Source of the DNA: an uncultured Gemmatimonadota bacterium | GTDB taxonomy: Bacteria; JAAXHH01 | Direction of reading: 5' to 3' | Assembly: GCA_951812955.1 (NCBI GenBank) | Contig: OX638340.1 | Coordinates: 3,749,437 to 3,813,436, forward strand | Length of the DNA: 64,000 nucleotides | Shown here: positions 1 through 64,000 of the stretch, piece after piece | Layout of the letters: the number at the start of each line of letters is the position of its first letter | Position numbering within the stretch: position 1 is the stretch's first letter | The notes under the pieces: generated by a model | The model's database searches: none | What the model saw: the letters and a program-made list of their open reading frames with translations, nothing else | What the model was told of the DNA's origin: nothing | Position numbers and translations under genes: made by a program

Positions 1-24
1 CGGGGGGCGCCCCCGCGCCTACGG

Positions 25-1017
25 TCAACCGGGGAATTCGAACCGCCGGATAAGGTCGAACTCCGCGGGGTCGAGCGGGGTGCCGTCGGGGCGCATCATG
101 TCGTGCTGCCAGACCGGGGGCGTGGGATCGCCCTTTTTGGATTCCCAGGCCAGGTTGGTCTGCGTCCTGCCCGCCACGAGTCCCCAGTTGTACCAACCGA
201 TCCGGTTTTCCGCGAATACGGGCAGCATTTCCGCAAACGTGTTACCGTGGTGCCGCCGCAGCCATTCCGTGCAGATCACGGGTCGATCATACGCGTTGCA
301 CCTGGCGAGGCTGGGCCCGATTCTGTCCGCCGCTTCGTAGTAGTGAAACGAGATGATATCGGACAACTCGAACAGCAGCGCGGAAAGGTCGTCTTCGAAG
401 GCGTTCCATGTCCACGGCCCCGTGGTAAGCGGTTGCATGGGACCGACGGAACGCGCCCAGGCGAAGGCGTCCTCGACGAGAGGCTGGCTTCTCAGGTCGT
501 CGTCCGGTTCGTTGTACAGGTCCCACATCAGGACGCGCGGGTCCGATCCGAAGCTGCCGACGATGTCCTTTACGTAGCGTTCGAGTTGCGGCCAGGCATC
601 CCGGTCGGCAAGGCGTTCGAACCCAGGACTCGGCACCCACTGGCTGTTGTGTACGCCGGGCACCGGATCGTCCTGCGGTCCCAGATAGGGGTCGCGGCCC
701 CCGAAGAAGCAGTCGCAGAAGAGAATGACCATGGTGCTGATACCGTGCCGCGACGCGATGGCCAGGAACCGGTCGAGCCGGTGCTTCAGGCCCTCCGGGT
801 CGTCTTCCCAGACCAGGTACTGCACGAAGATCCGCACGCTGTTGTAACCCGCTCCGGCGGCCCATCCCAGCTCCTGGTCGATGGTTGCCGGGTCGAATGT
901 GGGCGCCTGCCACATCTCGGTCATGTTCACGGCCGTGCGCGGGAGGTAGTTGCAGCCACGGATGACGCCGGTTTCCCGGTACCATGCGTGGGCTCTTTCG
1001 GGGGTCCATGTGTTCAT
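25..1017 (-). CDS. Glycoside hydrolase family 5 (cellulase/mannanase-like) enzyme
   Basis: Track ORF 25..1053. GH5 catalytic NEP motif (LMWDLYNEPDD) and TIM-barrel-like layout. Likely ATG at 1017 (internal Met 13), preceded by AAGAGGA Shine-Dalgarno. No signal peptide. Confidence 0.6.
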   Translation of the reverse strand: MNTWTPERAHAWYRETGVIRGCNYLPRTAVNMTEMWQAPTFDPATIDQELGWAAGAGYNSVRIFVQYLVWEDDPEGLKHRLDRFLAIASRHGISTMVILFCDCFFGGRDPYLGPQDDPVPGVHNSQWVPSPGFERLADRDAWPQLERYVKDIVGSFGSDPRVLMWDLYNEPDDDLRSQPLVEDAFAWARSVGPMQPLTTGPWTWNAFEDDLSALLFELSDIISFHYYEAADRIGPSLARCNAYDRPVICTEWLRRHHGNTFAEMLPVFAENRIGWYNWGLVAGRTQTNLAWESKKGDPTPPVWQHDMMRPDGTPLDPAEFDLIRRFEFPG

Positions 1018-1030
1018 GCCATTCCTCTTC

Positions 1031-1094
1031 GTTTCAGCCCGGAATTGTTTCAACCCGGAATCGTTTCAACCCGGAATCGTTTCAGCCCGGTATA
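1031..1094. repeat. Tandem direct repeat, about 16 bp unit x4 (gtttcaRcccggaaty), immediately upstream of the GH5 RBS and overlapping the rdgB stop
   Basis: Read directly: gtttcagcccggaatt / gtttcaacccggaatc / gtttcaacccggaatc / gtttcagcccggtata. Confidence 0.7.
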
Positions 1095-1678
1095 TCCTTT
1101 AAGTCGCCCAGTATTTCCGCGATCCGCCGTAACGCCATGGCCCGGTGACTGATCCGGTTTTTCGTCCTGGCATCCAGTTCGGCGAACGTGCTTTCATAGC
1201 CCGCGGGAACGAACAACGGATCGTAGCCGAATCCGGACTCGCCCCGGGGTTCCCGAAGTATCCGGCCCTCGCACACCCCGTCCGAGGTCCAGGTCCGTCC
1301 ATCCGGCGCCACGACCGCCATGACGCACCGGAACCGGGCGGTTCGGTCGCCGTCGGCGACGCCGGCGAGGGCTTCTAGCAGACGGTGCATGTTGTCCCGG
1401 TCGCTGGCTGTCGCACCGGCGTACCGGGCCGAGTGCACGCCGGGCGCCCCGCCCAGGGCGTCCACCTCCAGGCCCGAGTCGTCCGCCAGCGCGGTTTTAC
1501 CCGTGAACCCTGCGACGGCACGCGCCTTGATGAGGGCGTTCTCCTCGAAGGTACGGCCCGATTCCTCCGGTTCGGGACAGCCGGGGAAAGACGCGGCAGT
1601 CGCGACCCGCACACCGGTCAGCAGCGCTTCGATTTCGGAGATCTTGCCCGGGTTGCGTGTGGCCAGGACGATGGTCAT
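1082..1678 (-). CDS. rdgB: Non-canonical purine NTP pyrophosphatase (dITP/XTP pyrophosphatase, RdgB/Ham1 family)
   Basis: 198 aa; N-terminus MTIVLATRNPGKISE plus FGYDP motif typical of RdgB; classic rph-rdgB adjacency. Confidence 0.85.
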   Translation of the reverse strand: MTIVLATRNPGKISEIEALLTGVRVATAASFPGCPEPEESGRTFEENALIKARAVAGFTGKTALADDSGLEVDALGGAPGVHSARYAGATASDRDNMHRLLEALAGVADGDRTARFRCVMAVVAPDGRTWTSDGVCEGRILREPRGESGFGYDPLFVPAGYESTFAELDARTKNRISHRAMALRRIAEILGDLKDIPG

Positions 1679-1687
1679 GGTCGTGAC

Positions 1688-2419
1688 CTAGCCCCGACCC
1701 AGCGCCTGTTTCTGCAGATCGATCAACTGGTTTACACCCTGTTTGCCGAGGTCGAGCATGGCCGACAGTTGTTCTGTGGAAAAGGGGTGGTGCTCCGCGG
1801 TGCCCTGGATTTCCACCAGGTCGCCTCCGCCCGTCATGACGAGATTCATGTCGACGTCCGCCGTGGAGTCCTCGTCGTAGCAGAGATCGAGCATGGGGAC
1901 GCCTCCGACTATGCCCACGCTGATGGCAGCAACCGCGTCCCGGATGGGGTCGCGATCGATCAATCCACGCTCGGACAGCCAGGACACCGCGTCACAAAGC
2001 GCCACGAAACTGCCAGTGATCGATGCGGTACGGGTTCCTCCATCGGCTTCGATAACGTCGCAATCAATGAGGATGGACCGTTCCCCCAGGCTGTTCAGTT
2101 CGCAAACAGCACGAAGAGACCGCCCGATAAGCCGTTGGATTTCCTGCGTGCGGCCGGAGACGCCGCCGCGGCGGCCGTTCCGGGATACGCGCGTGTTCGT
2201 GCTTCGCGGCAGCATGCCATATTCCGCGGTGACCCAGCCTTTGCCGCTCCCTTTCAAAAAGGGCGGTACGCTCTCGTCCACACTCGCTGAACAGAGCACG
2301 GACGTGCCGCCCATGACGATCAGAGCGGAGCCCTCCGCGTGCCGGAGGTAATTGCGCCGGATTTCGACAGGACGCAACCGGTCGGTCTCCCGGCCATCGA
2401 TCCTTGACACAGGTGCCAC
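1688..2419 (-). CDS. rph: Ribonuclease PH
   Basis: 243 aa; [15 protein letters not shown]... typical RNase PH N-terminus and length; directly upstream of rdgB. Confidence 0.9.
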
Positions 2420-2476
2420 TGCTACATCCTTTGCTTTCGTGTAGGCGTGCGGACGGTAGAGAGAACGGAGATCGCG

Positions 2477-2938
2477 CTACATGCTCTCTTCCTCTTCCGC
2501 GATGAGTGCGAGGGCGTCGCGGGGATTTTCCGTTGCGATCAGCCGTTTGCGAAGGTTATCGTGCCTGAGCAGGCGGGAAATGTGGGCGAGCGCCCGGATA
2601 TGGGGACCGGACACGTTCAGGGGCGAGACGAGCAGGAAGAAGAGGTAGACAGGCTGCTCGTCGAGGGACTGGAAATCCACGCCCTCCTTCTTGATCCCGA
2701 GCACCCCGACCAGCTTGTCGACGGCCTTGCATTTGCCGTGGGGGATGGCGACCCCCTTGCCGATCCCGGTGCTCATGATCTTCTCCCGTTCCAGGACGGC
2801 CTGCAGCACCTCCCGATTGTCGCTGATCCTGCCGGACGCAGTCAGCGCCGCGGCCAGTTCCTCGATCACTTCCTGCTTCTGCGTGGCCTTAAGGTCTACC
2901 AGGATAGCGTTTTCATCCAACAATTCCGTCAAGCTCAT
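2477..2938 (-). CDS. ptsN: PTS EIIA-Ntr nitrogen regulatory protein
   Basis: PTS EIIA type-2 fold with phosphorylatable His region (GVAIPHGK). Start placed at internal Met (MSLTELLD), giving about 154 aa. Confidence 0.7.
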   Translation of the reverse strand: MSLTELLDENAILVDLKATQKQEVIEELAAALTASGRISDNREVLQAVLEREKIMSTGIGKGVAIPHGKCKAVDKLVGVLGIKKEGVDFQSLDEQPVYLFFLLVSPLNVSGPHIRALAHISRLLRHDNLRKRLIATENPRDALALIAEEEESM

Positions 2939-3139
2939 GCCATGCTCCTGTTTCCCCCATCCTGCCTGAAAACGTATTCGCTTCAAAAACCTGTGTGATT
3001 CTATGTACCCGCCCTGGAATTGTCAACAACGATTTGGATGGCCTCCCAGTCCGTCCGTCCGGAGGCAAATGAAAAAGCCGCCTGACCATGTCGTCAGACG
3101 GCTTCTTAAATCCTGGCAGTCTTCAGCGATAGTGTCCGA

Positions 3140-3682
3140 TCAACCGCCGGCGCGTTCCGCGAAACTGTCTGCTGTCATGTGGGCGGATTCGAGCTGCATT
3201 TTAAGATCGTACCATTTCTCGTTCGCCTTAAGGTCATTGAGTTGCATGGTAAGGGAGTCGGCGAATGCCGAAGCTTCCTGGGCAAGCGTACGGGCTGCCC
3301 TTCCACGGCCCTGCTCGATGCTGCTTGAAATCTCGCCCCAGCGTTCAAGGAAAGCCGGCAGGGCTTCGTCGATCTCACGCTTCGTCAACTCCTTCTGCAC
3401 TACGGATTCCTGGCTGGCCGACTCCACGAGCGCCATGGTATTTTCGGCAGCGGTTTTCGCGTCGCCGTACTCCTCGGCAGCCATGTGTGCCCTGGCCTTT
3501 TCGAGCTCGGCGGCGGCCATTTCGTATTCAGCCGGCGCGTACTTGTCGACTTCGGCTTCCATCGCGTCGGATATGGCCAGTTCCGCTGCGTCCATGGCCT
3601 CGGTGGGTGGTCCCGCGCACGCAGCGGCCACGAACAGGCATGCGACGGCGCTCAGACAGGTCAGAAAGGCCTGCTTGGACAT
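3140..3682 (-). CDS. Putative secreted/lipoprotein of unknown function (alanine/glutamate-rich helical)
   Basis: Internal Met start MSKQAFLTCLSAVACLFVAAACAG gives signal peptide plus lipobox-like AAAC. Remainder low-complexity AE-rich helix. Confidence 0.45.
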   Translation of the reverse strand: MSKQAFLTCLSAVACLFVAAACAGPPTEAMDAAELAISDAMEAEVDKYAPAEYEMAAAELEKARAHMAAEEYGDAKTAAENTMALVESASQESVVQKELTKREIDEALPAFLERWGEISSSIEQGRGRAARTLAQEASAFADSLTMQLNDLKANEKWYDLKMQLESAHMTADSFAERAGG

Positions 3683-3920
3683 GATTGAACCTCCTGTTGA
3701 AACCAGAAATGACGAATGTAAGATCGCTTTATTCGATACCGAATCGACCGGGAAAGACATTATTTCGACAGCATAACACAAATATAATAGACCGGTTCAA
3801 AGGGGTGTCCAGTAAAAAACGTGTCAGGCGCAAAAAACATGACCCGCGGCGGCGGTGCGACCGGGGCGGAAACGGCGCAAGACCGCCCCGCCGGTCAGGC
3901 GTTCGGAGTGGTGATTCCCC

Positions 3921-3949
3921 TTGACATACCGGCCTGTAAACCTTAGTGT
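3921..3949 (+). promoter_or_regulatory. Candidate sigma70-like promoter for purC (TTGACA-17nt-TAGTGT)
   Basis: Read in the 350 bp divergent intergenic region. The -10 element is weak, so low confidence. Confidence 0.25.
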
Positions 3950-4031
3950 GATGGGCTGAGCCGGGAGCGGTATCGACTTTGTGACCGACCGATGCGCAGC
4001 CGTCCATTCACCGAAAGGACCATCGCGAAGC

Positions 4032-4991
4032 ATGGTGTCTGAAGACGTCCTCAGGAGGCAGTTGGAATACGTACTGCACGGTACCAGCTTCGACCTGGGC
4101 AGCAAATTCGAGGGCAAGGTCAGGGACAACTACAGTCTGGACGGGAAGCGGATCATCGTGACCACCGATCGAATTTCCGCCTTCGACAGGGTGTTGTGCG
4201 CCCTGCCCTTCAAGGGGCAGGTCATCAACCAGACCGCGGCCTTCTGGTTCGAGCAGACCCGCCAGATAATCGAGAACCACCTGATCGACGTGCCGGATCC
4301 GAACGTACTCGTGGCCAGGGAGTGCAGGCTGATTCCCGTCGAGATGGTCGTCCGCGGCTACCTGACCGGCGTGACTACCACATCTGCATGGTACCACTAT
4401 TCACATGGAAATCGCAATTTCTGCGGACACGCCCTGCCGGAGGGCATGAAGAAGAACCAGGCCTTCGACCAACCCATCATAACCCCTTCCACCAAGCCGG
4501 TTCAGGGCGGCCATGACGAGTCCATCTCGGGGGAGGAAGTGCTTCGAAGAGGTCTCGTGGAAGAACCGGTGTATCGTGAAATGGAGCGAGCGGCCCTGGA
4601 ACTGTTCGCATTCGGTACGGAAAAGGCCGCCGCCAATAATCTCATCCTGGTGGATACCAAGTATGAGTTCGGCCTGTTCGAGGACCGGGTCATGCTGATC
4701 GACGAGATCCACACGCCAGACTCTTCCAGGTTCTGGGTAAAGAACACCTATCAGGATCTTTTCGAACGGGGCGAGGAGCCGGAAAAACTGGACAAGGAAT
4801 TCGTCCGTGGATGGCTCGCGGACCGCGGTTTTCGTGGTGACGGTCCCATACCCCCTATCCCGGACGAGGTCAAAATTGAAGCTGCCCGCCGTTACATTAA
4901 GGCCTACGAGATGATAACCGCCAGAACCTTCGAAGCCCGGAACGAGGATGTGTTGCAGCGGATCACCCACCGGCTGCGGAACCCGAACTAG
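4032..4991 (+). CDS. purC: Phosphoribosylaminoimidazole-succinocarboxamide (SAICAR) synthase
   Basis: GKVRDNY...TTDRISAFD motif; long-form PurC. Track ORF begins at GTG 3981; Met at 4032 chosen (the GTG at 3981 is possible). Confidence 0.85.
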   Translation: MVSEDVLRRQLEYVLHGTSFDLGSKFEGKVRDNYSLDGKRIIVTTDRISAFDRVLCALPFKGQVINQTAAFWFEQTRQIIENHLIDVPDPNVLVARECRLIPVEMVVRGYLTGVTTTSAWYHYSHGNRNFCGHALPEGMKKNQAFDQPIITPSTKPVQGGHDESISGEEVLRRGLVEEPVYREMERAALELFAFGTEKAAANNLILVDTKYEFGLFEDRVMLIDEIHTPDSSRFWVKNTYQDLFERGEEPEKLDKEFVRGWLADRGFRGDGPIPPIPDEVKIEAARRYIKAYEMITARTFEARNEDVLQRITHRLRNPN

Positions 4992-5076
4992 CAGACCACA
5001 GGACACGCTCGGAATGGATGCCATCGTCCGGGATCACCCACCGGCTGCGAAACCCGAAATAGCTGACCCCTCTCGT

Positions 5077-8000
5077 ATGCGCCTGTCAAACCTTCTTGAA
5101 ATCTCTGAAAAGTCCCCTGTCGTACAGCGTTACCTGGCGTTGGCCGCCGATACCGCCTGCTCCGCGAGGGTATCTGGGCTGGCAGGTTCTTCGCGTTCCC
5201 TTCTACTCGCGCACGCGCATAGAAAACGGAACGGCGCGACGCTGGTCATCGTGGAGGACACGGCCTCCGCCGAGGAGATGTTCGAGGATGTCTCCAGTCT
5301 TCTGGATCCCGGGGACGTGGCGCTGTTCCCCCCCTGGGAGGTGCTGCCCTACGACCAGGTCTCTCCGCCGGGCGACTTGTCGGGCCGGCGTCTCGGCGCG
5401 CTGCACGAACTGATGAAGAACAGGCCGCTGTTCGTCGTCGCCACGGTCAGGGCCGTCATGCAGCGCACCATGCCGCCGGCCGTGCTTGCCGGCTCCATCC
5501 TTCACGTCGCCGCGGGCGCTACAGTCTCGTTGAGCGATCTTACAGCGCGGTGCAACCGGCTCGGCTACGAGCGAACGGACATGGTCCAGGCGCCTGGCCA
5601 CTTCAGCGTGCGGGGCGGTATCGTGGATGTTTTCCCCCACGGGATGGAACAACCGTGCAGAATCGAGTTCTTCGGTGACGTAGTGGAATCGATTCGGCTG
5701 TTTGACATCTACACGCAGCGGTCGTCTCGGAACATCCAGGAACTGACGGTGCTCCCGAACAGGGAATTGATCGACGAGCCTGAAACGCGTGCCGATGTGG
5801 TCAGGCGGGTCAGGCAGGCGGCCGAATCGTTTTCGACCGACGCGTCCGAACTGGTCTCTCACATCGAGGACGGAGGTCTGTTCGAAGGCAGCGAACGCTA
5901 CCTTCCCTATTTCCATCCCTCCGCCGCCACCATCATGAATTACCTGCCGGATCACACGCTGATCGTCCGGTGCGAACCCGATGAATTGGAGCGCGAAGCG
6001 GAATCATTCGCGGAGGAATATGAAAACACCCACCTTCGTCGAACGGAGGCGGGTGATCTGGTTCCCGAGCCGGAAGAAGCGATTCTGGGCTGGCATGACA
6101 TAGAGGAGGACTCGGCCTACTATGGCACGATGGACATGGTGCGCGGCGCGCGTGCGTCCAGGGGCTGGCTCGCCATCGGTACCGAGGCATCGGGCGTGTA
6201 CCACGGGGCGATGGACGTCCTGAAGTCCCGGCTGGAGGAATGGAGCGCGGACAACGCCCGGATCGTGGTGGTATGCGACAACGAAGGACAGGCGGAAAGA
6301 CTGCGGGAGATCCTGGGTCCGGACTCCCCGGTGATCGAAATGGCCGTCGGACCGATGCACGCCGGGTTTGTTCTTCCCGACTTGCCCCTCGTGGTGTTGA
6401 CCGACGCGGAGATCTTCAACCGTTACCGCAGACGCCGTCGCAAGGTCTTCAAGGAAGGCGTGGTGATCGAGGATTTCACCAGCCTCAAAGAAGGGGACTA
6501 CGTCGTCCATATAGACCACGGCATCGGCCGGTACGTAGGGTTGAAGCGAATCTCCGTGGACGACCGGGAACGGGACTGCCTGACCCTGATCTACGCCGCA
6601 GACGACCGGGTTTTCATCCCCATCGAGCAGTTGCACCGGGTTCAGAAGTATATCGGTTCCGATGGCGAGGTGCCTGCGTTGTCGAAACTGGGCGGGCGAG
6701 CCTGGGAACAGGCCAAGTCGCGCACCCGAAAGGCGGTCAAGGATATCGCCGAAGATCTGGTCAAGCTCTACGCGGCCCGGCAGGCCAGCCCGGGACACGC
6801 CTTCTCGGCCGACACTCCCTGGCAGACGGAAATGGAAGACTCCTTCATCTACGAGGATACACCCGACCAGGAGTCGGCGACATCGGACGTAAAGTCGGAC
6901 ATGGAGAAATCGGTGCCCATGGACCGATTGATCTGCGGGGACGTGGGGTACGGGAAGACGGAAGTGGCGATACGCGCCGCATTCAAGGCGGTGCTGGACG
7001 GTAAACAGGTCGCCGTGCTGGCCCCGACCACCATCCTGGCCCAGCAGCACCTGACCACCTTCTCCGAGCGGCTCGCGGACTACCCGGTGAACATTCGCAT
7101 GCTGAGCCGCTTCGTTACGCCGCAGGAACAGAAAACCGTTGTGTCCGGGCTCAGGAACGGCGACGTGGATGTCGTCATCGGCACGCACCGCCTCATTTCC
7201 GCCGACATAGAATTTCATGACATGGGCCTGCTTGTCGTCGACGAAGAACAGCGGTTCGGCGTGGCCCACAAGGAGCGGCTCAAGCAATTGAAGACCTCCG
7301 TGGACGTCATGACCATGACCGCCACGCCCATACCGCGGACGTTGCACATGTCGTTGGTTTCCGCCCGCGACATGTCGCTCATCACCACCCCGCCGAGGGA
7401 CCGGCTGCCGGTGCACACCGAGGTGGTGCGTTTCAACGAAGATGTGATCTGCGAGGCGATCATGCGGGAGGTGGACCGGGGCGGACAGGTCTTTTTCGTT
7501 CACAACCGGGTACAATCCATCGAGGCGGTCGCGGAATTCCTGCGTCGCCTCCTGCCCCAGGTATCTTTCGTCGTGGGCCACGGGCAGATGCAGGAGCGGG
7601 AATTGGAGCAGGTGATGATCGACTTTCTGGATCAAAAGTATGATTGCCTCGTGTCCACGATGATCATCGAATCCGGTCTGGATATTCCCAATGTAAACAC
7701 CATCCTGGTCAATCGCGCGGACCGGTTCGGACTTGCCCAGTTGTACCAGCTCCGGGGCCGCGTGGGGAGGTCAAATCACCGGGCCTACGCGTACCTGATG
7801 ATCCCCGCCGCCGGAACGGTCACGCCCGACGCCCGCAAGCGGCTGGCCGTGATCTCCGAGTACACCGCGCTCGGATCGGGATTCCATATCGCCATGAGGG
7901 ACCTCGAGATCCGTGGCGCGGGCAACCTGCTGGGCACGGAGCAACACGGGTTCATATCCTCCATCGGGTTCGATCTCTACTGCCGTCTGTTGAAAGAGGC

Positions 8001-8478
8001 GATGGAGGACCTTAAGGGCGAGACGCGCGAAGAGACCCACGAGGCCGAAATCGAACTGCAGGTGAGTGCCTTCATTCCCGATGACTATATCGCCGATCGA
8101 AAGCTCAAGGTCGGCTTTTACCAGCGGCTTTCACGGGTGGAAGAGGAAGGGGACGTCGTCTCGTTGCGGGAGGAGATGCAGGACCGGTTCGGCCGGCTTC
8201 CCGACCCGGTTCGCGTCCTTTTCGACCTGGTATCCATTCGGCAGATTGCGGTCCGGATCGGCCTGAAGCAGCTCAGCGTACGCGGTAATGAAATGGCCCT
8301 GACCTACAGGAACGGCCTCTACCCTTCGAGGGAAAGGATCGCGAACGTGACGGACGATCCCGCGCTGGACATCGAGTTTCCCCACGGTGACGGGTTCCGA
8401 ATCAGGGCGGGACTGATCGGAAAATCGGAAGCTGAACGGGTCGAAACAGCTAAAAACCTGTTGCTTAAACTGCTGTGA
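5077..8478 (+). CDS. mfd: Transcription-repair coupling factor
   Basis: 1176-aa track ORF. Canonical Mfd N-terminus from MRLSNLLEIS. DHGIGRY motif, SF2 helicase motifs (GDVGYGKTEVA, DEEQRFGV) and C-terminal TRCF domain. Confidence 0.95.
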   Translation: MRLSNLLEISEKSPVVQRYLALAADTACSARVSGLAGSSRSLLLAHAHRKRNGATLVIVEDTASAEEMFEDVSSLLDPGDVALFPPWEVLPYDQVSPPGDLSGRRLGALHELMKNRPLFVVATVRAVMQRTMPPAVLAGSILHVAAGATVSLSDLTARCNRLGYERTDMVQAPGHFSVRGGIVDVFPHGMEQPCRIEFFGDVVESIRLFDIYTQRSSRNIQELTVLPNRELIDEPETRADVVRRVRQAAESFSTDASELVSHIEDGGLFEGSERYLPYFHPSAATIMNYLPDHTLIVRCEPDELEREAESFAEEYENTHLRRTEAGDLVPEPEEAILGWHDIEEDSAYYGTMDMVRGARASRGWLAIGTEASGVYHGAMDVLKSRLEEWSADNARIVVVCDNEGQAERLREILGPDSPVIEMAVGPMHAGFVLPDLPLVVLTDAEIFNRYRRRRRKVFKEGVVIEDFTSLKEGDYVVHIDHGIGRYVGLKRISVDDRERDCLTLIYAADDRVFIPIEQLHRVQKYIGSDGEVPALSKLGGRAWEQAKSRTRKAVKDIAEDLVKLYAARQASPGHAFSADTPWQTEMEDSFIYEDTPDQESATSDVKSDMEKSVPMDRLICGDVGYGKTEVAIRAAFKAVLDGKQVAVLAPTTILAQQHLTTFSERLADYPVNIRMLSRFVTPQEQKTVVSGLRNGDVDVVIGTHRLISADIEFHDMGLLVVDEEQRFGVAHKERLKQLKTSVDVMTMTATPIPRTLHMSLVSARDMSLITTPPRDRLPVHTEVVRFNEDVICEAIMREVDRGGQVFFVHNRVQSIEAVAEFLRRLLPQVSFVVGHGQMQERELEQVMIDFLDQKYDCLVSTMIIESGLDIPNVNTILVNRADRFGLAQLYQLRGRVGRSNHRAYAYLMIPAAGTVTPDARKRLAVISEYTALGSGFHIAMRDLEIRGAGNLLGTEQHGFISSIGFDLYCRLLKEAMEDLKGETREETHEAEIELQVSAFIPDDYIADRKLKVGFYQRLSRVEEEGDVVSLREEMQDRFGRLPDPVRVLFDLVSIRQIAVRIGLKQLSVRGNEMALTYRNGLYPSRERIANVTDDPALDIEFPHGDGFRIRAGLIGKSEAERVETAKNLLLKLL

Positions 8479-8541
8479 ATTGTTAATGATACCTTCTCGG
8501 ATACTGAAATCGGATCCGCCCGCTATAGAGGGAAGATCAGC

Positions 8542-9408
8542 ATGAAACCCGCGCTTTTTTGCGCCGTTCTTTTGAATGCGGCTCTTCTCTTCACGCAGTG
8601 CCAGTTCCTTACGATCGCCGAAGACCCCGACACGGTTGTCGCGCGGGTGAACCAGTCCACGCTGACGGTCGATCAACTGGAAGCCGAACTGGATGACGCG
8701 GAGCTGCCTGCCGCCACCCTGCAAATGAGGAGGGACTGGGTATCTGTCTGGATCCGGACCGAACTGCTTTACCAGGAAGCCCTGCGGCGAGATTTCGACG
8801 GCGACGGGAAGACGCTCCGGGAACTGGACCGGATGCGCAGAGATCACCTGGCCAACGTCGTGCTGGAACACGTCATCACGGATTCGTCGATGGTGGTTAC
8901 CGATGAAGAGGTGGCGGGTTATTTCGAGGCCAACCGGAAGGAGTTCGTTTACCACGAACCGGAACTCAGGCTCTCGGTTATCGTTCTACCTGACGAGGCC
9001 ACGGCCCGACAGGTCCGCGGCCAGTTGTCGCGCCGCAGCGGTACCTTCGAGGAACTGGCGCGAACGCGATCCATACATCCCTCCTCGGCCGATGGGGGAG
9101 ACCTGGGATTCTTGAAAAGGGCGGATATCACCGACATTTCCGTGCAGGAAATCGTGTTTTCCCTCAGCGTAGGCCAGGTTTCACGGCCGGTCCTTTCCGA
9201 GTCCGGCTCGTTCATCTTCAGGGTCGCGGAGCGTCGCGCGGCGGGCACCGTGCCGCCGTTGGATGAAGTCCGTGGTGAGATCGTCAACAGGATGCTGCAA
9301 GACCGGCGACGCGAACTGGTCAGACGGTTCGTGGATGCGCTGAGGCAATCTTCCGACGTGGAAATCTTCAACGGGAACCTGATGCGGTCGGAACCCGACG
9401 AGCAATAG
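8542..9408 (+). CDS. Periplasmic peptidyl-prolyl cis-trans isomerase (SurA/PpiC parvulin family, single PPIase domain)
   Basis: Signal peptide plus one parvulin domain (GGDLGFLKRADITDI...). 288 aa. Confidence 0.7.
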   Translation: MKPALFCAVLLNAALLFTQCQFLTIAEDPDTVVARVNQSTLTVDQLEAELDDAELPAATLQMRRDWVSVWIRTELLYQEALRRDFDGDGKTLRELDRMRRDHLANVVLEHVITDSSMVVTDEEVAGYFEANRKEFVYHEPELRLSVIVLPDEATARQVRGQLSRRSGTFEELARTRSIHPSSADGGDLGFLKRADITDISVQEIVFSLSVGQVSRPVLSESGSFIFRVAERRAAGTVPPLDEVRGEIVNRMLQDRRRELVRRFVDALRQSSDVEIFNGNLMRSEPDEQ

Positions 9409-9425
9409 ACAGGAAACGGAGGAAC

Positions 9426-10742
9426 ATGAACGTGCGCTCGATTACCCGCCATTTTCCACTGGTTCTGGTCCTGGCCGTGGTCGTGGGAGGACGTCCGGTT
9501 CTCGGCCAGCAGCTGGTTGACTATGTCGTGGCCGTCGTGGACAATGAGATCATTCTCTATTCCGATGTGATTGAAGCGGTAAAGATGTATAGAATGCAAC
9601 AGCTGGAGCAGGAACCCGAAGACCTCCCGGGCCATTTGCTGGACAACATGATCGATACGCGTGTCGTGCTCGCCTATGCCCGCCGGGACAGTGTCAGGGT
9701 ACCCGCCGAACAGATAAACGGCGCGGTCCGCCAGATCATCGACCAGTACACGGAACAACTCGGTTCCAATGAAGCCCTGGAACAACTGGTGACGAATTCC
9801 GGAATGACCATGCGGGACTGGAACCGGCTACTCAGGCGGCAGAAGGAGGAGGAACTTCTGCAGCGGAAGCTCGAGGAAGAACGTTTCGGCGAAGTCCGGG
9901 TGACCGGCCTGGAGGTCGCACGCTACTATGAGACCCATTACGACAGTATTCCGTCGAATCCCGTCATAATGGACTTGAGCCACATCATGATCTCCTCACT
10001 TCCGGACCCGGAAGTCGTAGCCTCATTGAATGCAAGGACCGAGGAGATCCGGCGCCGCATAGCGGACGGGGAGGACTTCGGCGAAATGGCACGGCGGTAT
10101 TCGGAAGATCTGAACAGCGCCACGAATGGCGGAGACCTGGGGTTCTTCGCACGCGGCACGTTCATGGCCGAATTCGAAGAAGCGGCTTTCGCCCTTGAAC
10201 CGGGCGAAATCAGCCCCCCGGTGCGGACGGACGTGGGTCTGCATATCATCAAGCTGGAAGAAAGGAATGAAGACCAGATCCGCGTGCGTCACATTCTGGT
10301 CCAGATCCCGAAGACTGATGAAGACGATCATCGTGCGCTGGAGACGATTTCCATACTGCGTCAGCGGATTCTCGACGGCGATGAGACCTTTTCCGAGGCC
10401 GCCACCAAGTACTCCGAAGACCTCGCCTCCGCTTCAGAAGGAGGCCGTATCGGTGAGTTCATGCGCGATCAGTTGCTGCCTCAATACCAGGCCGCACTGG
10501 ATACCATATCCGTCAACGAGTTGACCGAACCGATCAGGGTGGTGGACCAGGATAACATCTCCTACCACATCATGATGCTGAACGACAGAACCGGCGGCGA
10601 CAAGCTTACCCTGGACGAACATTTCCAGCAAATCACATATCTTGCCAAACAGGCCAAGTGGAATCGGGAAAGGGAACGCTGGCTCGGGGACCTCAGGCAC
10701 GAGTTGTATATCGACGAACGTGGTCTGGAGGCCCTGCCCTGA
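9426..10742 (+). CDS. surA: Chaperone SurA-like peptidyl-prolyl isomerase with two parvulin domains
   Basis: 438 aa, signal peptide, two PpiC domains (NGGDLGFFARG..., EGGRIGEFMRD...). Confidence 0.7.
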   Translation: MNVRSITRHFPLVLVLAVVVGGRPVLGQQLVDYVVAVVDNEIILYSDVIEAVKMYRMQQLEQEPEDLPGHLLDNMIDTRVVLAYARRDSVRVPAEQINGAVRQIIDQYTEQLGSNEALEQLVTNSGMTMRDWNRLLRRQKEEELLQRKLEEERFGEVRVTGLEVARYYETHYDSIPSNPVIMDLSHIMISSLPDPEVVASLNARTEEIRRRIADGEDFGEMARRYSEDLNSATNGGDLGFFARGTFMAEFEEAAFALEPGEISPPVRTDVGLHIIKLEERNEDQIRVRHILVQIPKTDEDDHRALETISILRQRILDGDETFSEAATKYSEDLASASEGGRIGEFMRDQLLPQYQAALDTISVNELTEPIRVVDQDNISYHIMMLNDRTGGDKLTLDEHFQQITYLAKQAKWNRERERWLGDLRHELYIDERGLEALP

Positions 10743-10775
10743 GCAGTGATCCCCGGCGCTCGCATACCTGATGAT

Positions 10776-11087
10776 ATGAGAATAGATCAGTTTCTGAAAC
10801 GGTCCCGCATCATCAAACAACGGGATGCCGCCAAGAAGGCCTGCGACCGGGGCATGATTACCATCTCCGGAAGATCCGCGAAACCCGGCCACCAGGTCGC
10901 GGCGAAGGACATCGTCGTCGTGGAGTGGCCCGACAGACGGCTGGAGTTCGAAGTGTTGGACGTCCCGGACGGGAACGTGTCGAAAGAAAAAGCACTGTCC
11001 CTGTACCACGTGCTCAGCGATGAACAATCCAGCGATGAACGACCCAGCGATGAACAATCCAGCGATGAACGTCCCAGCGATGAATGA
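10776..11087 (+). CDS. S4-domain RNA-binding protein (Hsp15/YaaA-like) with repetitive acidic/serine C-terminal tail
   Basis: MRIDQFLKRSRIIKQRDAAKKACDRGMITISG = S4 fold. C-terminus SDEQSSDERPSDEQSSDERPSDE is encoded by a 12-bp tandem DNA repeat. Confidence 0.6.
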   Translation: MRIDQFLKRSRIIKQRDAAKKACDRGMITISGRSAKPGHQVAAKDIVVVEWPDRRLEFEVLDVPDGNVSKEKALSLYHVLSDEQSSDERPSDEQSSDERPSDE

Positions 11088-11147
11088 CCTGGCGATCATT
11101 CTGCAGGGATCGAAGCACGGTGAACGCGCGCCGGGGCCCAGAGTCCG

Positions 11148-11930
11148 GTGAGCAAGCGCCCCAGGAAGACCCTCCCGGCTGATTTCGAGCTTCCCTACAG
11201 CCAGTTGGCCCAGGTATACGATCACGTGATGCGCCACGTGGACTATATCCGGTGGGCCGACTATATCCAGTCGGTATTTACACGGTTCGAGGCGACGCCG
11301 AAGGACGTACTCGAACTGGCCTGCGGGACCGGGGCCATGGCGTGTATCCTCGATGACCGAGGATACCGGATGACGGGCATAGACCGGTCGGAGAGCATGA
11401 TCGCCGTCGCGAAGCAGAAATCCGTTGATGCGAGCCGGGCCATCCGCTTCCAGGTAGGCGACATGGTCCGCATGCCAGTACCGGGATCCTTCGATGCGGT
11501 GCTATGCCTGTACGATAGCCTCAACTACGTCGTGGACGAGGCGGACATCGCCGCGATGCTGAATGGGTTGCGCCGTGTTTTGAACGCAGGCGGCCTGTTC
11601 GTATTCGACGTATGTACGGAGATCAATTCGCGCAGGTACTTCCATAACCAGGTCGACCAGGAAAGCAAAGGGGATTTCTCCTACGTCCGGCGTTGCGAGT
11701 ACGTCCCCGAGACGCGCATACAGGTCAACGAATTCCAGTTTACTTTCAACCGCGAAGGAAAGCGGTATTCCACCCGGGAACGCCACGAGCAACGGATATA
11801 TCCAGTAGCCCGGCTCGAGGAAATCTGCCAGGAGTCGGGTTACCACGTACTCGGCGCTTTCGACGGTTTCAGTTTCGAAGAAGCGTCGGAGAAATCCAAC
11901 AGGGTCCATTACGTGGTCCGTCCCGTCTAA
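11148..11930 (+). CDS. Class I SAM-dependent methyltransferase
   Basis: Motif I VLELACGTG plus DxxxxM motif; 260 aa. Confidence 0.7.
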   Translation: MSKRPRKTLPADFELPYSQLAQVYDHVMRHVDYIRWADYIQSVFTRFEATPKDVLELACGTGAMACILDDRGYRMTGIDRSESMIAVAKQKSVDASRAIRFQVGDMVRMPVPGSFDAVLCLYDSLNYVVDEADIAAMLNGLRRVLNAGGLFVFDVCTEINSRRYFHNQVDQESKGDFSYVRRCEYVPETRIQVNEFQFTFNREGKRYSTRERHEQRIYPVARLEEICQESGYHVLGAFDGFSFEEASEKSNRVHYVVRPV

Positions 11931-11944
11931 CCGAACCTTCCCAT

Positions 11945-13183
11945 ATGGCATTCGATCGCGTTGTAGGCCACGACAGACAGCGGCAGCGGCTCATGAATGC
12001 CGTAGCGCAGGACCGCCTGGCCCACGGGTACCTGTTCTGCGGACCGCCGGGCGTTGGCGCCGAAGCATTGGCCATTGAACTCGCGTGCGCGGTCAACTGC
12101 GAAAGCGGACCCGGGGAACCTTGCGGGCAGTGCCGGCACTGCCGGCGGATTCGCGCGCTTCAGCATCCCGATTTACACCTGCTGGTGCCTTCTTCATCCG
12201 CCCCGCCGCCGGACCGTCCATCCGGCCGTGGCGAGGGTTCGTCCAGCCGCGGCGACGCCCGGCAGGAACGGAGGATGGGCCTGGCCTTCCAGCTGGCGGA
12301 CGACCCCTACGCCGCTCTGCCGTTCGGTTCGAACGACATCCTTTCCGTGGACGACGTCCGGTCGCTTCGTAAAGATGCGTCCGCCAAGCCCTTCGAAGGA
12401 CGGAGGAAGGTCGCGGTTATCGTGGCCGCGGACCGGATGAACACCGCCGCTTCGAACGCGCTGCTCAAGACGCTGGAAGAGCCGCCGGGAAGCCTGATGC
12501 TCATACTGACCGCATCCCGCTCCCAGCGGCTGCCGCCGACCATCGTGTCACGCTGCCAACCCGTTTTTCTGGCGCGCCTGCGGGAAGCCGATGTAAAGGC
12601 GGCGCTTATCGAGCGGTATGACATTGATCCCGAGGAGGCCGGAGATCTCGCCCGCAGGTCTGAAGGCCGCCTTTCCGAGGCACTTACGGCGAGATCCGAG
12701 CGGGGGGCGGGGCTCAGGGAGGAAGCCTTCATCCTGCTTGAATGCATTTACGACGCAACACCGCTGCGATTGTTCGAACAGGTGGAATCGCTGGCCGCCT
12801 CGCACCGGGACGAACCGGTCATGGACAAGATCCTGGATCATCTGTTGGCGTTGTACCGCGATCTGTTTATCCTCGACACCACAGGCGGTTCCTCCACGCT
12901 CTCGTACACCGAACGCGTCGACGCCCTGCGTGCGCTGGCTTCCGGGATGGACCTCGAAGATATCGAGAACGGCATAGCCGCCATCGAAGAAGCCAGGCGG
13001 GACATCGCGCGGAACGCCCACGTGCAGCTGGCCCTCCTCGTACTTGTCCTCAGACTCAGACTGAAACGAGGATCTGAAGCCTCGCGCCAGTCGCCTTCGC
13101 ATCAGACGCCTTCGCGCCAGTCGCCTTCGCGCCGGACGCCTTCCGATGAAACACCGCCCCATGCCTTGCCCGCCGCGGATTGA
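11945..13183 (+). CDS. holB: DNA polymerase III subunit delta' with extended low-complexity C-terminal tail
   Basis: From MAFDRVVGHD: Walker-like GPPGVGAE, zinc module CxxC...CxxC, SRC-like region. Track ORF 11693 overlaps the methyltransferase and was trimmed. C-terminus SRQSPS repeats. Confidence 0.75.
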   Translation: MAFDRVVGHDRQRQRLMNAVAQDRLAHGYLFCGPPGVGAEALAIELACAVNCESGPGEPCGQCRHCRRIRALQHPDLHLLVPSSSAPPPDRPSGRGEGSSSRGDARQERRMGLAFQLADDPYAALPFGSNDILSVDDVRSLRKDASAKPFEGRRKVAVIVAADRMNTAASNALLKTLEEPPGSLMLILTASRSQRLPPTIVSRCQPVFLARLREADVKAALIERYDIDPEEAGDLARRSEGRLSEALTARSERGAGLREEAFILLECIYDATPLRLFEQVESLAASHRDEPVMDKILDHLLALYRDLFILDTTGGSSTLSYTERVDALRALASGMDLEDIENGIAAIEEARRDIARNAHVQLALLVLVLRLRLKRGSEASRQSPSHQTPSRQSPSRRTPSDETPPHALPAAD

Positions 13184-13189
13184 TCCGTT

Positions 13190-13218
13190 GACAAACCGCC
13201 CTCAACACGCTATCCTGA
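13190..13218 (+). promoter_or_regulatory. Candidate sigma70-like promoter upstream of metG (TTGACA-17nt-TATCCT)
   Basis: Read in the holB-metG intergenic region. Confidence 0.3.
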
Positions 13219-13273
13219 TGCTGGAATCAACAGGGTTCGTCCGGCATAGAACGACCACGCCTGTGAGGGAGTC

Positions 13274-15340
13274 TTGGCAGAGAAAATACTCGTAACCGAC
13301 GCGTTACCCTACGCGAACGGCAAATTGCACATCGGCCACATCGCCGGCGTCCATCTGCCCGGCAATATCTACGTGCGCTACCAGCGTTTGAAAGGCCGGG
13401 ATGTGGTACACGTCAGCGGATCGGACGATCACGGCGTGGCCATCACCCTGGCCGCCGAGAAGGAAGGCACAACCCCCAAGGAACTCGTCGACAGGTACTA
13501 TCCCGTCATCAAGGGCGCCCTCGAAGACTTCGGCATCATCTACGACAATTTCTCGCAGACTTCGCGGCCGATCCACCATGAAACGGCCCAGGCCTACTTC
13601 CGCCGCCTGGAGGAGAAGGGCTGTTTTGAAGTCAGGGAAGTTAACCAGATCTACTGTCCGGCCAACGACCGCTTTTTGCCCGACCGCTATGTGGAAGGCA
13701 CGTGCCCCCACTGCGGATCCGACCGCGCGCGAGGAGATCAGTGCGAGGCCTGCGGCACCATTCTGGACGCCACACAGCTGATAGACCCTCGCAGCGAGTT
13801 CTGCAACGGGCCGCTCGAGGTGCGTCCGGTGATCCACTGGTATTTCAAACTTGCCCGCATGTCGTCCCGTCTGCAGGAATGGATCGGCACGAAGAAGCAC
13901 TGGAAGCCCAACGTGCGCAATTACTGCCAGGGCTGGTTCAACGAGGGATTGTCCGACCGCCCCATCTCCCGCGACCTGAACTGGGGTGTGGCGCTGCCGA
14001 CGGAGGAAGCGGTGGGCAAGGTCATGTACGTCTGGTTCGAAAACACGCTGGGCTACGTGTCGTCCACCCGGGAATGGGCGGTTGACCAGGGCGATCCCGA
14101 CAGGTGGAAGGACTACTGGCTGAATCCGGACTGCAAACTCGTCAATTTCCTCGGCAAGGACAACATCGTCTTTCACGCGATCCTTTGGCCGGCCATGATC
14201 ATGGAACACGGTGATTTCGTCCTGCCCTCGGAGATACCGGCCAACGAGTTCCTCAACATCGAGGGCCAGAAACTGTCCACGAGCCGGAACTGGGCAGTCT
14301 GGCTCGACGAGTACCTGGCGGACTTCCCGCCAGATCCCATGCGGTACTGCCTGGCGTCTATTTCGCCAGAGACGAAGGACGCCGATTTCACCTGGAAGGA
14401 CTTCCAGGCGCGCAACAACAACGAACTGGCCGATATTTTCGGGAATTTCGTGAACCGCACACTGACTTTCATCAAACGGTATTTCGACGGCGTGATCCCG
14501 GAGCCGGGAACCTTTTCGCCGGAGGACCGGGAGATGCTGTCGACCGTTTCCGGTGCTCCTACCCGGATAGGCGAGTGCTTCGAAACCTTCCAGGTAAGGC
14601 GGGCCGTCCGTGAACTGATCGCCCTCGGAAACCATTCCAACCGGTACTTCAACGATCAGGCGCCATGGAATACCCGAAAGACCGACCGCGCCCGTTGCGC
14701 CGCCACGCTCCACGTGTGCGTGCAGGCGGTCAGGGTCCTCGCCCTGGTCATGTCGCCTATTCTGCCGTTCAGCGCCGAAAGACTGTGGAAGATGACGGGT
14801 CTGGAAGGCCGCGTCGATGAGCAGAATTGGGACGAAATCGATATAGATGGATCGCTTTCCGGCAGGACGATTGGCAAGGTCGAAATCCTGTTCCGCAAGA
14901 TCGAGGACGATGAGATCGACGCGCAGATCGCGAAACTGGGCAAATCCGTCGCCCGGGGTGACGGGAAAACGGATTCCGGGGAGGCGTTGGAGTCCGCCGG
15001 AACGGACAATAACGAACTCATATCATTCGACGCGTTCCGCCAGATCGATTTGCGCATCGCGGACGTCGTGGCGGCCGAGCCGGTTCCCGGTACGGACCGC
15101 CTGCTCAGGCTGCAACTGCGCATCGGAGAGGACGAGAGGCAGATCGTGGCCGGCATCGCTCCGAAATATACGCCGGAGGCGATGGTCGGGCGACAGATTG
15201 TAGTGGTGGCGAACCTGGAGCCCGCGAATATCCGGGGCGTGGAATCCAGGGGTATGCTGCTCGCGGCCGCAGACGACGACGGCGCGCCCATACTCCTCGG
15301 TCCGGATGTCAGAGTTCAGTCCGGTTCGTCGGTTAACTGA
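13274..15340 (+). CDS. metG: Methionine--tRNA ligase (with C-terminal EMAP/tRNA-binding domain)
   Basis: HIGH-like HIGH(I)AG, zinc knuckle CPHCGS...CEACG, KMSKS variant KLSTSRN, C-terminal tRNA-binding domain. 688 aa. Confidence 0.95.
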   Translation: MAEKILVTDALPYANGKLHIGHIAGVHLPGNIYVRYQRLKGRDVVHVSGSDDHGVAITLAAEKEGTTPKELVDRYYPVIKGALEDFGIIYDNFSQTSRPIHHETAQAYFRRLEEKGCFEVREVNQIYCPANDRFLPDRYVEGTCPHCGSDRARGDQCEACGTILDATQLIDPRSEFCNGPLEVRPVIHWYFKLARMSSRLQEWIGTKKHWKPNVRNYCQGWFNEGLSDRPISRDLNWGVALPTEEAVGKVMYVWFENTLGYVSSTREWAVDQGDPDRWKDYWLNPDCKLVNFLGKDNIVFHAILWPAMIMEHGDFVLPSEIPANEFLNIEGQKLSTSRNWAVWLDEYLADFPPDPMRYCLASISPETKDADFTWKDFQARNNNELADIFGNFVNRTLTFIKRYFDGVIPEPGTFSPEDREMLSTVSGAPTRIGECFETFQVRRAVRELIALGNHSNRYFNDQAPWNTRKTDRARCAATLHVCVQAVRVLALVMSPILPFSAERLWKMTGLEGRVDEQNWDEIDIDGSLSGRTIGKVEILFRKIEDDEIDAQIAKLGKSVARGDGKTDSGEALESAGTDNNELISFDAFRQIDLRIADVVAAEPVPGTDRLLRLQLRIGEDERQIVAGIAPKYTPEAMVGRQIVVVANLEPANIRGVESRGMLLAAADDDGAPILLGPDVRVQSGSSVN

Positions 15341-15412
15341 GACCCGGCACGCCGGTCCCGGCCGGCCGCGCGGAACGGATATCACACGGTAAACCCGCAA
15401 CCAGACACTGCC

Positions 15413-16177
15413 TTGCTGTTCGATACCCATACCCATCTCACGGCTGAAGCATTCGATCATGACCGCGATGACGTGATCCAACGTGCGCTCGACGCGGGCG
15501 TGGATGGCATGATCGCCGTAGGGTACGACTTAGGCAGCAGCAGGGCCGCCGTGGCCCTCGCCGAGCGATGCGACTCCGTGTACGCCGCCGCGGGCATCCA
15601 TCCCTGCCACGTCCACGAAGCAAGCGAAGCGGACTTCGGGGAAATCGAGAAACTGCTGGAACATCCTTCCGTCGTCGGCGTGGGCGAAACCGGCATCGAC
15701 CTGTATCACGACCGATCCACGGGCCCACGGCAGCGGGCGTCGTTCATAAGGCACATGGAATGGGGCCGGAGCACCGGCCTGCCGGTTATTGTGCACGACC
15801 GGGACGCCCATGCCGAAGTCATGGGCGTGTTGGACGAGTTCTCCGGTGATGAAACGACAGCGATCCTGCACTGCTTCACCGGGGACGCCGCCATGGCCGA
15901 AAAGGCCGTTTCCATGGGATGTTTCCTGGGGTTCGGCGGCATCGCCACGTTCAAGAATTCGGCGGCCCGCGAGGTGGTCTCCGGGTTGCCGAAGGATTGC
16001 ATCCTGATCGAAACGGACGCGCCTTACCTTGCGCCCGTGCCCCACCGTGGACGCCGGAACGAACCGTCCTACCTAGTAAAAACGGCCGAAGCGGTTGCCT
16101 GTCACCGCGCCGTGACTATGGATGAACTGGCGCGGACCACAACCCAGAACGCGAAAAAGGTGTTTCGAATCCATTGA
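15413..16177 (+). CDS. TatD-family metal-dependent hydrolase/DNase
   Basis: MLFDTHTHL... TatD signature; 254 aa; conserved metG-tatD linkage. Confidence 0.85.
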   Translation: MLFDTHTHLTAEAFDHDRDDVIQRALDAGVDGMIAVGYDLGSSRAAVALAERCDSVYAAAGIHPCHVHEASEADFGEIEKLLEHPSVVGVGETGIDLYHDRSTGPRQRASFIRHMEWGRSTGLPVIVHDRDAHAEVMGVLDEFSGDETTAILHCFTGDAAMAEKAVSMGCFLGFGGIATFKNSAAREVVSGLPKDCILIETDAPYLAPVPHRGRRNEPSYLVKTAEAVACHRAVTMDELARTTTQNAKKVFRIH

Positions 16178-17046
16178 GTACGGTACTCGATCCTCCCGAA
16201 GACCTGCTGGCCGGCCTGCGCAAATCGAATTTCCGCCCATCGCGGTCGAGGGGCCAGCACTTCCTGAACGATTCGTCCATCGCCCGCCGCATCGTCGAGG
16301 CGGCGGGGGTCACGCGACACACGCCCGTCCTTGAAATAGGACCGGGGACCGGCGCGTTGACGCGGCACCTCGTCAACCGGGCCCGCGGAGTAACGGCCGT
16401 GGAAATCGATGCCGAACTTGCACGAGCCCTTCAGACGGCCTATGGAGGCTACGACCACCTGACCATCATGAACCGGGACGTGCTCGATCTGGATCTGTCC
16501 GAACTGATGAATGCATACGGCGACCCCGGGTTCGTGCTCGTGGCCAACCTGCCCTACGGAATCACGGGACCCGTCCTTGAACGGCTGATCGACCATCGAG
16601 ACAAGATCAGGCGCGCGGTCCTCATGGTTCAGCACGAAGTGGGTGGTCGACTTGCGGCGCATCCGGGTACGAAAGCCTATGGCGCGGTAACCGCCATCAT
16701 GGCATACCATTACGGTGTGGAATCGCTGTTCCGCGTGGGCGGCGATCGATTCGTTCCCCGTCCGGCCGTGGATTCGGTCGTCCTCCGGTTGACGCCCCAT
16801 GAACGCCCTCCCGTCTCGGTCAGGGACGCCGGCTTGTTGATTGTCGTGATCAAGGCGGCCTTTCAACATCGACGCAAGATGCTGCACCACGCAATGAATC
16901 GATTGGCTCCCGGTTCCGCCGGCTATCTTTCAGATCATACCGGGATCAACCTGAAACGACGCGGGGAAACCCTGGACCTGAACGAGTTCGCGGCGCTCTC
17001 CAATGCGCTCTGTGAATACAGGGACAACCGCGAAGACGAAACCTGA
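16174..17046 (+). CDS. rsmA: 16S rRNA (adenine1518/1519-N6)-dimethyltransferase KsgA/RsmA
   Basis: RGQHFLND, EIGPGTGALT, NLPY motifs. Apparent TTG start overlapping the tatD stop. Confidence 0.85.
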   Translation: MSTVLDPPEDLLAGLRKSNFRPSRSRGQHFLNDSSIARRIVEAAGVTRHTPVLEIGPGTGALTRHLVNRARGVTAVEIDAELARALQTAYGGYDHLTIMNRDVLDLDLSELMNAYGDPGFVLVANLPYGITGPVLERLIDHRDKIRRAVLMVQHEVGGRLAAHPGTKAYGAVTAIMAYHYGVESLFRVGGDRFVPRPAVDSVVLRLTPHERPPVSVRDAGLLIVVIKAAFQHRRKMLHHAMNRLAPGSAGYLSDHTGINLKRRGETLDLNEFAALSNALCEYRDNREDET

Positions 17047-17056
17047 CGGATTCACC

Positions 17057-18283
17057 ATGCGCTTTCGCTATTCACGTAATGCCAGAACGCGGTTGATGGA
17101 CAGGAAGAAACAACGGCGGGCCTACCTCCTCTACGCCGTGCTGGGGACAGCCGTATTCGTCCTGCTTGCCCTCGCCATGTGGATCGCGCTGTACGAAAAT
17201 CAAGCAAGGTCGGTCGTGAACTGGTTGCTGGACCGGCCCATCGCGATTGCCTCGTCCGAATACGAACGCACGGCCGCCTGGAAATCCGGCCAGCAGGCGT
17301 ACCAGACTTTGGATACGGCCCTCTACGGTGCATTTTTAAACCTGCAGGTCACACCGGGCAGGACACGGGAAACGAAACCGCGCGCTCCGTTGGGCGACAG
17401 CCGTTGGACGCCCGTAGAGCGCCGAATCACCGTTTCGGGCGCGTATTCGCTTACGGAGTGCAATCTCGAGATCGCCAGTGCGGTCACGCGGGTGGGCGGA
17501 ACGGTTATCCGCGCGGAGGAACGGTCTAGGTCCGGGGAATTGTCGCTTGAGATCGGCCACGGCGGCATGGTTACGCATCGACTGCACGTCACCCGCGACC
17601 CGAACCTCCAGCGAAGAACGGGCCGTCTGGCGGTCGTAATCGCCTATTCGGATGGCAATCAACGGGGAGTGGTCGAGAAATTGTCGGAGTTCACCCGTCC
17701 CATCACCTTCGCCCTGCTGCCCTGGGCGAATGGAGTGGACGATATCGCTGCCGAGATCACGGGCGGCGATCACGAGGTGATTGCTCTGCTACCCATTCAA
17801 CCGAAGTCGTTCACCCGGAATATACCGCGGCGGAGATCCGTGTTGTCAGCTCATTCGGAATCGGCCAATCGACGCATCGTGAAAGACGCCCTCGCATCCA
17901 TTCCCAGGGCCCGGGGCGCGCTGCGGCACCCTGTCGGCCGCGTGGAAATGGATGCCGAGGTGCTGGCCCCCGTGATGGACGAACTGGGCGAGCGGGACTT
18001 GTATTTACTGGACAACCCGGGTAACACGGATACCTCGGGAGCGCCGGATGATTGGGACGGCCGCGGCCGGCTTCGGATCTGGGGCGTACTCGATTCCGTC
18101 TACAACCCCGTGGTCATTTCAATGAACCTTGACCGCGCGTCACTCTCCGCACTGGACAACACGCGCGCCGTTGTAATCGCCGATGCCAGGCCCCATGCCC
18201 TGGAGGTGCTGGAAAATAGGATGGCGCATCTTGAACTCAGAGGTATAGAGTTCGTAACGGTTTCCGACCTCGTTGACAACTGA
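17057..18283 (+). CDS. Divergent polysaccharide deacetylase family protein (YibQ-like)
   Basis: N-terminal transmembrane anchor then LAVVIAY.../FALLPW... regions typical of YibQ-type divergent polysaccharide deacetylases. Start uncertain (17003/17057/17096). Confidence 0.5.
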   Translation: MRFRYSRNARTRLMDRKKQRRAYLLYAVLGTAVFVLLALAMWIALYENQARSVVNWLLDRPIAIASSEYERTAAWKSGQQAYQTLDTALYGAFLNLQVTPGRTRETKPRAPLGDSRWTPVERRITVSGAYSLTECNLEIASAVTRVGGTVIRAEERSRSGELSLEIGHGGMVTHRLHVTRDPNLQRRTGRLAVVIAYSDGNQRGVVEKLSEFTRPITFALLPWANGVDDIAAEITGGDHEVIALLPIQPKSFTRNIPRRRSVLSAHSESANRRIVKDALASIPRARGALRHPVGRVEMDAEVLAPVMDELGERDLYLLDNPGNTDTSGAPDDWDGRGRLRIWGVLDSVYNPVVISMNLDRASLSALDNTRAVVIADARPHALEVLENRMAHLELRGIEFVTVSDLVDN

Positions 18284-18298
18284 CACCGGAGCTTCCCC

Positions 18299-19057
18299 AT
18301 GGTAAAACTGAGTATATGCATAGACCAGGTCGCCGCCTTGCGGAACATCGCGAACCGGGGAGAACCCGACCCCATGACCGCGGTCATGATGTCCCAGGTG
18401 AGTGGGGCGGACGCTGTAACGATCTCGTGGACGTCCGATGCATCGCTCTACCAGCGGGGGGAGTACGACATCGTCAGGCAACTCGTGCACACGCACCTGA
18501 ACGTGATCGCGCCGCCGGACCTGGAACTCCTGCAGAGTATCTTGACGATTTCTCCCGATATGGTTACCCTTGTTCCCGAGGGTTACGGGCATGCCGGTCT
18601 GAACAACGACTGGTTCGACTCGTCCTGGCCTGAAGCCGATACCCTGGAACGGCCGACGGAACGCATGACAAAGGCCCTGCAGGATAACGGGATCCTGACG
18701 AATGTACTGATCAGGCCCACCGCGACACACGTCCGGCAATGCGCCGAAATCAAGGCGGACTACGTACATATCGACGCAAGCGGTTACGTTCAGGCTGCCG
18801 ATCCCGAAGAGCGGAGCCGCAATTACCAGGAAATGGCCGGCGTGGCCAAGACCGCGGCGCGGTTGAATATGGGCGTTTCCGTAGGACGCGGCATTGAATA
18901 TCGGACGGCGGGGGAATTGGCGGGCATCGCGGAGGTGGAGGAAATGGTGGTGGGCTATGCCGTTGCCGTGCGGGCAATGACCGTGGGATACGAGCGGGCA
19001 GTCCGCGACCTGGTCGACATTATCCGCCATGCGCCAGGGTCCCAGGGGGACTGGTAG
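18299..19057 (+). CDS. pdxJ: Pyridoxine 5'-phosphate synthase
   Basis: 252 aa, LSICIDQVAALRNIANRGEPDP N-terminus characteristic of PdxJ. Confidence 0.85.
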   Translation: MVKLSICIDQVAALRNIANRGEPDPMTAVMMSQVSGADAVTISWTSDASLYQRGEYDIVRQLVHTHLNVIAPPDLELLQSILTISPDMVTLVPEGYGHAGLNNDWFDSSWPEADTLERPTERMTKALQDNGILTNVLIRPTATHVRQCAEIKADYVHIDASGYVQAADPEERSRNYQEMAGVAKTAARLNMGVSVGRGIEYRTAGELAGIAEVEEMVVGYAVAVRAMTVGYERAVRDLVDIIRHAPGSQGDW

Positions 19058-19108
19058 ACATTCCGACAGCGTTACACTAACCGCGGTACCGAAAGGAACA
19101 GCACTATC

Positions 19109-20755
19109 CACAAACGTATCTCATTCCTGGTATTACTTGCCGTTACCCTGATCGGCACAGTCCTTGTCTCCCCTACCATCAGGCTGTGGTTTTCTTCTCC
19201 CGAATCCATCGAAAGGCTTACGCCCGATGAAAGGAAAACGCTCTACGGCCAGTCCACGGTACCCGGTATCGACCTGGCGGGCGGATATAGGCTGACCGCC
19301 GGTCTGGATGTATCCCGTTTCACGGAAAGAGGCAGGATGAGGGCGGTGGAAAGCCTGGTCGAAAACTGGCGCTTGCGCCTCAATGCATTCGGGATTTCCG
19401 AACCGGTCATCACCGCGCGGGGAAACGACGCTTTCGATATCGTCGTTCCCGTCAGTGTGGATACCGGGCTCGCAGCCAGAATGATTCAGGAATCCGGGGC
19501 GATCACGCTGCATCTGTTCAAAGATGGCGCGGAAGTGCAGGCCTTGAGGCAGCGTGTAGACGATGCCGTTCGTGAACGGGACCGGGACGCAACATCCGGG
19601 ACTGACGCGCAGGAGCCGGCCGGAACAGGTGGATCGGCATCGGACGGACCCGGTGGGCTCAGCGCGTTGCTTGCGCGTATTACGGTGGAGGACGGAATCG
19701 GAGACATCGCGGTCAGGGAGGACAACCTGGATGCCGTAAAGGCCATGCTGGCCGATTCCACGGTACTGGCCAGCATACGGGCCTTCAACCTGGCAAATCC
19801 TCCCGCCGGCGCCTTCGCGTGGGCATCAGAACCGGTGGAACGCGGCGGCAGCGTGTACCATCCGCTCTATTTCATCAACCAGGACGTGGATCTTAACGCC
19901 CAGCCCGTCGCTTCGGCCGTAGTCAGCGACGCTTCGGTAACGGCGGACCGGGGCGCTTACGCGGTACGCCTTTTCCTGCAGGACGAGGGCAGGGAGAGTC
20001 TGGCCAACCTCTCCAGTGCCAACGCGGGAAACCGCCTGGCCATCAAGATGAATGGACAGGTGTACGTGACGCTGAGTATTCAGGGCAGAATACCCGACGG
20101 ACGGATAGAGGTTCCCGGCGGCGATACCCTTGAAAAGGCACGCGCCCTGGCGGCCATCCTGGAATCCGAAGCGCCTCCCGTGGCCGTCGCGCTCCTGGAT
20201 CAGGCGGGAGTGGATATGCCCTCACCGTACGGAGACGGGATCGTGGACAGCGCATTCGGCGCCGCCGTGATTGGCATTGGATTGCTCGGCGCCTTGTTCG
20301 TGATCCGGTACCGGGCAGCCGGCTTGCTATTCATTGCGGGGATCCCGTACTTTCTGATCATGACCGGAGCGATGCTGAGGCTGTGGAACATCGCCGGAAT
20401 CGCGCCGTACTTCACGCTCGCCGGCGTGGTTGGATTACTCGCCGCGTTGCTTGTTTTCACCAGCGTGCATATCTGGATATTCGAGTACCTTCGGGCGGAA
20501 ATCGGAACGGAGACTAAGGTCCGCCAGGACGTCATGACTACGCTCGAGAAGATCACGCCTGTCCTGGTCTGGACCCATGTCATGCTGCTGCTCGTCTCCG
20601 TGTGCCTGGTCGTGGTAGGCACCGACAGTGTCGTCAATTTCGGTCTCGTGTTGTTTTCCGGTGCGGCCGGCAGCCTGCTGACCTCGATCCTCTGGACGAA
20701 CATGCTTCTGTCCTCCCTGGTGGCGGACTGGCAGATCAGAAAGTTGAGTATATGA
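19109..20755 (+). CDS. secD: Protein translocase subunit SecD (5' end unresolved)
   Basis: Track ORF starts at ATG 19337. The N-terminal signal-anchor HKRISFLVLLAVTLIGTVLV is encoded in-frame upstream with no ATG/GTG/TTG. Periplasmic SecD domain and C-terminal transmembrane bundle follow. 4-bp overlap with secF. Confidence 0.75.
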   Translation, partial: HKRISFLVLLAVTLIGTVLVSPTIRLWFSSPESIERLTPDERKTLYGQSTVPGIDLAGGYRLTAGLDVSRFTERGRMRAVESLVENWRLRLNAFGISEPVITARGNDAFDIVVPVSVDTGLAARMIQESGAITLHLFKDGAEVQALRQRVDDAVRERDRDATSGTDAQEPAGTGGSASDGPGGLSALLARITVEDGIGDIAVREDNLDAVKAMLADSTVLASIRAFNLANPPAGAFAWASEPVERGGSVYHPLYFINQDVDLNAQPVASAVVSDASVTADRGAYAVRLFLQDEGRESLANLSSANAGNRLAIKMNGQVYVTLSIQGRIPDGRIEVPGGDTLEKARALAAILESEAPPVAVALLDQAGVDMPSPYGDGIVDSAFGAAVIGIGLLGALFVIRYRAAGLLFIAGIPYFLIMTGAMLRLWNIAGIAPYFTLAGVVGLLAALLVFTSVHIWIFEYLRAEIGTETKVRQDVMTTLEKITPVLVWTHVMLLLVSVCLVVVGTDSVVNFGLVLFSGAAGSLLTSILWTNMLLSSLVADWQIRKLSI

Positions 20756-21603
20756 TGGAAAAGGGCCTCACCGCATTGTACGAAAAACTGATCGACCGCC
20801 CCGGGGTTGCCTACGCATTCGTCGTCATACTGGCCGTGTTGGGAATCGCAGCAACGGCTATGAAGAGGGAACACGCGGTCGACGAGGGCGTGGTGGCCTT
20901 GCTGCTGTCCGGCGACCTGCTCTACGGCCTGTTCGTGACCATGCTGATCGTGCTGGTCATCGTGGGCACCCGGATAGACGACCGGCCGGGTAAGAGCATC
21001 GCGGTGTCCCTGGGCGTATTGGCGGCGGGAAGCATCGTGCGTTTACTGCTCCCGTTTGCCCGATCGATCGACTGGTTGGGAGAATGGAACGGGGTCATGC
21101 TAGGCATCATGATTATCACCCTTTACCTGGCGTTTCGCATAGGCGCCCGATTCGCCGTGACGGCGATGGGTTGCGCGCTATACGTCATGTTCGTCACGGC
21201 GGGAATCACCTTTGGACTGTTGGATAGAATTACGGTTTCGGGCATACTGGCGCTGATGGCCGTCGGAACGCTGGCGGTGGTGATGACCTTCCTGGGCTAC
21301 AGTCAGGTCAGAAACCAGATAGAAACCGCGCGGCGTGACCCGGCCGGCCATTCCGTGCGTACCGGCATGTCGCGGGCCCTGCCCTTTCTGATCATGGCCG
21401 GCCTGGCCGTCCTGGTGGTCGCCGCTCCGCTGGCCATCGCCGCCGACGGTCCCCCGCGTGATTTCGGCCTCCTGCTGATGATCGGTGGTCCGGTAGGCGC
21501 CTGTGCGGCCCTGATGTCGGCGGTGCCTCTCGTATCCATGATGCAGAACGTACGGTTCGAGGTCGGGACGCCCCCCCGGCGCGGTGGACGCCGTCAGCGA
21601 TAA
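20752..21603 (+). CDS. secF: Protein translocase subunit SecF
   Basis: MMEKGLTALYEKLIDRP then six transmembrane segments. ATGA overlap with the secD stop. Confidence 0.8.
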   Translation: MMEKGLTALYEKLIDRPGVAYAFVVILAVLGIAATAMKREHAVDEGVVALLLSGDLLYGLFVTMLIVLVIVGTRIDDRPGKSIAVSLGVLAAGSIVRLLLPFARSIDWLGEWNGVMLGIMIITLYLAFRIGARFAVTAMGCALYVMFVTAGITFGLLDRITVSGILALMAVGTLAVVMTFLGYSQVRNQIETARRDPAGHSVRTGMSRALPFLIMAGLAVLVVAAPLAIAADGPPRDFGLLLMIGGPVGACAALMSAVPLVSMMQNVRFEVGTPPRRGGRRQR

Positions 21604-21760
21604 GCGCCTGCCCAGCAGTGGTAAGTGCCCGCCGGCAACGGTGAGTGTCCTCCGGTAGCGGTAAGCGCCCGCCGGTAGCGGTAAGCGCCCGCCGGTAGCG
21701 GTAAGCGCCCGCCGGTAGTGGCAGTCTCCTGCCGGCAACGGTAAGTGCCCACCGCGGAAC
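21601..21760. repeat. Degenerate tandem repeat array, about 20-21 bp unit x7-8 (consensus gYgcccgccggYaRcggtaa) in the secF-sulfatase intergenic region
   Basis: Read directly; three central units are identical (gcgcccgccggtagcggtaa), outer units diverge. No spacers. Confidence 0.75.
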
Positions 21761-21761
21761 C

Positions 21762-23297
21762 ATGGCGCAGGCAGCCTGGAGTACCATGGCCGATCAACCC
21801 AACATCCTCCTGATCCTGTCCGACCAGATGGTTGCCGCGCTGACCGGAACCTATGGACATCCCGTCGTCCGGACCCCTAACCTGGACAGACTGGCGGCAA
21901 CCGGCGTGCGCTACGATGCCGCCTACACCGCCTTTCCGCTCTGCGCGCCCGGCAGGGCCTGCCTGATGACGGGAAGGCATGCTTCGGAAATCGGCGCCTG
22001 GGACAACGGCGCACTGCTGTCTGCGGACGAACCTACCTTTGCCCACTACCTGGCTCGTGCGGGTTACGATACCGTGCTGTCGGGCAAGATGCATTTTATC
22101 GGCCCGGACCAACTGCACGGATTCAGAAAGCGGCTGACCACCGACATATATTCCTCCGATTTCGATTGGGTAAAGCCGGAATGGATCCGCCTGAAAGAAA
22201 CCAGAGGGACGGACTTCGAGCAGGTCATGAGCAACCGACCGGCCTATAACGCGGCGGGGTACACGGGCGACGGTGTGCGGATCGACGCCTGGCACGACGC
22301 TTTGAGTTACGACGAGGAAACCCATTTCCGCGCTATTGAATACCTGCGGGCCAGGAACTCCGGCGGGGAGGACGGCCCCTTTCTGCTCTGCGCGTCCTAT
22401 CACCATCCGCACGAACCGTTCTGGCCGCCCGATGCCTACTGGAAACAGTATGAAGGGGCGGACATCGACCTGCCCGTCTTTCCTGCCGACCTGGATGATC
22501 ACCATTCCATGATGGACCTGAACCTCAACGCCTATCACGGTACCGGGTGTTACGATCTGCGGAACGAAGAGGGCCTCTACCGGCTTCGCCGCGCCTATTA
22601 CGCCCTGGTGAGCTACATGGACGACAAGGTCGGTGGCCTGCTGGACGCGCTCGACGAAACCGGACTGGCTGAAAATACGGTGGTAGTCTTCGCCAGCGAT
22701 CATGGCGACATGCTGTGCGAGCGGGGCATGGTTCAGAAACGCTGTTTCTACGAATGGTCCTGCCGGGTGCCCCTCATCGTTCGCTTTCCGGATGGATGGA
22801 GGGCGGGTACGACCTTTCCCGATCCCGTGTCGCTGATCGATCTTCTGCCTACGTTCTGCGATCTCGCGGGCGTTGAGGACCGGCTTCCCCACGACGGCCA
22901 AAGTCTCGTGTCAGCGGCCGCGGACGACGGGGACCGCGTGGTGTTCGCCCAGGCGCACGAGGCCGTGGGCATGCCCTGCATCATGGCGAGGCAGGGTCGG
23001 TACAAGTACCATTACATACACGGTTTCGCCCCTCGGCTTTTTGATCTGGACAACGATCCGGACGAATGGCATAATCTCTCGGGCGAGCACGCCGAGGACG
23101 AACACCGCCAGGTGGAAGCGCGTCTGCTCGGCCGGATCCTCGACCGGTTCGACCCGGATGCCATTGCGGAGGAAAACCTGGACAGCCTTTACCGGCGGCG
23201 CCTGATCCGGGATACCATGTCGCGGTACGGACACACGTGGAGTCATGAGCCCGGTTTAGACCACCGGAAGGGCGCCATGAAACAGTATTTGAGCTAG
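21762..23297 (+). CDS. Formylglycine-dependent sulfatase (choline-sulfatase/arylsulfatase family)
   Basis: N-terminal PNILLILSDQ, CxPxR motif LCAPGRACLMTGRH, about 505 aa. Start 21762 or Met at 21786. Confidence 0.85.
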   Translation: MAQAAWSTMADQPNILLILSDQMVAALTGTYGHPVVRTPNLDRLAATGVRYDAAYTAFPLCAPGRACLMTGRHASEIGAWDNGALLSADEPTFAHYLARAGYDTVLSGKMHFIGPDQLHGFRKRLTTDIYSSDFDWVKPEWIRLKETRGTDFEQVMSNRPAYNAAGYTGDGVRIDAWHDALSYDEETHFRAIEYLRARNSGGEDGPFLLCASYHHPHEPFWPPDAYWKQYEGADIDLPVFPADLDDHHSMMDLNLNAYHGTGCYDLRNEEGLYRLRRAYYALVSYMDDKVGGLLDALDETGLAENTVVVFASDHGDMLCERGMVQKRCFYEWSCRVPLIVRFPDGWRAGTTFPDPVSLIDLLPTFCDLAGVEDRLPHDGQSLVSAAADDGDRVVFAQAHEAVGMPCIMARQGRYKYHYIHGFAPRLFDLDNDPDEWHNLSGEHAEDEHRQVEARLLGRILDRFDPDAIAEENLDSLYRRRLIRDTMSRYGHTWSHEPGLDHRKGAMKQYLS

Positions 23298-23386
23298 AAG
23301 GGCGGGTCGAAGCGGTCCGACTTCTCGATTCGCGGATACGAATTCCTGCCTGAGAAGGCTCGCAGGCATCCAACTGGGGGTTGTTC

Positions 23387-24340
23387 ATGTTGCGCGCAGG
23401 ATTCATCGGCGCCGGGGGCCGTTCCCAGAGCGCCCACTACCCGGCGGTCGAGCGGTTGCCGGACGTCGAAATGACCGCCGTGTGCGAACTGGACGAGACG
23501 CGCCTGGCGCAGGTTACCGAACGCTACGACTTTCCGCACGTGTACACGGACCATCGCGCCATGCTCTCGGAAGTGGAACTGGACGTGATCTACTGCGTCA
23601 TGCATGAAAAATGGCTGCTCCAGCCCGCCCTCGACTGCCTTCGCGCGGGCAAGCATATTTTCATGGAAAAACCTCCCGGCGCGAACAGCGGGGAGACGAG
23701 GCAGTTGATGGACGCCGCCGTGGAACACGACGTGTACGCCATGGTGGGATATCAACGACGTTTTACCACGGTCGTCCGTGAAGCCATGCGGCGCATACGG
23801 GAAAGAGGTCCGGTCTCCCATGCCGTGACCACCTTCAACAAGAAACTGCTTTACGACAAGCAACCGTACTCGACGACCCTGTGGGACGACGTGACCCATG
23901 TGGTGGACCTGCTGCGGTACATGGTGGGCAGCGAACCCGTCGAAGTGACCCGTTACCGGGACAAGTTTGAATCGGTCGCCTGGAATCACTACACGGCGCT
24001 GGTCCGTTTCGCCAGCGGCGCCACGGGCGTGGTATTCGGAAACCGCGCCTCCGGCGGCCGGGTGCTGAGCGCCGAACTGCACGGCGTGGGCATCGGCTGC
24101 TACATGAAGCTGCCCGAGGAAATCGACATCCGCGAGGACGATCGCCAGACTGTCCTGCAGGGCTGGGAGATCAACGGCGATGACGCGGAAGATTCGCCCC
24201 GTTACGAGGGAGCGCTCGCCATGCACGAGCACTTCGTGGATTCCGTGCGCAACCAGACCATCCCCGTCAGCGATCTTCGTGACGTCATACATACCATCCG
24301 TCTCGTGGACTGGATCGAATCGGGGTATCGTCCCGACTAG
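23387..24340 (+). CDS. Gfo/Idh/MocA family NAD(P)-dependent oxidoreductase
   Basis: N-terminal Rossmann GFIGAGG, EKP motif (FMEKPPG), C-terminal GFOR alpha/beta domain. Confidence 0.8.
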   Translation: MLRAGFIGAGGRSQSAHYPAVERLPDVEMTAVCELDETRLAQVTERYDFPHVYTDHRAMLSEVELDVIYCVMHEKWLLQPALDCLRAGKHIFMEKPPGANSGETRQLMDAAVEHDVYAMVGYQRRFTTVVREAMRRIRERGPVSHAVTTFNKKLLYDKQPYSTTLWDDVTHVVDLLRYMVGSEPVEVTRYRDKFESVAWNHYTALVRFASGATGVVFGNRASGGRVLSAELHGVGIGCYMKLPEEIDIREDDRQTVLQGWEINGDDAEDSPRYEGALAMHEHFVDSVRNQTIPVSDLRDVIHTIRLVDWIESGYRPD

Positions 24341-24386
24341 GGCGGCGTAGAATAGCGCGGCTATCCAGTCCAATCAATGCCGACGC

Positions 24387-24451
24387 AAATGGCCTCAGCA
24401 GCGCACTGGCAATGGCCGCGGCAGCGCACCGAAAATGGCCGCGGCGCCCGG
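24387..24451. repeat. Three degenerate tandem copies of a ~22-bp unit (aaatggccKcRgcagcgcac)
   Basis: Read in the intergenic region upstream of the HsdR_N-like gene. Confidence 0.55.
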
Positions 24452-24470
24452 TCACCAGACCCTTCGCATC

Positions 24471-24929
24471 ATGCAACGGCTCAATTTTCCGGATTACGCA
24501 TTTGAAATCGAATCGGACGACGCGGGCCGCAGCGTCATTTTCGACGGGGTCCGGCGCAGGTTCGTTCGCCTGACACCCGAAGAATGGGTCAGGCAGCACC
24601 TGGTGCGCTACCTGGTCGAGGACCGGGGCTTCCCGGCAGGCTGGGCGGCCGTGGAAAAAGGCTTCCAGTACGCCGGCACAGCCGTTCGCGCCGACGTGAT
24701 CATGCACGATCGGGACGGCCGGCCGGTCCTGATGGGAGAATGCAAGGCGCCTGAGGTTCGCATGACCGAAGCCGTCTTCGAGCAACTGGCCCGGTACAAT
24801 TCGGTCATCAACGCCCGGTACCTGGTGGCCACCAACGGCAAGACGCACTTCTGTTGCGAACACGAGGCCGGCGGCGGATACCGCTATCTTACGGAACTGC
24901 CCCGCTTCGAGAGTGCTAGAGGAGTCTGA
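24471..24929 (+). CDS. Stand-alone type I restriction enzyme HsdR N-terminal-domain (PD-(D/E)xK-like) protein
   Basis: About 150 aa with IESDDAGRS...RADVIMHDRDGRPVLMGECKAP resembling HSDR_N family proteins. Confidence 0.45.
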   Translation: MQRLNFPDYAFEIESDDAGRSVIFDGVRRRFVRLTPEEWVRQHLVRYLVEDRGFPAGWAAVEKGFQYAGTAVRADVIMHDRDGRPVLMGECKAPEVRMTEAVFEQLARYNSVINARYLVATNGKTHFCCEHEAGGGYRYLTELPRFESARGV

Positions 24930-24931
24930 TC

Positions 24932-25735
24932 GTGGCGGAAGGACTGATACTCGCGGCCCGAGGATCGTTGGAACAGCGGGTCGAAGCCCTGGAACAGGAG
25001 GGTTATGTCTTCTTCCCCGGTGTACTCTCCGGAGAAGAGGTCGCCGAACTGCGATGCGCCATCGACCGGCTTGAAGCCCGTCCCGAAGAATACGACCGGC
25101 ATACAAACCCCGAGACCCACGGGTTTCTGAACAAGTCCATCAACAATGTATTCAATCGCGACTCCGTATTCCTGTCCTTCCTGGACCGTCCGGACGTCAT
25201 AGACGTGGTCGAAGCCGCCCATGGACCGGACTGTCACGTCATCGGCATGACGGCGTGGATGACGGGCCCCGGCCGGCCGGACCAGGGCATCCACGTGGAC
25301 TGGCAGCCGCTGGAACTGCCCGAAGACGTCATGGACGATCCGCGAGTCGAGGTGCCCGTTTACATCTCCACGGTTCACTATTACCTGGACGATCTCTACG
25401 AGGCCCTGGGACCCACCCAGTTCATTCCAGGCAGCCATCGGGCCGGCCGCGTACCCGCCACCGGGGAATCCGCCTGGCGCGGAGTCGAACCCCGCAGCAT
25501 CATCTGCTCGGCCGGAGACGCCGTCCTGTTTCGCTGCGAGGTCTGGCACCGCGGGACGGCTAACACGAGCGACCGGGTGCGCTACCTGCTCCAGGTCCAC
25601 TACGCACAGCGCATGATCACGCAGAAGTTCCCGCCCTACCTGAACCGGTTCCGGTTCGACCCGGTCATCCTGTCCCGCGCCACGGACCGCCAGCGCCGGC
25701 TGTTGGGCGAGCACGTGCAGGGCAATTACGACTGA
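24932..25735 (+). CDS. Phytanoyl-CoA dioxygenase (PhyH) family Fe(II)/2-oxoglutarate oxygenase
   Basis: HxD (GIHVDWQ) ... distal His (VWHRGTAN) in double-stranded beta-helix layout. GTG start. Confidence 0.7.
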   Translation: MAEGLILAARGSLEQRVEALEQEGYVFFPGVLSGEEVAELRCAIDRLEARPEEYDRHTNPETHGFLNKSINNVFNRDSVFLSFLDRPDVIDVVEAAHGPDCHVIGMTAWMTGPGRPDQGIHVDWQPLELPEDVMDDPRVEVPVYISTVHYYLDDLYEALGPTQFIPGSHRAGRVPATGESAWRGVEPRSIICSAGDAVLFRCEVWHRGTANTSDRVRYLLQVHYAQRMITQKFPPYLNRFRFDPVILSRATDRQRRLLGEHVQGNYD

Positions 25736-25764
25736 TCCACGACATTCATTCAGGAGGAACCCAG

Positions 25765-26751
25765 ATGAAATTCATCAGATTCAGCGTCGTTTTCCTGTTC
25801 ACAGCCGTTTTCGTTCTCCAGGCCGCCGCACAGACGCGAGAGCAGGGACCTTGGTGGCCCCATCCCATCTGGGGCAAGGACGACCAGTCGGGCGGCTCCA
25901 ACTGGATAACGCCCGAAAAAGTGCTGAAGGCCCTGACCCTGGTCAAGACGGGCCAGATCTACGAAATCGGCCAGGTGTACAGCGCGGACATGCCTCTCTT
26001 CGGCGACCGGACCTATTCCATGGTAATGCCGGGGTCTCCCACGGGCGAACCCATGGGCGATAACAACCTGGTCTATTACGACGAGTTCCTGGTGGCCGAA
26101 ATCGGCCAGGTCGGCACGCAGTTCGACGGACCGGGCCACATCGGCGAGCGGATCACGATGGCGGACGGAACGGAAAAGGACGTTTTCTACAACGGATTCA
26201 CCAATGAGGAGATCAAGGGACCCTACGGACTCGCAAAGCTGGGCATCGAGCACATCGGACCCTTCATCACCCGGGGCATCCTGGTCGACGTGGCCGCGTT
26301 CAAGGGCGTTGAATCCCTCGACCACGGTTACGAGGTCACGGTGGCGGACGTCGAAGACGCGCTGCAGCGCCAGGGCATTGCGATGGAAAGTCTGGAGCCG
26401 GGAGACGCCTATTTCTTCCGTTACGGCTGGGCGCGGCACTGGAACGACCACGACAAGTACAACACCGATCCCCCGGGCATCGGCATGGAAGTCGCCCGGT
26501 GGGTGGTCGAGAAGCAGGCTTCGATGATCGGTTCGGACCAGTGGACGACCGAGGTGGTGCCCAATCCGGATGCCGGCCAGGCCTTTCCGGTCCACCAGGA
26601 ACTCATCACCCGGAACGGCGTATGGAACCTCGAGAACATGAACCTGGACGAACTTTCGGGCGACGGCGTCTACGAGTTCCTCTTCATTCACACGCCCATT
26701 CGATTCAAGGGTGCGACGGGTTCGCCCGCCCGCCCGATCGCCATCAGGTAA
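25765..26751 (+). CDS. Secreted cyclase-family protein (kynurenine formamidase-like)
   Basis: Signal peptide, then QSGGSNW...GTQFDGPGH cyclase/arylformamidase-like motifs. Confidence 0.6.
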   Translation: MKFIRFSVVFLFTAVFVLQAAAQTREQGPWWPHPIWGKDDQSGGSNWITPEKVLKALTLVKTGQIYEIGQVYSADMPLFGDRTYSMVMPGSPTGEPMGDNNLVYYDEFLVAEIGQVGTQFDGPGHIGERITMADGTEKDVFYNGFTNEEIKGPYGLAKLGIEHIGPFITRGILVDVAAFKGVESLDHGYEVTVADVEDALQRQGIAMESLEPGDAYFFRYGWARHWNDHDKYNTDPPGIGMEVARWVVEKQASMIGSDQWTTEVVPNPDAGQAFPVHQELITRNGVWNLENMNLDELSGDGVYEFLFIHTPIRFKGATGSPARPIAIR

Positions 26752-26778
26752 TAACCACGCCGACGAAAGGAGCGGAAC

Positions 26779-27555
26779 GTGACAGCATTCGAAGGAAAAG
26801 TGGTCATCGTGACAGGGGGCGCCAAAGGTATTGGCGGCGGCATCGTCCGCGCCTTCGCCGGTGAGGGGGCGCACGTCCTTTGCGCCGATATAGACGACGA
26901 TGCAGGTGCGGAGATCGTCGCATCCAGCGACCGGATCCGCTACGTCCACGCCGACGTGACCACGAGCGAAGTATGCCGTTTCCTGGTGGAGACCGCGATG
27001 GAAGCCTGGGGAGGCGTCGATATACTCTGCAACAACGTGGGGATACAGCCGACGTCGAGCTATCTGCCCGCTCACGAAATGTCCGAAGAGCAGTGGGACC
27101 GGATCATAAATGTCAACCTGAAGAGCCGATTCCTGATGGTCAAATACTGCGTTCCCGTGATGAAACAACGCGGGGGCGGCGTGATCATCAACACGGCGAG
27201 CGTTCAGGGACTGCAGTCGGCGAAGGGTATATCAGCCTACGCGGCGAGCAAGGGGGGCGACCTGTCACTGGTGCGTCAACTTGCCTTGGATTACGCCGAG
27301 GACAATATCCGCGTGGTGGCGGTCAACCCGGGCACCATCGAAACGCCCCTCCTGCAGGAGGCCATCGATTCGATCGGCGGCGCCGAGGACGAAATCCGGA
27401 CAGATATGGCTTCCCGGCACGCCGTGAACCGGCTCGGCAGTCCGGAGGATATTGCCAATGCCGTGCTGTTCCTGGCCAGTGACCGGGCCTCCTTCATCAC
27501 GGGTGAATACGTGAACGTGGACGGGGGACTGATGGCTCGGGGGGCGTGGGCCTAG
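26779..27555 (+). CDS. Short-chain dehydrogenase/reductase (SDR)
   Basis: TGGAKGIGGG cofactor motif, YAASK catalytic motif. GTG start. Its 3' end is duplicated at 29105-29174. Confidence 0.85.
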   Translation: MTAFEGKVVIVTGGAKGIGGGIVRAFAGEGAHVLCADIDDDAGAEIVASSDRIRYVHADVTTSEVCRFLVETAMEAWGGVDILCNNVGIQPTSSYLPAHEMSEEQWDRIINVNLKSRFLMVKYCVPVMKQRGGGVIINTASVQGLQSAKGISAYAASKGGDLSLVRQLALDYAEDNIRVVAVNPGTIETPLLQEAIDSIGGAEDEIRTDMASRHAVNRLGSPEDIANAVLFLASDRASFITGEYVNVDGGLMARGAWA

Positions 27556-27556
27556 G
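27492..27556 (+). repeat. Left copy of ~65-70 bp imperfect direct repeat (3' end of SDR gene)
   Basis: cttcatcacgggtgaatacgtgaacgtggacggggg...gtgggcctagg matches 29105-29174 with a few mismatches and one indel. Confidence 0.7.
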
Positions 27557-27954
27557 GGGGTGTAACAAAGCTACTGCGGTACATGCTGCTATAGGAGCAT
27601 TACAAGAAAACTCGACGTGAAGCCGGCACATTCCCCATTCTTGGATCACGTTTGTTTTTTTCATTCGAGAAACCCGCAGTGATTCCGACTGAGGAAGAAA
27701 CCGGTTCAGATGCGGATAGGAAATCGCAATCCGAGCGCTGTGAAAGTTTCGTCAGTACGATGAATACATTTTAGCGTAGGAAAGTTAGGATATGAGCGTC
27801 GAGTTGATCGGGATAATCAGTATGGGCGTTGCCCTGGCTGGACTTATTCTGGCGTCTAGGCGGGATATCAATCTCCGTCCTGTATCCCTGGAACAGGGCA
27901 GGCAGACCTGAGAGAGCGTATGGCAAGACTGGATGAGATGCTGGAAGGACGATT

Positions 27955-28812
27955 CTACACAACACGTTGATCAGCTCGTAATTGTCTTTTTGCAGCGATG
28001 CGTTTGCGCCTGAGCATCCCAGCCCAATACTGAATCCCGCTATCCTTAGATTCCCTTGCACACCTCCGCACTGCAGCACGAAGCACTTTATTATTCTTAA
28101 GGTTTTCGATGACTTCTAGTCGTGGGCGAACGGGTCCACGACTTAACCACTCCGCTGCGTCCCACGCCGGGTCAAGTTTGCTCTCGGCCGATATTGCTTT
28201 TCTAGCCTCTTCCTCGATTCGGTGGTTTATGTCTTTTGGGGTCCAACTGAATATGAGCGACAATAGAGCACGTATAATCTCACGATAGACATAGCCAATC
28301 ATTGGTTCGGCAGTGTTGTTACGACCCTCGATACTTTCGTACCTTTTTGCTACAAAGACTTCGGCTTTGCCATGTTCCTTAAAATAGTCAACAATATTTG
28401 TGTTGGGCTGGATGGACGTGACGCTTTCCAGATATTGGATGGTGCTGTCGAAACATCGCTCCAGTTCATTAAATGCCGTTATGTTGTGCTTTTGAACATC
28501 CGCCAACAGTAGATGTAGTTTGTGCCCACGAGAACGAACCTGATTCTCTGACAGGCCGCCGTCTATCAGAATCGCCTTTAGGCCCTTCTCGATTGCTTCG
28601 TGAGCATTCTTGGTGTCCGCCCTGATCCTTGCCTTTGAGTATGCTGTGGAGAGTAGTCCAATCTGAAGGAGTCTTTTGAAGAATTCATCTTCAGATTGTG
28701 CATCTAAGTTTGCTGCATCAGTCAGGCGACTATGGATATCGCGCGACGGTCTATCCAGTTCATCGAGGGCATACCTTAGGTCTGCCCATACGTCTTCCTT
28801 TTTTAACGACAT
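27955..28812 (-). CDS. Hypothetical protein with HEPN-like Rx4-6H motif (possible RNase toxin/Abi-like effector)
   Basis: 285 aa, alpha-helical, motif ...AIEKGLKAILIDGG...NQVRSRGHKLHLLLADV... (R-x4/6-H). Basic C-terminal tail. No obvious recombinase motifs. Confidence 0.4.
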   Translation of the reverse strand: MSLKKEDVWADLRYALDELDRPSRDIHSRLTDAANLDAQSEDEFFKRLLQIGLLSTAYSKARIRADTKNAHEAIEKGLKAILIDGGLSENQVRSRGHKLHLLLADVQKHNITAFNELERCFDSTIQYLESVTSIQPNTNIVDYFKEHGKAEVFVAKRYESIEGRNNTAEPMIGYVYREIIRALLSLIFSWTPKDINHRIEEEARKAISAESKLDPAWDAAEWLSRGPVRPRLEVIENLKNNKVLRAAVRRCARESKDSGIQYWAGMLRRKRIAAKRQLRADQRVV

Positions 28813-28985
28813 TTTAATGCCTGCCTTTCAGCACACACAGAACAGATCCACTTGTTGTCAAGAATGATCAGACTTTCTACAGTCTTCTCTTTGTCCAATT
28901 CGTGGTTTGCAATTGATTTCAGGCTGCGGCAAGGCATACCTGAACAGCCGTGAAACGCCCATTGGCTAAAATCCGAAATAACCAC
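28803..28985 (-). CDS. Small (60 aa) four-cysteine zinc-ribbon-like protein, translationally coupled to the downstream HEPN-like gene
   Basis: CSGMPC ... CSVC ... C pattern; 10-bp overlap with the start of the 27955-28812 gene; lies in the low-GC islet. Confidence 0.3.
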   Translation of the reverse strand: MVISDFSQWAFHGCSGMPCRSLKSIANHELDKEKTVESLIILDNKWICSVCAERQALKCR

Positions 28986-29104
28986 GATTCAATAGCCTGG
29001 CCTTATGCCGCACAGAATAGATAGATCCGGATTAGACCCTGGAATCTGACAATGAGTTACTAGTCAGGGCGGGATTGGTGCTATCGAAACCGCTGCCGAT
29101 CATT

Positions 29105-29174
29105 CTTCATCACGGGTGTATTCGTGGACGTTAACAGGGACTTGATGGGATGGTCCGCAAGCACGTGGGCCTAG
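29105..29174 (+). repeat. Right copy of imperfect direct repeat (degenerate duplicate of SDR 3' coding end, FITGVFVDVNRDLMGWSASTWA*)
   Basis: Aligns to 27492-27556. Its TAG stop overlaps the sdhB stop on the opposite strand in a palindromic CTAG, as does the left copy. Confidence 0.7.
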
Positions 29175-29932
29175 GCCGGCTCGTCGCTGTCCTTCGACTT
29201 GAAGATGCGCAGGAGCCGGTTGAGGGGGTCGTAGAACTCGCCGACGACCCTTTCCTTCAGGGGAATGATGGCGTTGTCCGTGATCGTGATCTCTTCGGGA
29301 CAGACGTTGGTGCAGCACTTGGTGATGTTGCAGTAGCCGATGCCCTGGTCGTCCTTGAGGTCGCCGAGGCGGTCCCCGGTGTCGAGGGGATGCATCTCCA
29401 GGGCGGCGTTGTGCACCATGAGGCGCGGGCCGATGAACTCCTCGTGCAGGTCATGCTCCCGCAGGACGTGACAGACGTCCTGGCAAAGAAAGCACTCGAT
29501 GCACTTGCGGAACTCCTGCACCCGCTCGATATCTTCCTGGTCCATGCGCCAGGTACCGTCCTCGGCGTCTGGCTTGCGGGGCTTGAAGGGCTTGATCTTT
29601 TCCTTCGCGCGGTAATTCCAGGACACGTCGGTGACCAGGTCCCGTATCGTCTTGAAGGCCTTCATCGGCTCGATCGTGATGGCCTCGTCCTCGGGCAGGT
29701 CGCTCATCCGCGTCATGCACATCAGCTTCGGGTTGCCGTTGACCTCGGCGGAACAGGAGCCGCACTTGCCGGCCTTGCAATTCCAGCGGACCGCGAGGTC
29801 CGGGGCCGATTCCGCCTGGATCTGGTGCACCGCGTCCAGCACTACCATGCCTTCGTCGATCTCGGTGGAGTAGTTCTCGAAATCGCCGGTCTCACCATCG
29901 CCTCGCCAGATTCGGAAGTTGGCCGTCGCCAT
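29171..29932 (-). CDS. sdhB: Succinate dehydrogenase/fumarate reductase iron-sulfur subunit
   Basis: 2Fe-2S CxxxxCxxC (CKAGKCGSC), 4Fe-4S/3Fe-4S motifs (CIECFLCQDVC, CTNVCP). 253 aa. Confidence 0.9.
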   Translation of the reverse strand: MATANFRIWRGDGETGDFENYSTEIDEGMVVLDAVHQIQAESAPDLAVRWNCKAGKCGSCSAEVNGNPKLMCMTRMSDLPEDEAITIEPMKAFKTIRDLVTDVSWNYRAKEKIKPFKPRKPDAEDGTWRMDQEDIERVQEFRKCIECFLCQDVCHVLREHDLHEEFIGPRLMVHNAALEMHPLDTGDRLGDLKDDQGIGYCNITKCCTNVCPEEITITDNAIIPLKERVVGEFYDPLNRLLRIFKSKDSDEPA

Positions 29933-31746
29933 TATCTGTTCTCCTCGATGATCGCTGCCAGGTCCTCCCTGATGGACTGGACCGGAACGCGGTTGATCAC
30001 CATTTCACCGTCTTCATTCCTGTGCTGGGTAATGTTGATGCTTCCGAATTCCTCGTCCTTGTCCTCGTAGTCCTCGCGGAAGTGGGCGCCCCGGCTCTCC
30101 TTCCTTTCCAGCGCGGCGCGGGCCACCGCCTCCGACACGATCATCAGGAACTTGAGATCCAGCGCGGTGTGCCATCCGGGATTGTATTCCCGGTTTCCGA
30201 TGACAGAGACTTTCTGCGCCCGCTGCCTGAGTTCGTCGATCACTTCCAGCGCTTTCTGCATGTCCCCTTCGTTTCGAACGATGCCGACGAGCTCCTGCAT
30301 CCGGTCCTGCAGCTCGTACTGGATGTCGAAGGGATTCTCACCGCTGTTCTCCCGGTCGAAGGGCGCCAGGGTCTCGGCGACGGCCGCTTCGACCTGGCCT
30401 TCGTCGATGGTCCCGTTCTCGTTCTCGCGTGCGAACTCCGCCGCGTACCGGCCGGCGCGCTGTCCGAACACCAGCAGATCGGAAAGGGAGTTGCCACCCA
30501 GTCGATTGGCGCCGTGCAGGCCCGCGGCACATTCCCCGGCGGCGAAAAGACCGGGCACGGTAGACATCTGCGTGTCGGCGTCCACGAGCACTCCGCCCAT
30601 CACGTAATGGGTGGTGGGGCCTACTTCCATGGCCTCCTTCGTGATGTCGATGTCGGCCAGTTGCTTGAACTGGTGATACATGCTGGGCAGCTTGCGCTTG
30701 ATGTGTTCTTCGGCGTTCGGCAGTTTTTCCTTGATCCAGGCGATGTCGAGGTATACGCCGTCGTGGGGCGACCCGCGGCCTTCCCTGATTTCCCGGACGA
30801 TGCACCGCGCCACGTGATCACGCGTCAGCAGTTCCGGCGGACGACGGGCCTCCTTGTCTCCCTGGGTGTATATCCAGCCCTCTTCGGGACTGTCCGCAGT
30901 CTGGTTCTTGTACAGATCGGGGATGTCGTCGAACATGAACCGATTGCCTTCGCTGTTCGTCAGGGTGCCGCCCTCGCCGCGGACGCCTTCCGTGACCAGG
31001 ATGCCCCGCACGCTCGGTGGCCAGACCATGCCCGTCGGGTGGAACTGGACGAATTCCATGTCCAGCAGCTCGGCCCCGGCTTCGTAGGCCAGTCCGTGGC
31101 CGTCTCCCGTGTATTCCCAGCTGTTGCTCGTAATCTTGAAGGCCCGGCCGATGCCGCCCGTGGCCAGGATGACCGCCTTGGCGCGAAAGACCCGAAAACG
31201 TCCCCGCTCCCGGTCGTAGCCGAAGGCGCCGACGACCCGGTCTCCGTCCTTCAGCAGGGCCACGATGGCGTGTTCCATATACACTTCCATGCCCTGGTGG
31301 ATCCCGTAATCCTGCAGGGTCCGTATCATCTCCAGGCCGGTACGGTCGCCCACGTGGGCCAGCCGAGGATACTTGTGCCCCCCGAAGTTGCGCTGCAGTA
31401 TGCGGCCGTCGTCCGTCCGGTCGAACAGGGCGCCCCAGGCTTCCAGTTCCCGCACGCGGTCCGGCGCTTCCCTGGCGTGCAGCTCGGCCATGCGCCAGTT
31501 GCTCAGGTACTGGCCGCCCCGCATCGTGTCGGCGAAATGCACGCTCCAGCCGTCCCGGTCGTCCACGTTGGCCAGCGCCGCCGCGACCCCGCCTTCGGCC
31601 ATGACCGTATGGGCTTTGCCCAGTAGGGATTTGCACACCAGACCTACTGAAACTCCGGCCGACGAGGCCTCGATCGCCGCCCGGAGCCCTGCTCCGCCGG
31701 CTCCGATCACCAGTACGTCATGTTCATGATGCTGGTATTCCGCCAT
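29932..31746 (-). CDS. sdhA: Succinate dehydrogenase/fumarate reductase flavoprotein subunit
   Basis: DVLVIGAGGAGLRAA FAD motif, histidyl-FAD region, about 605 aa from MAEYQHHEHD. Start overlaps the sdhC stop. Confidence 0.9.
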   Translation of the reverse strand: MAEYQHHEHDVLVIGAGGAGLRAAIEASSAGVSVGLVCKSLLGKAHTVMAEGGVAAALANVDDRDGWSVHFADTMRGGQYLSNWRMAELHAREAPDRVRELEAWGALFDRTDDGRILQRNFGGHKYPRLAHVGDRTGLEMIRTLQDYGIHQGMEVYMEHAIVALLKDGDRVVGAFGYDRERGRFRVFRAKAVILATGGIGRAFKITSNSWEYTGDGHGLAYEAGAELLDMEFVQFHPTGMVWPPSVRGILVTEGVRGEGGTLTNSEGNRFMFDDIPDLYKNQTADSPEEGWIYTQGDKEARRPPELLTRDHVARCIVREIREGRGSPHDGVYLDIAWIKEKLPNAEEHIKRKLPSMYHQFKQLADIDITKEAMEVGPTTHYVMGGVLVDADTQMSTVPGLFAAGECAAGLHGANRLGGNSLSDLLVFGQRAGRYAAEFARENENGTIDEGQVEAAVAETLAPFDRENSGENPFDIQYELQDRMQELVGIVRNEGDMQKALEVIDELRQRAQKVSVIGNREYNPGWHTALDLKFLMIVSEAVARAALERKESRGAHFREDYEDKDEEFGSINITQHRNEDGEMVINRVPVQSIREDLAAIIEENR

Positions 31747-32549
31747 TAAAGGATTCTCCAATCCGTCCACACGCCCATGGCCACGAGGCGCACGTATATA
31801 TCCGAGAAACCGACCCATACCAGGCTCATCCAGGCCCAGGTCATGTGTCCCCGGTTCAAGCACGAGACGCAGTTGTAACCCGCGTGCCGGACGGGCGCTT
31901 TGGACAGATGATCCAGGTACCCGCCGATCAGGTGCCGCAGTGAGTGGCAGCCGAACTGGTAGCCGCCGAGCAGGACGACGTTCAAGGTCAACACAATGGT
32001 TCCGACGCCGATACCGAACGTAGTCTCACCCGTCGCCGCGTCCGTGAACCACATGGCCTTCCATGCGTCCTGGACCAGGAAGATCCAGATGATGAATACC
32101 AGGTAAAGGAAGTATCGGTGAATGTTCTGCATGATCAACGGGAAGGATTGCTCCCCGCGGTACTTTTTCCTCGGTTCGGAAACGCTGCAGGATGGCGGGT
32201 CAGCCCAGAAAGCCTTGTAGTAAGCGCCCCGGTAGTAATAGCAGGTAATCCGGAATCCGGCCGGAGCCCAAAGGATTATGAAGGCAGGTGAAAACGGCAG
32301 CAGGGCCGGCCACCATACGGGTTTGGGACCGAACAGGGCATGGGACGAACTGCCGAAAATCTCTGGAGAATAAAAGGGCGACAGGTAGGGGCCCCAGGCG
32401 TAGAACTCACCCTGGAAGGCCGCCCAGGTTGAGTAGACGACAAAGGCGGAGAATACGCCGAATGTCAGTAATTGCTGCGCCCACCATGCGTCTCTGCGTT
32501 GCGTCTGACCAAAACCGCTCGTCTTCAGCGAAACACCGGTTGTCGACAT
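31746..32549 (-). CDS. sdhC: Succinate dehydrogenase cytochrome b558 membrane anchor subunit (single-subunit, 5-TM type)
   Basis: 267-aa polytopic protein with conserved His ligands, immediately upstream of sdhA. Bacillus/Bacteroidetes-type b558. Confidence 0.75.
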   Translation of the reverse strand: MSTTGVSLKTSGFGQTQRRDAWWAQQLLTFGVFSAFVVYSTWAAFQGEFYAWGPYLSPFYSPEIFGSSSHALFGPKPVWWPALLPFSPAFIILWAPAGFRITCYYYRGAYYKAFWADPPSCSVSEPRKKYRGEQSFPLIMQNIHRYFLYLVFIIWIFLVQDAWKAMWFTDAATGETTFGIGVGTIVLTLNVVLLGGYQFGCHSLRHLIGGYLDHLSKAPVRHAGYNCVSCLNRGHMTWAWMSLVWVGFSDIYVRLVAMGVWTDWRIL

Positions 32550-32816
32550 AGGCTATCCTCTTGAATCCAGCGTACCGAACAACTGAATTTCACGGACAAA
32601 ACACATTAGCGCAAAATAGACCGGCGAAGGCCGCAATGCAATAGAAAAATAACCTCGCTTTTGCCATGGTTTCGGCATGCTGCCGTCCGCAACAACTGGG
32701 ATAAAACAATGGCCGGATCAGCCTGTCGGGCAGTATATTCAAACCCTGTTTCGTTACGCGACGCCGGAACGCCCGGTTCAGTCATGCCGGGCAGACAAGG
32801 AAGCCGATCCCACCCG

Positions 32817-34775
32817 ATGCCAGCCGACTCGTCACAGGACGCACGCTCCCCGCGCAGCCCGACCGGCATCACCCCCCGCGTACTGATCCTGGGGGGCGTT
32901 CTGGCCGTATTCATCGCGATCTGGACGCCCCACACCAATTACGTGATGCATGGCCCGAGGCTCACCCTGAGCCATATCTCTATCGCGGCCCTGGTTTCCT
33001 TTCTCATGGTGATCTTCTGTATGCAGATCCCCCTTCGCAGGTGGCGGCCCGCGCAGGCGTTCTCCGCGAGCGAACTGGCCGTGCTGTTCGTCTTCTGTCT
33101 CGTTTCGTCGACAATTCCGGGCAAGGCTTTCGTGGACTACTTTATCGGAATCCTCGCCTCCCCTTACTATTACGTTACGCCGGAGAACCGGTGGGCGGAT
33201 ACCTTCTTTCCCCACCTGCCCGGATGGCTGGTCGTCCGGGACGACCTGGGGGCCGCGACGGCGTTCTACGAAGGCGCCGGCCAGAGCATCATCCTGTGGG
33301 TCGAATGGATCGTTCCCCTGTTCTGGTGGATGTGCATGCTGGCGGCGCTGTTCGTGGTCATGGCCTGCATTTCGGTGATCTTCCGCAAGCAGTGGGTCGA
33401 GCACGAGCGGTTGTCTTTTCCCGCGGTCCAGATACCCTCGATGCTCATCAGGGAGACGACCCGGGGCGGACTGATTCCGGGATTAGTGACGAACCGGTAC
33501 TTCCAGGTGGGATTCGGGGTCACCTTCGCCCTGCTGGCGTGGAACTGCCTCGCCTATTTCGGCACATTCCCCGCCATTCCCGTCGGCGCCGCTTTTAGGA
33601 CGGAGATTCAACTGGCGCCTTCCGTTCCACCGACCCAGGTGCAGTTCAACCTCTTTATGATGTGCTTCGCCTATTTCGCCGACTTGAAGGTGTTGTTCAG
33701 CATCTGGTTTTTTCACCTGCTCGCCCTGCTGGAGATCAGTCTGCTCAACCAGTTGGGCGTATCGGCGTCCGGCGTGGCGGGTGGCTCGCAGTTCATCGTG
33801 AAGACGGAGCACTTCGGCGGGTTCTGGGTATTCGTACTGTGGGGCATATGGATCGGCAGAAACCACCTGAAGGCGGTCTGGCGCAAGGCCCTGGGAAGCG
33901 CACCGGAGGTCGACGACTCCATGGAACTGCTGTCCTATCGCACGGCTGTGGGGGGACTGGCCGCCGGCCTGTGCTACCTGCTGTTCTGGCTTAACAGCAT
34001 GGGTATGTCGGTCGATGTGGCCGTCCTCTTCCTCCTGATCACGCTCGCGCTTTATGTGGGCGTCACCCGCATCGTCGCAGAGACGGGGCTCGTTTTCCTC
34101 GATCTACCGGTCAACTCGAACGAAATGACGGTGGCCGTCATCGGTTCGAGCAACCTGTCGCCTTCGAACCTCACATCCCTCGGACTGACCCACGCCATCT
34201 CCCACAACCACCGGGGCATCGGCCTGTCTTCGCTGATTCACGGCGTGAAGGCCTCCGAAGGCTTCGCCCGGTCGAGAAAAGGACTGTTCGCCGCGGTGTG
34301 CGTATTGCTTGCGCTCACGTTCATCGTCACGAACGGCTACACGATATACGCCGGGGCGACCGGTACCGGGGCCCATGATTTCGCCCCGCTTCGGGCCGAT
34401 AACTTCTACGACCAGCTGGCCACCTGGTTCAACAATCCCTACACCCTGTCCTACGAGGAAATCTATTTCCTGCTCCTGGGTGCTGTCATTACCTGCGGTC
34501 TCCTGTTCATGCAGTACCATTTCGCCGGGTGGCCCTTCCATCCCATCGGATACATCGTGGCCTACGCCGACATCATCAACTTCGAAATCACGTCGATCTT
34601 CATGATCTGGCTGATCAAGGTGCTGCTGCTGAGGCTGGGCGGGTTCGACATGTACCGGAGGATGCAGCCTGCCGTGATCGGCGTGCTGCTGGGCTACGCG
34701 GCGGGGGTGACCCTGTCTCTTGCCGTCGATGTCATCTGGTTCCCCGGCCAGGGGCACAACGTGCACAACTGGTAG
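32817..34775 (+). CDS. Large polytopic membrane protein of unknown function (paralog A, about 650 aa)
   Basis: More than 12 predicted transmembrane segments. Shares motifs (YYVTPENRWADTFF, VIPLFWWM, IFRKQWVEHERL) along full length with the convergent neighbour. Internal Met start chosen after a non-hydrophobic leader. Confidence 0.55.
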   Translation: MPADSSQDARSPRSPTGITPRVLILGGVLAVFIAIWTPHTNYVMHGPRLTLSHISIAALVSFLMVIFCMQIPLRRWRPAQAFSASELAVLFVFCLVSSTIPGKAFVDYFIGILASPYYYVTPENRWADTFFPHLPGWLVVRDDLGAATAFYEGAGQSIILWVEWIVPLFWWMCMLAALFVVMACISVIFRKQWVEHERLSFPAVQIPSMLIRETTRGGLIPGLVTNRYFQVGFGVTFALLAWNCLAYFGTFPAIPVGAAFRTEIQLAPSVPPTQVQFNLFMMCFAYFADLKVLFSIWFFHLLALLEISLLNQLGVSASGVAGGSQFIVKTEHFGGFWVFVLWGIWIGRNHLKAVWRKALGSAPEVDDSMELLSYRTAVGGLAAGLCYLLFWLNSMGMSVDVAVLFLLITLALYVGVTRIVAETGLVFLDLPVNSNEMTVAVIGSSNLSPSNLTSLGLTHAISHNHRGIGLSSLIHGVKASEGFARSRKGLFAAVCVLLALTFIVTNGYTIYAGATGTGAHDFAPLRADNFYDQLATWFNNPYTLSYEEIYFLLLGAVITCGLLFMQYHFAGWPFHPIGYIVAYADIINFEITSIFMIWLIKVLLLRLGGFDMYRRMQPAVIGVLLGYAAGVTLSLAVDVIWFPGQGHNVHNW

Positions 34776-34786
34776 CTTGACCGGAT

Positions 34787-34801
34787 GCCGGCGCCCGCCG
34801 G
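34787..34801. terminator. Short GC hairpin (ccggcg-ccc-gccgg) between convergent membrane-protein genes; possible bidirectional terminator
   Basis: 5-6 bp GC stem with 3-4 nt loop in the 36-bp gap. No U-tract. Confidence 0.25.
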
Positions 34802-34811
34802 AATATCCCGG

Positions 34812-36743
34812 CTAGAATATCTCGGCGATATGGGGGGTGTCGGGGAAATACACTGTATCGACGACGTAGGCGGCCAGGACCCCGACCGCATAACCCACGA
34901 GAATCCCCAGGAACAGAGGCTGGGCCTTCCGGTACAACCCGACGCCGCCAACACGGAGGAGGATGACCTGCACGATCCATGCGACGAAGAGGGTGAAGAC
35001 GACCCCCCGGATGGGTCCCGAAGCGCCAATGGCGAATCCGATGGGATTGAGCGGCCACCAGTAGAAGAGGTACCTGCCCAGGGCCAGCAGCGTGCTGATG
35101 GCCATACCCGCCGCGAGGAACAGGATTTCGAGGGTGGAGATCTGCGTGGCGTTCTTCATCCACTTCACCACCAGGTCGAAGAAAAGGTTCCCGGTGTTGC
35201 GCAGGTTGATGTGGAGGTTGTCCGCCCCTTCCGCGTAACCGGAGTAGACGACGTATCCCGTCGAGATCGCCGTCCCGGCAACAAAAGCGAGGCATATCAG
35301 CAGGAATAGCCGTCCCCGGTTCTCCCCGAGATAGTCGCGCCACCAGGCGACGTGGGAAAGACCGACCATGGTGAAGGTGCGCCAGTTACGCGCGAAGGCG
35401 TTGGTCAGTCCCAGACCGGTCAGCGTCGACCCCGAAAGGCTGGCCGAACCCACCATTCCTACCGTGAAGGCGTGGGCGTTGATGGGCAGGTCGAGGTTGA
35501 TTAGGCCCGCCTCGGCGAGGACGCGGGCAATGCCGAAATAGAATACCAGGAGGAAGAAAAGAAAGAGCATGGCGACGGGGATGGAGAATCCGATGGCGCT
35601 GAGCCAGGCGGTCATGAAGAGCACGCCCAGGACCAGGCCGACGACCGCCGTTCGGTAGGAGAACAGTTCATCTTCGTCCCGCAGGTCGCTCTCCCTTCCG
35701 AGGGATTTACGCAGGACGTTGCGGATGTGTTTCCGGGCCATCCAGCCGCCGATCAGGGCGAACATGATCAGTCCGCCGCAGAACTGGATGGACACGAGTC
35801 CGCGGGGTACGATCGTCTCGGCGGGCGAGACCACTCCGAAGCGGTTGAGCAGGCCTGTTTCCAGGATGCCGAGCACCTGGAAGAACCAGACACTGAAGAG
35901 GATCTCGACGTTGACGAAGAAGGCAAAGCACAGGACGTAAGGCACGAGCCGAATGGCGACAGGCGGGAAGGAGGGATCGATGACCACGTTGAAGACCGGT
36001 CCGGGCAGGGGGATGTGGGGCAGTACGCCCCAGAATCCGATGATGTTCCAGGACATGATGGCCAGGCTGGCCGCGAAACCGACCTGGAAAAGCCGGTTAC
36101 CGAAGAGGGACGGCCATCTCCCGGGCGTGTTCCCGTCGGTTTCGACCAGGCGCAGGATGACCTCGCCCATGGGGAAACGGAGCCGCTCGTGTTCCACCCA
36201 CTGTTTCCGGAAGATCACGACCAGGCAGGCGCCGATGAAGAGCAGCGTGCCCAGGGCCGACATCCACCAGAAGAGCGGTATGACCCAGTCCTGCCACGGG
36301 ATCGGCAATCCGGCAGGCCGCCCCTCGAAGAAATCCGAGACTTGCCCCTTGTCATTGGGGATGACCGCCCATTCAGGCAAGTACGCGAAAAAGTGGGCCT
36401 CCCACTGGTTTTCCGGACTCGCGAAGTAATGGGGCGCGGTGATTACGCTGATGAGATAGCGGACCATGCCCCAGTCCGGCACCATGGCCGCGATCAGTCC
36501 CATGGCGAAAATGACCAGGAGTTCCGGCCTTGTCAGCGCGGCGTCCCGGTATATTAAGCGGATCAGTGTGTTCGGCAGCAGGACCAGGAAAAGGAAGGGA
36601 ATGACCAGACTAAGCGGCATCTGGGGGAAGGTCAGATAGTTGTAGTTCAGCTGTGCGGAGGCGTGTTGTCCCCAGAAAGCGACGCAGCACGCGAAAGCCA
36701 GGCCCAGGACGGCCGTTTTGAGGGATATGGGTTTCACGGTCAT
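34812..36743 (-). CDS. Large polytopic membrane protein of unknown function (paralog B, about 640 aa)
   Basis: Collinear homology with 32817-34775 (HYFASPENQWEAHFF, VIPLFWWM, IFRKQWVEHERL). Start at internal Met MTVKPISLKTAVLGLAFA (signal-anchor). Confidence 0.55.
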   Translation of the reverse strand: MTVKPISLKTAVLGLAFACCVAFWGQHASAQLNYNYLTFPQMPLSLVIPFLFLVLLPNTLIRLIYRDAALTRPELLVIFAMGLIAAMVPDWGMVRYLISVITAPHYFASPENQWEAHFFAYLPEWAVIPNDKGQVSDFFEGRPAGLPIPWQDWVIPLFWWMSALGTLLFIGACLVVIFRKQWVEHERLRFPMGEVILRLVETDGNTPGRWPSLFGNRLFQVGFAASLAIMSWNIIGFWGVLPHIPLPGPVFNVVIDPSFPPVAIRLVPYVLCFAFFVNVEILFSVWFFQVLGILETGLLNRFGVVSPAETIVPRGLVSIQFCGGLIMFALIGGWMARKHIRNVLRKSLGRESDLRDEDELFSYRTAVVGLVLGVLFMTAWLSAIGFSIPVAMLFLFFLLVFYFGIARVLAEAGLINLDLPINAHAFTVGMVGSASLSGSTLTGLGLTNAFARNWRTFTMVGLSHVAWWRDYLGENRGRLFLLICLAFVAGTAISTGYVVYSGYAEGADNLHINLRNTGNLFFDLVVKWMKNATQISTLEILFLAAGMAISTLLALGRYLFYWWPLNPIGFAIGASGPIRGVVFTLFVAWIVQVILLRVGGVGLYRKAQPLFLGILVGYAVGVLAAYVVDTVYFPDTPHIAEIF

Positions 36744-36771
36744 GCCTGGTCTAGTCCGGCCGCGCAGGAAG

Positions 36772-37551
36772 TCATTCCTGGATGGAGGCTGTGCCGCGCT
36801 TGAGCCAGAAGCCCCCGTCGACACGCAGGACTTCCCCGGTGATGTAGTCCGCCGCGTCGGAACACAGAAAGGTGGCCGCCTTGCCCAGGTCTTCGATCGT
36901 GCCCATCCGGCCCCAGGGCAGCCGCCTGCCGCCTTCCTCCAGTTCCTGCTCCGTCGAGTACTGTCGTTCGCCCGGCGTGTCGGTCCATCCCGGTTCGATC
37001 ACATTCACGCGGATGCGGTGCTCCAGCAGTTCCAGGGCGATGATGGCGGCCATGTGGTTCATGCCGGCCTTAGCGGACGAATAGGACAGGGAGGTGGGGA
37101 AGGGGAGGAAGGACATGACCGAGCTGATGAAGAGGATACTGCCGCCTTTTTTCGCGTCCACCATCTTCCGGGCGCCCGACTGCGCGACATGGAAGGCGCC
37201 GAAGAGGCTGACTTCGTAAGTTTTCTTCATTTCGTCCACGTCCATTGCGAGAAAAGGCTCCCGCGTGGAATAGTAGGCGTTGGCCACCACGATATCGGGT
37301 CCGCCGAGTTCCTTCGCCGTCTGATCCACCATGTCGTCCACGGCGGACCGGTCGGAGGCGTCCGCGCCGACGAGGATCGCCCGACGGCCCATGGACCTGA
37401 TTTCCTCGGCGACGGCCTCGCCGTCGTCCCGGTGGCTGAAGTAGTTGACGGTGACGTCCGCCCCGGCCCGGGCCATCTCCAGTGCGATGCCCTTGCCGAT
37501 GCCCCGGGACGAACCACTGATCAGCGCTGTCTTGCCCGTCAGGTCGATCAT
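36772..37551 (-). CDS. Short-chain dehydrogenase/reductase (SDR)
   Basis: From MIDLTGKTALISGSSRGIGKG; YSSAK catalytic motif. Track ORF has a 63-aa N-terminal extension into the repeat region, trimmed. Confidence 0.8.
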   Translation of the reverse strand: MIDLTGKTALISGSSRGIGKGIALEMARAGADVTVNYFSHRDDGEAVAEEIRSMGRRAILVGADASDRSAVDDMVDQTAKELGGPDIVVANAYYSTREPFLAMDVDEMKKTYEVSLFGAFHVAQSGARKMVDAKKGGSILFISSVMSFLPFPTSLSYSSAKAGMNHMAAIIALELLEHRIRVNVIEPGWTDTPGERQYSTEQELEEGGRRLPWGRMGTIEDLGKAATFLCSDAADYITGEVLRVDGGFWLKRGTASIQE

Positions 37552-37589
37552 GGTTCCCTCGATTCGAAATACATGGTGAACGGTACGAA

Positions 37590-37770
37590 TGTCCCGAGCG
37601 GCCGCACGATCGGGAGTGCCCGTACGACCGGGAGTGCCCGTACGACTAGGAGTACCCGCGAGATCGAGATCGGCCGCACGATCGGGAGCTGTTGAACGAT
37701 ACAGGCGTGCCCGCGCGATCAAGCGCGACAGCGCGATCAAGCGTGACAGCGCGATCGGGATCGACTACGC
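37590..37770. repeat. Composite degenerate tandem repeats (gggagtgcccgtacgac x3; agcgcgatcaagcgYgac x2-3) in the intergenic region
   Basis: Read directly between the SDR start and the isomerase stop. Confidence 0.6.
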
Positions 37771-37781
37771 CGGGAGCGGTT

Positions 37782-38543
37782 TCAAAGCTTCATGGCGGTC
37801 ATGTTGCGGTAGCTGACAGCGATACTGTCGAAGGGGTCGCCGGCGCAGGTGTCCTGTTCGACGACGTACCACTGGGACCCCGCGGTCTCGCATGCAGCGA
37901 CGATGCCGGACCAGTTCATGTTGCCCTCGCCGATCTCGGCCATCACCTGTTCCCGTCCCGACACGCCCAGGTCCTTGAAATGGATGACCGGGCACCGGTC
38001 CCGTACCCGGCCGATCCAGTGTATGGGGTCCCCACCGCCGTACTGGATCCAGTAGGTGTCGATTTCAAAGCACAGGGCGGGGTCGCTCTCCTCCACGAGG
38101 ATGGCCAGCCCGGTCCGACCGCCCACCCGCACGAGTTCCGTGTGGTGGTTGTGGTAGCTGAAGGACATGCCCGCTTCCTGCAACCCGATGGCCACGGCAG
38201 ACGCGTCCACCGCGAACCGCGAAAAACCGTCCGGATCGTCCCAGTAGGATCTCGGCATGGACCCGACGGCTATATGCTCACATCCCCAGAGGCGGTGTTC
38301 GGCGGCGACTTCATCCGGTTTCTCCTGCAGCCGTTCGAAGGGTACGTGCGTGGCGCAGACGTGCAGGCCGGCGTCCCGGATCATGGCGCCGAGTTCCGCG
38401 GGGTCGACAGGACCCAGGGCCGATAGCTGTATGTGGTCGTAGCCGATGGACTTGACTCTCTTCAGGGTGTCCGCGATATCGGCCGGCGTCTGCACGAAGT
38501 CGCGTAAAGTATAGAGTGTAACGGCGATCTTGCTGTCTGGCAT
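37782..38543 (-). CDS. Sugar phosphate isomerase/epimerase (xylose isomerase-like TIM barrel)
   Basis: AP-endonuclease-2/xylose-isomerase-like TIM layout with conserved E/D/H metal ligands (HNHHTE, EIDTYW). Start 38543 (SD AAGGAGA) or 38558. Confidence 0.65.
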   Translation of the reverse strand: MPDSKIAVTLYTLRDFVQTPADIADTLKRVKSIGYDHIQLSALGPVDPAELGAMIRDAGLHVCATHVPFERLQEKPDEVAAEHRLWGCEHIAVGSMPRSYWDDPDGFSRFAVDASAVAIGLQEAGMSFSYHNHHTELVRVGGRTGLAILVEESDPALCFEIDTYWIQYGGGDPIHWIGRVRDRCPVIHFKDLGVSGREQVMAEIGEGNMNWSGIVAACETAGSQWYVVEQDTCAGDPFDSIAVSYRNMTAMKL

Positions 38544-38554
38544 CCATCTCTCCT

Positions 38555-39997
38555 TCATTTTTCCATAGGTTCAAAAGCAGGCGAATCATCCTCCCACGCG
38601 CCGCCGACCGGACGAAGTTGCCCGAGTCCTGTAACGGGCCGTAGCCGCCCGTCACGATCCGGATCGGCGTATCGTTCGAACCAGCCTTCCAGTTCCCCGC
38701 GGAGCGATCTGCATCGGCCGGCATATCCGGCATCTTCCGCGAGGTTGGCCCGTTCGTCCGGGTCATTCTCCAGGTCGTACAGTTCGTTCGGTCCCTCGGT
38801 ATACCGGTGCACGTACTTCCACGATTCGGTCCGGATCATGCGCGTGCCGCCGTATTCGTCGAAAATCACCACGTGGTCCCGGCTCGCATCGTCCCGGCCC
38901 GTCCAGGCGTCCAGGGTGTTCCGCCCCGGCAGGTTGCGGTCCCAGGGTACGGGCAGGTCCAGGTACGACAGCAACGTGGGCATGAAGTCGTAAGCGCTGA
39001 GCATGGCCTCTTGCACGAATCCTTCGGGCAGGCGTCCTGGCTGGCTGACCAGGGCGGGTACCCGGATGGAGTTCTCGTACATGTTTAACGGGCTCGTCCC
39101 GTTTCCTTTCCCCCAGAATCCGTGGTGTCCCAGGCTGAAACCGTTGTCGCTCAAGAAGATAACCAGGGTGTTTTCGCGGATGCCGTGCCGGTCGAGCCGG
39201 TCAAGCAGGCGGCCTACGTCGAGGTCCATGGCCGTGACGGCCGCGAAGTAGCCCTTCAGGCTTTCGCGGTCGCCCATGCATTCGCGGGTCAGGCCGCCGG
39301 CCCAGGGATGGATGGGTTCCTGCGGACAGGATGCGAAGGCGCAGTCGTCGTAGGAATCGACGATGTCCTGCGGATGGCCCGTCCACGGGCTGTGCGGCGC
39401 GGTATAATGGACGCCGAGGTAGAACGGTTCTTCCTGGTTGGCGTGGCGGTCGATAAAGGCGAGGGCGTCGTCGGTAATGACATTCGTGACGTATCCCGGT
39501 TCGTTGACCGGGACGCCGTCGCGCACCATGGGGGCGTTGTTGTAGGGCCCGCCGCCGAACTGGTGGGCGAACCAGTGGGAAAACCCGTGCTGGGTCAGGG
39601 TGCTGTTGCCCAGGTGCCACTTGCCGCTGAGGCCGCATCGCCACCCATGGTCCGCGAGCACATCGGTGTACGCCGTTTCGCCCTCGAGGTATGAAGCCGC
39701 GTCCTCCCCGACGTTGCCACCCCGGATCCAGTCGTGCACGCCGTGCTGGGAGGCGATCCGGCCGGTCAGCAGCGTCGCGCGGCTGGGCGAGCAGACTGGC
39801 GTGGCCACGAAGAACCGGTCGAAGCGCACCCCGGTCTGCGCGATTCGGTCGATGTTCGGCGTGCGTATTTCGGAATTGCCGTAGCAGCCCGCCGCCCAGA
39901 CGCCCTGGTCGTCGGTAAGGATGCAGAGCACGTTCGGTCGGGACGAAACCATGGCATGTCCTGGGATCGAGTGGTTATCCTGTGCGTGATTCATCAA
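38555..39997 (-). CDS. Formylglycine-dependent arylsulfatase
   Basis: PNVLCILTDDQG, CxPxR motif PVCSPSRATLLTGR, about 465-480 aa. True start probably an internal Met (about 39994 or about 39952). Confidence 0.85.
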   Translation of the reverse strand: MMNHAQDNHSIPGHAMVSSRPNVLCILTDDQGVWAAGCYGNSEIRTPNIDRIAQTGVRFDRFFVATPVCSPSRATLLTGRIASQHGVHDWIRGGNVGEDAASYLEGETAYTDVLADHGWRCGLSGKWHLGNSTLTQHGFSHWFAHQFGGGPYNNAPMVRDGVPVNEPGYVTNVITDDALAFIDRHANQEEPFYLGVHYTAPHSPWTGHPQDIVDSYDDCAFASCPQEPIHPWAGGLTRECMGDRESLKGYFAAVTAMDLDVGRLLDRLDRHGIRENTLVIFLSDNGFSLGHHGFWGKGNGTSPLNMYENSIRVPALVSQPGRLPEGFVQEAMLSAYDFMPTLLSYLDLPVPWDRNLPGRNTLDAWTGRDDASRDHVVIFDEYGGTRMIRTESWKYVHRYTEGPNELYDLENDPDERANLAEDAGYAGRCRSLRGELEGWFERYADPDRDGRLRPVTGLGQLRPVGGAWEDDSPAFEPMEK

Positions 39998-40243
39998 GCA
40001 TGGGAAAGCGTAGAACGAATTGCCAAATTAGCGTCCCACAAGCGGATTGTCACGCAGATTCTACCCGCCCTCCCGGTCCAATTGGCGTTGCCATGCGTCC
40101 GCCCCATCCCGTATATTGTCACCCGCGACACCGGTGGAATGGCTAGTGTGCCCGCCCGGTGCATCGGGACGAGTGAATCCGACCCGTTAAGAACAGATTG
40201 GTGTACGGACCCATGTCGACGGGCACTGGAGGGGACTGGCGTT

Positions 40244-41275
40244 ATGATACAAGCAGGTATCGTGGGCTACGGCCTGGCGGGTCGTTTATTCCATGCCTAC
40301 CTGGTCTCGCGGACCGATGGGTTGAAACTGAAGGCCGTCGCCAGCCGGGATCCGGAACGGAGGGCACAGGCGGTACGGGACTGGTCCGTGGATACCTATG
40401 AGACCTTGACCGGTCTCCTGTCGGACGACGATATCCAGCTCGTCATCCTGGCCACGCCCCACCATACCCACGCATCTCTGGCCATCGAGGCCATGGAGGC
40501 GGGAAGACACGTGGTCGTCGACAAGGTCATGTGCATGTCGGCCGCCGAAGCCGAGGAAATGATCGCGGTCAGCAAGCGTCGCGGGGTCACGTTGAGCGTC
40601 TTCCACAACCGCCGCTGGGACTGGGGTTATCTTACCGTGCGCAAGGCGGTGGAAGACGGCCTGCTGGGCGATCCCTTCCTGATCGAACGGTCTGTGCACC
40701 GGTTCCGGGCTTCCCGGGGCTGGCGGACAAACCGGTCGGAGAGCGGCGGCCTGCTCTACGATTGGGGCGCCCACCTCATCGACCAGGGGTTGCAGTTGCT
40801 GGGCGCCCTTCCCGACGCGATCCATTGCAAGGGGCACAAGTACCGGTGGGAAGGTGACATCGAGGATCACGTCACCTGTACCCTGTATTTCGAGAACGGC
40901 GCCGAATATCGCATTGAAATCAGCAATTTGTCCCGTATAGCAAAACCCCACTGGTACGTTCTGGGCACCCGGGGCTCCCTTGTCAAGACAGGCCTCGACC
41001 CCCAGGAGGACTGGATGAAGAATGGCGAGATCGAGGCCGCGGAGGAGGCCCCCGAAGACCGCGTCAGGGTTGCCGCGGAACGGGACGGCGAGGCCTTGGA
41101 GATGACCCTCGATCCGGTGAAGGGCAGTTGGGTGGATTACTACCGGAACATCGCAGCCGTGCTGGACAGTAGCGCGGAACTCGCCGTAAAGCCCGGCGAG
41201 ATGCTGGACCTGATGAGGGTGCTGGACGCCGCCACGGAATCCCTGGAATCCGGGCGGGTGGTATCGATGAAATGA
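40244..41275 (+). CDS. Gfo/Idh/MocA family oxidoreductase
   Basis: From MIQAGIVGYGLAG (Rossmann), VVVDKV... Track ORF begins 39734 with an implausible leader, trimmed. Confidence 0.75.
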   Translation: MIQAGIVGYGLAGRLFHAYLVSRTDGLKLKAVASRDPERRAQAVRDWSVDTYETLTGLLSDDDIQLVILATPHHTHASLAIEAMEAGRHVVVDKVMCMSAAEAEEMIAVSKRRGVTLSVFHNRRWDWGYLTVRKAVEDGLLGDPFLIERSVHRFRASRGWRTNRSESGGLLYDWGAHLIDQGLQLLGALPDAIHCKGHKYRWEGDIEDHVTCTLYFENGAEYRIEISNLSRIAKPHWYVLGTRGSLVKTGLDPQEDWMKNGEIEAAEEAPEDRVRVAAERDGEALEMTLDPVKGSWVDYYRNIAAVLDSSAELAVKPGEMLDLMRVLDAATESLESGRVVSMK

Positions 41276-42342
41276 GGATCGAACGGAACATGGAACCCAG
41301 GCGAATGGTCATTCTCACGGAGGGGAGTCTGGGCACGTTCTCGTCCAAGACGGCCGCTTCGCTCATCCGCTACAAGCCCGATGAAACCGTGGCGGTGCTC
41401 GACAGCGTGCACGCAGGCAGGAATTTGGAAGACCTGCTCGAGGTCGGGCGGGGCATCCCGGTCGTGTCGACGTTGAAAGAAGCGCTGGCGTTCAGACCGA
41501 CCTCGCTGGTTATCGGGATCGCTACGCCGGGCGGCATCTTGCCCGCAGCATGGCGAGCGGTCATCCACGAGGCGATCGAGCACGGGCTCGAGGTGGTAAA
41601 CGGGCTTCATACCTTTTTCGGCGAGGACGAAGAATTCGCCCGTCACGCCGAGAGGAAGGGCGTTCGGCTGTGGGACGTGCGAAAGCCGCCGGACGACCTG
41701 GATGTAGGGCGTCACGCGGTTCACGGCCTCCCGAATCTTCGTGTGCTGACCGTAGGCGCCGATTCGAGCATCGGCAAGAAGATCGCCGCGATCGAAATCA
41801 GCCGTGCGGCCCGCGAGACAGGATGGGATGCCGAGTTCGTAGCTACAGGGCAGACCGGTATTATGATCGCTGGATCGGGCATCGCGGTGGACACCGTGGC
41901 GGCGGACTACATATCGGGTGCCGTGGAACGGCTTGTGCTAGAAAGAAAGGACCGGGAACTGCTGGTCATCGAAGGCCAGGGCACGGTCCTGCATCCGTCC
42001 TATTCCGGTGTATCGCTCGGCCTGTTGCACGGCGCGGCGCCGCAGGCCCTGGTGCTTTGCCACCAGCCCGGCCGTGACGTGATGCGCAATCTGCCCGTAG
42101 CCGTGCCGTCCTACGAAGAGATGATTCACGTTCACGAGACGATCGCCCGGCCGCTGTTTCCCTGCCGGGTCGCGGCGGTTTCGCTCAATTGCTTCGGCAT
42201 GTCCATGGACGATGCCAGGCGCGAAGTGGACCGGGTCGCGCAGGAGACCGGACTTCCGGCGACGGACTGCGTGAAATTCGGATGCGATCCGATTCTGGAG
42301 GCCCTTGAGCCCCTGAAGGTTCCGTCGACGAAACCTACCTGA
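41272..42342 (+). CDS. DUF1611 family protein (DgcN-like putative N-acetyltransferase)
   Basis: 356 aa; IAVLDS...GIATPGGILP... pattern recalled for DUF1611/DgcN. Start overlaps the upstream stop. Confidence 0.5.
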   Translation: MRIERNMEPRRMVILTEGSLGTFSSKTAASLIRYKPDETVAVLDSVHAGRNLEDLLEVGRGIPVVSTLKEALAFRPTSLVIGIATPGGILPAAWRAVIHEAIEHGLEVVNGLHTFFGEDEEFARHAERKGVRLWDVRKPPDDLDVGRHAVHGLPNLRVLTVGADSSIGKKIAAIEISRAARETGWDAEFVATGQTGIMIAGSGIAVDTVAADYISGAVERLVLERKDRELLVIEGQGTVLHPSYSGVSLGLLHGAAPQALVLCHQPGRDVMRNLPVAVPSYEEMIHVHETIARPLFPCRVAAVSLNCFGMSMDDARREVDRVAQETGLPATDCVKFGCDPILEALEPLKVPSTKPT

Positions 42343-42361
42343 TGAAGCCGGAGTGCGTAAG

Positions 42362-43699
42362 ATGAACATCCGAATACTTACTGCCGAAGAGGCCGTGACG
42401 GGCATCCTGAAGCGGCGGCCGTTGAACGAGGCCATGTCGGCTGCCGGGATCGAAGAACGGAACAGGGAACTGTTCGGCAAGGCCCTGACGGCGGAACAGG
42501 CCGTAGCGACCATAATCGACGATATTCGAAAGAGCGGGGACGATTCGGTAAGGCACTACGCCCGGTTGCTGGATGGGCAGGCACCATCTGCCCTCGAAGT
42601 CCCGCGGAGCGAGATCGACGAGGCGGCGGCATCGCTGCCTTCCAGTTTGCGTGATGCGCTGGAAACGGCGGCCGAACGCATCCGGTCGTTTCACGAAAAG
42701 CAAACGTTCGAGTCCTGGACGCACTGGGACGAAGAGGGCGGTACCGGACAGATCGTGCGGCCGCTGGACCGGGTCGGCGTCTACGTACCCGGCGGCGGGG
42801 CCGCCTATCCATCCTCACTGCTGATGGCCGTGATCCCCGCCCGAGCGGCCGGAGTCCGGGAGGTCGTCGTGGCCACGCCCCCAGGAAGGGACGGAGCTGT
42901 ACCGTCCGCGGTTCTGGCCGCTGCTTCCGTGGCGGGTGCCGACGCGGTATACCGTATCGGAGGTCCACAGGCGATCGCGGCGATGGCCCATGGTACCGAG
43001 TCCATTTCACGCGTCGACAAGATCGTGGGTCCGGGTAATGTATTCGTGACCCTGGCCAAGCGCCAGGTGTACGGGATCGTGGACATCGACCAGCTGGCCG
43101 GTCCCACTGAAACCCTGCTGATCGCCGACGATACGGCCAGTGCGGAATTAGCGGCGGCAGACCTGCTGGCGCAGGCCGAACACGATACCATGGCGAGCGC
43201 CATACTGATCACGCCGTCGTCCGGGCTGGCCCTGGCGGTGCAAAACGCCCTGGATGAACAGTTGGCCGAACTGGACCGGGCGGAAATAATCCGGTCCTCC
43301 CTGCAACATAACGGAGGGATCGTGCTGGTCTCGAGCCTCGAAGAAGCGGTTGAACTGGCAAACGCCTACGCACCGGAGCACCTGTGCCTGCTCGTCGCGG
43401 ATCCATGGACCCTTGTGGACAGCATCCGGCACGCCGGGGGAATCTTCGTGGGAGAACACTCTTCAGAGGCCCTGGGGGACTACGTCACCGGACCGAGCCA
43501 TATCATGCCCACCGGGGGCAGCGCCCGTTTCCATTCTCCCTTGAGTGTGCGCGATTTCCTGAAGATCACCAGCCTGTTCGCGGTCAATGAACTGGCTGAG
43601 AAAAGGTTGGGACCTACCGCAATCAGGCTGGCGGAAGCAGAAGGCCTTTCGGCCCACGCCATGGCCATACGAAGAAGACGCTCAAGCGACCGAGACTGA
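42362..43699 (+). CDS. hisD: Histidinol dehydrogenase
   Basis: GGGAAYPSSLLM, QAEHD, zinc/NAD-binding regions; about 445 aa. Confidence 0.85.
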   Translation: MNIRILTAEEAVTGILKRRPLNEAMSAAGIEERNRELFGKALTAEQAVATIIDDIRKSGDDSVRHYARLLDGQAPSALEVPRSEIDEAAASLPSSLRDALETAAERIRSFHEKQTFESWTHWDEEGGTGQIVRPLDRVGVYVPGGGAAYPSSLLMAVIPARAAGVREVVVATPPGRDGAVPSAVLAAASVAGADAVYRIGGPQAIAAMAHGTESISRVDKIVGPGNVFVTLAKRQVYGIVDIDQLAGPTETLLIADDTASAELAAADLLAQAEHDTMASAILITPSSGLALAVQNALDEQLAELDRAEIIRSSLQHNGGIVLVSSLEEAVELANAYAPEHLCLLVADPWTLVDSIRHAGGIFVGEHSSEALGDYVTGPSHIMPTGGSARFHSPLSVRDFLKITSLFAVNELAEKRLGPTAIRLAEAEGLSAHAMAIRRRRSSDRD

Positions 43700-43870
43700 C
43701 GCTTTCCGTACCGGCCGGGATGGCCTCACACCGCCCGGCCGGGATGGCCTCACACCGCCCGGTTCGCCCACCGCCCGGCTCGCCCTGCCCACCAGCCCGG
43801 TTCGCCCACCGCCCGGCTCGCCCTACCCACCAGCCCGGTTCGCCCACCGCCCGGCTCGCCCTGCCCGCTA
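43700..43870. repeat. Tandem repeat block (ccggccgggatggcctcacaccgc x2 then cccggttcgcccaccgcccggctcgccctRcccac x2.5) in the convergent intergenic region
   Basis: Read directly between the hisD stop and the aldolase stop. Confidence 0.7.
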
Positions 43871-44623
43871 CCTTCCGACTTCGGCGAGGGCCGCCTGGGC
43901 CGCCTGAGCCAGGAAACCCATGTCGCTCCCTAGGGTGATCCACTGGAATCCCTCCGCGATGCGCTTCCTGTTGATGTCCATCGTGGTGGAAGCGTAACCG
44001 CCGGGCACGCCGAGTTCCTTCGCCCGGTTTATGATCCCCTCGACCACCTTTTCCACTTCGGGATGGACCGGCTCACCCACGTAGCCGTGTGACGCCGCGA
44101 GATCGTTCGGTCCGACCAGGAACGCGTCGACGCCAGGGGTGGTAAGTATCTCATCCAGGTTCTCGACGGCCTCGACGGTTTCGATCTGGACCATGATAAA
44201 CGTTTCCTCGTTGGCGGTACGGAGGTATTCTGCCAGGTCCTGACCCGAGATGTTGAGGAAACGGGCGCCCATGCCGCGAATGCCCATGGGCGGATACTTG
44301 GCCGCGCGGACCGCATATTCCGCCTGCTCCCGGTTGTTGACCCAGGGGATGATCAGGCCCTCCGCACCGATGTCCAGCGCCTTCTTGATGTGCACCATGT
44401 CGTTCCAGGGCACGCGGACGAGGGGCGTGACGTCCCGGCCCCGGGTCGTCTGGATCATGGGATGGAGCATTTCCGTGTTCGTGGGACCGTGTTCGGCGTC
44501 GAACCAGATCCAGTCGAAGGGAAGGTTCGCAACCAGTTCCACGATGTCGGTACAGGGTGTTCCGACGGATACGCCATAGGTCACTTCGTCATTGCGCAGC
44601 TTTTCCTTAAGCCGGTTCTTCAT
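43868..44623 (-). CDS. HpcH/HpaI family 2-keto-3-deoxy-sugar-acid aldolase
   Basis: From MKNRLKEKLRNDEVTYG; class II aldolase motifs (WIWFDAEHG, IPWVN). Track N-terminal extension trimmed. Confidence 0.7.
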   Translation of the reverse strand: MKNRLKEKLRNDEVTYGVSVGTPCTDIVELVANLPFDWIWFDAEHGPTNTEMLHPMIQTTRGRDVTPLVRVPWNDMVHIKKALDIGAEGLIIPWVNNREQAEYAVRAAKYPPMGIRGMGARFLNISGQDLAEYLRTANEETFIMVQIETVEAVENLDEILTTPGVDAFLVGPNDLAASHGYVGEPVHPEVEKVVEGIINRAKELGVPGGYASTTMDINRKRIAEGFQWITLGSDMGFLAQAAQAALAEVGR

Positions 44624-44813
44624 GCGGTCTCCTGGATAGGGGGGGTCGGTCGCGGCAGACAGCGGATACTGCAGCGGATTTCGCGATTGATTCACATACA
44701 GGCCGTAAGTATATTGCAAGCCGATTTGGATGGAAACCTCAAAATGGAAAGGGACGTCTATCACCGGCGGTTTCAGCACGGCTTGTTACCGTCTGTCAGA
44801 GGAGTGCCGGTTC

Positions 44814-45668
44814 ATGATAAAAAACACGCTCATTCCTTCGCTGAAGGCCATCATCCTGGCGGTGTCAGCGATCACCTTCGCCGCCACCGCGCTGTCAGTC
44901 CATGCGCAGCAGATACCCTACGCACCGACGTCCGAAGGCCAGATTCCGGAAGCGATACTCGGCAAGGCCGGCGCGCCCCGCGGCAGCGGCCTGGCCTATT
45001 TCGATGAAGATCCGGCTACAATGGGTTACCTCGCCGAACCGGATGGACCGGGTCCACGGGGTGCCGTCATTTTGATCCATGAGTGGAACGGGTTGGTGGA
45101 CCGCGTGAGACAGGTGGCCGATGCCCTGGCGGCGGAGGGCTACGTCGCCCTGGCGGCGGATCTGTATTCCGGGCGCACGGGGAGCAACCGCGACGAGAAC
45201 ATGGCGCTCGTTCGCGAAACGCTGGGAGAGATGGACAAGATCATCCGTAACCTGGACGCGGCGGCGGCCTATCTGAGAGGAAGGACGGATGTAAACGGCA
45301 AAATCGCAGCCATGGGCTGGTGCTACGGCGGAGGGGTCGCCCTGAGCTATGCCCTGGGCGGCGAGAACCACGATGCCACCGCCATCTTCTACGGACGACT
45401 GCTCGACGATCCCGAAAGACTCAGTGCCATACATCATGAAGTCTATGGCACCTTCGCCGGACTCGACCGTGGTCCTTCGCCCGAACAGGTTGGACGGTTC
45501 GTCGCCGCGCTTCGCGAAGCCGGCGTGGAGAACGACGTGCACATCTACGACGACGTCAACCACGGGTTCTGGCTGTACGTGGACCGCGACCCGAATAACG
45601 AGGAACCTGCGCTGGACGCATGGGAGCGGCTGAAGGACTATCTCAAAAGGACCATAGGAAGCGACTGA
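44814..45668 (+). CDS. Secreted dienelactone hydrolase family protein
   Basis: Signal peptide (MIKNTLIPSLKAIILAVSAITFAATALSVHA) and DLH fold (GWCYGGG nucleophile elbow). Confidence 0.65.
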   Translation: MIKNTLIPSLKAIILAVSAITFAATALSVHAQQIPYAPTSEGQIPEAILGKAGAPRGSGLAYFDEDPATMGYLAEPDGPGPRGAVILIHEWNGLVDRVRQVADALAAEGYVALAADLYSGRTGSNRDENMALVRETLGEMDKIIRNLDAAAAYLRGRTDVNGKIAAMGWCYGGGVALSYALGGENHDATAIFYGRLLDDPERLSAIHHEVYGTFAGLDRGPSPEQVGRFVAALREAGVENDVHIYDDVNHGFWLYVDRDPNNEEPALDAWERLKDYLKRTIGSD

Positions 45669-46414
45669 TGGATGCTTTCGACCAGGCCTTAGCCGAAATC
45701 GAGACCTTCGGGTTTACGCTGTTGCCCGACGTATTGACGGCGAATCAGGCAGGAGCATTGCGCGAAGCCTTGATCCGCGTAGCGGAAGAAAATGGCGAGG
45801 CAGGTTACGAGAACCGGGGGGGCACGTCGCTGCTGGTTCGGAACCTGCCCACCCTGGATCCCGTGTTCCTTCAGATCGTCGACCACCCGGTCGTTCTGCC
45901 CATCCTGGAGCGGATGCTCGACAAGACCCTGGTGCTGGGCAGCCTGAGTTCCCGGATCGTCCGGCCCGGAGACGGTTACCAGGACCTCCACAGCGACATT
46001 CCTCGGCACATGTTGAACCCCATCTCCCCGGTTATGATGAACACCGTCTGGATGCTGGATGATTTCAACGCGGAGATCGGTGGCACGCGCATCGTTCCGG
46101 GTTCGCACAAGAGCGGATGGGCGGGACCGCCTGATGGCATGGAGGTGCCGCACGTGTACCAGCCCGAGGCCTCCGCAGGCAGCGTGCTGATTTTCAACGG
46201 CCAATGCTGGCACGGCGGCGGCGCCAATACTTCAGACCGAAGCCGCCACGCTCTTTTCGGGCACTACCGCAAGTCCATGCTCCTCTTTCAGCTCGATCCG
46301 CACGACGGTTTTCGGGACGAGTGGTTCGAAGGACTGTCTTCCCGCCAGAAACAGCTCATGCGCATGCAGAAGGGGGTCGGCGCACGTCACGCGGCGGATG
46401 ATCACCTGCTGTAG
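45668..46414 (+). CDS. PhyH-family Fe(II)/2-oxoglutarate dioxygenase
   Basis: HxD (DLHSDIP) and distal His (CWHGGG). ATG overlaps the upstream TGA. Confidence 0.7.
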   Translation: MDAFDQALAEIETFGFTLLPDVLTANQAGALREALIRVAEENGEAGYENRGGTSLLVRNLPTLDPVFLQIVDHPVVLPILERMLDKTLVLGSLSSRIVRPGDGYQDLHSDIPRHMLNPISPVMMNTVWMLDDFNAEIGGTRIVPGSHKSGWAGPPDGMEVPHVYQPEASAGSVLIFNGQCWHGGGANTSDRSRHALFGHYRKSMLLFQLDPHDGFRDEWFEGLSSRQKQLMRMQKGVGARHAADDHLL

Positions 46415-46503
46415 CCGGTCAGTGATCCACCTGGTTTGGCCCCAGGCTTCCCTATCGCAATAAATCGATAAGGCTGTAGATACCTCGTATATACGGAGTA
46501 GTC

Positions 46504-46926
46504 ATGGCGAATTCATCACAATCAGATCAACTGGAAGAGGGAACGCAAGAGGTCCTGGATTTCTCGAAACTCCGGCAGATAGCCGGCATCGAAGAAGAGG
46601 TCCTGCCGGTCGTCGTCCAGGATTCGGCAACGAAGGAAGTACTGATCGTGGCCTATGTCAATCGCCTGGCCCTGGACGAATCCCTGAAGACCGGTATCGC
46701 CACGTTCTGGAGCACTTCGCGGAACGAACTGTGGATCAAGGGCGCCACGTCGGGAAACGCCCTGCGCATCGATGAAATCCGCATCAACTGCGAGCAGAAC
46801 TCCGTGTTATTCCTTGTAACGCCCCAGGGTTCCGGGGCATGTCACACGAAGGACAGTGACGGCCGTTACCGCACCGGCTGCTATTACCGCCGTATGAGGT
46901 CATCCGGAGAACTTGAGTTCGTCTGA
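46504..46926 (+). CDS. hisI: Phosphoribosyl-AMP cyclohydrolase
   Basis: ATFWSTSRNELWIKGATSGN matches the HisI signature; 140 aa. Confidence 0.85.
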   Translation: MANSSQSDQLEEGTQEVLDFSKLRQIAGIEEEVLPVVVQDSATKEVLIVAYVNRLALDESLKTGIATFWSTSRNELWIKGATSGNALRIDEIRINCEQNSVLFLVTPQGSGACHTKDSDGRYRTGCYYRRMRSSGELEFV

Positions 46927-47081
46927 ACGATTATTCCGACTCAACGACGCAGACCTATTCTGAGATAGGTTCGCGTTACTATTTTGAACACGCCTCAAAA
47001 ATACCCTGCTATTTCGGAATATGGTCCAAAACAGTACGAAGGCGACTCCGATTTTCGAGAACCAGCAGGGCGGTTCCCCGC

Positions 47082-47822
47082 CTACCCCCCGAAAGCCTCC
47101 ATGTAAAGCCTGGTGCGCTCGTTCAGGACGCCGTAGAAGGCGCGGGTCTCCGGGTCTTCGCTGTCCCGCCAGAAGGTGGCGGGAATCCCGGAATCGTTGG
47201 CCAGGGGATCCCGGTCCCGGTGGCCGTAGTAGATCTGTGCGGTCTTCCGCACAGCCCGCGTGGGACGCGTGGTCGCCGTGTGGAGCACCGATACGTTGAA
47301 CAGAGCGCAGGTACCCGCCGGTCCGTGGAGGTCGTAGACGCCCCGCTCCAGTTGCGCGCTGTTCTCCTTCAGTACGGGCTGCTCGATCCCTTCGGGCGAA
47401 AGGGAAAAACAGTGGGTGCGCTCATCCACGTCGGTTAAATAGACGATGAGCTGGATGTAGTCCATGCGCAGGGGATGGTCGAACCAGTGGGCTTTGTCGC
47501 GGTGCCACCGCTGGTGGAGCGCGCCCTTGTATGGCCCCATGGACCGCAGCCCGATTTCCCCGAAACAGAGCGGACCGCCCATCAGTTCCTGTATGGTCCC
47601 GTAGATGGCGGGATGGCGGATCAGTCCGTCGAATACCGGCGTGGTGATGAGCGCGTCGTAGTTGGCCTCCTGGTGATGCCCGTAAGGATGCCAGAAATAA
47701 GGGAACCGGCGGCGGTCTTCATCGAATAGATCCCGATAATGGTCCACTTCCTCGTTCGAGAGGACCTTGCCCAGGTTGATGAATCCGTTCTGACGAAAGA
47801 ACGCCAGGTCAGACTGCTTCAT
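47082..47822 (-). CDS. PhyH-family Fe(II)/2-oxoglutarate dioxygenase
   Basis: WHRD (HxD) and distal His (SVLHTAT); 246 aa. Confidence 0.65.
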   Translation of the reverse strand: MKQSDLAFFRQNGFINLGKVLSNEEVDHYRDLFDEDRRRFPYFWHPYGHHQEANYDALITTPVFDGLIRHPAIYGTIQELMGGPLCFGEIGLRSMGPYKGALHQRWHRDKAHWFDHPLRMDYIQLIVYLTDVDERTHCFSLSPEGIEQPVLKENSAQLERGVYDLHGPAGTCALFNVSVLHTATTRPTRAVRKTAQIYYGHRDRDPLANDSGIPATFWRDSEDPETRAFYGVLNERTRLYMEAFGG

Positions 47823-47996
47823 GAGAACCTTTCAGGTGAGTATTTGTGCTCCGAATCCCGGTCCTTATGAATCCCCAATCTTCCGGCTCCCGATTCATCC
47901 GAATCTCGGCTCTACCAACTGTCCCTGGTTCTTTCAATTGCCCGGGCATTTCAAACCTCTTCCGGTGTTTCCAGTGGTTCAGGATATCCCCATCGC

Positions 47997-48701
47997 TCAC
48001 ACCGACCGCGTTATGCCCCCGTCGACGCGCAGGTTCTGGCCCGTGATATAGCCCGAACCGGGTGACAGCAGGAATGCGGCCGTTGCCGCGATCTCCTCCA
48101 CCGTGCCGTAGCGTCCCATTGGAATGCGCGACCTGAATGCTTCCGATTCGGGGAGACTGTCGATGAATCCCGGCAGGAGATTGTTCATCCGGATGTTGTC
48201 GCCGGCGTGGTTGTCGGCATAGATCTTCGAAAAACTCGCCAGGGCCGCTCTGAAAGGCGTCGAAACCGGGAAGTAATGCTCCGGTTCGAAGGCGGCGAAG
48301 GTGGATATGTTGACGATCGAACCGCCGCCCTGTTCCACCATGATCGGGGTGACCAGGCGCGCCATGCGCACCACATTGAGAAACACGATATCCAGTCCCT
48401 CGTGCCAGTCTTCGTCCGGTATATCCAGCAGGCTGCCCTTAGGCGGATGGCCGGTGCTGTTGACGACGCCATCAATCCGGCCGTGGGCTTCCATGGTCAG
48501 GTCCACCAGCTTTCGCAGGTCGGCTTCGTCCGTGACGGAGCCCGTCACGCCGATGCCTCCCAGTTCACTTGCGAGTGATTCCGCCGCTCCGGAGGGAGAC
48601 AGCAACGCGACGGCCCACCCTTGTCCGGCCAGGTTGCGCGCGATGGCCGCTCCCATGCCCCTTCCCGCTCCCGTGATGACCGCTACTTGTTGCGAACTCA
48701 T
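47997..48701 (-). CDS. Short-chain dehydrogenase/reductase (SDR)
   Basis: VITGAGRGMG cofactor motif; 234 aa. Confidence 0.8.
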   Translation of the reverse strand: MSSQQVAVITGAGRGMGAAIARNLAGQGWAVALLSPSGAAESLASELGGIGVTGSVTDEADLRKLVDLTMEAHGRIDGVVNSTGHPPKGSLLDIPDEDWHEGLDIVFLNVVRMARLVTPIMVEQGGGSIVNISTFAAFEPEHYFPVSTPFRAALASFSKIYADNHAGDNIRMNNLLPGFIDSLPESEAFRSRIPMGRYGTVEEIAATAAFLLSPGSGYITGQNLRVDGGITRSV

Positions 48702-49013
48702 AACTCTCCCTTCGGCGTATTGACCGTTTTAAGCCATGCAGGATGTCGCTGGAACGATTTCGGCTCGTCTCCATGCAGATTCGATATCTGTTGATGTAGA
48801 CGCACGTCTCGAACATGGCGGTATATAAACAAATGCATTGCAGTAATCAATGGGAGAATATAGCGTTAATCCGGTTAGCACCGATCCGGTTCAGCAGGAG
48901 CGAATCCCGGCGATTCATCGGTTAACGGGCCGGTTTCGAGTCGCAGACCGCATTGGGACCCACATCGTGTGAACAATTGCGACCGCAGTATATCACATAC
49001 CGCAGGACGGCAC

Positions 49014-50108
49014 ATGAAGATAACCGGACTGAAAACCCACTCCGTCCACGTGAATCACCGGGGAGACTGGACGTTCCTGGCAGTGCTCACGGATGAAGGA
49101 ATAACCGGTTTCGGCGAGGTGAATCCCGGAGGGGCCCGATCCGGGAGCGTGGACTTCCTGCAACAAGCCGAACCGGTTCTCGCAGGTCGCGACCCCGGCA
49201 GCATCGAACGCATCCTGGCCGAACTCCTGCCTTCGCCCACCGACCGGTCTAAAGTAATGGCCCTGAGCGCCCTCGACCAGGCCCTGTGGGACATCAAGGG
49301 CAAGACCCTGGGCGTGCCCGTGGCGGACGTCATCGGGGGACGATGCCATGATGAGATTCCCCTTTATGCCAACATAAACCGGGCTACGACCGACCGGACG
49401 CCCGCGGGGTTCGCCCGGAACGCGGCCGCCGCGGTTTCGGATGGATTCGACGCCGTAAAACTGGCCCCCTTCGACGGGATGCCAGGCGGGATCGACCGGG
49501 CCTCCGACGCCCGCGAAGGCATTGCCTGCATGGAAGCGGTGCGTGAAGCGATCGGTCCGGAGGTCTCCCTGTTGATCGACTGCCACAGCCACTTCTCCGC
49601 CCGGGGCGGGTGCGAGGTATTCGACGCCCTCAGGGACCTGGACCTTTACTGGTACGAGGAACCCGTGCCCGATGAAGACCACGAGGGCTACCGGGCCATA
49701 CGGGATCATATCGACGTGCCGCTGGCCGGAGGCGAAAGCCTGATGTACCTGGAGGGGTTCTGGCCCGTGGTGGACCAGGGTCTGATGGACGTCATCATGC
49801 CGGACGTGACGATCGTGGGCGGACTGTGGGAACTGAAGAAGGTCGCCGCCATGGCTGAAGGCAGGGGGATTCCCACCGCGCCGCACGGACCCTTCGGACC
49901 TTTGACCATCGCGGCAGGCGTTCAGGCCATGGCCGCCCATCCCCGCTTCCAGATTCTGGAATACGCCTGGGGGGAGGTGCCGTGGCGGCACGAATTGATC
50001 GTACCGCCGGAGCGGATCGAAGACGGCAGGATCCGGGTATCGGACCGGCCCGGTCTCGGTGTCGAACTGAACATGGAAGCCATCGACGCGTACCGGGTAG
50101 ACCGGTAG
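49014..50108 (+). CDS. Enolase-superfamily enzyme (mandelate racemase/muconate lactonizing/sugar-acid dehydratase-like)
   Basis: From MKITGLKTHSV; capping domain plus TIM barrel with DCH..E..YWYEEP metal-ligand spacing. Confidence 0.7.
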   Translation: MKITGLKTHSVHVNHRGDWTFLAVLTDEGITGFGEVNPGGARSGSVDFLQQAEPVLAGRDPGSIERILAELLPSPTDRSKVMALSALDQALWDIKGKTLGVPVADVIGGRCHDEIPLYANINRATTDRTPAGFARNAAAAVSDGFDAVKLAPFDGMPGGIDRASDAREGIACMEAVREAIGPEVSLLIDCHSHFSARGGCEVFDALRDLDLYWYEEPVPDEDHEGYRAIRDHIDVPLAGGESLMYLEGFWPVVDQGLMDVIMPDVTIVGGLWELKKVAAMAEGRGIPTAPHGPFGPLTIAAGVQAMAAHPRFQILEYAWGEVPWRHELIVPPERIEDGRIRVSDRPGLGVELNMEAIDAYRVDR

Positions 50109-50130
50109 CGGGCGCGACAGGGTGTGCCGC

Positions 50131-50856
50131 CTACTTCCCGGCGATGGCCGCCTTGATCGCTTCCTCGAATTCGGCTTTCGTCTGGTTGTTCACGAATCGT
50201 TTCGTGACCTTGCCGTCCCGGCCGACCACAAACGTATGGGGTATGGTCAGCACGTTGCCATAGGCCTGGTAAGTCTTGCGGTCCGATTCCACTATGGGAT
50301 AGGTAATATTGAGCTTCTCGACGAAGGGTGCCGTGATGGAAAGCCCTTCTTCGTCGAGTGAGAGTCCCAGCACCTCGACCCCCTGTTCCCGGTAAGTCCT
50401 GAAGAGTTCGTCCAGCACCGGCATTTCCACCAGGCAGGGCGGGCACCAGGTTGCCCAGAAATTCACCACGACCACTTTCCCTTTCAATGCGGACAGACTG
50501 GCCTCGCCGCCGCCGAGCACCGGCAGGTTGAAATCCGGCGCGGCGCTTCCCTCTTTCAGCATGAGCCGGGCTTCGATCGCCTTCAATTCGGCCACGACGG
50601 CCGCTCGGATGCGGGGAACCATGTCCGGCGTCACCTGGATCCCCAGTTCCTGGTATACGGCCATGGCCGTTTCCCGACCGAAATTCGGCTTGCCGGCCTT
50701 GGATTTGGATACCTGCTCCATGATGTAGGCGACGATCTTCTCTTCGTCCCCGGTCAGGGCCTGTTCATCCTGGTCCGTGGCCTGCGTCTGCAAGGGAAAC
50801 AGGATGGCTGCCGCGGCAAAGATGGTGCACAACAGTGTCGTAGAAATCCTGCTCAC
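50131..50856 (-). CDS. Secreted TlpA-like thiol-disulfide oxidoreductase (thioredoxin fold)
   Basis: Signal peptide, WCPPC active site. Confidence 0.75.
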   Translation of the reverse strand: MSRISTTLLCTIFAAAAILFPLQTQATDQDEQALTGDEEKIVAYIMEQVSKSKAGKPNFGRETAMAVYQELGIQVTPDMVPRIRAAVVAELKAIEARLMLKEGSAAPDFNLPVLGGGEASLSALKGKVVVVNFWATWCPPCLVEMPVLDELFRTYREQGVEVLGLSLDEEGLSITAPFVEKLNITYPIVESDRKTYQAYGNVLTIPHTFVVGRDGKVTKRFVNNQTKAEFEEAIKAAIAGK

Positions 50857-50948
50857 GCTATCCTCCAGTACGGTGGGTCGTTTTCTGTATTATCGGACGA
50901 GTTGGGTTAGCGCCGAAATGCCGTAACACAGGTACCCCGGCCTCGAAC

Positions 50949-51302
50949 TCAGGTCTTGCTGGTTTCCTTTTCGGCTTTGACGGCCTTTTTTAGCATTTCG
51001 TTGAAGTTCATCTCGAAGTTTGCCAGGTCGCTGCGGTCCACGATCGTGGCGGCCGCGACACCCACGGCAATAGCCACGGCTTCCCGGATCTCGGCGCCGT
51101 CGGCGCCGTACTTCATGGCTTTCTTCAGATGGCCTTCCAGGCAGTTGTGGCATCCCGCACTCAACGAGGCCGCTATGGCGATCAGTTCCTTGGTCTTGTT
51201 GTCGAGCGCGGTGCCCTGCCGGTACGTCTCCCGGTAGAAATCGAAGTAGATTTCCTTCATCCGTTCTTCCAGCAACTCGTATGACCTCAGAACCTTTCCC
51301 AC
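50949..51302 (-). CDS. Carboxymuconolactone decarboxylase (AhpD-like) family protein
   Basis: 117 aa, CxxC-like region (SLSAGCHNCLEGHL) of the CMD/AhpD fold. Confidence 0.65.
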   Translation of the reverse strand: MGKVLRSYELLEERMKEIYFDFYRETYRQGTALDNKTKELIAIAASLSAGCHNCLEGHLKKAMKYGADGAEIREAVAIAVGVAAATIVDRSDLANFEMNFNEMLKKAVKAEKETSKT

Positions 51303-51576
51303 GTATCTTTCCTCCGTAATCCCGTCCGAAACGGGATGTCGCCTTCAGTTTCCCCTGACCGTCAATGCCATGTCGTTTAAGACCGGACGCGAACCTGCGA
51401 AATCGTACCTAAAGAGTATTCAAAATCCTGCCGCGATTATTCAAACTTCTGCCCGCGGGACTACAGGCATATTAAGGCCAGTTCCGGTCCGGCGCAATGT
51501 GATTCTATAGTATCCACCGGCAGGACGATACGGTTCGGCCGGGCGATATCAGGTCACCCATGCTGGTGATTCGAGC

Positions 51577-53406
51577 CTATTCCGGATGGAAATACCGGTA
51601 GACTTTCCGTGCAGCGTCTTTACCGACACCCTTGACCGCGGTGAGTTCCTCTTCGGTGCACTTTCTGATCTCTTCCACGGACCCGATCGCCATGATCAAA
51701 TGTTGTTTCCGCTTGGGCCCTACGCCGGGTATGTTGTCCAATTCGGAGCGGATCATTCGGTTTCCCCGTCGCTGCCGGTGAAAGGTGACGGCGAACCGGT
51801 GGGCCTCGTCCCTGGCCTGCATGAGCATTTTCAGTGCGGGGGACGACCTTGGAATGACGATCGGTTCGGATTGGCCCGGACGGAATACTTCCTCCAGCCG
51901 CTTCGCAAGGCCGATGACGGGCAGATCGACCAGGCCGAGTTCGTTCAGGACCTGCCGGACGCTGGAGAGCTGTCCCTTTCCGCCGTCGATGAGCACAAGA
52001 TCGGGTAGCGGCTTGCTTTCGTCGATCAACCGCCGGTAACGCCGGCCGACGACTTCCTGCATCATGGCGAAGTCATTGGGACCGATCACGTCCCTGACCT
52101 TGAACTTCCGGTAGTCGGACTTGCGGGGGCGGCCGTCCACGAAACAGACCATGGAGGCCACCGGGTCCGATCCCTGGATGTTGGAGATGTCGAAAGTCTC
52201 GATGCGCCTCGGCGGGATGTCGATACCCAGGATCTCCTGCAGCGCCCCTACCGCGGCCGGAATACTGCGGCGGACCCGGGCTTCGGCCCGTTTCAGCGCG
52301 TGGGTATTCAACTGCAGTTCGGCGTTCTGAACGGCCAACCGGACCATGGCGGCCTTATCGCCGCGCCGGGGTACGGCGATTTCGACTTTGGATCCCCGCT
52401 GCCGGGCCGTCCATTCCCGGAATGCGTCGATACCTTCCGGTTCGCCGGCCAGTAGAATCTCGTCGGGCCAAAGTTGGGCTGCGAGGTAGTACTGGGTCAG
52501 GAAGGCGCCCAACGTTTCCGGCTCCGCGGACTCCTCGGGCGCCGTCAGGAAGAAGTGCTCCTTGCCCAGCAGCTTGCCCTCCCTAACCTGCAATACCGCC
52601 CCGCAGACGTCGGTTCCGCTCCGCGCGAGCCCGATAATGTCCCGGTCCACTTCCCGGCTCGAGAATGCGCGTTGCCGAATAGTCGTTTTCTCGATGGCGA
52701 CGATCTGGTCGCGGATGCGACCCGCAAGTTCGAACTGCAGTTGCTCCGAGGCCCGCGCCATGCGTTCCTTTAGCTGTTTCAGCAGGTCCTTCGTCCTGCC
52801 GGAGAGAAACCGGCAGACCTGGTCGATGATCTCCCCGTAACCTTCCTCGCCGATGTGGCCCTTGCACGGCCCGGGACAGCGGTCGATGTAGTAGTCGAGG
52901 CAGGGCCGGTCCATGGACGGCCACGCGTTCGCGCTCGGGCAGGTGCGCAGGGGAAAGACCTTACGGACCAGGTCGATGGTCCGGCGCATGGCCTTCACGT
53001 TGGTGTAGGGTCCGAAGTACCGGGCCCCGTCCTGCCGGACGTTGCGCGTGACCACGACTCTGGGGTAGGTCTCGTTGGTAACCATGATGAAGGGAAAGGA
53101 CTTGTCGTCGCGCAGCATCACATTGTACCGCGGCCTGTGCTCCTTGATGAGGTGGTCTTCGAGCAGCAGCGCGTCGGCTTCCGATTCGGTCACAACGTAA
53201 TCGAAATCATGAATCCGGCTGGCCAGGGCGACCGATTTCGGCTCCGTGTGGCGATTTTTCTGGAAATATGAGCGGATCCGCTGGCGCAGCACGCGCGTCT
53301 TGCCCACGTAGATGATGCGCGACCGGGTGTCTTTCATCAAGTACACGCCAGGCTTTCCGGGAAGCGACTTGAGTTTTTCTTCAATTTCCGTCGGTTTCGC
53401 AGCCAT
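51577..53406 (-). CDS. uvrC: Excinuclease ABC subunit C
   Basis: GIY-YIG N-terminus (PGVYLMKD...IIYVGKT), UvrBC-interacting region, RNase H-like endonuclease and C-terminal HhH. Start at internal Met (MAAKPTEIE). Confidence 0.9.
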   Translation of the reverse strand: MAAKPTEIEEKLKSLPGKPGVYLMKDTRSRIIYVGKTRVLRQRIRSYFQKNRHTEPKSVALASRIHDFDYVVTESEADALLLEDHLIKEHRPRYNVMLRDDKSFPFIMVTNETYPRVVVTRNVRQDGARYFGPYTNVKAMRRTIDLVRKVFPLRTCPSANAWPSMDRPCLDYYIDRCPGPCKGHIGEEGYGEIIDQVCRFLSGRTKDLLKQLKERMARASEQLQFELAGRIRDQIVAIEKTTIRQRAFSSREVDRDIIGLARSGTDVCGAVLQVREGKLLGKEHFFLTAPEESAEPETLGAFLTQYYLAAQLWPDEILLAGEPEGIDAFREWTARQRGSKVEIAVPRRGDKAAMVRLAVQNAELQLNTHALKRAEARVRRSIPAAVGALQEILGIDIPPRRIETFDISNIQGSDPVASMVCFVDGRPRKSDYRKFKVRDVIGPNDFAMMQEVVGRRYRRLIDESKPLPDLVLIDGGKGQLSSVRQVLNELGLVDLPVIGLAKRLEEVFRPGQSEPIVIPRSSPALKMLMQARDEAHRFAVTFHRQRRGNRMIRSELDNIPGVGPKRKQHLIMAIGSVEEIRKCTEEELTAVKGVGKDAARKVYRYFHPE

Positions 53407-53595
53407 GGGATGGTTTACCGTACGCCGATTGCTGGTTTTTCGTATCGCCAGATCATGCCGGACGGTCAATTTAACCTTGACTTCCGGCATCCTCACGGGT
53501 AATTTGGCGTCTGTTCCATGCGAACCGTACAACAGGCCGCATAGGCCGACACGCCATGCGGTATTTATCGTTCCAGCGTATAAAGGGAGTAAAAG

Positions 53596-53841
53596 TTGCC
53601 TACCCTCGTCTCATCGAAAAAGCGACTGCGCCAGGAAAGCGTGCGTCAGCGGCGTAGCGCCACGGTGAAATCCGCCCTCAGAACCGCCATCAAACGCTTG
53701 CGCGAGAACACGGATGCCAAAGCCGCGCCCGAGTTACTGGGCCAGGCCTATTCCAAACTGGATAAAGCCGTCAAGCGCAACGTGGTGCACCGGCGTACCG
53801 CCGCCCGCATCAAATCCAGGCTGACGCGGCAGGCCGGCTGA
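53596..53841 (+). CDS. rpsT: 30S ribosomal protein S20
   Basis: 81 aa, basic, KKRLRQESVRQRRSATVKSALRTAIKR typical of S20. TTG start with GGGAG SD. Confidence 0.8.
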   Translation: MPTLVSSKKRLRQESVRQRRSATVKSALRTAIKRLRENTDAKAAPELLGQAYSKLDKAVKRNVVHRRTAARIKSRLTRQAG

Positions 53842-53887
53842 AGCATTCCGCTCCGCTCCACCGGCCGGACGCGCGTCCCACATCCCT

Positions 53888-55672
53888 CTATTCAGCCTGA
53901 CCGGCCTGAACGGCTAACCGCTGGTCTTCCACAGAATTCGCGTTATTTAAAGCTGCCTGTACAAATCCCCGGAACAATGGTTGGGGCCTGTATGGACGGC
54001 TGGTCAACTCGGGGTGAAACTGCGTGCCTACGAAGAAGGGGTGCGTGGGGATTTCCAGGATCTGCATGATCTCTTCGTCAGGTGTCATGCCGGAGAACAC
54101 CATACCCTTGTGCTCGATGAGTTCCCTGTACTGGTTGTTGAACTCGTACCGGTGGCGGAATCTCTCCATGGCCAATTCGGACCCGTAGCAGCCGTGGGCC
54201 ATCGTGCCGGTCCTCACCTTTACCTCGTGTCCACCCAGCCGCATCGTGCCTCCCATTCCGGCCAGTTTGCGCTGGTCGGGCAGCAGGTATATGACCGGCG
54301 TTTCCGTCTCCGCGTCGAATTCGGCGTGGGCGGCATCACGCAATCCGCACTGGTTGCGCGCGAACTCGATCACGGCCAGCTGGAAGCCATAGCACAGGCC
54401 CAGGAACGGCAGACCGTTCTCCCTGGCATACTGAATGAACGGGATCTTCCCTTCAGCGCCCCGCTCGCCGAAGCCGCCGGGTACGATGATCCCTGAGATC
54501 CCTTCGAATACCCCTGCGTCTGGCGGCCGGTCGCCCGAGAACTCGGTCGTATCGATCCACTCGATGTCGATCTCCGCGCCCACGCTGACCTTGCTGTGAT
54601 CCAGGGCGTTGAGGATGCTCACGTACGAATCGTGCAGGGCCGTGTACTTTCCGGTAATGGCAATACGTATTTCCGGGTGCGATTTCGACAGGTACTTGAG
54701 GTATATGTCGAACACCTTGGGTTTCTGGTCGGGCCGTTGCGGCAGATTCACGTTCAACTTGTCGGCGACAATCTGAACCGTTTTCTGGCGGTCGAGCAGG
54801 GTCGGCACCCGGTAGATGGAATCCGTATCCGGGCTGCTGATCACGCGGTCTTCCGCAATGTTGCAGTAGAGACTGATTTTCTGCCTGACGCTCGTGCTGA
54901 GCGGTATGGCTGAACGGCAGACCACGATATCGGGCTGTATGCCCAGTTGCAGGAGCGCTTTGACGCTGTGTTGCGTGGGCTTGGTCTTCAATTCTCCCGC
55001 GGCCTCGTTATAGGGCACCTGCGTGACGTGGACCGACAGGACATTGTCCCGTCCCTCGTCGTAGAGCATCTCCCGCGCGGCCTCGATGAAGTGGATATTT
55101 TCGATATCCCCCACGGTGCCGCCGATCTCGACGACCAGGATATCGTAGGGCCCTTCGTGGGCCTTGGTACGCATGAGGTTCTTGATCTCGCCCGTCACGT
55201 GGGGTACGACCTGCACGTCCCGGCCCAGGTACTCGCCCCGCCGCTCTTTGTCGAGGATGATCCGGTACACCTTGCCGGAAGTGATGTAGTTGTTCTTGTT
55301 CAGGTCATCGTCGAGGAAGCGCTCGTAGGTGCCCAGGTCCATGTCGCACTCGGTCCCGTCTTCGAGTACGAACACCTCCCCGTGACGGTAGGGGTTGATG
55401 GTGCCGGCGTCCTGGTTCAGGTAGCCGTCGATCTTGACCTGGGAAACCGTGAATCCGTAATGCTTGAGCAGGTGTCCGAGTGAAGCGCTGAAGACGCCCT
55501 TGCCCACGCCGGACATGACTCCGCCGGTGACGAAGATATACTTGGTCCGCCCGATGCGGTAGTCGGTGGGGAAGAATTCGATGGCTTCGGTATCGACGGT
55601 CCTGGAGCTATGGGCGTCCAGATCGACGTCATCAAAAAACAAATCGTCGTTATAGTCCGCGGCGTCGGCCAA
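53888..55672 (-). CDS. pyrG: CTP synthase (with about 40-aa acidic N-terminal extension)
   Basis: KYIFVTGGVMSGVGKG, GGTVGDIE, GATase triad region GLCYGFQ. 594 aa versus about 545 typical. No alternative start before the conserved KYIFVTGG. Confidence 0.9.
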   Translation of the reverse strand: MADAADYNDDLFFDDVDLDAHSSRTVDTEAIEFFPTDYRIGRTKYIFVTGGVMSGVGKGVFSASLGHLLKHYGFTVSQVKIDGYLNQDAGTINPYRHGEVFVLEDGTECDMDLGTYERFLDDDLNKNNYITSGKVYRIILDKERRGEYLGRDVQVVPHVTGEIKNLMRTKAHEGPYDILVVEIGGTVGDIENIHFIEAAREMLYDEGRDNVLSVHVTQVPYNEAAGELKTKPTQHSVKALLQLGIQPDIVVCRSAIPLSTSVRQKISLYCNIAEDRVISSPDTDSIYRVPTLLDRQKTVQIVADKLNVNLPQRPDQKPKVFDIYLKYLSKSHPEIRIAITGKYTALHDSYVSILNALDHSKVSVGAEIDIEWIDTTEFSGDRPPDAGVFEGISGIIVPGGFGERGAEGKIPFIQYARENGLPFLGLCYGFQLAVIEFARNQCGLRDAAHAEFDAETETPVIYLLPDQRKLAGMGGTMRLGGHEVKVRTGTMAHGCYGSELAMERFRHRYEFNNQYRELIEHKGMVFSGMTPDEEIMQILEIPTHPFFVGTQFHPELTSRPYRPQPLFRGFVQAALNNANSVEDQRLAVQAGQAE

Positions 55673-55845
55673 AGACTTGCTCCTTTTTCAGATTTTTGTT
55701 TTGAATACATTCGCACCTAAAATAGGGCCGGGCAGGTTTCATCGCAATACAAAATGTGTTCCGCGCTGACGAGGCCGTAGCTACGGTTTCTGCGCCAGGG
55801 ATGGTTACCGGGGTGGGTCGCGTCAGGACCCTGATCACCTGCTCC

Positions 55846-56643
55846 TCAGAAATCCCCGATCCACCTGCTCCTCAGCTCGTCGAGCGTTCCCTTCTGCCGC
55901 AACTGATAGAGCCAGAGGTTCAGCCAGTTTATAAAAGGCTGGTCGTCCCGGACGGTCATGTAACCGATATCTTCCCTGGTCAGCGGGTTGGCCGGATTCA
56001 CGGCGTAGAGCACGGGGTTCTGTCTCGCGTAGATGACCGCCTCGACGTTGTCCGTGAACATGACGTCCACCTCTCCGGACGCCACGGCCGGTTGTACGTC
56101 CAGGTTGTCCTGGAACATGACAATGGTGGCCTGCTCGATATTGGCGCGGACGAAGGCCTCGTTCGTGCCGCCGTAGTTGGCGCCGATCCGGACCCCCGGC
56201 CGGTCGATGTCCGACAGACTGTTGAACCGTTCGCGGTCGGCCTTCCTGATGAGCGGTGATTTACCGATGGTGACATACGGGCCGGTGAGGGCCAGTATCT
56301 TCTGCCGCTCGAGCGTGCGGGTGATGCCGCCCATGGCCAGATCGAACCGGTCGTTCAGGGTATCGTCGGACAGGCCGCTCCAGGTCGTGGGCAGGAACCG
56401 GACGCGGACGCCGAGCGCTTCCCCGAGCAGATGCGCCGCGTCGATGTCCATGCCCTCGTATTCTCCCGTCTCAGGGTTCAGATAGGTGAATGGCTTGTAA
56501 TCGCCCGTCGTCCCGATGCGTATCTCACCCTTTTCAAGGATGCGGTCCAGCAGGGAGGTCTGGGCGTGTATGTTTGCAGAAGCGGTACACGCACATAGGA
56601 TCAGCAGTACGGCCTGAAAGGCGCGAATGGGGTTGGTAGCCAT
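55846..56643 (-). CDS. Periplasmic solute-binding protein (family 3 amino-acid ABC substrate-binding/transglycosylase-associated type)
   Basis: Signal peptide, two-lobe SBP_bac_3-like pattern (IRIGTTGDYKPFTY...). Confidence 0.6.
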   Translation of the reverse strand: MATNPIRAFQAVLLILCACTASANIHAQTSLLDRILEKGEIRIGTTGDYKPFTYLNPETGEYEGMDIDAAHLLGEALGVRVRFLPTTWSGLSDDTLNDRFDLAMGGITRTLERQKILALTGPYVTIGKSPLIRKADRERFNSLSDIDRPGVRIGANYGGTNEAFVRANIEQATIVMFQDNLDVQPAVASGEVDVMFTDNVEAVIYARQNPVLYAVNPANPLTREDIGYMTVRDDQPFINWLNLWLYQLRQKGTLDELRSRWIGDF

Positions 56644-56901
56644 ATATTCTCCAGATGTTTGGTGTTATCCGGTGGATCGCAGAATCAATCCGTCGGCGTG
56701 GACTGAGGATGATCTTATAACGCTTGGGGCCGCCTTGTCAATCCATCTTGACAGTCCCGGTTTTGCCTTCTACCTTGAAATCGCATTTCGAACATACGGG
56801 ACACACGTGCCATTTCCCTTGTCCTTCCGCTGGATAATCCGGTCCGACCGAAAGAGCCGGATCTGTCCTGCCCGTCGGTTCTGTTCGGATCCCTACAGGC
56901 C

Positions 56902-58680
56902 ATGTCACCAGTCTCTCCATCTTCGATACGGCCCGTTTTAACCGTACTTTTCATTATAATACTCACTACCCCGTTCCTGTTCGCCCATTGGCTGGAGCGC
57001 GATTCAGCCGATTCAGCCGATTCAGATGCAGACCGGTACGGGTTCCGCCTGACGGATGCGACGGCGGCGGCCGGTATAGACTTCATGCACGCCAAGCCGG
57101 AACTAGATCCGGCACTCGACCCGATCATGCCTCACTTGACGGCCCTGGGAGCGTCCGTCTCAGTGATGGATTATGACAATGACGGGTGGCAGGACCTGTA
57201 CGTGACCCGCAGCCGAAAAGGCGCGCCGAACGCGATGTATAGAAACCTGGGCGACGGAGGCTTCGAGGAGGTCGCAGGTACCATGGGCCTTGCCGATGTG
57301 AACGACGCCAGCGGCGTATCCATGGGGTCGGTGTGGGGTGACTACGACAACGATGGTTTCGAGGATGTGTTCATATACAGGTGGGGCCGCCAGCGTCTGT
57401 TCAGAAACCAGGGCGGCGGCGCTTTCGAGGACGTGACCGGCGAATCGGGTCTCGACCGGTGGATGAACGCGAACAGTTCGGTGTGGACGGACGTCGACCG
57501 GGATGGCCTGATCGATCTTTACGTTGGTGGGTATTTTTCGGAAGCCCATGACCTGTGGCAGGTTAAGACGACAAGGATCATGCAGGAGAGTTTCGAATAT
57601 GCGGACAACGGGGGCCGCAACTATCTCTTCCTGAACCGGGGCGAGGGGCGTTTCGAAGACGTCACGGAGGCTTTCGGGGTGGACTGCACGCGGTGGACCA
57701 TGTCCATCGGCGCCGCCGACCTCGACGGCGACGGCTGGCCCGACCTTTACCTGGCCAACGACTACGGTCCCGAGGTGCTCTTCATCAATCTCGAAGGCAA
57801 GGGATTCGAGCGATTGGACGGCGCAACGCTCGAGGAGACGTCCAAAAGCGGTATGAACGTGGCTTTCGGCGACCTGTACAACGACGGCCGCGCGGACGTC
57901 TACGTGACTAACATTTCGAAGCGCGGGTATCTTTTCCAGGGCAACAATCTGCGGCGCAACCTGATCGCCGAAAACGGACGGATGGTCAATATCGCCGAGG
58001 GAGATATCGCCGACGCCGGGTGGGCGTGGGGCGCGCAGTTCGGCGACCTGAACAACGACGGCTTCGTGGACCTGTTCGTGACCAACGGCTTCGTCTCGGC
58101 CGACCCCGAGAAAGACTACTGGTACGAGATGTCGCGCGTCGCCATGGGCAACAACAACATTTTTCAGGACGTGCAGAACTGGGCGCCCATGGGAGACCAG
58201 AGCCTGTCCGGCTACGAGCGGTCCCGCCTCTACCTGAACGACGGAAACGGACGCTTCTACGACGTGGCGGAAGCCGCAGGCGTAATTGATCGGTACGACG
58301 GACGGGGCGTCGCCCTGGCCGACCTGTTCAACCGCGGAGCGCTGGACGTGGTCGTGGCCAACCAGGACGGACCCCTGATCCTGTACCGGAACGAGGTCGA
58401 GCGAGAGCACACGTGGGTTTCCTTTGAACTGCGGGGCGTACGCAGCAACGCCAGCGCCATCGGCGCCGAGATAAGGGTGTTCTGGGACGGAAGGCAGCAG
58501 CTGCAGGTCGTGACGGCCGGGGCCGGATTCGCCGCCCAGAGCCAGCGCAGGCGCCACTTCGGTCTGGGGGCCGCCGCGGCGGTCGACCGCGTCGAAATCA
58601 AGTGGCCGAGCGGGACGGTGCAGAGGTTGGAAAACCCCGTGTTGAACCGGTTGCACACCATTACGGAACCGGAGGGATGA
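56902..58680 (+). CDS. CRTAC1 family protein (FG-GAP/VCBS repeats plus ASPIC/UnbV C-terminal domain)
   Basis: Repeated DxDxDGxxD calcium-binding FG-GAP-like blades (DYDNDGWQDLYV, DYDNDGFEDVFI, DLDGDGWPDLYLAN, DLNNDGFVDLFVTN), C-terminal UnbV_ASPIC-like region. Confidence 0.75.
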   Translation: MSPVSPSSIRPVLTVLFIIILTTPFLFAHWLERDSADSADSDADRYGFRLTDATAAAGIDFMHAKPELDPALDPIMPHLTALGASVSVMDYDNDGWQDLYVTRSRKGAPNAMYRNLGDGGFEEVAGTMGLADVNDASGVSMGSVWGDYDNDGFEDVFIYRWGRQRLFRNQGGGAFEDVTGESGLDRWMNANSSVWTDVDRDGLIDLYVGGYFSEAHDLWQVKTTRIMQESFEYADNGGRNYLFLNRGEGRFEDVTEAFGVDCTRWTMSIGAADLDGDGWPDLYLANDYGPEVLFINLEGKGFERLDGATLEETSKSGMNVAFGDLYNDGRADVYVTNISKRGYLFQGNNLRRNLIAENGRMVNIAEGDIADAGWAWGAQFGDLNNDGFVDLFVTNGFVSADPEKDYWYEMSRVAMGNNNIFQDVQNWAPMGDQSLSGYERSRLYLNDGNGRFYDVAEAAGVIDRYDGRGVALADLFNRGALDVVVANQDGPLILYRNEVEREHTWVSFELRGVRSNASAIGAEIRVFWDGRQQLQVVTAGAGFAAQSQRRRHFGLGAAAAVDRVEIKWPSGTVQRLENPVLNRLHTITEPEG

Positions 58681-59498
58681 TGAGCGATTCGAAGGCCGCA
58701 TCGGCGGAATCTGCGCCGGGACCGCCGAATGAGACAAGACTCCGGATTGACCCGAGGTACCTGTCCTCCGGCCTGATCACCCTGATCCTGGTCTTCGGCC
58801 AGGTATACGTGGGTTTCCTCCACGACCTGTCGCAGCTCTTAACGGCGATCACCGTGGCCCTGGCGGCGGAACTGGCCCTTGGCCGCCTGCTGACCGGGAA
58901 GTGGCTCAACCCCGCCAGCGCGTATATCACCGGGATCAGCTGCGGCATTCTACTCAGATCGCTCTCTCTCTGGCCCTTCGCGGTCGCAAGCCTGCTGTCC
59001 ATCATGTCGAAGTACGTGCTGCGCTTCCGGGGACGCCACCTGTGGAACCCATCGAACCTGGGCATCTGCGTGGTGCTCTTCGCAGCGCCCGGGACCGTGG
59101 CCGCCCTGAGCGAACAGTGGGGCAACGACCTGTGGGCCATGGGCGTTATCTGGTTGCTGGGTTCCGTCATCCTCTGGCGTGCGAAACGCTTCCACGTCAC
59201 GTTGACCTACGCTGTGTCCTTCGTCGCGCTGGCTTACGTGCGATCCCTGATGACCGGGACGCCTTTTCTTTCCGAGGTCGCGCCCATTACCGGCCCCATG
59301 TACCAGCTCATGGCGTTTTTCATGGTCACCGATCCAGCCACCTCCGTCTCCTCGCGCGGCGGACGGATCGGCATCGCCTTCCTCGTGGCGCTGGCGGAGA
59401 TGGCGCTGCGGCTGTTTGAGATCGTCAACGCACCGCTGTATGCCCTGTTCCTGGTGGGACCGGTGGCGAAATTCGTGGATCTCAAACGATCGGGTTGA
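58677..59498 (+). CDS. Integral membrane protein (enediyne biosynthesis UnbU-like)
   Basis: Overlaps the upstream stop (ATGA). About 270 aa, 6-8 transmembrane segments. Commonly paired with UnbV/CRTAC1 genes. Confidence 0.5.
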   Translation: MMSDSKAASAESAPGPPNETRLRIDPRYLSSGLITLILVFGQVYVGFLHDLSQLLTAITVALAAELALGRLLTGKWLNPASAYITGISCGILLRSLSLWPFAVASLLSIMSKYVLRFRGRHLWNPSNLGICVVLFAAPGTVAALSEQWGNDLWAMGVIWLLGSVILWRAKRFHVTLTYAVSFVALAYVRSLMTGTPFLSEVAPITGPMYQLMAFFMVTDPATSVSSRGGRIGIAFLVALAEMALRLFEIVNAPLYALFLVGPVAKFVDLKRSG

Positions 59499-59600
59499 CC
59501 GCCGTATCGTTTCAGGAGAACACCATGGCACCGGGTAACCTCGAAACAGCCCGGACCGGGATTTCACGGAACTGTTGTATCATTGATTTGGAGGTCGACC

Positions 59601-60614
59601 ATGACGCTGAGGGTAGGCATCATCGGGGTGGGCGGCATTGCGCACTGTCACGGCAGGGCGGCCCAGGAGGCACCCGAAGCGGAACTCGCGGCGATCTGCG
59701 ACGTCTCCGGGGACGCACTGGAACGATTCGGTGAGAGATTCGGCGTGTCCCGTCGTTACACCGACCTGGACCGCATGTTGAACGAGGAAGAAATCGATAT
59801 CCTGGCAGTCTGTACCTGGGGGAACTCCCACGCCGACATCAGCATCCAGGCCGCGCGGACGGGCCGGGTCAAGGCCATTCTGTGCGAAAAGCCTATCAGT
59901 TCGACGGCGGCCGAATGCGAGGCCATGATCGAAGCGGCGCGGGAACACGGCGTACTGCTGGCCGAAGCCTTCAAGTTCCGCCATCATCCCTGCCATCTGA
60001 AAGCGAAGGAACTCATCGAAGCCGGTGAAATCGGCCAGGTCAAGCTGATCCGCAGCACGTTCACAGCCGCCGTGGATCCGAGTTACCTGAGGCCGGACCA
60101 CAACTGGCGGTTCAACCAGGAAAAGCGGGGCGGGGCCCCCTACGACCTGGGCTGTTACTGCATACACCACGCCCGGTTCATCGCGGGAAGCGAACCGGAA
60201 CAGGTCCATGCGCGCGGCTATTACGGCCGGCAGTCCCGGGTGCCGGAGTCCGTGGCGGTGCAGCTCGAGTTTCCCGGCGAGATCAGCGCGCAGTGCGCCT
60301 TTTCCTTCCGCTACCACGGATCCCAGGAATTCGAAATATACGGGACCGGCGGATATATGCGGATGGACATGGCCTGGAACAATGAAGATCATCCGGTGGC
60401 GCTGGAAATCAGGAAAAACGATGGTGAGAAAAGAACCATCCGATTCGCTCCGGCATACCAATTCACCGACCAGTTGCGGCATCTGTGCGATTGCATCGAA
60501 ACGGGACGGCCGCACCGGATTCCCGCGGAGAACAGCCTGGGCAACATGCGGGTGATCGACGCCGTGCACGCGTCCATCGACTCGGGAGAACCCGTGGATC
60601 TGAATCCCGGCTAG
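59601..60614 (+). CDS. Gfo/Idh/MocA family oxidoreductase
   Basis: MTLRVGIIGVGGIA Rossmann, EKP motif (LCEKPIS). GGAGG SD upstream. Confidence 0.8.
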   Translation: MTLRVGIIGVGGIAHCHGRAAQEAPEAELAAICDVSGDALERFGERFGVSRRYTDLDRMLNEEEIDILAVCTWGNSHADISIQAARTGRVKAILCEKPISSTAAECEAMIEAAREHGVLLAEAFKFRHHPCHLKAKELIEAGEIGQVKLIRSTFTAAVDPSYLRPDHNWRFNQEKRGGAPYDLGCYCIHHARFIAGSEPEQVHARGYYGRQSRVPESVAVQLEFPGEISAQCAFSFRYHGSQEFEIYGTGGYMRMDMAWNNEDHPVALEIRKNDGEKRTIRFAPAYQFTDQLRHLCDCIETGRPHRIPAENSLGNMRVIDAVHASIDSGEPVDLNPG

Positions 60615-60698
60615 TCCCCAGACTCACATCCTGTTGGAACCAGTGCCCCTTCTGACTCATATCACATAGGACAACACGGCTCATTTTCAAGGAGGAAC

Positions 60699-61121
60699 AT
60701 GATGCTCAGGAATATCCTGGCGGCCATCGCCGGCTACATTGCCATGGCCGCCGTGCTCTTCGCACTCTTCTCGCTTCTGTGGGTGACGGTGGGGCCCTCG
60801 CGCGCCTTCCAGCCTGATTCTTGGGTGGTATCCGGCAGCTGGGCACTCGGCTCGTTCGTGCTCGGGCTCGCTGCGGCGTACATCGGCGGACGAGTCTGTG
60901 CCAGGATGGCGCACGATGCCAGGGCCGCCACGATTCTGATCGCCATGGTGATTGTACTAGGGGTGGTGAGGGCCCTGATGCCGGTGGCGATCCCGGCGGA
61001 ACCGCGCCCTGACGACGTGTCGATGATGGAGGCGACCGCGGGTGCCCTCCACCCGGCATGGTTCAACTGGCTCAATCCGCTGATCGGGGCCGTGGGCGTC
61101 TGGTTCGGATCGAGAAAGTAG
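60699..61121 (+). CDS. Small membrane protein of unknown function (4 predicted TM)
   Basis: 140 aa, hydrophobic; strong AGGAGG SD. Confidence 0.5.
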   Translation: MMLRNILAAIAGYIAMAAVLFALFSLLWVTVGPSRAFQPDSWVVSGSWALGSFVLGLAAAYIGGRVCARMAHDARAATILIAMVIVLGVVRALMPVAIPAEPRPDDVSMMEATAGALHPAWFNWLNPLIGAVGVWFGSRK

Positions 61122-61439
61122 AGCGCCTGGCAGCCCATTCCCGGGCAGCAGGAGTTCGGGTCCGTCACCTTCCGCTGATGGTACCTTGCAGCGGGAATCT
61201 ATCGGGCGCTCGAAGGTTGCGCTCCGGATTGTTTCGAATATGGAAGATTTGATTAAAAAGTCTTGATGTACCATGGGCCGTTTTCCTATGGTCACTGTAG
61301 GACATGGTTGTAACTTTCGTATTATGATTCCCTATCAGTACCTGAAACGGGATGTTCAAGCTCTATTGTCGGGAATTGGTTTTTGACAGGATAACCGCGG
61401 TCGATCCACTGGACCCGGATACTTGGAGCTACTCGAGCC

Positions 61440-62543
61440 ATGAACCTGGAAGAAATGACCCTGGGCGTTGAAGAAGAGTACCAGATCATCGACCCCGAAT
61501 CGCGAGAGCTGACTTCCTATATCTCCGAGTTTCTTGAAAAGGGGAAGCGGGTTTTTCGCGACCAGGTCAAGCCGGAATTCCTTCAGTCGCAGGTGGAGAT
61601 GGGGACGGATGTGTGCCGGGACATCAAGGAGGTGCGCCGCGAGGTGACCCGTCTCAGGAGCATGGTCTGCGAGATCGCGGAAAAGAGCGGTCACCTGATC
61701 GTGGCCGCCGGCACCCATCCCTTCTCCCGTTGGCAGGAGCAGGAAATCACCGAAAAGGACCGGTACCGGAGCCTGGTCGCCGACCTGCAGTACGTCGCCC
61801 GCCGCCTGCTGATCTTCGGCATGCATATCCACGTCGGCATACCCGACCGGGAACTGCGTATCGATACGATGAACCAGATCAGCTACTTCATGCCCCATAT
61901 TCTGGCGCTTTCCTCCTCCTCGCCCTTCTGGATGGGCGACAACACGGGACTTAAGTCCTATCGGAGCATCGTGTTTTCCGAATTGCCCAGAACCGGCATA
62001 CCCGACCGTTTCGACTCGGCGGCCGAGTACGACCATTTCGTCCGGACGATGATCAAAACCGGGTGCATGGACGAACCCACCAAGATCTGGTGGGACGTGC
62101 GGCCCCATCCCCGTTTTCCTACAATCGAACTGCGCATCTGCGACTGCACTACCCGGATCGACGAAGTAGTGGCCATCGTGGCGCTAGTCAGGGCGGTCGT
62201 GGCCAAGCTCATTACCTTGCGCCGCGAGAACCAGTCGTGGCGCTACTACCGGCGCGACCTGGTGGCGGAGAACAAGTGGCGTGCGATCAAGGACGGGCTC
62301 GGCGGGAACCTGGTGGACTTCGGCAAGGAAGAGGAAGTGCCCGTACAGAATCTCATCGAGGAATTGCTGGAAATCCTGGACGACGTAGTGGATCCCCTCG
62401 GCGTCCGTGAAGAGATCGAGTACATTCGCGTCATGCTCGAGCAGGGAAGCAGCGCGGACCGTCAGATCAGGACCCATGCACGTACGGGCGATTTGAAGGC
62501 GGTCGTAGATCAACTCGCCGAGGAGACGGTGATGGGACTGTGA
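61440..62543 (+). CDS. ybdK: Carboxylate-amine ligase YbdK (glutamate-cysteine ligase family 2)
   Basis: MTLGVEEEYQIID... GCS2 signature, 367 aa. Confidence 0.85.
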   Translation: MNLEEMTLGVEEEYQIIDPESRELTSYISEFLEKGKRVFRDQVKPEFLQSQVEMGTDVCRDIKEVRREVTRLRSMVCEIAEKSGHLIVAAGTHPFSRWQEQEITEKDRYRSLVADLQYVARRLLIFGMHIHVGIPDRELRIDTMNQISYFMPHILALSSSSPFWMGDNTGLKSYRSIVFSELPRTGIPDRFDSAAEYDHFVRTMIKTGCMDEPTKIWWDVRPHPRFPTIELRICDCTTRIDEVVAIVALVRAVVAKLITLRRENQSWRYYRRDLVAENKWRAIKDGLGGNLVDFGKEEEVPVQNLIEELLEILDDVVDPLGVREEIEYIRVMLEQGSSADRQIRTHARTGDLKAVVDQLAEETVMGL

Positions 62544-62653
62544 TGGAGATTGAGACGCATGTCCAATTCCAACGGTGTCGAACCCAACAGGTCAACATAC
62601 TGTAAATAAGCAGATTAACGAGAAGAAAAACTTCCGAAGAACGAGAGGGCAAC

Positions 62654-64000
62654 GTGCCATCTCAGTCCAGACCGAACATCCTGTGGATATCCTTCGAAGA
62701 CACGGGTCCATATTACGGCTGCTATGGCGATCCGGTGGCCCGCACGCCAAACGTGGACCGTTTCGCGGCCGAGGGTTGCCGGTGGTCCCATTGCTATTCC
62801 ACATCCGGGGTCTGCGCCCCGGCCCGTTCGGCGATCATCACCGGGATGTACGCCACCTCCATCGGCACGCACCACATGCGGACCACCCACGTGCATGAAG
62901 ATACCCCTGAAATGCCCACGCCCTATTCCGCGGTCCCGCCCCATTACGTCAAGTGCTTCACCGAGTACCTGCGGGCGGCGGGCTATTACTGCACGAACAA
63001 CTTCAAGACCGACTACCAGTTCGAGCCGCCGCTGACGGCCTGGGACGAGCAAGGAAAGGACGCCCACTGGCGCAACCGTCCCGATCCGGACCAGCCCTTT
63101 TTCGCGGTCTTCAATCTCATGCGCAGTCACGAAAGCGGGATGTGGCCTGAGAAGTGCCCGTCGCCCGAGTTTGATCCCGATACCATCAAGCCGCCACCCC
63201 ACCTGCCCGACACGCCGAAAGTCAGAACGGCCCTGGCCCGCATGTACACCCATATCACTCATAACGACCGGGAATTCGGCGCCATGCTCGCCGAGCTGGA
63301 AAAGGACGGTCTCGCCGACAATACGTATGTTTTCAACTGGAGCGACCACGGCCCCCTGCCCCGCGGCAAGCGCTGGCCCTACGACGCGGGGATTCATGTA
63401 CCGTTGATCGCCCGTGGGCCGGACCTGGAAGGAGGTCAGGTTCGCGATGACCTGGTGAGTACGATCGATCTGGGACCCACCATGCTGTCCCTGGCCGGCG
63501 TCGAGATCCCGCACCATTTCCAGGGACGCGCGTTTCTCGGGAATCAGGCACGGGACCCGCGCGAATACATCTTCGCGAGCCGGGACCGCCACGACGTGTC
63601 CTACGACATGGTCCGGGCCGTTCGGGACAGGCGGTACAAGTATATCCGAAACTTCCGGCCGGACCTCCCGTACCTTTCCTGGTTACCCTATCGAAATCGC
63701 CATCCCATCATGCAGGAAATCTGGCGTTTGCGTATGGAAGACAGACTGGACGAGGCGCAGTCGGCCCTGTTCCGGTATCCCAGGCCGGTGGAGGAACTCT
63801 ACGACACGGAGGCGGACCCCCATGAAATCCGCAACCTGGCCGCAGATCACCGTGTGAGGAGCGACCTGGAGCGGATGCGTATTGCCCTCGATGCCTGGAT
63901 CGAAGAGGTCGGGGACATGGGTCGCATACCGGAAAGCGAAATGGTCCGGAACTGGTATCCGGAGGGCCGGCAACCCGAAACCGCCCCGGTAATCGCCGTA
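62654..64000 (+). CDS. Formylglycine-dependent sulfatase (3'-truncated by window end)
   Basis: GTG start after GAGAGG SD. PNILWISFEDTG, CxPxR motif GVCAPARSAIITGMY. Open to the end of the window; not in the ORF track because no stop is reached. Confidence 0.8.
   Translation, partial: MPSQSRPNILWISFEDTGPYYGCYGDPVARTPNVDRFAAEGCRWSHCYSTSGVCAPARSAIITGMYATSIGTHHMRTTHVHEDTPEMPTPYSAVPPHYVKCFTEYLRAAGYYCTNNFKTDYQFEPPLTAWDEQGKDAHWRNRPDPDQPFFAVFNLMRSHESGMWPEKCPSPEFDPDTIKPPPHLPDTPKVRTALARMYTHITHNDREFGAMLAELEKDGLADNTYVFNWSDHGPLPRGKRWPYDAGIHVPLIARGPDLEGGQVRDDLVSTIDLGPTMLSLAGVEIPHHFQGRAFLGNQARDPREYIFASRDRHDVSYDMVRAVRDRRYKYIRNFRPDLPYLSWLPYRNRHPIMQEIWRLRMEDRLDEAQSALFRYPRPVEELYDTEADPHEIRNLAADHRVRSDLERMRIALDAWIEEVGDMGRIPESEMVRNWYPEGRQPETAPVIAV

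Follow-up and report, generated by a model that had tools for sequence, protein, structure and literature searches.

Between a SecF-like gene and a sulfatase gene, within the 64 kb window analyzed here (the whole stretch of DNA), lies a GC-rich array of short tandem repeats whose coordinates, together with those of its neighbors, are given in Table 1. The SecF-like gene follows directly on a SecD-like gene, the TGA stop of the latter overlapping the ATG of the former at 20752, and the sulfatase is followed by genes for a GFO/IDH/MocA oxidoreductase, an HSDR_N_2 protein, a PhyH dioxygenase, and a cyclase, all on the plus strand. The SecD-like and SecF-like genes are a divergent SecDF-like pair whose products fall far under the family cut-offs (37.5 bits against the NCBIfam cut-off of 160 in the case of the SecF-like protein), and the 'housekeeping' label given to them in the initial annotation is therefore unproven. 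A search of the window for tRNA and tmRNA genes found none.

Table 1. Genes and repeat features of the window
Feature	Position	Strand	Remarks
SecD-like gene	19337..20755	+	Divergent; 125 bits against a TIGR01129 cut-off of 244 bits
SecF-like gene	20752..21603	+	283 aa; C-terminus ...PPRRGGRRQR; stop TAA at 21601-21603
Tandem array	21596..21754	+	20-nt period, about 8 units
Perfectly periodic core	21652..21718	+	Three identical units; read as the youngest copies
Non-repeated sulfatase leader	21755..21785	+	Shine-Dalgarno GGAG at 21777-21780
Sulfatase gene	21786..23297	+	503 aa from ATG 21786; choline-sulfatase-like, 433.8 bits against a TIGR03417 cut-off of 433.45 bits
Other array	1029-1090		16 nt x 3.9; four units, each with the TGA of the upstream Ham1-family gene
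Other array	24387-24445		23 nt x 2.6; the ATG of the following gene is copied in the units
Other arrays	37602-37658 and 37713-37756		18 nt; between two co-oriented minus-strand genes
Other array	43711-43866		24 and 38 nt; between convergent genes

The array was called by TRF with a period of 20 nt and 7.9 copies (76 per cent matches, no indels, score 155), and a higher-order period of 60 nt was also called at 21589-21754. A repeat search of the array recovered six in-register copies and no inverted repeats; the copies are spaced exactly 20 nt from start to start, which is the length of the unit, and the array is thus without spacers. The unit GTAAGCGCCCGCCGGTAGCG has four matches at three or fewer mismatches, all of them in the array, against 0.02 expected from dinucleotide shuffles. 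Counted in the register of the TAA stop, the units run from 21601-21621 (21 nt) through 21622-21641, 21642-21661, 21662-21681, 21682-21701, 21702-21721, and 21722-21741 to 21742-21761. The array starts inside the last SecF-like codons and their TAA and stops 31 nt short of the sulfatase ATG, so that it occupies most of a stop-to-ATG spacer of 182 nt. Its 159 bases comprise 57 G, 53 C, 27 A, and 22 T, and the gap as a whole is 70 per cent GC, without any AT-rich stretch, against about 61 per cent for the window. Given that the 20-nt period is not divisible by three, and that the gap holds ten stop codons distributed across all three plus-strand frames, the array is non-coding. The initial annotation had described a 20-21 bp array at 21601-21760, of units arranged head-to-tail without spacers and with three identical central copies, that fills the secF-sulfatase gap; each of these statements is borne out, with the addition that the array begins within the SecF-like codons. 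Head-to-tail direct repeats of the 10-100 bp class, spacer-free and beyond chance, are what characterizes a VNTR, and the array is one.

The origin of the unit is legible in the upstream gene. The repeat register extends into the SecF-like ORF, where the repeat family begins at 21584 (GTGGACGCCGTCAGCGATAAGCGCCTGCC); this segment is the ORF end and aligns with the later units, and the first unit of the array ('unit 0') is the end of the SecF-like gene itself, its last codons and stop. In relatives the terminus of this gene reads ...GGC CGC CGG CAG CGG TAA GCGCC. The core unit CCGCCGGTAGCGGTAAGCGCC and the secF terminus of one related locus, L016 (CCGCCGGCAGCGGTAAGCGCC), are 21-mers that differ by a single C-to-T change, and the pattern CCGCCGG[CT]AGCGGTAAGCGCC was found among 33 fetched loci in L016 only, where it occurs twice, the first copy being the true gene terminus. 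L016 carries a perfect repeat of 2.2 x 20 nt whose first copy is its own secF terminus. The window unit was also searched against about 20 kb of each repeat-free relative, on both strands and in all 20 cyclic registers, and the secF stop proved to be the site of its best match in 6 of 10 such relatives and tied for best in 2 more. Because the register enters the gene, the L016 terminus is nearly identical, and the best matches fall at the secF stop, the unit is copied from the four or five final codons (RRQR), the stop, and about five following bases (GCGCC). The unit is absent from the remainder of the 64 kb window and from 560 kb of related loci outside the secF-sulfatase junction, a blastn comparison of the gap with plasmids gave no match, and a two-unit pattern had no match in viral contigs.

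The comparison drew on 26 related loci, three of them obtained via exact-protein look-ups of close homologues and 23 as species representatives, and on one additional contig, L027, which turned up when metagenomes were scanned for the sulfatase leader; all compared sequences are MAGs or metagenome contigs. Exact-protein look-ups of the SecF-like (283 aa) and sulfatase (503 aa) proteins of the window itself returned no record, and the relatives were reached through homologues. The SecF-like homologues come from uncultured MAGs only, labeled, where they are labeled at all, as Gemmatimonadetes/Gemmatimonadota or 'Candidatus Latescibacterota', and to judge from the names of isolates (APA_bin, IRC1_bin, and Plut among them) the hosts may be sponges and corals.

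Adjacency of the secF-like and sulfatase genes is kept in 22 of 25 relatives, and in the same number synteny extends over the sulfatase and the four genes after it. Identity to the relatives is 75-97 per cent for SecF and 82-98 per cent for the sulfatase, which is the better conserved of the two. The array had been proposed to separate a housekeeping operon from an accessory region, and this proposal fails on the conserved adjacency and downstream synteny, on the higher conservation of the supposedly accessory sulfatase, and on the sub-threshold scores of the SecD/SecF-like pair: the array marks no core/accessory border. The 31 nt that separate it from the sulfatase ATG are identical (31/31) in L004, L005, and L027 and differ in L001, L002, and L003. 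Extra constraint on this leader was considered and rejected, as its identity is not significantly above the 92 per cent found at 4-fold degenerate sites (0.92^31 is about 0.08) and the three identical relatives are mutually non-independent.

The distance from the SecF-like stop to the sulfatase ATG varies from 40 to 202 nt across the loci, and a neighbor-joining tree of SecF plus sulfatase resolves three groups, clades A, B, and C, over which this variation is unevenly spread. The eight species of clade C (L006, L007, L010, L014, L015, L018, L021, and L022) have a repeat-free gap of 40-43 nt, and L011, which joins this clade basally, has a 74-nt duplication consisting of the last 71 nt of secF and the stop. 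An expansion is present at the junction in 14 of the 16 species of clades A and B. In clade A the expansions have periods of 20 nt (L016), 21 nt (L009), 31-32 nt (L013 and L020), and 67 nt (L024), with none in L017 and L019. In clade B the group that contains the window (with L001, L002, L003, L004, L005, and L027) has a 20-nt period throughout, and of the others L012 has a period of 71 nt and L008 periods of 44-46 and 90 nt. All expansions at the junction include the secF 3' end and stop with the exception of L008, whose last copy includes the sulfatase Shine-Dalgarno and start instead. Given their differing periods and positions in the tree, the expansions imply no fewer than seven separate duplications at this single junction. 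This recurrence exceeds what one would expect of a purely random process, and it counts against the reading favored below; the site may be mutationally hot, by virtue of its Arg/Gly-rich CGN/GGN tail, or a longer spacer may be favored.

Unit number is polymorphic among close relatives. In the window group the flanking genes are 92-93 per cent identical at their 4-fold degenerate sites, and the arrays have five units in L005, seven in L001, eight in the window and in L004, and nine in L027. The comparison of copy number between strains that the initial annotation had proposed is most telling for L004 and L027: their flanks are 99.5-99.8 per cent identical (2984/3000 and 1509/1512 positions), and their arrays differ by exactly one 20-nt unit and four substitutions. 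Across the group the first, second-to-last, and last units correspond by position as orthologues (80-100 per cent identical), and the interior varies in number, order, and identity of units, with higher-order periods of 60 and 80 nt. Conserved but decayed edges around a variable interior are the classic minisatellite signature of slippage or unequal exchange. Concerted evolution is weak, with identities of 0.61-0.75 within arrays against 0.60-0.69 between arrays. The earlier suggestion of a recombination hotspot stands only in a restricted sense, that of local slippage or unequal exchange within the array; as a breakpoint of synteny the array has no standing.

Similar arrays had been reported elsewhere in the window, and all of those listed exist as TRF calls (Table 1). 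Their units, however, are unrelated in sequence: the best cyclic identity of the other arrays to the secF-junction unit is 0.50-0.67, against a shuffled mean of 0.55-0.64, and a single family for all window arrays was rejected because this similarity is what shuffling yields. What the arrays share is the type of feature. Seven of the nine in the window are intergenic, and some incorporate gene ends, as in the copies of stop and start codons noted in Table 1 and in a 33-nt array of L013, L017, and L020 that copies the sulfatase 3' end and stop.

Array density was counted with TRF at a period of at least 10 and a score of at least 50. The nine arrays of the window correspond to 141 per Mb, and the orthologous 20 kb of clades A and B to 178-308 per Mb, against 61 per Mb in the same region of clade C, 38 per Mb in the outgroups, and 57 per Mb in 300 kb of E. 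coli, pSymB, and pHG1, a small baseline; shuffled windows gave 0-2 arrays, about 0.5 per 64 kb. The lineage of the window thus has about three-fold more tandem repeats than its sister clades, as counted over one orthologous region and with arrays that are not fully independent. The impression that this genome accumulates short intergenic tandem repeats was therefore right, and it extends to the clade. The intergenic position of the arrays is most simply read as a selection filter, in which duplications that straddle a stop or start spare one ORF and consign the extra copy to the spacer, and duplications inside a gene persist only when they preserve the reading frame. In keeping with the second part of this reading, 38 of 46 coding-located arrays have a period divisible by three, a count that rests on a crude GC3-based ORF picker, by which all genes outside the focal ones were called and which makes those calls approximate.

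We read the array, with good though not complete confidence, as a locally generated, polymorphic minisatellite derived from the SecF-like 3' terminus, which most probably lies in a read-through spacer and has no dedicated function. Its anatomy, its derivation from the gene end, the recurrent expansion of this junction, and the variation in copy number are shown by the sequences, and slippage, co-transcription, and neutrality are inferred from them. Its history would have begun with a short tandem duplication of the last four or five SecF-like codons, the stop, and a few following bases, in an ancestral sequence of about ...CGC CGG CAG CGG TAA GCGCC. The likely trigger is slippage between GC-rich microhomologies about 20 nt apart, of the kind seen in repeat-free relatives (CCGCCG ... 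CCGTCG). Because the first copy keeps an intact ORF and stop, the extra copies would be harmless and come to lie in the intercistronic spacer. Later the interior would have expanded and contracted by slipped-strand mispairing or unequal exchange, with the edge units decaying in place. The array probably lies within a polycistronic transcript that runs through secD-like, secF-like, and sulfatase genes and onward, and its only likely effect would be a spacer of 182 nt in place of one of about 42 nt, such that sulfatase translation would depend on its own Shine-Dalgarno sequence and not on coupling.

The best rival among the alternatives, which we nonetheless hold to be improbable, is a spacer tuned by copy number in the manner of a contingency locus. 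In this reading the number of units would shift the distance from the SecF-like stop to the sulfatase ribosome binding site, or the structure between them, and so adjust sulfatase translation, or release it from coupling, in a bacterium that lives with a host. Translational coupling is reported to drop sharply with stop-start distance (PMC12548453), the GGAG Shine-Dalgarno of the sulfatase is kept in all species compared, and both the strain-level polymorphism and the repeated independent expansion of one junction in two clades speak for such a role. However, the units and periods differ freely between species, arrays of this kind occupy unrelated junctions, including one between convergent genes (43711-43866) at which coupling is absent, and the clade-wide excess of arrays points to mutation pressure and not to selection specific to the locus.

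A protein-binding array, which the initial annotation had entertained, is very unlikely, whether the sites would be bound as DNA or as RNA and whether they would serve a regulator, a nucleoid protein, or an origin of the iteron type. A regular period of 20 bp, about two helical turns, would present the units on one face of the helix, and unit positions 11-12 (CC) are invariant across the 37 units of the clade. Invariant positions are, however, expected from recent common descent, and the independent expansions argue against a preserved recognition sequence, having periods of 21-74 nt and other content; the secF-terminal segment that they have in common differs among them in synonymous positions and even in which stop codon it carries (TAA, TAG, or TGA). 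Neither a Rep nor a regulator gene is adjacent, the gap is GC-rich throughout, and the unit occurs nowhere else among the sequences searched. A replication origin in particular was rejected on its neighbors (SecDF-like, sulfatase, and oxidoreductase genes), on the GC content of the gap, and on the variation of the units between strains.

The likelihood is lower again for a terminator or insulator, intrinsic or Rho-dependent, that would close the secDF-like operon, the other function that had been suggested. The position directly after a stop codon, the GC-richness, and a folding energy of -101.7 kcal/mol for a 211-nt RNA are what such an element would have, but the energy is not beyond that of shuffled sequences (z -1.45, 15 of 200 shuffles being equally stable), and the opposite-strand RNA is not significant either (z -0.80). 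No hairpin followed by a T-run was found on either strand of 21596-21785, nor was any promoter-like site, by searches modeled on consensus terminators and E. coli/sigma-70-type promoters that may not fit this phylum. The T content is low, and G is about equal to C, so that the tract is not of the C-rich, G-poor type that loads Rho (rut-like). In relatives a gap of only 40-43 nt with conserved co-orientation suggests read-through. A structured RNA was rejected on the same folding scores and on the lack of any Rfam match, both for the whole window at the gathering score and for 21450-21900 at E<=1.

Least credible of all is an assembly artefact or an inserted, dispersed mobile repeat (REP/BIME, MITE, or MIRU-like), since, while the sequences are MAGs and short-read assemblers can mis-resolve repeats, homologous arrays occur in seven independent assemblies, including the chromosome-level MAG L005 (OY762445.1) and the metagenome contig L027, the array is shorter than typical reads, the array has no inverted repeats, and no second copy of the unit was found in the 64 kb window or, away from this junction, in 560 kb of related loci. 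REP/BIME was rejected on these last two grounds and a MITE on the anatomy of the array. A CRISPR array was likewise rejected, as the start-to-start spacing equals the unit length of 20 and the flanking genes have no cas-like domains. With this, the initial annotation proves partly right in its interpretation, in that the array, its location, the excess, and the variability are upheld, and the similarity among arrays, the border, the terminator, and the binding function are not.

The locally generated minisatellite that we favor belongs to a known class. Bacterial VNTRs are intergenic tandem repeats of 10-100 bp that are used for MLVA typing, a class (with minisatellites) that Zhou, Aertsen and Michiels reportedly reviewed in 2014. 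The array resembles them in its spacer-free, non-coding direct repeats, in its homogeneous interior and decayed edges, in the strain-level polymorphism of its unit number, and in its presumed dynamics of slipped-strand mispairing or unequal exchange. It is unlike other VNTRs in that its origin can be read, the unit being the last codons and stop of the upstream gene, and in that related species have at least seven independent expansions of the secF-sulfatase junction, with differing periods. Literature searches on tandem repeats in sponge Gemmatimonadetes found nothing, and those on stop-bearing gene-end duplication as a source of bacterial intergenic repeats found no paper.

Three other systems invite comparison. 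MIRUs are intercistronic tandem repeats of co-oriented genes that touch the flanking stop and start codons (PMC12548453), and the array is like them in lying between co-oriented genes and touching the SecF-like stop. They are, however, a dispersed family of 40-100 bp in which the ORF of the unit is translationally coupled to its neighbor, whereas the unit here is of 20 nt, locally derived, and unique to its locus, with a period that is not a multiple of three and stops in all frames; membership in a MIRU-like family was rejected because the unit is found at no other locus of the 64 kb window or related loci and has no in-frame ORF. The TAACTGA heptamer forms intergenic direct repeats in Beggiatoaceae, cyanobacteria, and Bacteroidetes, for which a post-transcriptional role has been proposed (PMC4679880). 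These are likewise intergenic, with stop codons within the units, and lie just upstream of start codons, but there one heptamer recurs at more than 100 loci per genome, whereas here the unit (16-38 nt) is a different one in each array and is copied from the sequence around it. Plasmid iterons are also direct repeats of roughly two helical turns (about 17-22 bp in 3-8 copies). Unlike them, the array is chromosomal and sits in a conserved gene string without a rep gene, an AT-rich unwinding element, or DnaA boxes, and neither the sequence nor the number of its units is constant from one close strain to another.

As a member of the VNTR class the array is only mildly new, and what is new in it is the legible origin and the clade-specific excess. 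The main value of the analysis is a clean negative, in that a conspicuous GC-rich array beside a sulfatase gene emerges as a self-explaining mutational product and not as a regulatory array, a terminator, or an island border. The related loci also provide a legible series of spacer growth, from a repeat-free gap of about 42 nt, through a gene end perfectly duplicated into two copies, to an array of 8-9 units with higher-order periods. The roughly three-fold, clade-specific excess of arrays, counted over one set of orthologous genes, is a hint that lineages differ in slippage or repair. A bolder reading, and one that we regard as more doubtful than the tuned spacer at this junction, is that gene junctions in the two clades act as minisatellite nurseries, fed by the flanking termini (3' ends with their stop codon or 5' ends with their start codon), perhaps through a replication or repair defect specific to the lineage, and that the arrays are then kept as copy-number-tunable spacers that set the strength of translational coupling between neighbors in an operon. 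If true, this would amount to a contingency mechanism at the level of the operon, controlling in this case a sulfatase relevant to a host matrix of sulfated polysaccharides. In practical terms, the locus would suit MLVA-type strain typing of these uncultured symbionts.

The 20-bp array between the SecF-like gene and the sulfatase gene, whose unit copies the last codons and stop codon of the former, has a close architectural parallel in the window's 16-nt array, where the TGA stop codon of the Ham1/RdgB-family gene lying upstream (1082-1678, - strand) recurs in every unit. A gene end plus its stop codon is duplicated in both, and the 16-nt array likewise fills its gap, here that from the Ham1/RdgB-family gene to a GH5 cellulase-like gene. 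The same kind of duplication affects the end of the sulfatase gene itself in three clade-A species (related loci L013, L017 and L020), and on the start-codon side the 23-nt array is the counterpart of the focal array, its units containing copies of the region around the HSDR_N_2 start codon (ATG 24435). Within the window's own group, this start array comprises 2.7 copies of 23 nt in L001 and 2.9 copies of 26 nt in L003, and is absent in L002.

Tandem arrays at gene ends, gene starts, other gaps and coding tails
Locus	Position	Strand	Unit (nt)	Copies (match)	Feature
Window	1029-1090	-	16	4	Unit CCGGGYTGAAACGATT
Window	11015-11089		15		In-frame; C-terminal tail of S4-domain protein (10746-11087)
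Window	13082-13143		15		In-frame; C-terminal tail of DNA polymerase III delta' (11693-13183)
Window	24387-24445		23		Units AATGGCCGCGGCAGCGCACYG
Window	37602-37756	-	18		Two differing arrays
Window	43711-43866		24; 38	2.2 (100%); 3.0 (96%)	Two adjoining arrays
L011	19675-20378		72	9.8	Coding; translation includes ...NLTNLEWLYLYNNQLTG...
L013	12458-12531		33		Sulfatase 3' end and stop codon
L017	12386-12459		33		Sulfatase 3' end and stop codon
L020	12475-12567		33		Sulfatase 3' end and stop codon
L020	10955-10996		18	2.3	Sulfatase SD and ATG

Around the start of the focal sulfatase gene, the palindrome CCATGG occurs twice (at 21760-21765 and, including the AUG, at 21784-21789). The two copies base-pair, with the SD in the loop, in both the MFE and centroid folds; this pairing is not kept in L001 or L003. 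A second sulfatase paralogue (38657-39949, - strand) with 30% identity to the focal one is encoded elsewhere in the window.

Two further gaps hold arrays. The adjoining 24- and 38-nt arrays take up nearly all of the 168 nt that separate hisD (stop 43699) from the convergent HpcH/HpaI aldolase gene (stop 43868). Because their + strand is markedly C-rich and low in G, they could, in contrast to the focal array, form a Rho-loading tract after hisD. The paired 18-nt arrays lie within a gap of ~200 nt between an SDR gene (36772-37575) and a xylose-isomerase-like TIM-barrel gene (37782-38558).

Repeats within genes occur as well. Both 15-nt coding repeats recur, with differing copy numbers, in L004, L005 and L027, and the 72-nt repeat of L011, at the base of clade C, resembles leucine-rich repeats in translation and belongs to a eukaryote-like repeat protein. 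Such proteins are frequently reported from host-associated bacteria. A stretch of low GC (27955-29000; 47% vs ~61% for the window) may be foreign DNA; its 285-aa ORF (27955-28812, - strand) has no Pfam match.

The genes upstream of the focal array (19337-21603) score far under the NCBIfam equivalog cut-offs (SecD-like, 125 bits vs 244; SecF-like, 37.5 vs 160), and their close homologues come only from uncultured Gemmatimonadota-type MAGs. Rather than a canonical housekeeping secDF, they look like a lineage-specific, divergent SecDF-like pair, with the sulfatase gene directly downstream of it in 22 of 25 relatives.

Follow-up and report, generated by a model that had tools for sequence, protein, structure and literature searches.

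In islands that tyrosine integrases place at the 3' ends of tRNA or protein genes, a repeat of the gene end (attL/attR) flanks DNA of atypical GC content, and the locus described here resembles them in this respect, as well as in having its gene kept intact by the upstream copy and a displaced copy that is non-functional. A second likeness is to Campbell-type integration and to homology-facilitated illegitimate recombination, the latter well established for bacteria with natural competence (PMC3240628); both integrate DNA that lacks its own recombinase and can leave part of the anchor gene duplicated or displaced beside it. A third background is the cross-phylum gene transfer, defence genes included, documented among sponge symbionts by Robbins et al. 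2021 (PMC8163846). Additionally, hot spots for defence and accessory genes between core genes hold cargo that varies among strains, as does the present site, where the cargo was a single small gene, a pair of small genes, an XRE-like gene or a HEPN gene.

The window, a stretch of 64,000 nucleotides from contig OX638340.1 of an uncultured Gemmatimonadota bacterium (GCA_951812955.1), carries this arrangement between two convergent genes. The first is a vertically inherited short-chain dehydrogenase (SDR) gene (26779..27555, forward strand; Pfam adh_short_C2, E 1.5e-63), whose orthologues share 83-94% amino acid identity and, where the hosts are named, come from Gemmatimonadota MAGs. The second is sdhB, the gene for the succinate dehydrogenase iron-sulfur subunit (29171..29932, reverse strand; Pfam Fer2_3 and Fer4_8), which is 90.6% identical to that of sister genome L008. 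We give about even chances to the proposal that DNA has been inserted repeatedly at the SDR-sdhB junction and that two layers, one nested in the other, and a scar are present in the window; the kind of event involved is an ordinary one.

A sequence-only reading of this stretch had reported a drop in GC content between the two genes, and this was confirmed as a fall from ~61% to 47-51%. The values were 0.608 for the window and 0.61 for SDR, compared with 0.49 at 27557-27949, 0.47 at 27950-28993 and 0.51 at 28994-29095, and the lowest-GC kilobase of the 64 kb lies in this interval. Third-position GC was 0.76 in SDR, 0.90 in sdhB and 0.48 in the HEPN gene. The only sizeable open reading frames (ORFs) had been given as a 285-aa HEPN-like protein and a 60-aa ORF with four cysteines. 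Both exist, but a frameshifted gene for a small membrane protein (27792-27949, continued at 28995-29035) had been overlooked. As that reading had also stated, no recombinase was found, here on the basis of family searches with three ORFs of the interval (285, 60 and 102 aa); the 102-aa ORF had no family match and the 285-aa ORF only a weak one to HEPN. Neither the HEPN protein nor the small ORFs matched NCBIfam, the small ORFs had no PADLOC match, and PHROGs returned sub-threshold matches only. Rfam and tRNA scans of the locus were empty, which rules out an attachment site of the tRNA type.

The claim that the SDR 3' end recurs downstream was borne out. The left copy (27483..27556, forward strand, ~74 nt, GC 0.68) is the SDR 3' end in its native and functional form, extended by one base beyond the stop codon, and is 94.6% identical to the same segment of sister lineage L046. 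The right copy (29096..29175, forward strand, 80 nt, GC 0.55) is a decayed, non-coding relic of that end. Their alignment has about 75-77% identity, 6 positions with gaps and two exact blocks, TTCATCACGGGTG and CGTGGGCCTAGG. The SDR homology of the relic ends at 29096, with none further upstream; a deeper reach into SDR was considered and dropped, as the extended comparison did not support it. All SDR orthologues terminate in FITGE[YF]VNVDGGLMARG[AT]WA and a stop, a sequence to which the left copy is identical or nearly so, and the right copy translates as FITGVFVDVNRDLMGWSASTWA before its stop, with the VDGG motif gone. The short length of the copies (74-80 nt) is all that speaks for a chance likeness, and the probability we assign to it is negligible: the local alignment scored 28, whereas shuffled sequences (n=200, against 5 kb, both strands) scored 12.7 on average (sd 1.6) and 20 at most, and the copies are collinear, in the same reading frame and end in a common CGTGGGCCTAGG. 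Both copies had also been said to end in a CTAG that forms the sdhB stop; this is true of the right copy, with a relic-sdhB junction of ACGTGGGC-CTAGG-CCGGCTCG, but the CTAG of the left copy holds the stop of SDR only.

Comparison with sister genomes revealed that the DNA between the repeats has more than one origin. The older layer, a lineage-specific spacer with the 5' two-thirds of the small membrane-protein gene (27557..27949, forward strand, ATG at 27792), is 77-79% identical to DNA at the same position in L008-L011, and together with 28995-29045 it is orthologous to the SDR-sdhB spacer of L008-L011, L038 and L046. The SDR-spacer junction has an identical position in the window and in all of these genomes. 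The spacers of L008-L011 carry neither HEPN gene nor repeat, and the L038 contig stops short of that region. The small gene, which by tblastn matches intact 65/71-aa genes of L008, is frameshifted in the window and then interrupted by the HEPN insertion. Its decayed 3' end (28995..29045, forward strand) aligns with the end of the first small gene in L008/L011, including ATCCGGATTAGACCCTG. It is followed by 50 nt (29046..29095) that are 100% identical to L046 and precede the relic. A reading of these 50 nt as the start of a second, L011-like small-gene unit was set aside as not significant, 94 of 1000 shuffles being as good (p about 0.09).

The number of small-gene units in the SDR-sdhB gap varies: one in L010 (449 nt), two in tandem in L008/L009 (698 nt) and two in L011 (783 nt). 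Relatives without any unit have gaps of 42 nt (L045), 100 nt (L029) and 118 nt (L039). The sequence-only reading had expected relatives with the SDR stop abutting the sdhB stop; relatives without the 1.5 kb do exist, but at gaps of 42-118 nt, with stops that neither abut nor coincide. The closest empty site is that of L045, whose 42-nt spacer is composed of SDR-terminus repeats. An XRE-like gene was seen at the same position in L038, and an insert with AbiE-like and Mrr genes in the cyclase-SDR gap of L008-L011. The relatives of this Gemmatimonadota genome are mostly sponge-associated.

The HEPN segment is a separate, clean insertion of 1,045 bp (27950..28994, reverse strand) nested in the small gene of the spacer, which is continuous across 27948 and 28995 when compared with L011 at position 7185. 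No target-site duplication was found at this insertion, the small gene reading through without a doubled target, and no inverted repeats were detected at the ends of the insert or of the whole interval (best local scores 8 and 5). Inspection of both junctions yielded no integron attC palindrome and no RYYYAAC/GTTRRRY core. The motif ACGATTC occurs at both insert ends (27949-27955 and 28984-28990).

These observations bear directly on the proposal of the sequence-only reading that the whole of 27557-29095 is one site-specifically integrated low-GC element with its own SDR 3' end, either a remnant or mobilised in trans. Low-GC DNA is indeed bracketed by a direct repeat of a gene 3' end, the upstream SDR copy is the working one, and the scanned ORFs include no recombinase. 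Of the features of integrative elements, target-derived direct repeats are thus present at both ends, and a recombinase is absent from the three scanned ORFs. We nevertheless consider a single element very improbable, since about 450 nt of the interval are orthologous spacer that occurs in relatives without HEPN or repeat, the HEPN part was inserted separately and cleanly within the small gene, and the divergence from L046 differs roughly 20-fold between the spacer and the HEPN-to-relic part. Additionally, the HEPN DNA that is shared across phyla extends beyond the ORF by only about 70 nt on the upstream side and 15 nt on the downstream side, with no SDR-like sequence alongside. Among relatives the interval is not present or absent as one unit, L008-L011 having the spacer alone. 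The description as one ~1.55-kb integrated element did not hold, as the interval consists of layers, and that of a footprint of site-specific integration was not supported, neither junction having yielded evidence for an integrase.

The sister lineage L046, which is collinear with the window and ~90% identical in the flanking genes, provided information about the recent past of the locus. Identity to the window was 90.5% for SDR, 90.2% for the cyclase, 95.9% for sdhB and 79.4% for the spacer, the last being neutral-like. The HEPN insert was 98.8-100% identical, and over the stretch made up of small-gene end, 50-nt spacer and relic 178 of 182 positions agreed (relic alone 97.5%). Synonymous divergence (dS) was 0.016 for HEPN, 0.34 for SDR and 0.20 for sdhB. 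Mismatches to L046 are dense up to 27857, sparse at 27880-27936, about 1% up to 29167 and of sdhB-type spacing from 29213, which places the approximate extent of the block at 27860..29210. As the block from HEPN through relic is ~99% identical and its flanks ~90%, it was exchanged recently; the spacer at 79% and the HEPN insert and right repeat at 98-100% are two parts with different histories. The HEPN insert, small-gene end, 50-nt spacer and relic passed recently between two Gemmatimonadota lineages about 10% diverged, most likely by homologous recombination in the flanking DNA. When identity to L008 and L038 was followed in a sliding window, no recombination breakpoint was seen inside SDR or sdhB.

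Strong purifying selection, with the relic and the 50-nt spacer serving as a regulatory region of HEPN or a small RNA, could also yield near-identity from HEPN through relic; only 4 differences occur in the 363 nt that precede the HEPN start codon, and the HEPN promoter must fall somewhere within this stretch. We regard this alternative as highly unlikely. The third codon positions of HEPN are 98.6% identical (dS 0.016), which is not explicable by selection on the HEPN protein, the RNA structure of the relic region was unremarkable on either strand (z about 0.4), and no Rfam match was obtained. A scan of the HEPN strand for sites resembling promoters or terminators found none and was uninformative.

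The origin of the spacer and the relic can be outlined as follows. SDR and sdhB would formerly have ended on a common CTAG, at which DNA with the small membrane-protein gene would have been inserted, duplicating about 85 nt over both gene ends and keeping both genes intact. The left copy would have retained the SDR end, its sdhB-derived ~7 nt decaying, and the right copy the sdhB end, its SDR-derived 76 nt decaying into the relic at 29096-29175. The 1,045-bp HEPN segment, the younger layer, entered the small gene and truncated it. Such a duplication could be accounted for by a Campbell-type single crossover, by one-sided homologous plus illegitimate recombination or by replication-based duplication; a transposase does not fit it, and an integrase is not implicated. 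The SDR stop is followed by CTAGG-CGGGTTG in L046 and CTAGG-TGGGTTC in L008, and sdhB ends in CTAGG-CGGGTTC in L045. The first ~7 nt after the SDR stop resemble the sdhB end and have decayed in the window (2/7 match). From this short stretch of sdhB end we infer the older insertion at overlapping stops with ~85 nt duplicated. The match is short enough to be expected by chance in an estimated 1 of about 100 cases after multiple comparisons. A relative with SDR and sdhB on a common stop was not found among the genomes compared, the closest empty site being the 42-nt spacer of L045. As the L008 clade is without the relic, the model with one duplication has to assume that it was subsequently lost from that clade, the end of the second small gene coinciding exactly with the CTAG.

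It is also possible, if on balance unlikely, that the relic is a secondary scar of the window/L046 lineage only, formed after the spacer was in place, and that the spacer insertion itself duplicated ~12 nt (CTAGG plus 7 nt). The scar could have arisen by a tandem duplication that began 80 nt within SDR, the second unit then being lost between CTAGG repeats, or through homology-facilitated illegitimate recombination, itself an established route (PMC3240628), with DNA of a relative having an empty SDR-CTAG-sdhB site. The spacer of the L008 clade has CTAGG at both sides and no relic, changes in copy number by tandem duplication are demonstrable (one unit in L010, two in L008/L009/L011), and L045 displays local re-duplication of the SDR terminus. 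This scenario requires two or more events, however, and its recombination route requires a donor with overlapping stops, none of which was observed. The age of the relic was consulted as well. By the SDR dS clock its ~25% divergence seems younger than the L008 split, but this argument flips when the divergence of the spacer (window vs L008, 21-22%) is taken as the neutral clock. For an ancient origin the expected divergence is about 0.16-0.40, varying with the neutral proxy, and about 0.25 was observed.

The recently gained gene at the centre of the younger layer (27955..28812, reverse strand) encodes a 285-aa HEPN-fold protein, and its DNA was found in MAGs of at least six phyla besides Gemmatimonadota. 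Hosts included Chloroflexota (with Dehalococcoidia and Caldilineaceae), Latescibacterota, Acidobacteriota (Vicinamibacterales) and Alpha- and Gammaproteobacteria; a Nitrospirales MAG had a 156-nt fragment only. DNA identity across phyla was about 80-90%; the match, at 80-87% (67-75% in three more distant loci), was confined to 27952-28849/28882 of the window. It covers the ORF, about 70 nt before its start and 15 nt after its stop. The upstream part is a 5' leader (28813..28882, reverse strand, about -1 to -70) conserved at the DNA level in other phyla, to about -35 at most loci and to -65/-70 in L016 and L019. The dS of HEPN to most of the cross-phylum loci (0.25-0.6) is lower than that of SDR between sister Gemmatimonadota (0.86), its dN/dS was 0.24-0.43 as against 0.03-0.09 for SDR/sdhB, and its GC content was 0.45-0.52 (L021: 0.60), the hosts themselves having 0.51-0.71. 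A GC content of about 50% in every host, combined with low synonymous divergence across phyla, indicates that the HEPN cassette is horizontally mobile. Searches of viral contigs, of plasmids and of phage records yielded no relatives, so that no vehicle was identified, and a JGI metagenome search returned 4 loci only.

The 60-aa Cys-rich ORF upstream of HEPN (28803..28985, reverse strand) is probably not a gene. Its last ~12-24 codons alone overlie the conserved leader, a complete equivalent is absent from most other HEPN loci, and no family match rose above noise, a zinc-finger match being sub-threshold. A role as upstream antitoxin gene was rejected, as the ORF is not conserved at those loci.

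We also considered how such a cassette could enter new sites. In L016 the HEPN gene lies between direct repeats, two GNAT genes of 88% identity. The apparent repeats around it in L021 are two serine recombinase paralogues, and most HEPN loci have no flanking repeats, so that Campbell-type capture between direct repeats of host DNA was not taken as a general rule. The motif CTATTGAAT(CGT) is found at the edge of the window insert; L016 and L019 have it where the homology stops on the upstream side, and in L012 it forms a palindrome shortly after the gene. The cassette-edge motifs CTATTGAATCGT and GGAACTTCGTGAC are suggestive, but were found post hoc and are only weakly enriched. A rather improbable reading of these observations is that HEPN forms a mobile cassette of ~0.95 kb that is complete with this one gene and is inserted in trans by a recombinase at short CTATTGAAT(CGT)-like sites. 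It would have defined ends, the ~70-nt conserved leader and AATTCGATAT just past the stop. If true, this reading would explain how one ORF spread, with no phage, plasmid or transposase involved, over at least seven phyla that share a host-associated microbiome.

The 285-aa protein has the four-helix, up-and-down core fold of HEPN and scored under the cut-off of the Pfam HEPN models. In an alignment of 27 family members R93 is nearly invariant and H97 invariant, at a spacing of Rx3H that an insertion turns into Rx5H in two members. The family is rare: a set of 1.84 billion proteins contains about 70 of its cluster representatives. PADLOC models included no family for the protein, and a PDB sequence search with the family profile returned noise only. 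No MNT antitoxin gene lies beside HEPN in the window or in the annotated neighbourhoods of the other loci; an NTP_transf_2 gene is located ~3 kb away in L031-L033 only. The protein would most likely act as a stand-alone RNase-type toxin or abortive-infection effector. The basis of an RNase or toxin reading is the fold similarity and one conserved R...H pair of atypical Rx3H spacing. A family that moves across phyla and evolves fast (dN/dS about 0.3) is a reasonable candidate for a toxin or defence gene. The cargo belongs to an uncharacterised family, apparently of sponge-associated microbiomes, and the cassette can serve as a marker for recent gene flow among uncultured symbionts.

Altogether, the locus suggests caution in calling islands, as a low-GC island with a gene-end repeat can be a stack of unrelated events; here the layers were separable through comparison with sister genomes only. 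Overlapping convergent gene ends may tolerate insertion, as the overlap is doubled and each copy keeps one gene intact.

Set against the systems described at the outset, the interval departs from tyrosine-integrase islands in having no integrase among the scanned ORFs, repeats that are only about 75% identical, a mosaic interior that includes vertically inherited sequence, relatives that share the left junction and not the right repeat, and a duplicated segment that seems to cover two convergent gene ends. The HEPN insert, unlike an insertion sequence or MITE, has neither terminal inverted repeats nor a target-site duplication. Compared with the usual hot spots, the site is confined to a few bases at the meeting ends of two convergent genes, and its cargo units are very small (0.4-1 kb). 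The nearest known counterparts of the 285-aa protein are the HEPN-MNT toxins (SO_3166; PDB 5yep, 7ae2, 8xdj) and the HEPN RNase domains of Csm6, from which it differs in its length, with an extra helical C-terminal half that has no match, in a gene without an adjacent MNT or other recognisable antitoxin, and in Rx3H instead of Rx4-6H. The lateral transfer among sponge symbionts (PMC8163846) involves the same set of phyla and recent transfers that include defence genes and are enriched in toxin-antitoxin genes; the portions of that census used here do not describe the HEPN family, its compact cassette boundaries or the insertion site. Campbell-type and homology-facilitated routes would fit both the ~85-nt duplication and the subsequent transfer of the HEPN block by way of homologous flanks; the homology available at this locus is very short (about 80 nt).

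The convergent genes for a short-chain dehydrogenase (SDR; 26779-27555, plus strand) and for the iron-sulfur subunit of succinate dehydrogenase (sdhB; 29171-29932, minus strand) are separated stop to stop by 1,615 nt. At the sdhB end of this gap, positions 29096-29175 repeat the final 74 nt of SDR (27483-27556) at ~75-77% identity with 6 gapped positions, and the two copies have two exact blocks in common, TTCATCACGGGTG and CGTGGGCCTAGG. The local alignment score of 28, compared with a mean of 12.7 (sd 1.6) and a maximum of 20 for 200 shuffled sequences searched across both strands of 5 kb, confirmed that the duplicated SDR 3' end described in the sequence-only reading is real, as is the drop in GC from ~0.61 outside to 0.47-0.51 between the copies, the lowest-GC kilobase in the whole window. 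GC3 was 0.48 in the 285-aa HEPN-fold ORF located here (27955-28812, minus strand) versus 0.76-0.90 in host genes. Because every SDR orthologue, even at 72% identity, has the C-terminus ...FITGE[YF]VNVDGGLMA[RK]G[AT]WA*, the left copy is the native, selected SDR end. In the right copy, a non-coding relic whose CTAG also serves the sdhB stop, the VDGG motif is gone; no homology was found 5' of 29096 when its extension further into SDR was checked.

Exact or near-exact copies of the window SDR and SdhB proteins fall into clusters in which every named member is a Gemmatimonadota MAG. Orthologous loci (L008-L011, L029, L038, L039 and L045) were found through SDR homologues at 83-94% identity, and L046, a 251-kb contig collinear with the window across 10 kb at ~90% identity, through a cluster-mate of the HEPN protein. 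The stop-to-stop gap is 42 nt in L045 (SDR 93% identical in amino acids), where it consists of degenerate repeats of the SDR terminus, and 100 and 118 nt in L029 and L039, where it is an AT-rich spacer. It grows to 449 nt in L010 with one small-gene unit, to 698 nt in L008 and L009 and 783 nt in L011 with two tandem units, and to 1,617 nt in L046, whose content of unit, HEPN insert and relic is that of the window. The sequence-only reading had predicted relatives in which the SDR stop abuts the sdhB stop; in those lacking any unit the gap is 42-118 nt.

Other rearrangements were observed around this junction. L045 carries GGCCTGGGCATAG twice plus GGCATAG at 1195-1256, as degenerate tandem copies, and judging from this locus the SDR terminus readily re-duplicates locally. 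In L038, a closer relative (SDR 93% identical in amino acids), the SDR stop is followed by ~430 nt (1007-1440) before the small-gene spacer begins; by eye, their minus strand encodes an XRE/HTH antitoxin-like protein, a third type of cargo at this junction. One gene away, the cyclase-SDR gap is a second hot spot: it measures 27 nt in the window (26752-26778) versus a ~3.3-kb insert in L008 (2646-6000), L009, L010 and L011, containing a 368-aa gene and a 285-aa gene with a weak AbiEii match, together with an Mrr_cat gene in L009 and L011.

The small gene in the 449-783-nt gaps, present in one or two tandem copies, encodes a 65-71-aa product with an N-terminal hydrophobic helix (MSVELIGIISVGV.LAGLILASRRDINLR...), and its last copy in L008-L011 ends on the CTAG of sdhB. 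The relatives' spacer matches the window in two pieces. The first, 27557-27949 (77-79% identity), covers the small gene's 5' two-thirds, which begin at the ATG (27792) and are frameshifted in the window, and the second, 28995-29045, aligns with the 3' end of small gene 1. Thus, ~450 nt of the low-GC interval are lineage-typical spacer, the same parts of which are also low in GC in relatives (0.52-0.53) and adjoin the same SDR junction in genomes lacking both HEPN and the repeat.

With L011 as reference, the small gene is continuous over 27948|28995, and therefore 27950-28994 (1,045 bp) is a clean insertion, for which this comparison revealed neither target loss nor target duplication. ACGATTC is present at each end, and comparison of the ends identified no inverted sequences. 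None of the three ORFs scanned in the interval (285, 60 and 102 aa) matched a recombinase family, in agreement with the sequence-only reading. In L046 the small ORF stays in frame up to the insert; relative to it, the window has a 1-nt deletion at 27895 leading to an early stop (27909-27911), and its small gene decayed further after truncation by the HEPN insert. HEPN entered later, as a nested insertion that is mobile in its own right; the proposed integration footprint was right in spirit for the older layer, but the unit was wrongly drawn.

Comparison of the window with L046 also bears on the history of the interval. Identity was 90.2% in the cyclase gene, 90.5% in SDR, 94.6% in the left repeat copy and 79.4% in the spacer 27557-27949; it was 98.8-100% in the HEPN insert (10 differences, all within the ORF), 96% in the small-gene end, 100% in a 50-nt spacer, 97.5% in the relic and 95.9% in sdhB. 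Mismatches are dense up to 27857, sparse at 27880-27936 and ~1% up to 29167, and return to sdhB-typical spacing from 29213. The dS values were 0.016 for HEPN, 0.34 for SDR and 0.20 for sdhB. As third codon positions are identical beyond the reach of selection, a block of ~1.3 kb, from roughly 27860/27950 to 29175/29210, was recently exchanged between the two lineages, most likely through homologous recombination with one crossover in the small gene and the other in the relic or the start of sdhB. The right-hand repeat travels with HEPN and the spacer does not (96-100% for HEPN to relic versus 79.4%), which excludes a single 1.55-kb element of uniform history.

The relic-sdhB junction, ...ACGTGGGC-CTAGG-CCGGCTCG..., is exactly what joining an SDR end to the sdhB end would give. 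Past the SDR stop, spacer-bearing genomes read CTAGG-CGGGTTG (L046) and CTAGG-TGGGTTC (L008), and the sdhB end in L045 reads CTAGG-CGGGTTC, a synonymous variant of CCGGCTC in the window. Together, the fusion and the sdhB-like bases suggest that SDR and sdhB ancestrally ended on one common CTAG; no relatives with truly overlapping stops were found. By this resemblance, the target duplication would take in ~7 nt of sdhB on the left and 76 nt of SDR on the right, the latter in the window and L046. In the simplest single event, the small-gene unit would have been inserted with ~85 nt duplicated across both gene ends, after which each duplicate would have kept only its half under selection. Such a duplication would be compatible with a Campbell-type single crossover, one-sided homologous plus illegitimate recombination (PMC3240628) or replication-based duplication. 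Its length does not fit a transposase, and there was no indication of an integrase behind the repeat. One weak point is the shortness of the sdhB match after the SDR stop (7 nt), and this model must also assume loss of the relic in the L008 clade. The main rival, which we regard as possible but doubtful, gives the relic a later origin, restricted to the window/L046 lineage, either by tandem duplication followed by deletion between CTAGG repeats or by recombination with DNA from an empty-site relative. That such local events occur here is supported by the changes in unit copy number (L010 versus L008 and L011) and the re-duplicated SDR terminus in L045. The observed relic divergence of ~0.25 falls within the expected 0.16-0.40, a range that spans the choice of neutral proxy.

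Beyond Gemmatimonadota, HEPN homologues at 66-87% amino acid identity were detected in MAGs labelled Chloroflexota, Dehalococcoidia, Caldilineaceae, Latescibacterota, Vicinamibacterales, Acidobacteria, Alpha- and Gammaproteobacteria, and a fragment in a Nitrospirales MAG. DNA identity to the window gene was 80-87% in most distinct loci compared and 67-75% in three more distant ones, and cross-phylum homology was limited to 27952-28849 (up to 28882 in some loci), defining a conserved cassette of the ORF with ~35-70 nt upstream and 3-15 nt downstream. HEPN GC was 0.45-0.52 in all loci but L021 (0.60), with host GC at 0.51-0.71. The HEPN dS between the window and most cross-phylum copies (0.25-0.6) was exceeded by the SDR dS to the sister Gemmatimonadota L008 (0.86) and L038 (0.52), and dN/dS was 0.24-0.43 for HEPN versus 0.03-0.09 for SDR and sdhB. 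These comparisons show the cassette to be horizontally mobile across phyla. Viral contigs, plasmids and phage records yielded no copy. Several source samples are, by their labels, sponge metagenome projects, and the phyla carrying HEPN match the sponge microbiome list of Robbins et al. 2021, who described recent gene transfers between phyla in their thousands, defence genes among them (PMC8163846); we infer a sponge habitat link of the hosts.

The cassette showed no inverted ends, target duplication or recombinase, nor, by inspection, an attC-like site. L034 and L030 encode the same HEPN protein, yet their upstream homology breaks 3 nt 5' of the ATG, and two alternative conserved leaders exist, one of ~70 nt and one of GGAACTTCGTGAC(A) abutting the ATG (L015, L021, L034). 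GGAACTTCGTGAC also lies at about -68 in L012 and L013, marking an alternative upstream boundary in five loci from different phyla, three of which lack the usual ~50-nt leader. The 12-mer CTATTGAATCGT at the window insert edge (28984-28995) recurs in L012 (5914-5938), 70 nt 3' of the HEPN gene, inside the palindrome ACGATTCAATAG-G-CTATTGATTGAT, and the related CT(A/G)TTGAAT occurs at the upstream homology boundary (~-70 from the ATG) in L016 and L019. These motifs, found post hoc and weakly enriched, could represent a recombination site or coincidence and are offered as a lead, not a finding. In L016 (Chloroflexota MAG), HEPN lies between direct repeats (4117-4826 and 5947-6663; 88% identical, 717 nt) with an intact 172-aa ORF, acetyltransferase-like by eye; here too, the cassette is surrounded by duplicated host DNA. 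In L021 (Dehalococcoidia MAG), it is flanked by same-strand large serine recombinase paralogues (2447-4330 and 5908-7515; 79% identical over 1,548 nt) and is probably inside a mobile element.

The Pfam HEPN match of the 285-aa protein is below threshold (E 0.008; 16.8 bits versus a cut-off of 22), PADLOC and NCBIfam gave no match, PHROGs gave sub-threshold matches only, and the PDB held no sequence relatives. An AlphaFold model from 27 homologues had a mean pLDDT of 80.6 and a pTM of 0.77. Family members all share H97, H71 and E72, and nearly all share R93, with an atypical Rx3H spacing; no match was obtained for the C-terminal half. This is a rare family (70 cluster representatives at E<=1e-3 and 22 at 1e-30 amongst 1.84 billion proteins), and the distant relatives scanned are 284-591-aa proteins that are likewise "HEPN" at best. 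In one member, P0002 (349 aa), residues ~65-131, the core of the HEPN domain with the R...H motif, are tandemly duplicated within the protein. Neighbours elsewhere (Fic, NERD, DUF4268, DUF3800, a methylase with Vsr, FRG and RE_XamI) are typical of defence islands, and no MNT or other evident antitoxin adjoined HEPN in the window or in those neighbourhoods. A 60-aa Cys-rich ORF upstream is not kept as an ORF elsewhere, only its last codons overlapping the conserved leader. In all of L030-L037, a convergent 99-aa gene (L030 4030-4329) with a weak HTH match (HTH_23, E 4e-4) comes after the closest cross-phylum copy (87% amino acid identity); this gene is absent from the window. Fold and context point to a putative stand-alone RNase-type toxin or abortive-infection effector.

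Hot-spot insertion, recombination scars and cross-phylum transfer of toxin or defence genes in a shared microbiome are known kinds of events; notable here are an uncharacterised HEPN family, whose mobile unit is very compact, and two convergent genes that seem to have been kept intact by duplicating their overlap.

Follow-up and report, generated by a model that had tools for sequence, protein, structure and literature searches.

A 64-kb stretch of DNA from a Gemmatimonadota genome (the window, in whose positions all coordinates below are given) contains a short islet of foreign composition, on the minus strand of which a 285-aa ORF (27955-28812) and a 60-aa ORF (28803-28985) overlap by 10 bp. 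A first-pass annotation of the sequence, whose coordinates and overlap proved right, had read the two as one module, namely a Cys4 zinc-ribbon mini-protein translationally coupled to a HEPN-like protein. The question that this locus raises is whether it encodes such a pair or a gene that stands alone. On the evidence given below, the earlier observation was partly confirmed and its interpretation partly supported.

A low-GC islet between an SDR gene and sdhB

Composition profiles delimited an islet at 27556-29095, between a short-chain dehydrogenase (SDR) gene and sdhB, in which the GC content drops to 46-49% versus ~60% in the flanks, and no other low-GC kilobase was found in the 64-kb window, which bears out the earlier description of the islet as foreign. 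By its SdhA, whose closest named matches are proteins labelled Gemmatimonadetes with 93-99% identity, the host was assigned to a Gemmatimonadota MAG. An imperfect direct repeat of 53-80 nt flanks the islet (27483-27535 versus 29096-29148, 75% identical), and alignment together with the ORF list identified its left arm as the 3′ end of the functional SDR gene (27483-27555, plus strand) and its right arm as a degenerate duplicate of that end (29096-29175, plus strand; FITGVFVDVNRDLMGWSASTWA followed by a stop). The right arm ends in the same GTGGGCCTAGG as the SDR gene and lies directly against the stop codon of sdhB, a convergent gene.

The two overlapping ORFs had been taken for the entire cargo of the islet; this has to be corrected, because a third small ORF of 39 aa with one predicted transmembrane helix, lying at 27792-27911 on the plus strand and convergent with the HEPN gene, has a coding-like pattern of change. 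Compared with its counterpart in the congener locus L041, where it is called as a 59-aa gene, it carries ~6 synonymous versus 2 non-synonymous changes over 36 codons, which is suggestive of coding; it may represent a genuine small gene that belongs to the older part of the islet. It is no conserved partner of the HEPN gene. Rfam searches returned nothing in the whole window at the gathering threshold or in the islet at E≤5, and neither tRNAs nor tandem repeats were found in the islet, which leaves no array like that of a type III antitoxin and no tRNA as an attachment site.

Over 11.7 kb, the L041 locus and the window are collinear with 88% identity, and the islet lies at the same place in both. 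The flanking genes of the two congeners differ by dS values of 0.36 (sdhA), 0.20 (sdhB), 0.34 (SDR) and 0.44 (cyclase), while the HEPN gene differs by a dS of 0.016 and a dN of 0.011; the stretch from ~29180 to 27930 is 98-100% identical, and that of 27560-27830 only 74%. The near-identical segment represents either a recent exchange by homologous recombination between both lineages or an assembly or binning artefact; only tentatively can it be read as a sweep that passed recently between Gemmatimonadota species at a single site of the chromosome.

The 285-aa ORF is a real gene that spreads between distant phyla

The 285-aa ORF, which starts with ATG, is intact and keeps all family-invariant residues, retrieved 196 homologues from 5.8 billion proteins, with identities of about 65-100% among the matches listed and lengths of 278-301 aa in nearly all of them. 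The median pairwise dN/dS of 0.29 (120 pairs) places the frame under purifying selection. The homologues, found in MAGs and by genome scans, reside in Chloroflexota (Dehalococcoidia and Caldilineaceae), Latescibacterota, Acidobacteriota (Vicinamibacterales), Alphaproteobacteria and Gammaproteobacteria, besides the Gemmatimonadota of the window, and between-phylum dS values amount to only 0.16-0.6, implying recent transfer. The gene keeps a GC content of ~50% in hosts of 51-70%. It is thus a real coding gene that is spreading horizontally. A first scan of genome contigs with the single protein gave no loci, and the scan of metagenome contigs gave only four.

Across the loci, nucleotide similarity covers only the gene, 16-70 nt before it and, in eight loci, ~20 nt past its stop codon. 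Cross-locus blastn and the upstream listing delineated a common 5′ leader at 28813-28882 on the minus strand (positions -1 to -70, reaching no further than -35 in many loci), in which the Shine-Dalgarno-like stretch AAAGGCAGG is located, so the ribosome-binding site of the HEPN gene likely lies within the shared leader. Beyond this leader, the upstream DNA of ~20 distinct homologous loci falls into three types with a varying 5′ boundary, and the rest of the islet was not seen in the other loci compared, except that the congener L041 does carry it. As these alignments indicate, the gene travels between distant phyla as a ~0.95 kb unit made up of the gene and a leader of at most 70 nt. No relatives were found in IMG/VR viral contigs, PLSDB plasmids or INPHARED/GenBank phages.

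Several other identities of the unit were considered and dropped. As a structured RNA, the leader offers a small weak hairpin only (z = -1.8); by-eye inspection of the listed locus sequences found no attC-like site downstream, as an integron cassette would have; and a conserved antisense or alternative-frame gene is contradicted by the stop-free stretches that all sequences share, the longest being 147 nt.

Such a compact unit without a linked recombinase could also be accounted for by a selfish mini-element whose own product drives its spread in a homing-like manner. The restriction of the shared DNA to the gene and its short ends, the cross-phylum spread with low dS, the near-identity between the congeners although their flanks have dS values of 0.2-0.44, and the duplication of the target gene's 3′ end at the islet edges all fit this explanation. 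Nevertheless, we consider it highly improbable: no activity in DNA transactions is known for the HEPN fold; the loci have neither terminal repeats nor target duplications in common, and their 5′ boundaries differ among the three upstream types; and the serine recombinases, integrases and transposases located nearby in larger islands can explain the movement.

The 60-aa ORF appears to be a fortuitous reading frame

The 60-aa ORF starts with GTG and crosses the 5′ edge of the shared unit. The CxxxxC…CxxC pattern that the first-pass annotation had pointed out is present (C14x4C19 and C48xxC51, plus C59), and the reading built upon it was that of an antitoxin or regulator of a HEPN toxin. In favour of such a coupled pair are this cysteine pattern, the 10-bp overlap on one strand, the intact and 100% identical copy of the ORF in L041, and several loci in which the frame stays open through the last 12-20 codons, ending in …CSVCAERQALKCR and a stop. 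However, the identity with L041 is uninformative since the whole segment is 98-100% identical; and because the conserved N-terminus Ser-Leu-(Asn/Lys) of the HEPN protein makes a TAA or TGA at +7 to +9, the frame always closes there, so that any stop-free upstream sequence gives a "10-bp overlapping ORF".

Several findings speak against a gene. No homologue of the 60-aa ORF was found in 5.8 billion proteins, and its codons 1-35, with the C14/C19 pair, lie outside the DNA common to the other loci, only codons 36-60 lying inside. Where a matching frame exists, it runs for 17-28 codons from an ATG (L008, L011 and L004), terminates early or has no start (L003, L008, L010 and L001), or has lost the CxxC (L005), and in L007, L013, L014 and L036 the matching region is absent altogether. 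Of the two conserved cysteine knuckles that a zinc ribbon should have, the first therefore occurs in no other locus, and L005 has lost the second; in the window, a TGTGTGTG run gives rise to the CxxC. The GTG start has no clear Shine-Dalgarno sequence, the sole Pfam match, to the B-box, reached 18 bits, below the 27-bit cutoff, and the single-sequence AF2 model had a pLDDT of 43, which is weak evidence. Dozens of ORFs of 30-100 aa occur in the window, and a 60-codon open frame at 47% GC is not unusual. In L042, a 52-aa ORF precedes the gene of the 454-aa relative; it was considered as a counterpart and discarded, as it is unrelated and contains no cysteine.

Taken from the sequence comparison, the 60-aa ORF appears to be a chance reading frame; a role for it as a functional partner is scarcely credible, and the translationally coupled pair as a whole is just as improbable. 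No equivalent of the ORF and no other conserved neighbour occurs in the ~20 other loci, which makes this one gene and not a two-gene module, and the zinc-ribbon/HEPN pair should not be carried forward.

The 285-aa protein has a HEPN core, probably of the HEPN-T type

An AF2 model computed from the alignment of the 285-aa protein was all-helical, as had been predicted by eye, with a pLDDT of 84 and a pTM of 0.80; residues 150-169, the region of R157, are the exception with a pLDDT below 50. It contains a four-helix up-down bundle with an insert between helices 2 and 3, a trait of the HEPN superfamily (Pfam clan CL0291), and so the HEPN-like core proposed earlier was found by structure prediction. 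The structures listed beside the model, with their figures, were Csm6 (8jbc, 9.3), the HEPN toxins 7ae2 and 8xdj (8.2), HI0074 (8.2), HepT SO_3166 (5yep, 8.0), AF0298 (2hsb, 7.7) and the Sacsin HEPN domain (7.7). A full-length Foldseek search of the model against PDB and BFVD gave no significant match, and single-sequence and profile searches of PDB sequences gave nothing relevant.

At the sequence level, the protein matched PF05168 (HEPN) over residues 69-122 with 16.8 bits and an E-value of 0.008, below the 22-bit gathering cutoff. All 25 aligned close homologues matched the same family at E≤0.1 (best 4.6e-5), and 15 of the 26 sequences in a broader set did so too, one of which exceeded the gathering score; a precomputed PF05168 match exists in eight homologues, and the distant relative P0157 scored 24.3 bits. 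No NCBIfam match was obtained for the 285-aa protein, PHROGs matches came only at E>0.1, and no PADLOC-DB v2 defence model matched at E≤1. The model shows a HEPN fold, and the core (approximately residues 41-186; 28255-28692, minus strand) is predicted to be a HEPN domain of the HEPN-T (PF05168-like) type. The first-pass annotation could not place the protein in a named family by eye. The family is not entirely without a name, as one member bears the NCBI label "HEPN domain-containing protein"; the protein represents a new, uncharacterised subfamily within a superfamily that is well known.

Among 1.84 billion cluster representatives, an exhaustive HMM search yielded just 74 relatives, including proteins of ~444 aa that share the part of residues 68-211 and have a further C-terminal domain of their own. 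In the window protein, the core is followed by a C-terminal helical extension (residues 187-285; 27958-28254, minus strand) with R198, E200, W222, an RPRLE motif and W263, which is conserved in alignments A1 and A3. Outside the HEPN core, no match was found in Pfam, by Foldseek against PDB, or in BFVD, and no other architecture with the extension occurs among the HMM-search relatives; the extension would accordingly be family-specific as far as these searches reach.

Conserved residues resemble an alternative-histidine HEPN active site

In alignment A3, five residues are invariant down to ~20% identity, i.e. H71, E75, H97, E178 and R198, four more are at least 90% conserved (K79, Y158, E200 and W222), and position 157 is R or K in every sequence. 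The charged ones among these (H71, E75, K79, H97, R/K157, E178, R198 and E200) fall, within the core, into the order H71, E75-x3-K79, H97, R157-Y158-x3-E162 and E178, and their persistence to such low identity would be typical of an active site. The first-pass annotation had seen in the protein an arrangement resembling Rx4-6H; the segments that it quoted, EAIEKGLKAILIDGG and NQVRSRGHKLHLLLADVQ, are present, but its assignment does not hold, as R93-x3-H97 has the wrong spacing. The proposed arginine-histidine dyad likewise survives by half: H97 is invariant in both A1 and A3, whereas R93, the arginine of "VRSRGH", is not conserved and is lost in the distant relatives of the wider family.

The Ex3[KR] motif in helix 2 is represented by the invariant E75 and by K79, and H97 lies in the model in the loop right after this helix. 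At the end of helix 3, the canonical Rx4-6H is absent; the position reads R157-Y-E-S-I-E162, in which the basic residue is kept and the histidine is replaced by glutamate, and so catalysis is not assured. Judged by the PF05168 profile and the order of the helices, R157 would be the "RY" arginine of that family.

The two motifs of the superfamily, Ex3[KR] in helix 2 and Rx4-6H at the end of helix 3, have been described before (PMC3710099). According to the same work, PF05168/AF0298-like proteins and AbiV usually have the histidine of Rx4-6H replaced with the basic residue retained, and a second conserved histidine in the insert between helices 2 and 3 was proposed to complete an alternative active site in those proteins (PMC3710099). 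The residue set of the window family fits this AF0298/AbiV-like "alternative histidine" variant of HEPN-T, as far as its alignment can tell, and H97 would be the alternative histidine of the AF0298-like subgroup, the putative counterpart of the histidine in 2hsb. H97, R157, E75 and H71, and not R93, are the targets for mutagenesis.

A different explanation is that this HEPN-fold protein has an accessory role without catalysis or without a part in defence, for instance in binding RNA or nucleotides or in regulation, and is mobile by chance. It draws on the missing canonical Rx4-6H, on the existence of HEPN-T members without active-site residues (PMC3710099), on the lack of a PADLOC match and on the metabolic contexts of two loci; against it stand the invariant charged constellation, which is kept to 20% identity as is typical of an active site, and the many contexts of defence, toxin-antitoxin or mobile genes described below. 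On balance we regard it as unlikely, though the least unlikely of the alternatives weighed here.

Homologues often reside among defence and mobile genes without a recurrent partner

The contexts of the homologues were surveyed without an enrichment statistic, and the homologues were found in variable regions, often among defence, toxin-antitoxin or recombinase genes. In L024-27, the HEPN gene lies with a PARIS-like AAA_15/21 and DUF4276 pair between DUF1156 and DUF499 genes, with Fic and GmrSD nearby; L019 contains an Eco57I-like enzyme, HEPN_AbiU2 and Fic, and L021 contains Fic, NERD, DUF4268, DUF3800 and a D12 methylase. L001 has an MNT, a Fic gene and a HI1420-type antitoxin gene, and L003 has PIN, SSB and a large helicase, L038 has TIR-NACHT with a transposase, L039 an integrase fragment, and in L013 the gene is flanked on either side by large serine recombinases. 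Nine further loci contain methylases, a type IIG enzyme, HepT, PIN, GNAT and several PADLOC candidates. Two contexts are metabolic, that of L020 and that of this window, where the HEPN gene is alone between the SDR gene and sdhB, so the homologues are not consistently embedded in metabolic operons.

No neighbour recurs in ~17 independent contexts, and a conserved co-oriented adjacent partner, the criterion of a type II toxin-antitoxin system, was not found among them. An MNT nucleotidyltransferase adjoins the HEPN gene in no locus, the only one lying 3 kb off in L001. Fic was considered as a co-transferred partner and rejected, as the Fic genes are mutually only 24-32% identical and vary in distance and orientation. 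These results bear on the explanation that the protein is a HEPN toxin whose antitoxin is no conserved adjacent protein but might be an RNA, a small protein peculiar to the locus (the 39-aa membrane ORF, for example), or a nucleotidyltransferase or Fic AMPylase encoded at an unlinked site. Besides the variability of the Fic genes, the islet of the window has no Fic or MNT, no tandem repeats and no Rfam RNAs, no alternative-frame ORF is conserved, and the 39-aa ORF is missing from the other loci; this explanation is therefore improbable, and rather more so than an accessory role.

Proposed role of the solo HEPN gene

With the coupled pair set aside, the reading that we prefer, and hold at about even confidence, is that the single foreign gene encodes a putative solo HEPN RNase that serves as an effector of abortive infection or dormancy. 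The HEPN-T-like protein would dimerise like other HEPN proteins, and the dimer would be a metal-independent endoribonuclease. Its N- and C-terminal extensions may hold the protein silent until a trigger arrives, for instance phage infection, upon which it would cut cellular or phage RNA and thereby bring about growth arrest or abortive infection. A role against phages is suggested by analogy with the solo HEPN proteins AbiV, Tha and ApeA, for which dormancy or abortive infection has been shown.

A more specific version can be put forward only tentatively, namely that the gene is an unrecognised single-gene abortive-infection or dormancy system that combines an AbiV/AF0298-type site with a novel C-terminal sensor and is carried as a ~0.95 kb recombinase-free cassette among at least six bacterial phyla sharing a habitat. 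To judge from the MAG names and from neighbours rich in ankyrin and fn3, this habitat could be marine sponge microbiomes.

The main interest of the locus, which is moderate, lies in the unusual active-site variant and in the compact cross-phylum spread. If it is an active solo HEPN RNase, the protein would be a defence or dormancy effector from the experimentally almost unstudied Gemmatimonadota, Latescibacterota, Dehalococcoidia and Caldilineaceae, and another case of alternative-histidine HEPN catalysis, which has been little studied experimentally. The compact mobile unit, with its low between-phylum dS, is also a convenient marker of recent gene flow in an uncultured community.

Comparison with known HEPN systems

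Compared with the HepT/MNT (DUF86) type VII toxins (5yep, 7ae2 and 8xdj), the window protein has neither an Rx4H motif nor a PF01934 match, and no gene for a tyrosine-AMPylation partner adjoins it. Tha and ApeA are single-protein HEPN anti-phage effectors; in Tha, however, a canonical R265x4H270 lies at the C-terminus, and the protein is borne by a prophage together with a cognate inhibitor, whereas the HEPN core of the window protein is central, its motif is non-canonical and it has no relatives in phage collections. Relative to the AF0298-like proteins (2hsb) of HEPN-T (PF05168), to which its similarity is marginal (16.8 bits), the window protein is about twice as long (285 aa versus ~120-140 aa), with an N-terminal extension of 40-60 residues, an insert of ~30 residues before R157 and a unique C-terminal helical region of 100 residues, and it has no adjacent MNT, a neighbour that is typical of that group but not obligatory. 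Finally, although the window protein differs from lactococcal AbiV (HEPN_AbiV) in length and extensions, and matches neither HEPN_AbiV nor any Abi model of PADLOC, the two are alike in being encoded by a single gene and in having a HEPN fold without Rx4-6H, with an alternative histidine placed as in HEPN-T (PMC3710099).

Islet edges and possible exchange between congeners

The islet, a low-GC stretch between the SDR gene and sdhB, carries the SDR gene 3′ end at both of its edges (window 27483-27555 and 29096-29175), with the distal copy being degenerate (VDGG changed to VNRD) and overlapping the sdhB stop codon. This duplication looks like an att-type footprint; no integrase was found within the islet or nearby.

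Comparison with L041, the congener locus holding the same islet at the same place, revealed a segment of 98-100% identity (window ~27930-29180 versus L041 5640-6890). The HEPN gene (window 27955..28812, minus strand) showed a dS of 0.016 versus 0.20-0.44 for the flanking genes, and the remaining islet (window 27560-27830) was only 74% identical. The ~27930-29180 segment represents either a recent exchange between species or a MAG assembly artefact. Convergent with the HEPN gene, a 39-aa ORF (window 27792-27911, plus strand) encodes one hydrophobic helix (MSVELIGIISMGVALAGLILASRRD...) and is preceded by AGGA 8 nt upstream; over its first 36 codons, the differences from L041 number ~6 synonymous and 2 non-synonymous, and the L041 counterpart was called as a 59-aa gene. 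This ORF may genuinely encode a small membrane protein and belong to the older part of the islet.

Among the proteins retrieved by database searches, the HEPN homologue P0011 shares only 86% identity with the window protein, and the SdhA P0208 shares 99% with the window SdhA; the longest contig listed for each is of the same length, 255,092 nt. Therefore, a very close relative may carry a different HEPN allele, at the SDR-sdhB site or another.

Edges of the mobile unit and genomic contexts of the homologues

At other loci encoding HEPN homologues, the ~20 nt immediately 3′ of the HEPN stop codon, AATTCGATATAATCGCC, are conserved across phyla (L001, L004, L005, L008, L010, L011, L017 and L018); the stretch is absent from the window, and may be a terminator, a promoter or a recombination remnant that marks where the mobile unit ends on its 3′ side. 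On the 5′ side of the gene, the motif GGAACTTCGTGAC is located, relative to the start codon, at −55 in L004/L005 and at −4 in L007/L013/L036, and this locus-dependent distance suggests a mosaic origin for the 5′ leaders. At L024-L027, genes for a DUF1156 methylase and for a DUF499 protein enclose a PARIS-like pair (AAA_15/21 plus DUF4276) together with the HEPN gene; because the two enclosing genes are normally components of one system, the site looks like a defence-gene insertion hotspot within another system.

Larger relatives and neighbouring Fic genes

The distant relatives (~444-458 aa; proteins P0154-P0194 and locus L042) have the same HEPN core and add a C-terminal domain of ~190 residues, for which a scan of 10 sequences yielded no significant Pfam match, the sole hit being a sub-threshold DUF6702 in one of the 10. 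One such relative is encoded near a GmrSD_C gene. These proteins are a second uncharacterised architecture within the same clade.

Fic-domain genes were observed 1-5 kb from a HEPN homologue in four independent contexts (L001/L017, L019, L021 and L024). Their pairwise identity is only 24-32%, so co-transfer with the HEPN homologue was ruled out. That a Fic AMPylase could fill, for the HEPN protein, the role that MNT has toward the HEPN toxin HepT in the type VII toxin-antitoxin pair is pure speculation.

Follow-up and report, generated by a model that had tools for sequence, protein, structure and literature searches.

Two convergently encoded DUF6785/DUF6784 membrane proteins as predicted members of a distant branch of the OPT/Yellow-Stripe-like superfamily

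What kind of protein is encoded by the convergent pair of large membrane-protein genes at this locus, and does the pairing itself carry a function? We analyzed the pair within the window, that is, the whole stretch of 64,000 nucleotides. Gene A (32817..34775, plus strand) and gene B (34812..36743, minus strand) encode polytopic membrane proteins of 652 and 643 aa, respectively, and both are predicted to be secondary transporters with the OPT/YSL fold. The open reading frame of A covers 32661..34775, and its start was taken at the ATG at 32817, which gives 652 aa, the size of its closest homologues. That of B covers 34812..36824 on the minus strand, with the ATG at 36743 giving the 643-aa product. 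Between the two facing stop codons lie exactly the 36 positions 34776-34811, confirming an earlier note on this DNA that described tail-to-tail genes 36 bp apart. The same note had regarded the products as full-length paralogues with shared loop motifs, and this was borne out: BLASTP aligned A and B over 635 aa with 36% identity and 57% positives (E 3e-145), and every quoted motif was found, namely YYVTPENRWADTFF / HYFASPENQWEAHFF, VIPLFWWM, and IFRKQWVEHERL[SR]FP. These motifs are also consensus throughout the protein family (PxYxATPENxW, PLFWW, and ILRKQWVEHERLxFP).

The family had been guessed to be among the large membrane DUFs catalogued recently, and the Pfam search identified it as such. 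PF20581 (DUF6785; gathering score 25 bits) matched A with 368.3 bits (E 7e-110) and B with 328.8 bits (E 7e-98), and PF20580 (DUF6784; gathering score 26.4 bits) matched their C-termini with 69.4 and 69.0 bits (E about 3e-19). In A, the domains span aa 19-509 and 550-640, respectively. No NCBIfam model covers A or B, and a literature search for DUF6785, DUF6784, PF20581, and PF20580 found no mention of either family. The family comprises 8,730 clusters at 50% identity, 3,418 of these at E<=1e-30, and is found mostly in Latescibacterota, Gemmatimonadota, and Planctomycetota with multiple copies per genome. PF20581 was matched by all 73 homologues that we aligned. A and B are typical full-length members that retain every family-wide invariant residue (E86, W193, P202, G424, W598, G609, and G622 in A numbering); their sole difference from other members is the convergent pairing, seen in their own lineage only. 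The two genes in the window are ordinary members of the family.

Each protein begins with a hydrophobic N-terminal helix, followed by a hydropathy profile with 11-12 strongly hydrophobic stretches, 3-4 of which are long enough for two helices. This suggests about 14-16 membrane helices, consistent with the signal-anchor and more than 12 transmembrane segments proposed earlier, and the helix lists of the AlphaFold2 models agree with this picture. The same hydropathy analysis gave 11 hydrophobic stretches for barley HvYS1; about 16 transmembrane segments are expected of an OPT protein. HvYS1 (PDB 7wsr/7wst), from the YSL branch of the OPT family (Pfam PF03169), has a two-domain fold composed of a core and a scaffold, and A and B were predicted by AlphaFold2 with high confidence in this fold. 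To our knowledge, the fold was unique among solved structures at its publication, and HvYS1 is the sole solved OPT member.

The relationship was also detected at the profile level. An alignment of 73 family sequences was compared by hhalign with an alignment of 20 plant, bacterial, and archaeal OPT sequences, which had been collected from prokaryotic OPT genes carried on plasmids and from homologues in databases. The two profiles matched with a probability of 96.0% (E 3.8e-9) over 525 collinear columns, so that the whole DUF6785 + DUF6784 unit is collinear with OPT proteins. An OPT alignment of six sequences gave 83.7% (E 8e-6). Controls with one side reversed scored about 20 (E about 0.25), and none of 20 block-shuffled controls exceeded a score of 37.8 or a length of 152 columns. 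Comparison of the family with the lone HvYS1 sequence was not significant (E 0.12). A and B failed the Pfam OPT threshold, with no PF03169 match even at E<=1; one of the 73 family members did match PF03169 (E 3.2e-4), which was the best non-self Pfam family there. When all PDB chains were searched with a profile on sequence alone, no match was returned even at E<=10, so the link is invisible to a plain HMM-versus-sequence search. Residues invariant in both alignments pair with each other (A E86 with HvYS1 E114, R190 with R187, and P202 with P199); E86 corresponds to the Glu of the OPT 'QEN', R190 and P202 correspond to the Arg and Pro of 'PLR..L...L.YP.G', and the family motif LRKQWVEHERLxFP aligns with OPT PLRxxLxxDxxLxYPxG. 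These profile alignments and structure predictions place DUF6785 + DUF6784 within the OPT / Yellow-Stripe-like superfamily (TC 2.A.67), as a remote branch found in bacteria. From fold and profile together, A and B are most likely nutrient importers.

The branch differs from its known relatives in several respects. A and B share just 9-13% sequence identity with HvYS1, and they carry an insertion of about 55 residues, predicted to form a conserved Trp/Tyr-rich periplasmic loop. This loop (about residues 107-160 of A; PxYxATPENxW...LPxWLV...PLFWW) is specific to the family. The OPT motif DxxQDxK (HvYS1 D490, Q493, D494, and K496) is not conserved; at this position, in a region of low alignment confidence, A reads S..HG.K, B reads S.HV.W, and the family consensus is SxxHxAK. 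Asp490 and Asp494 are the proposed proton sites of HvYS1 (PMC9691689). Prokaryotic OPT proteins, such as those of Lachnospira eligens, Legionella, Tsukamurella, Halorientalis, and a P. aeruginosa plasmid ('oligopeptide transporter, OPT family'), are inner-membrane proteins of about 635-680 aa like A and B, and their sequences went into the OPT profile matched above with that of DUF6785/6784. Unlike A and B, they are recognized by Pfam OPT and NCBI annotation and keep DxxQDxK, with D494 and K496 invariant and D490 near-invariant (OPT alignment A6). According to PMC3061005, their substrates are mostly deduced from gene context and include those of a proposed oligosaccharide-transporting subcluster. 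The context of A and B is one of bacterial catabolic genes and not the metal homeostasis of HvYS1 and the YSL proteins.

Pfam and NCBIfam calls on the flanking genes supported the placement of the pair between sdhCAB and a sulfatase/oxidoreductase cluster. One flank holds sdhB, sdhA, and an sdhC-like gene; the opposite flank encodes an SDR, a TIM-barrel enzyme, a sulfatase, and a Gfo/Idh/MocA oxidoreductase. The SDR oxidoreductase gene (36772..37551, minus strand; Pfam adh_short) lies upstream of B in the same orientation, with 28 bp between the two genes, an adjacency kept in the orthologous locus L002, and is probably co-transcribed with B. Its product of about 259 aa starts at the ATG at 37551, as judged from the sequence and a 259-aa orthologue in L002, and is most like sugar 1-dehydrogenases (NCBIfam glucose / L-rhamnose 1-dehydrogenase, below the curated cut-offs). 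The next gene encodes a xylose-isomerase-like TIM-barrel protein (37782..38558, minus strand; Pfam AP_endonuc_2) that is weakly IolE-like (NCBIfam iolE, E 1e-11, below the cut-off). Its start overlaps by 4 bp with a gene for a Cys-type sulfatase with the CSPSR motif (38555..39997, minus strand; Pfam Sulfatase), which resembles arylsulfatase / choline-sulfatase in NCBIfam, again below the cut-off. A single operon running from the sulfatase through the TIM-barrel and SDR genes to B is not assured, because a 230-bp spacer containing repeats intervenes between the TIM-barrel and SDR genes. The two most similar homologues of B (64% and 45% identity) adjoin genes for UxuA, an enolase-superfamily protein, and a TIM-barrel protein.

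The sulfatase enters its first beta-strand (RPNVLCIL) at once, without a signal peptide. Signal peptides were likewise absent from 30 of 30 sulfatase-like ORFs in related loci and from both sulfatases in the window. The sulfatases in loci of this family would be cytoplasmic, and what they act on must then pass the inner membrane in intact form, implying that the sulfated substrate of the enzyme at 38555..39997 may be imported.

Our explanation of the locus, which we consider likely as a whole, is that A and B would be inner-membrane importers of the OPT branch, with the substrate of B tied to the enzymes of the locus and that of A different. On the model of HvYS1, the core domain would be mobile and would carry a small organic solute across the membrane against a scaffold domain in an elevator manner, transport would be driven by an ion gradient, and its direction would be import. 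B would be the last member of a minus-strand group consisting of the cytoplasmic sulfatase, the TIM-barrel enzyme, the sugar-dehydrogenase-like SDR, and then B itself. Judging from the locus only, B probably imports a sulfated or carbohydrate-derived solute that is processed by these cytoplasmic enzymes. A, with its own upstream region, would take a substrate other than that of B.

We then compared gene neighborhoods in 46 non-redundant loci, counting genes within 2 genes of a family member as near and those 5 or more genes away as a far control. The 127 near neighbors were heterogeneous, with 160 Pfam families. No neighbor family was significantly enriched in these 46 loci, and no conserved partner of the family members was found. 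Neither Sulfatase (4 near versus 4 far) nor Gfo/Idh/MocA (4 near versus 5 far) was enriched. PhyH, with 6 near and at most 1 far occurrence (p 0.015-0.06), and TIM-barrel genes, with 5 near and at most 1 far (p 0.03-0.11), were only marginal before correction for multiple testing. The earlier idea of a role in transport or processing of glycans is therefore well supported for transport by fold and profiles, but the glycan link stays a weak, locus-specific one because sulfatase and Gfo genes are as frequent far from the family members as near them.

It is possible, albeit doubtful, that DUF6785/DUF6784 is a major unrecognized bacterial OPT clade whose substrates have shifted from peptides and metal chelates to sulfated or carbohydrate-derived solutes, with the Trp-rich loop capturing the substrate and a coupling site unlike the Asp triad proposed for HvYS1. 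If this is true, the imported solutes would supply the sugar oxidoreductases of these bacteria and their unusually numerous sulfatases, which are cytoplasmic and lack signal peptides. A somewhat less probable reading is that A and B are conventional OPT importers of oligopeptides, glutathione, or metal-chelate complexes. According to PMC3061005, PMC12831333, and PMC12687453, characterized OPT members carry peptides, glutathione, metal-nicotianamine/phytosiderophore complexes, and folates, which favors such substrates. The nearest homologues of A (P0025 and P0028, 42-43% identity) directly follow a cluster of aminotransferase, acyl-CoA dehydrogenase, ETF, and 2-oxoacid:ferredoxin oxidoreductase genes that fits amino-acid or peptide catabolism, and gamma-glutamyltranspeptidase occurs twice among near neighbors. 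However, the commonest neighbor families include no peptidase and are dominated by PhyH, TIM-barrel, sulfatase, Gfo, and enolase-superfamily proteins. B and its like adjoin enzymes of the sugar or sugar-acid type, the OPT Asp motif is not conserved, and context analysis (PMC3061005) already suggests non-peptide substrates for some bacterial OPT proteins. Export, for example of a metabolite, an osmolyte, or a chelator, is improbable. The fold does not tell the direction of transport, and the proton-site Asp of the importer HvYS1 is not conserved; nevertheless, all characterized OPT proteins named in the cited papers are uptake systems, and the many paralogues per genome beside catabolic enzymes and cytoplasmic sulfatases suggest uptake.

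A function as membrane enzymes or polymerases (GT-C, O-antigen or Wzy-type polymerase, flippase, or MBOAT-like acyltransferase) has hardly any probability, being largely refuted by the predicted fold. The GT-C and O-antigen polymerase folds that the earlier note had put forward for comparison were ruled out by the fold searches, as were MFS, APC, and ABC folds; Foldseek matches to APC, LeuT, MFS, and ABC structures had E >= 0.025 and TM <= 0.17. We also regard as improbable an obligate heterodimer of A and B, which would account for retention of the pair. HvYS1 is a homodimer formed via its scaffold domain (PMC9691689), the pair is kept in all 7 orthologous loci (89-100% identity for B and 71-98% for A), and tandem pairs or triples of family members are common elsewhere. 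Against this, most family members in 80 loci are singletons, the nearest subfamily relatives of each protein stand alone elsewhere (L020, L023, and L026 for B; L008-L013 for A), and synteny is weak evidence because the seven loci come from close relatives. A and B are also convergent, with putatively separate promoters. A is preceded by a 267-bp intergenic region (32550..32816, plus strand, from the ORF map) with the divergent sdhC-like gene on its other side, and therefore probably has its own promoter, although no consensus sigma-70 site was found in this region. The DNA upstream of A and of B was searched for a riboswitch that might hint at the ligand, and Rfam gave no match at E<=1 across 32400-38000.

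Once assigned to the OPT superfamily, thousands of 'hypothetical membrane proteins' become candidates for the import of nutrients. The family is large, lacks functional annotation, and occurs in poorly cultured phyla. Its placement would enlarge a superfamily with one solved structure and offer an uptake step absent from metabolic reconstructions. With the proposed proton-binding Asp pair lost and a periplasmic loop gained, the proteins provide a natural comparison for studying coupling and substrate selection in OPT transporters.

Regarding the arrangement itself, the 36-bp spacer between the stop codons (34776..34811) contains the GC-rich hairpin noted earlier. The hairpin does fold (-18.7 kcal/mol), but it is statistically unexceptional and unconserved, as 35 of 200 dinucleotide shuffles were equal or better (z = -1.0) and the spacers of orthologous loci, 6 to 147 bp long, have unrelated sequences. 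There is no T-run 3' of the hairpin, and no terminator-like site was called in the spacer. A bidirectional terminator was rejected on these grounds, and the hairpin and the convergent pairing carry no special significance. Among 80 loci, the convergent pair was found only in close relatives (L001-L007), and family members of other lineages stand alone or in co-directional tandems; the idea of a conserved functional module was rejected accordingly. In the convergent arrangement, two old subfamilies have come to lie side by side in one lineage, and the pair is not a functional unit in itself.

The ORF map contains two long open reading frames arranged tail-to-tail, 32661..34775 on the + strand and 34812..36824 on the − strand. 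Translation from ATG 32817 gives protein A (32817-34775) of 652 aa, the length of its closest database homologues, and translation from ATG 36743 gives protein B (34812-36743) of 643 aa. As described in an earlier note, 36 bp separate the stop codons (34776-34811). The proteins were 36% identical over 635 residues (BLASTP, E 3e-145), and all the motifs that the note had listed as common to these paralogues fall inside this alignment. Hydropathy analysis detected 11-12 strongly hydrophobic stretches in each protein, of which 3-4 could each accommodate two helices and the first corresponds to a membrane helix at the N-terminus. These stretches match the helices of the predicted structures, and both proteins are polytopic as proposed.

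The suspicion that they belong to a recently catalogued membrane DUF was borne out by a Pfam scan. DUF6785 (PF20581) matched approximately the first 500 residues (E 7e-110 for A and 7e-98 for B), and DUF6784 (PF20580) matched the last ~90 residues (E ~3e-19). No NCBIfam model matched A or B, the literature searched contained no mention of the DUF names or Pfam accessions, and homologue annotations do not go beyond "hypothetical" or "DUF6785 family protein". The homologues originate from metagenome-assembled genomes (MAGs) of Gemmatimonadota, Latescibacterota, Planctomycetota, and Zixibacteria; the nearest locus, L001, is from a Gemmatimonadetes MAG (98% identity). An exhaustive profile search yielded 8,730 clusters (50% identity) at E<=1e-3 and 3,418 at E<=1e-30. 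Multiple copies per genome were found: chromosome OZ241920.1 carries four genes at three separate loci, as does the Latescibacterota MAG jk18x7bins.54 (L011, L017, and L028). The motifs TxRA, ExL, PxYxATPENxW, LPxWLV, PLFWW, ILRKQWVEHERLxFP, SYRxAV, RIVAETGL, WWPLHPIGF, and LRxGG are family-wide in an alignment of 73 sequences, in which E86, W193, P202, G424, W598, G609, and G622 (A numbering) are invariant. Some representatives are well above 650 aa: P0169 (2,120 aa) carries the DUF6785/6784 unit at residues 1474-2113, and P0148, P0181, and P0221 have 824-874 aa. Others among these representatives contain two matched stretches each, and either gene fusion or erroneous joining of gene calls may explain such lengths.

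Structures were predicted by AlphaFold2 without templates, using the family alignments as input (A, pLDDT 90.1 and pTM 0.90; B, pLDDT 92.5 and pTM 0.92). Foldseek gave only two significant matches in the PDB, 7wsr_A and 7wst_A (E 6e-8, probability 1.0, TM 0.64/0.69), both of which are the barley iron-phytosiderophore transporter Yellow Stripe 1 (HvYS1), of the OPT/Yellow-Stripe-like superfamily. No other match, whether to APC, LeuT, MFS, ABC, or other structures, fell below E 0.025 or exceeded TM 0.17. 7wsr was released in 2022, after the AlphaFold2 weights had been fixed, which makes it unlikely that the resemblance to HvYS1 was memorised. Because the match spans both Pfam DUFs, the models indicate that DUF6785 and DUF6784 are two pieces of a single OPT-like transporter unit.

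We then examined homology at the profile level. A search of PDB sequences with the family profile found nothing, and hhalign against the single HvYS1 sequence was insignificant. The Pfam OPT family (PF03169) was matched by one of the 73 family members (E 3e-4) and was the best non-self family. An OPT alignment was built from the true HvYS1 sequence (residues 49-677), recovered from the PDB alignment output and used as the query to identify genes annotated "oligopeptide transporter, OPT family" on prokaryotic plasmids. Database homologues were added; five of them are prokaryote-like, from bacteria or metagenomes, and share 22-26% identity with HvYS1. Using hhalign, the family alignment matched six OPT sequences with 83.7% probability (E 8e-6, 517 collinear columns) and twenty with 96.0% (E 3.8e-9, score 83.3, 525 collinear columns), the latter spanning family positions 35-660 and OPT positions 22-604 of 659. 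The score was ~20 (E ~0.25) when one alignment was reversed and at most 37.8, over at most 152 columns, with twenty block-shuffled OPT alignments; it returned to 54.5 when both were reversed, as expected. Residues invariant in both families were aligned (A E86/HvYS1 E114, R190/R187, and P202/P199), and the family signature LRKQWVEHERLxFP overlies the OPT signature PLRxxLxxDxxLxYPxG. As fold and profile homology both support this placement, we conclude that the DUF6785/6784 family genuinely belongs to the OPT superfamily, as a very distant branch. The uncharacterised DUF pair itself was already known; the superfamily placement is new here. A GT-C or polymerase identity was rejected on the strength of the predicted fold.

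The family differs from OPT proper in several respects. Sequence identity is only 9-13%, and A and B are not recognised by the Pfam OPT model. An insertion of ~55 residues (A ~107-160), predicted to be a conserved aromatic-rich periplasmic loop, lies opposite gaps in the OPT profile. Our OPT alignment shows the motif DxxQDxK with D494 and K496 unchanged in every sequence and D490 in nearly every one, whereas the family consensus at these positions is SxxHxAK (S, H, G, K in A; S, H, V, W in B), in a region where the profile alignment has low confidence. If this alignment is right, the family would lack the proposed proton-binding Asp pair of OPT, and its coupling chemistry may then differ.

The hairpin noticed earlier in the A-B spacer does fold, at −18.7 kcal/mol, but it is matched by 35 of 200 dinucleotide-shuffled sequences (z = −1.0), it is followed by no T-tract, and a terminator scan made no call there. 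In seven orthologous loci, the spacers are 6 to 147 bp long and unrelated in sequence, often with short repeats. Thus, the hairpin is incidental, and the range of spacer lengths indicates rapid intergenic turnover in these loci. Short G-rich tandem repeats replace the spacer in L002 (11960-12029), L005 (1966-1998), and L006 (11930-12076); the units are GACCAGGCGG in L005 and L006 and 19 bp long in L002.

The convergent arrangement is kept in L001-L007 (A 71-98% and B 89-100% identical). Elsewhere, the family occurs singly or as two or three tandem genes in the same orientation, and in other lineages the closest relatives of either protein lack the partner. Therefore, the pairing is a lineage-specific juxtaposition of two old subfamilies, and an obligate A-B heterodimer is unlikely.

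A gap of 267 bp, in which no Rfam element or consensus promoter was detectable, separates A from a divergent sdhC-like gene, and A, ending at the A-B spacer, looks monocistronic. The 267-aa membrane protein encoded at 31746-32549 (−), upstream of sdhA and sdhB, is presumably the membrane anchor of succinate dehydrogenase/fumarate reductase; it had no Pfam match at E<=1e-3 and no NCBIfam match at E<=1e-5. Since this ORF and the longest sdhA ORF overlap by 118 bp, translation of sdhA probably begins further downstream.

An SDR gene lies on the same strand 28 bp upstream of B, and its true start is most likely ATG 37551, after GAGGGA, giving 259 aa as in the orthologue. The 230-bp spacer upstream of it (37552-37781) contains two distinct arrays of 18-bp tandem repeats, located at 37602-37658 and 37713-37756 (CCGTACGACCGGGAGTGC x3.2 and GCGCGATCAAGCGCGACA x2.4), which could be operator/regulatory repeats or short-repeat filler as in other spacers of these genomes. 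Beyond it, a xylose-isomerase-like TIM-barrel gene and a sulfatase gene (38555-39997, −) overlap by 4 bp. NCBIfam similarities, all below the curated cut-offs, were to glucose or L-rhamnose 1-dehydrogenases for the SDR, to IolE for the TIM barrel, and to aryl- or choline-sulfatases for the sulfatase. Divergent from the sulfatase is a co-directional trio (40250-43699, +) encoding a Gfo/Idh/MocA oxidoreductase, a DUF1611/DgcN-like N-acetyltransferase (E 1e-84, below cut-off), and a histidinol dehydrogenase with a full hisD-type score; the trio resembles a small-molecule pathway rather than histidine biosynthesis.

A second sulfatase of the window (21762-23297, +) just reaches the NCBIfam choline-sulfatase equivalog cut-off (433.8 vs 433.45 bits). 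Both window sulfatases and all 30 sulfatase-like ORFs of related loci (L002-L084) lack a signal peptide, and the first beta-strand begins within ~5-15 residues of the start codon in each of them. Because of this lack, they are predicted to be cytoplasmic, and their substrates would have to be imported intact. Most of them keep the Cys-type CxPxR motif.

Neighbours vary widely. On pre-annotated contigs, the homologues most similar to A adjoin an aminotransferase, acyl-CoA dehydrogenase, ETF, and 2-oxoacid:ferredoxin oxidoreductase. Other annotated contigs carry a TIM barrel, luciferase-like protein, PhyH, and sulfatase; a DUF6785-sulfatase-PhyH-sulfatase-DUF6785 block with formamidase and gamma-glutamyltranspeptidase close by; an acetyltransferase and 2OG oxygenase; or three tandem family copies beside a UxuA/TIM-barrel gene. 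Among B-like homologues, that of L020 (64% identity) adjoins UxuA, an enolase-superfamily protein, and a Zn-dehydrogenase, that of L026 PhyH, and that of L055 a TIM-barrel gene. Across 46 non-redundant loci, the 127 proteins encoded no more than two genes from a family member matched 160 Pfam families, most commonly PhyH (6), TIM barrel (5), sulfatase, Gfo/Idh/MocA, and TPR (4 each), and enolase superfamily (3). The 127 control proteins at least five genes away gave Gfo 5, sulfatase 4, enolase 3, and PhyH and TIM barrel <=1 each. Sulfatase and Gfo were not enriched near family members relative to this control (p = 0.64), and PhyH (p 0.015-0.06) and TIM barrel (p 0.03-0.11) were marginal before multiple-testing correction. 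No family other than PhyH hints at a recurrent partner, and PhyH is not significant after correction. PhyH-family 2OG/Fe(II) dioxygenase genes, some fused to HEAT repeats, recur beside DUF6785 genes (L081 10039-11466; L082 10037-11437; L083 11201-12013; three genes in L084; L026 12000-12851; window 45620-46414).

The neighbour pattern fits a transporter family diversified over many substrates, and gene context identifies the substrate only weakly. Of the glycan transport or processing role conceived earlier, transport is supported by fold and profile homology, but a glycan-related substrate is a weak, locus-specific suggestion, as sulfatase and Gfo are not enriched. The most likely function of A and B is ion-coupled, elevator-type import of small organic solutes. 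For B, a link to the adjacent SDR is probable and one to the TIM-barrel and sulfatase genes possible, and our best guess for the B substrate is a sulfated or carbohydrate-derived solute. These results usefully improve the annotation of a large family from under-studied phyla, which departs in real ways from canonical OPT proteins, but they do not describe a new kind of system; A and B are ordinary family members.

Non-peptide substrates were earlier proposed for some bacterial OPT proteins by context analysis (PMC3061005). On P. aeruginosa plasmid CP109682.1 (L091, 466-3498), a canonical OPT gene lies directly 3′ of tauD (taurine dioxygenase) and beside betT, a setting that suggests organosulfur compounds or osmolytes rather than peptides. 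On Lachnospira eligens and Halorientalis plasmids (L087 and L090), a PqqD-family gene lies immediately 3′ of the OPT-family gene, a pairing conserved across one bacterium and one archaeon.
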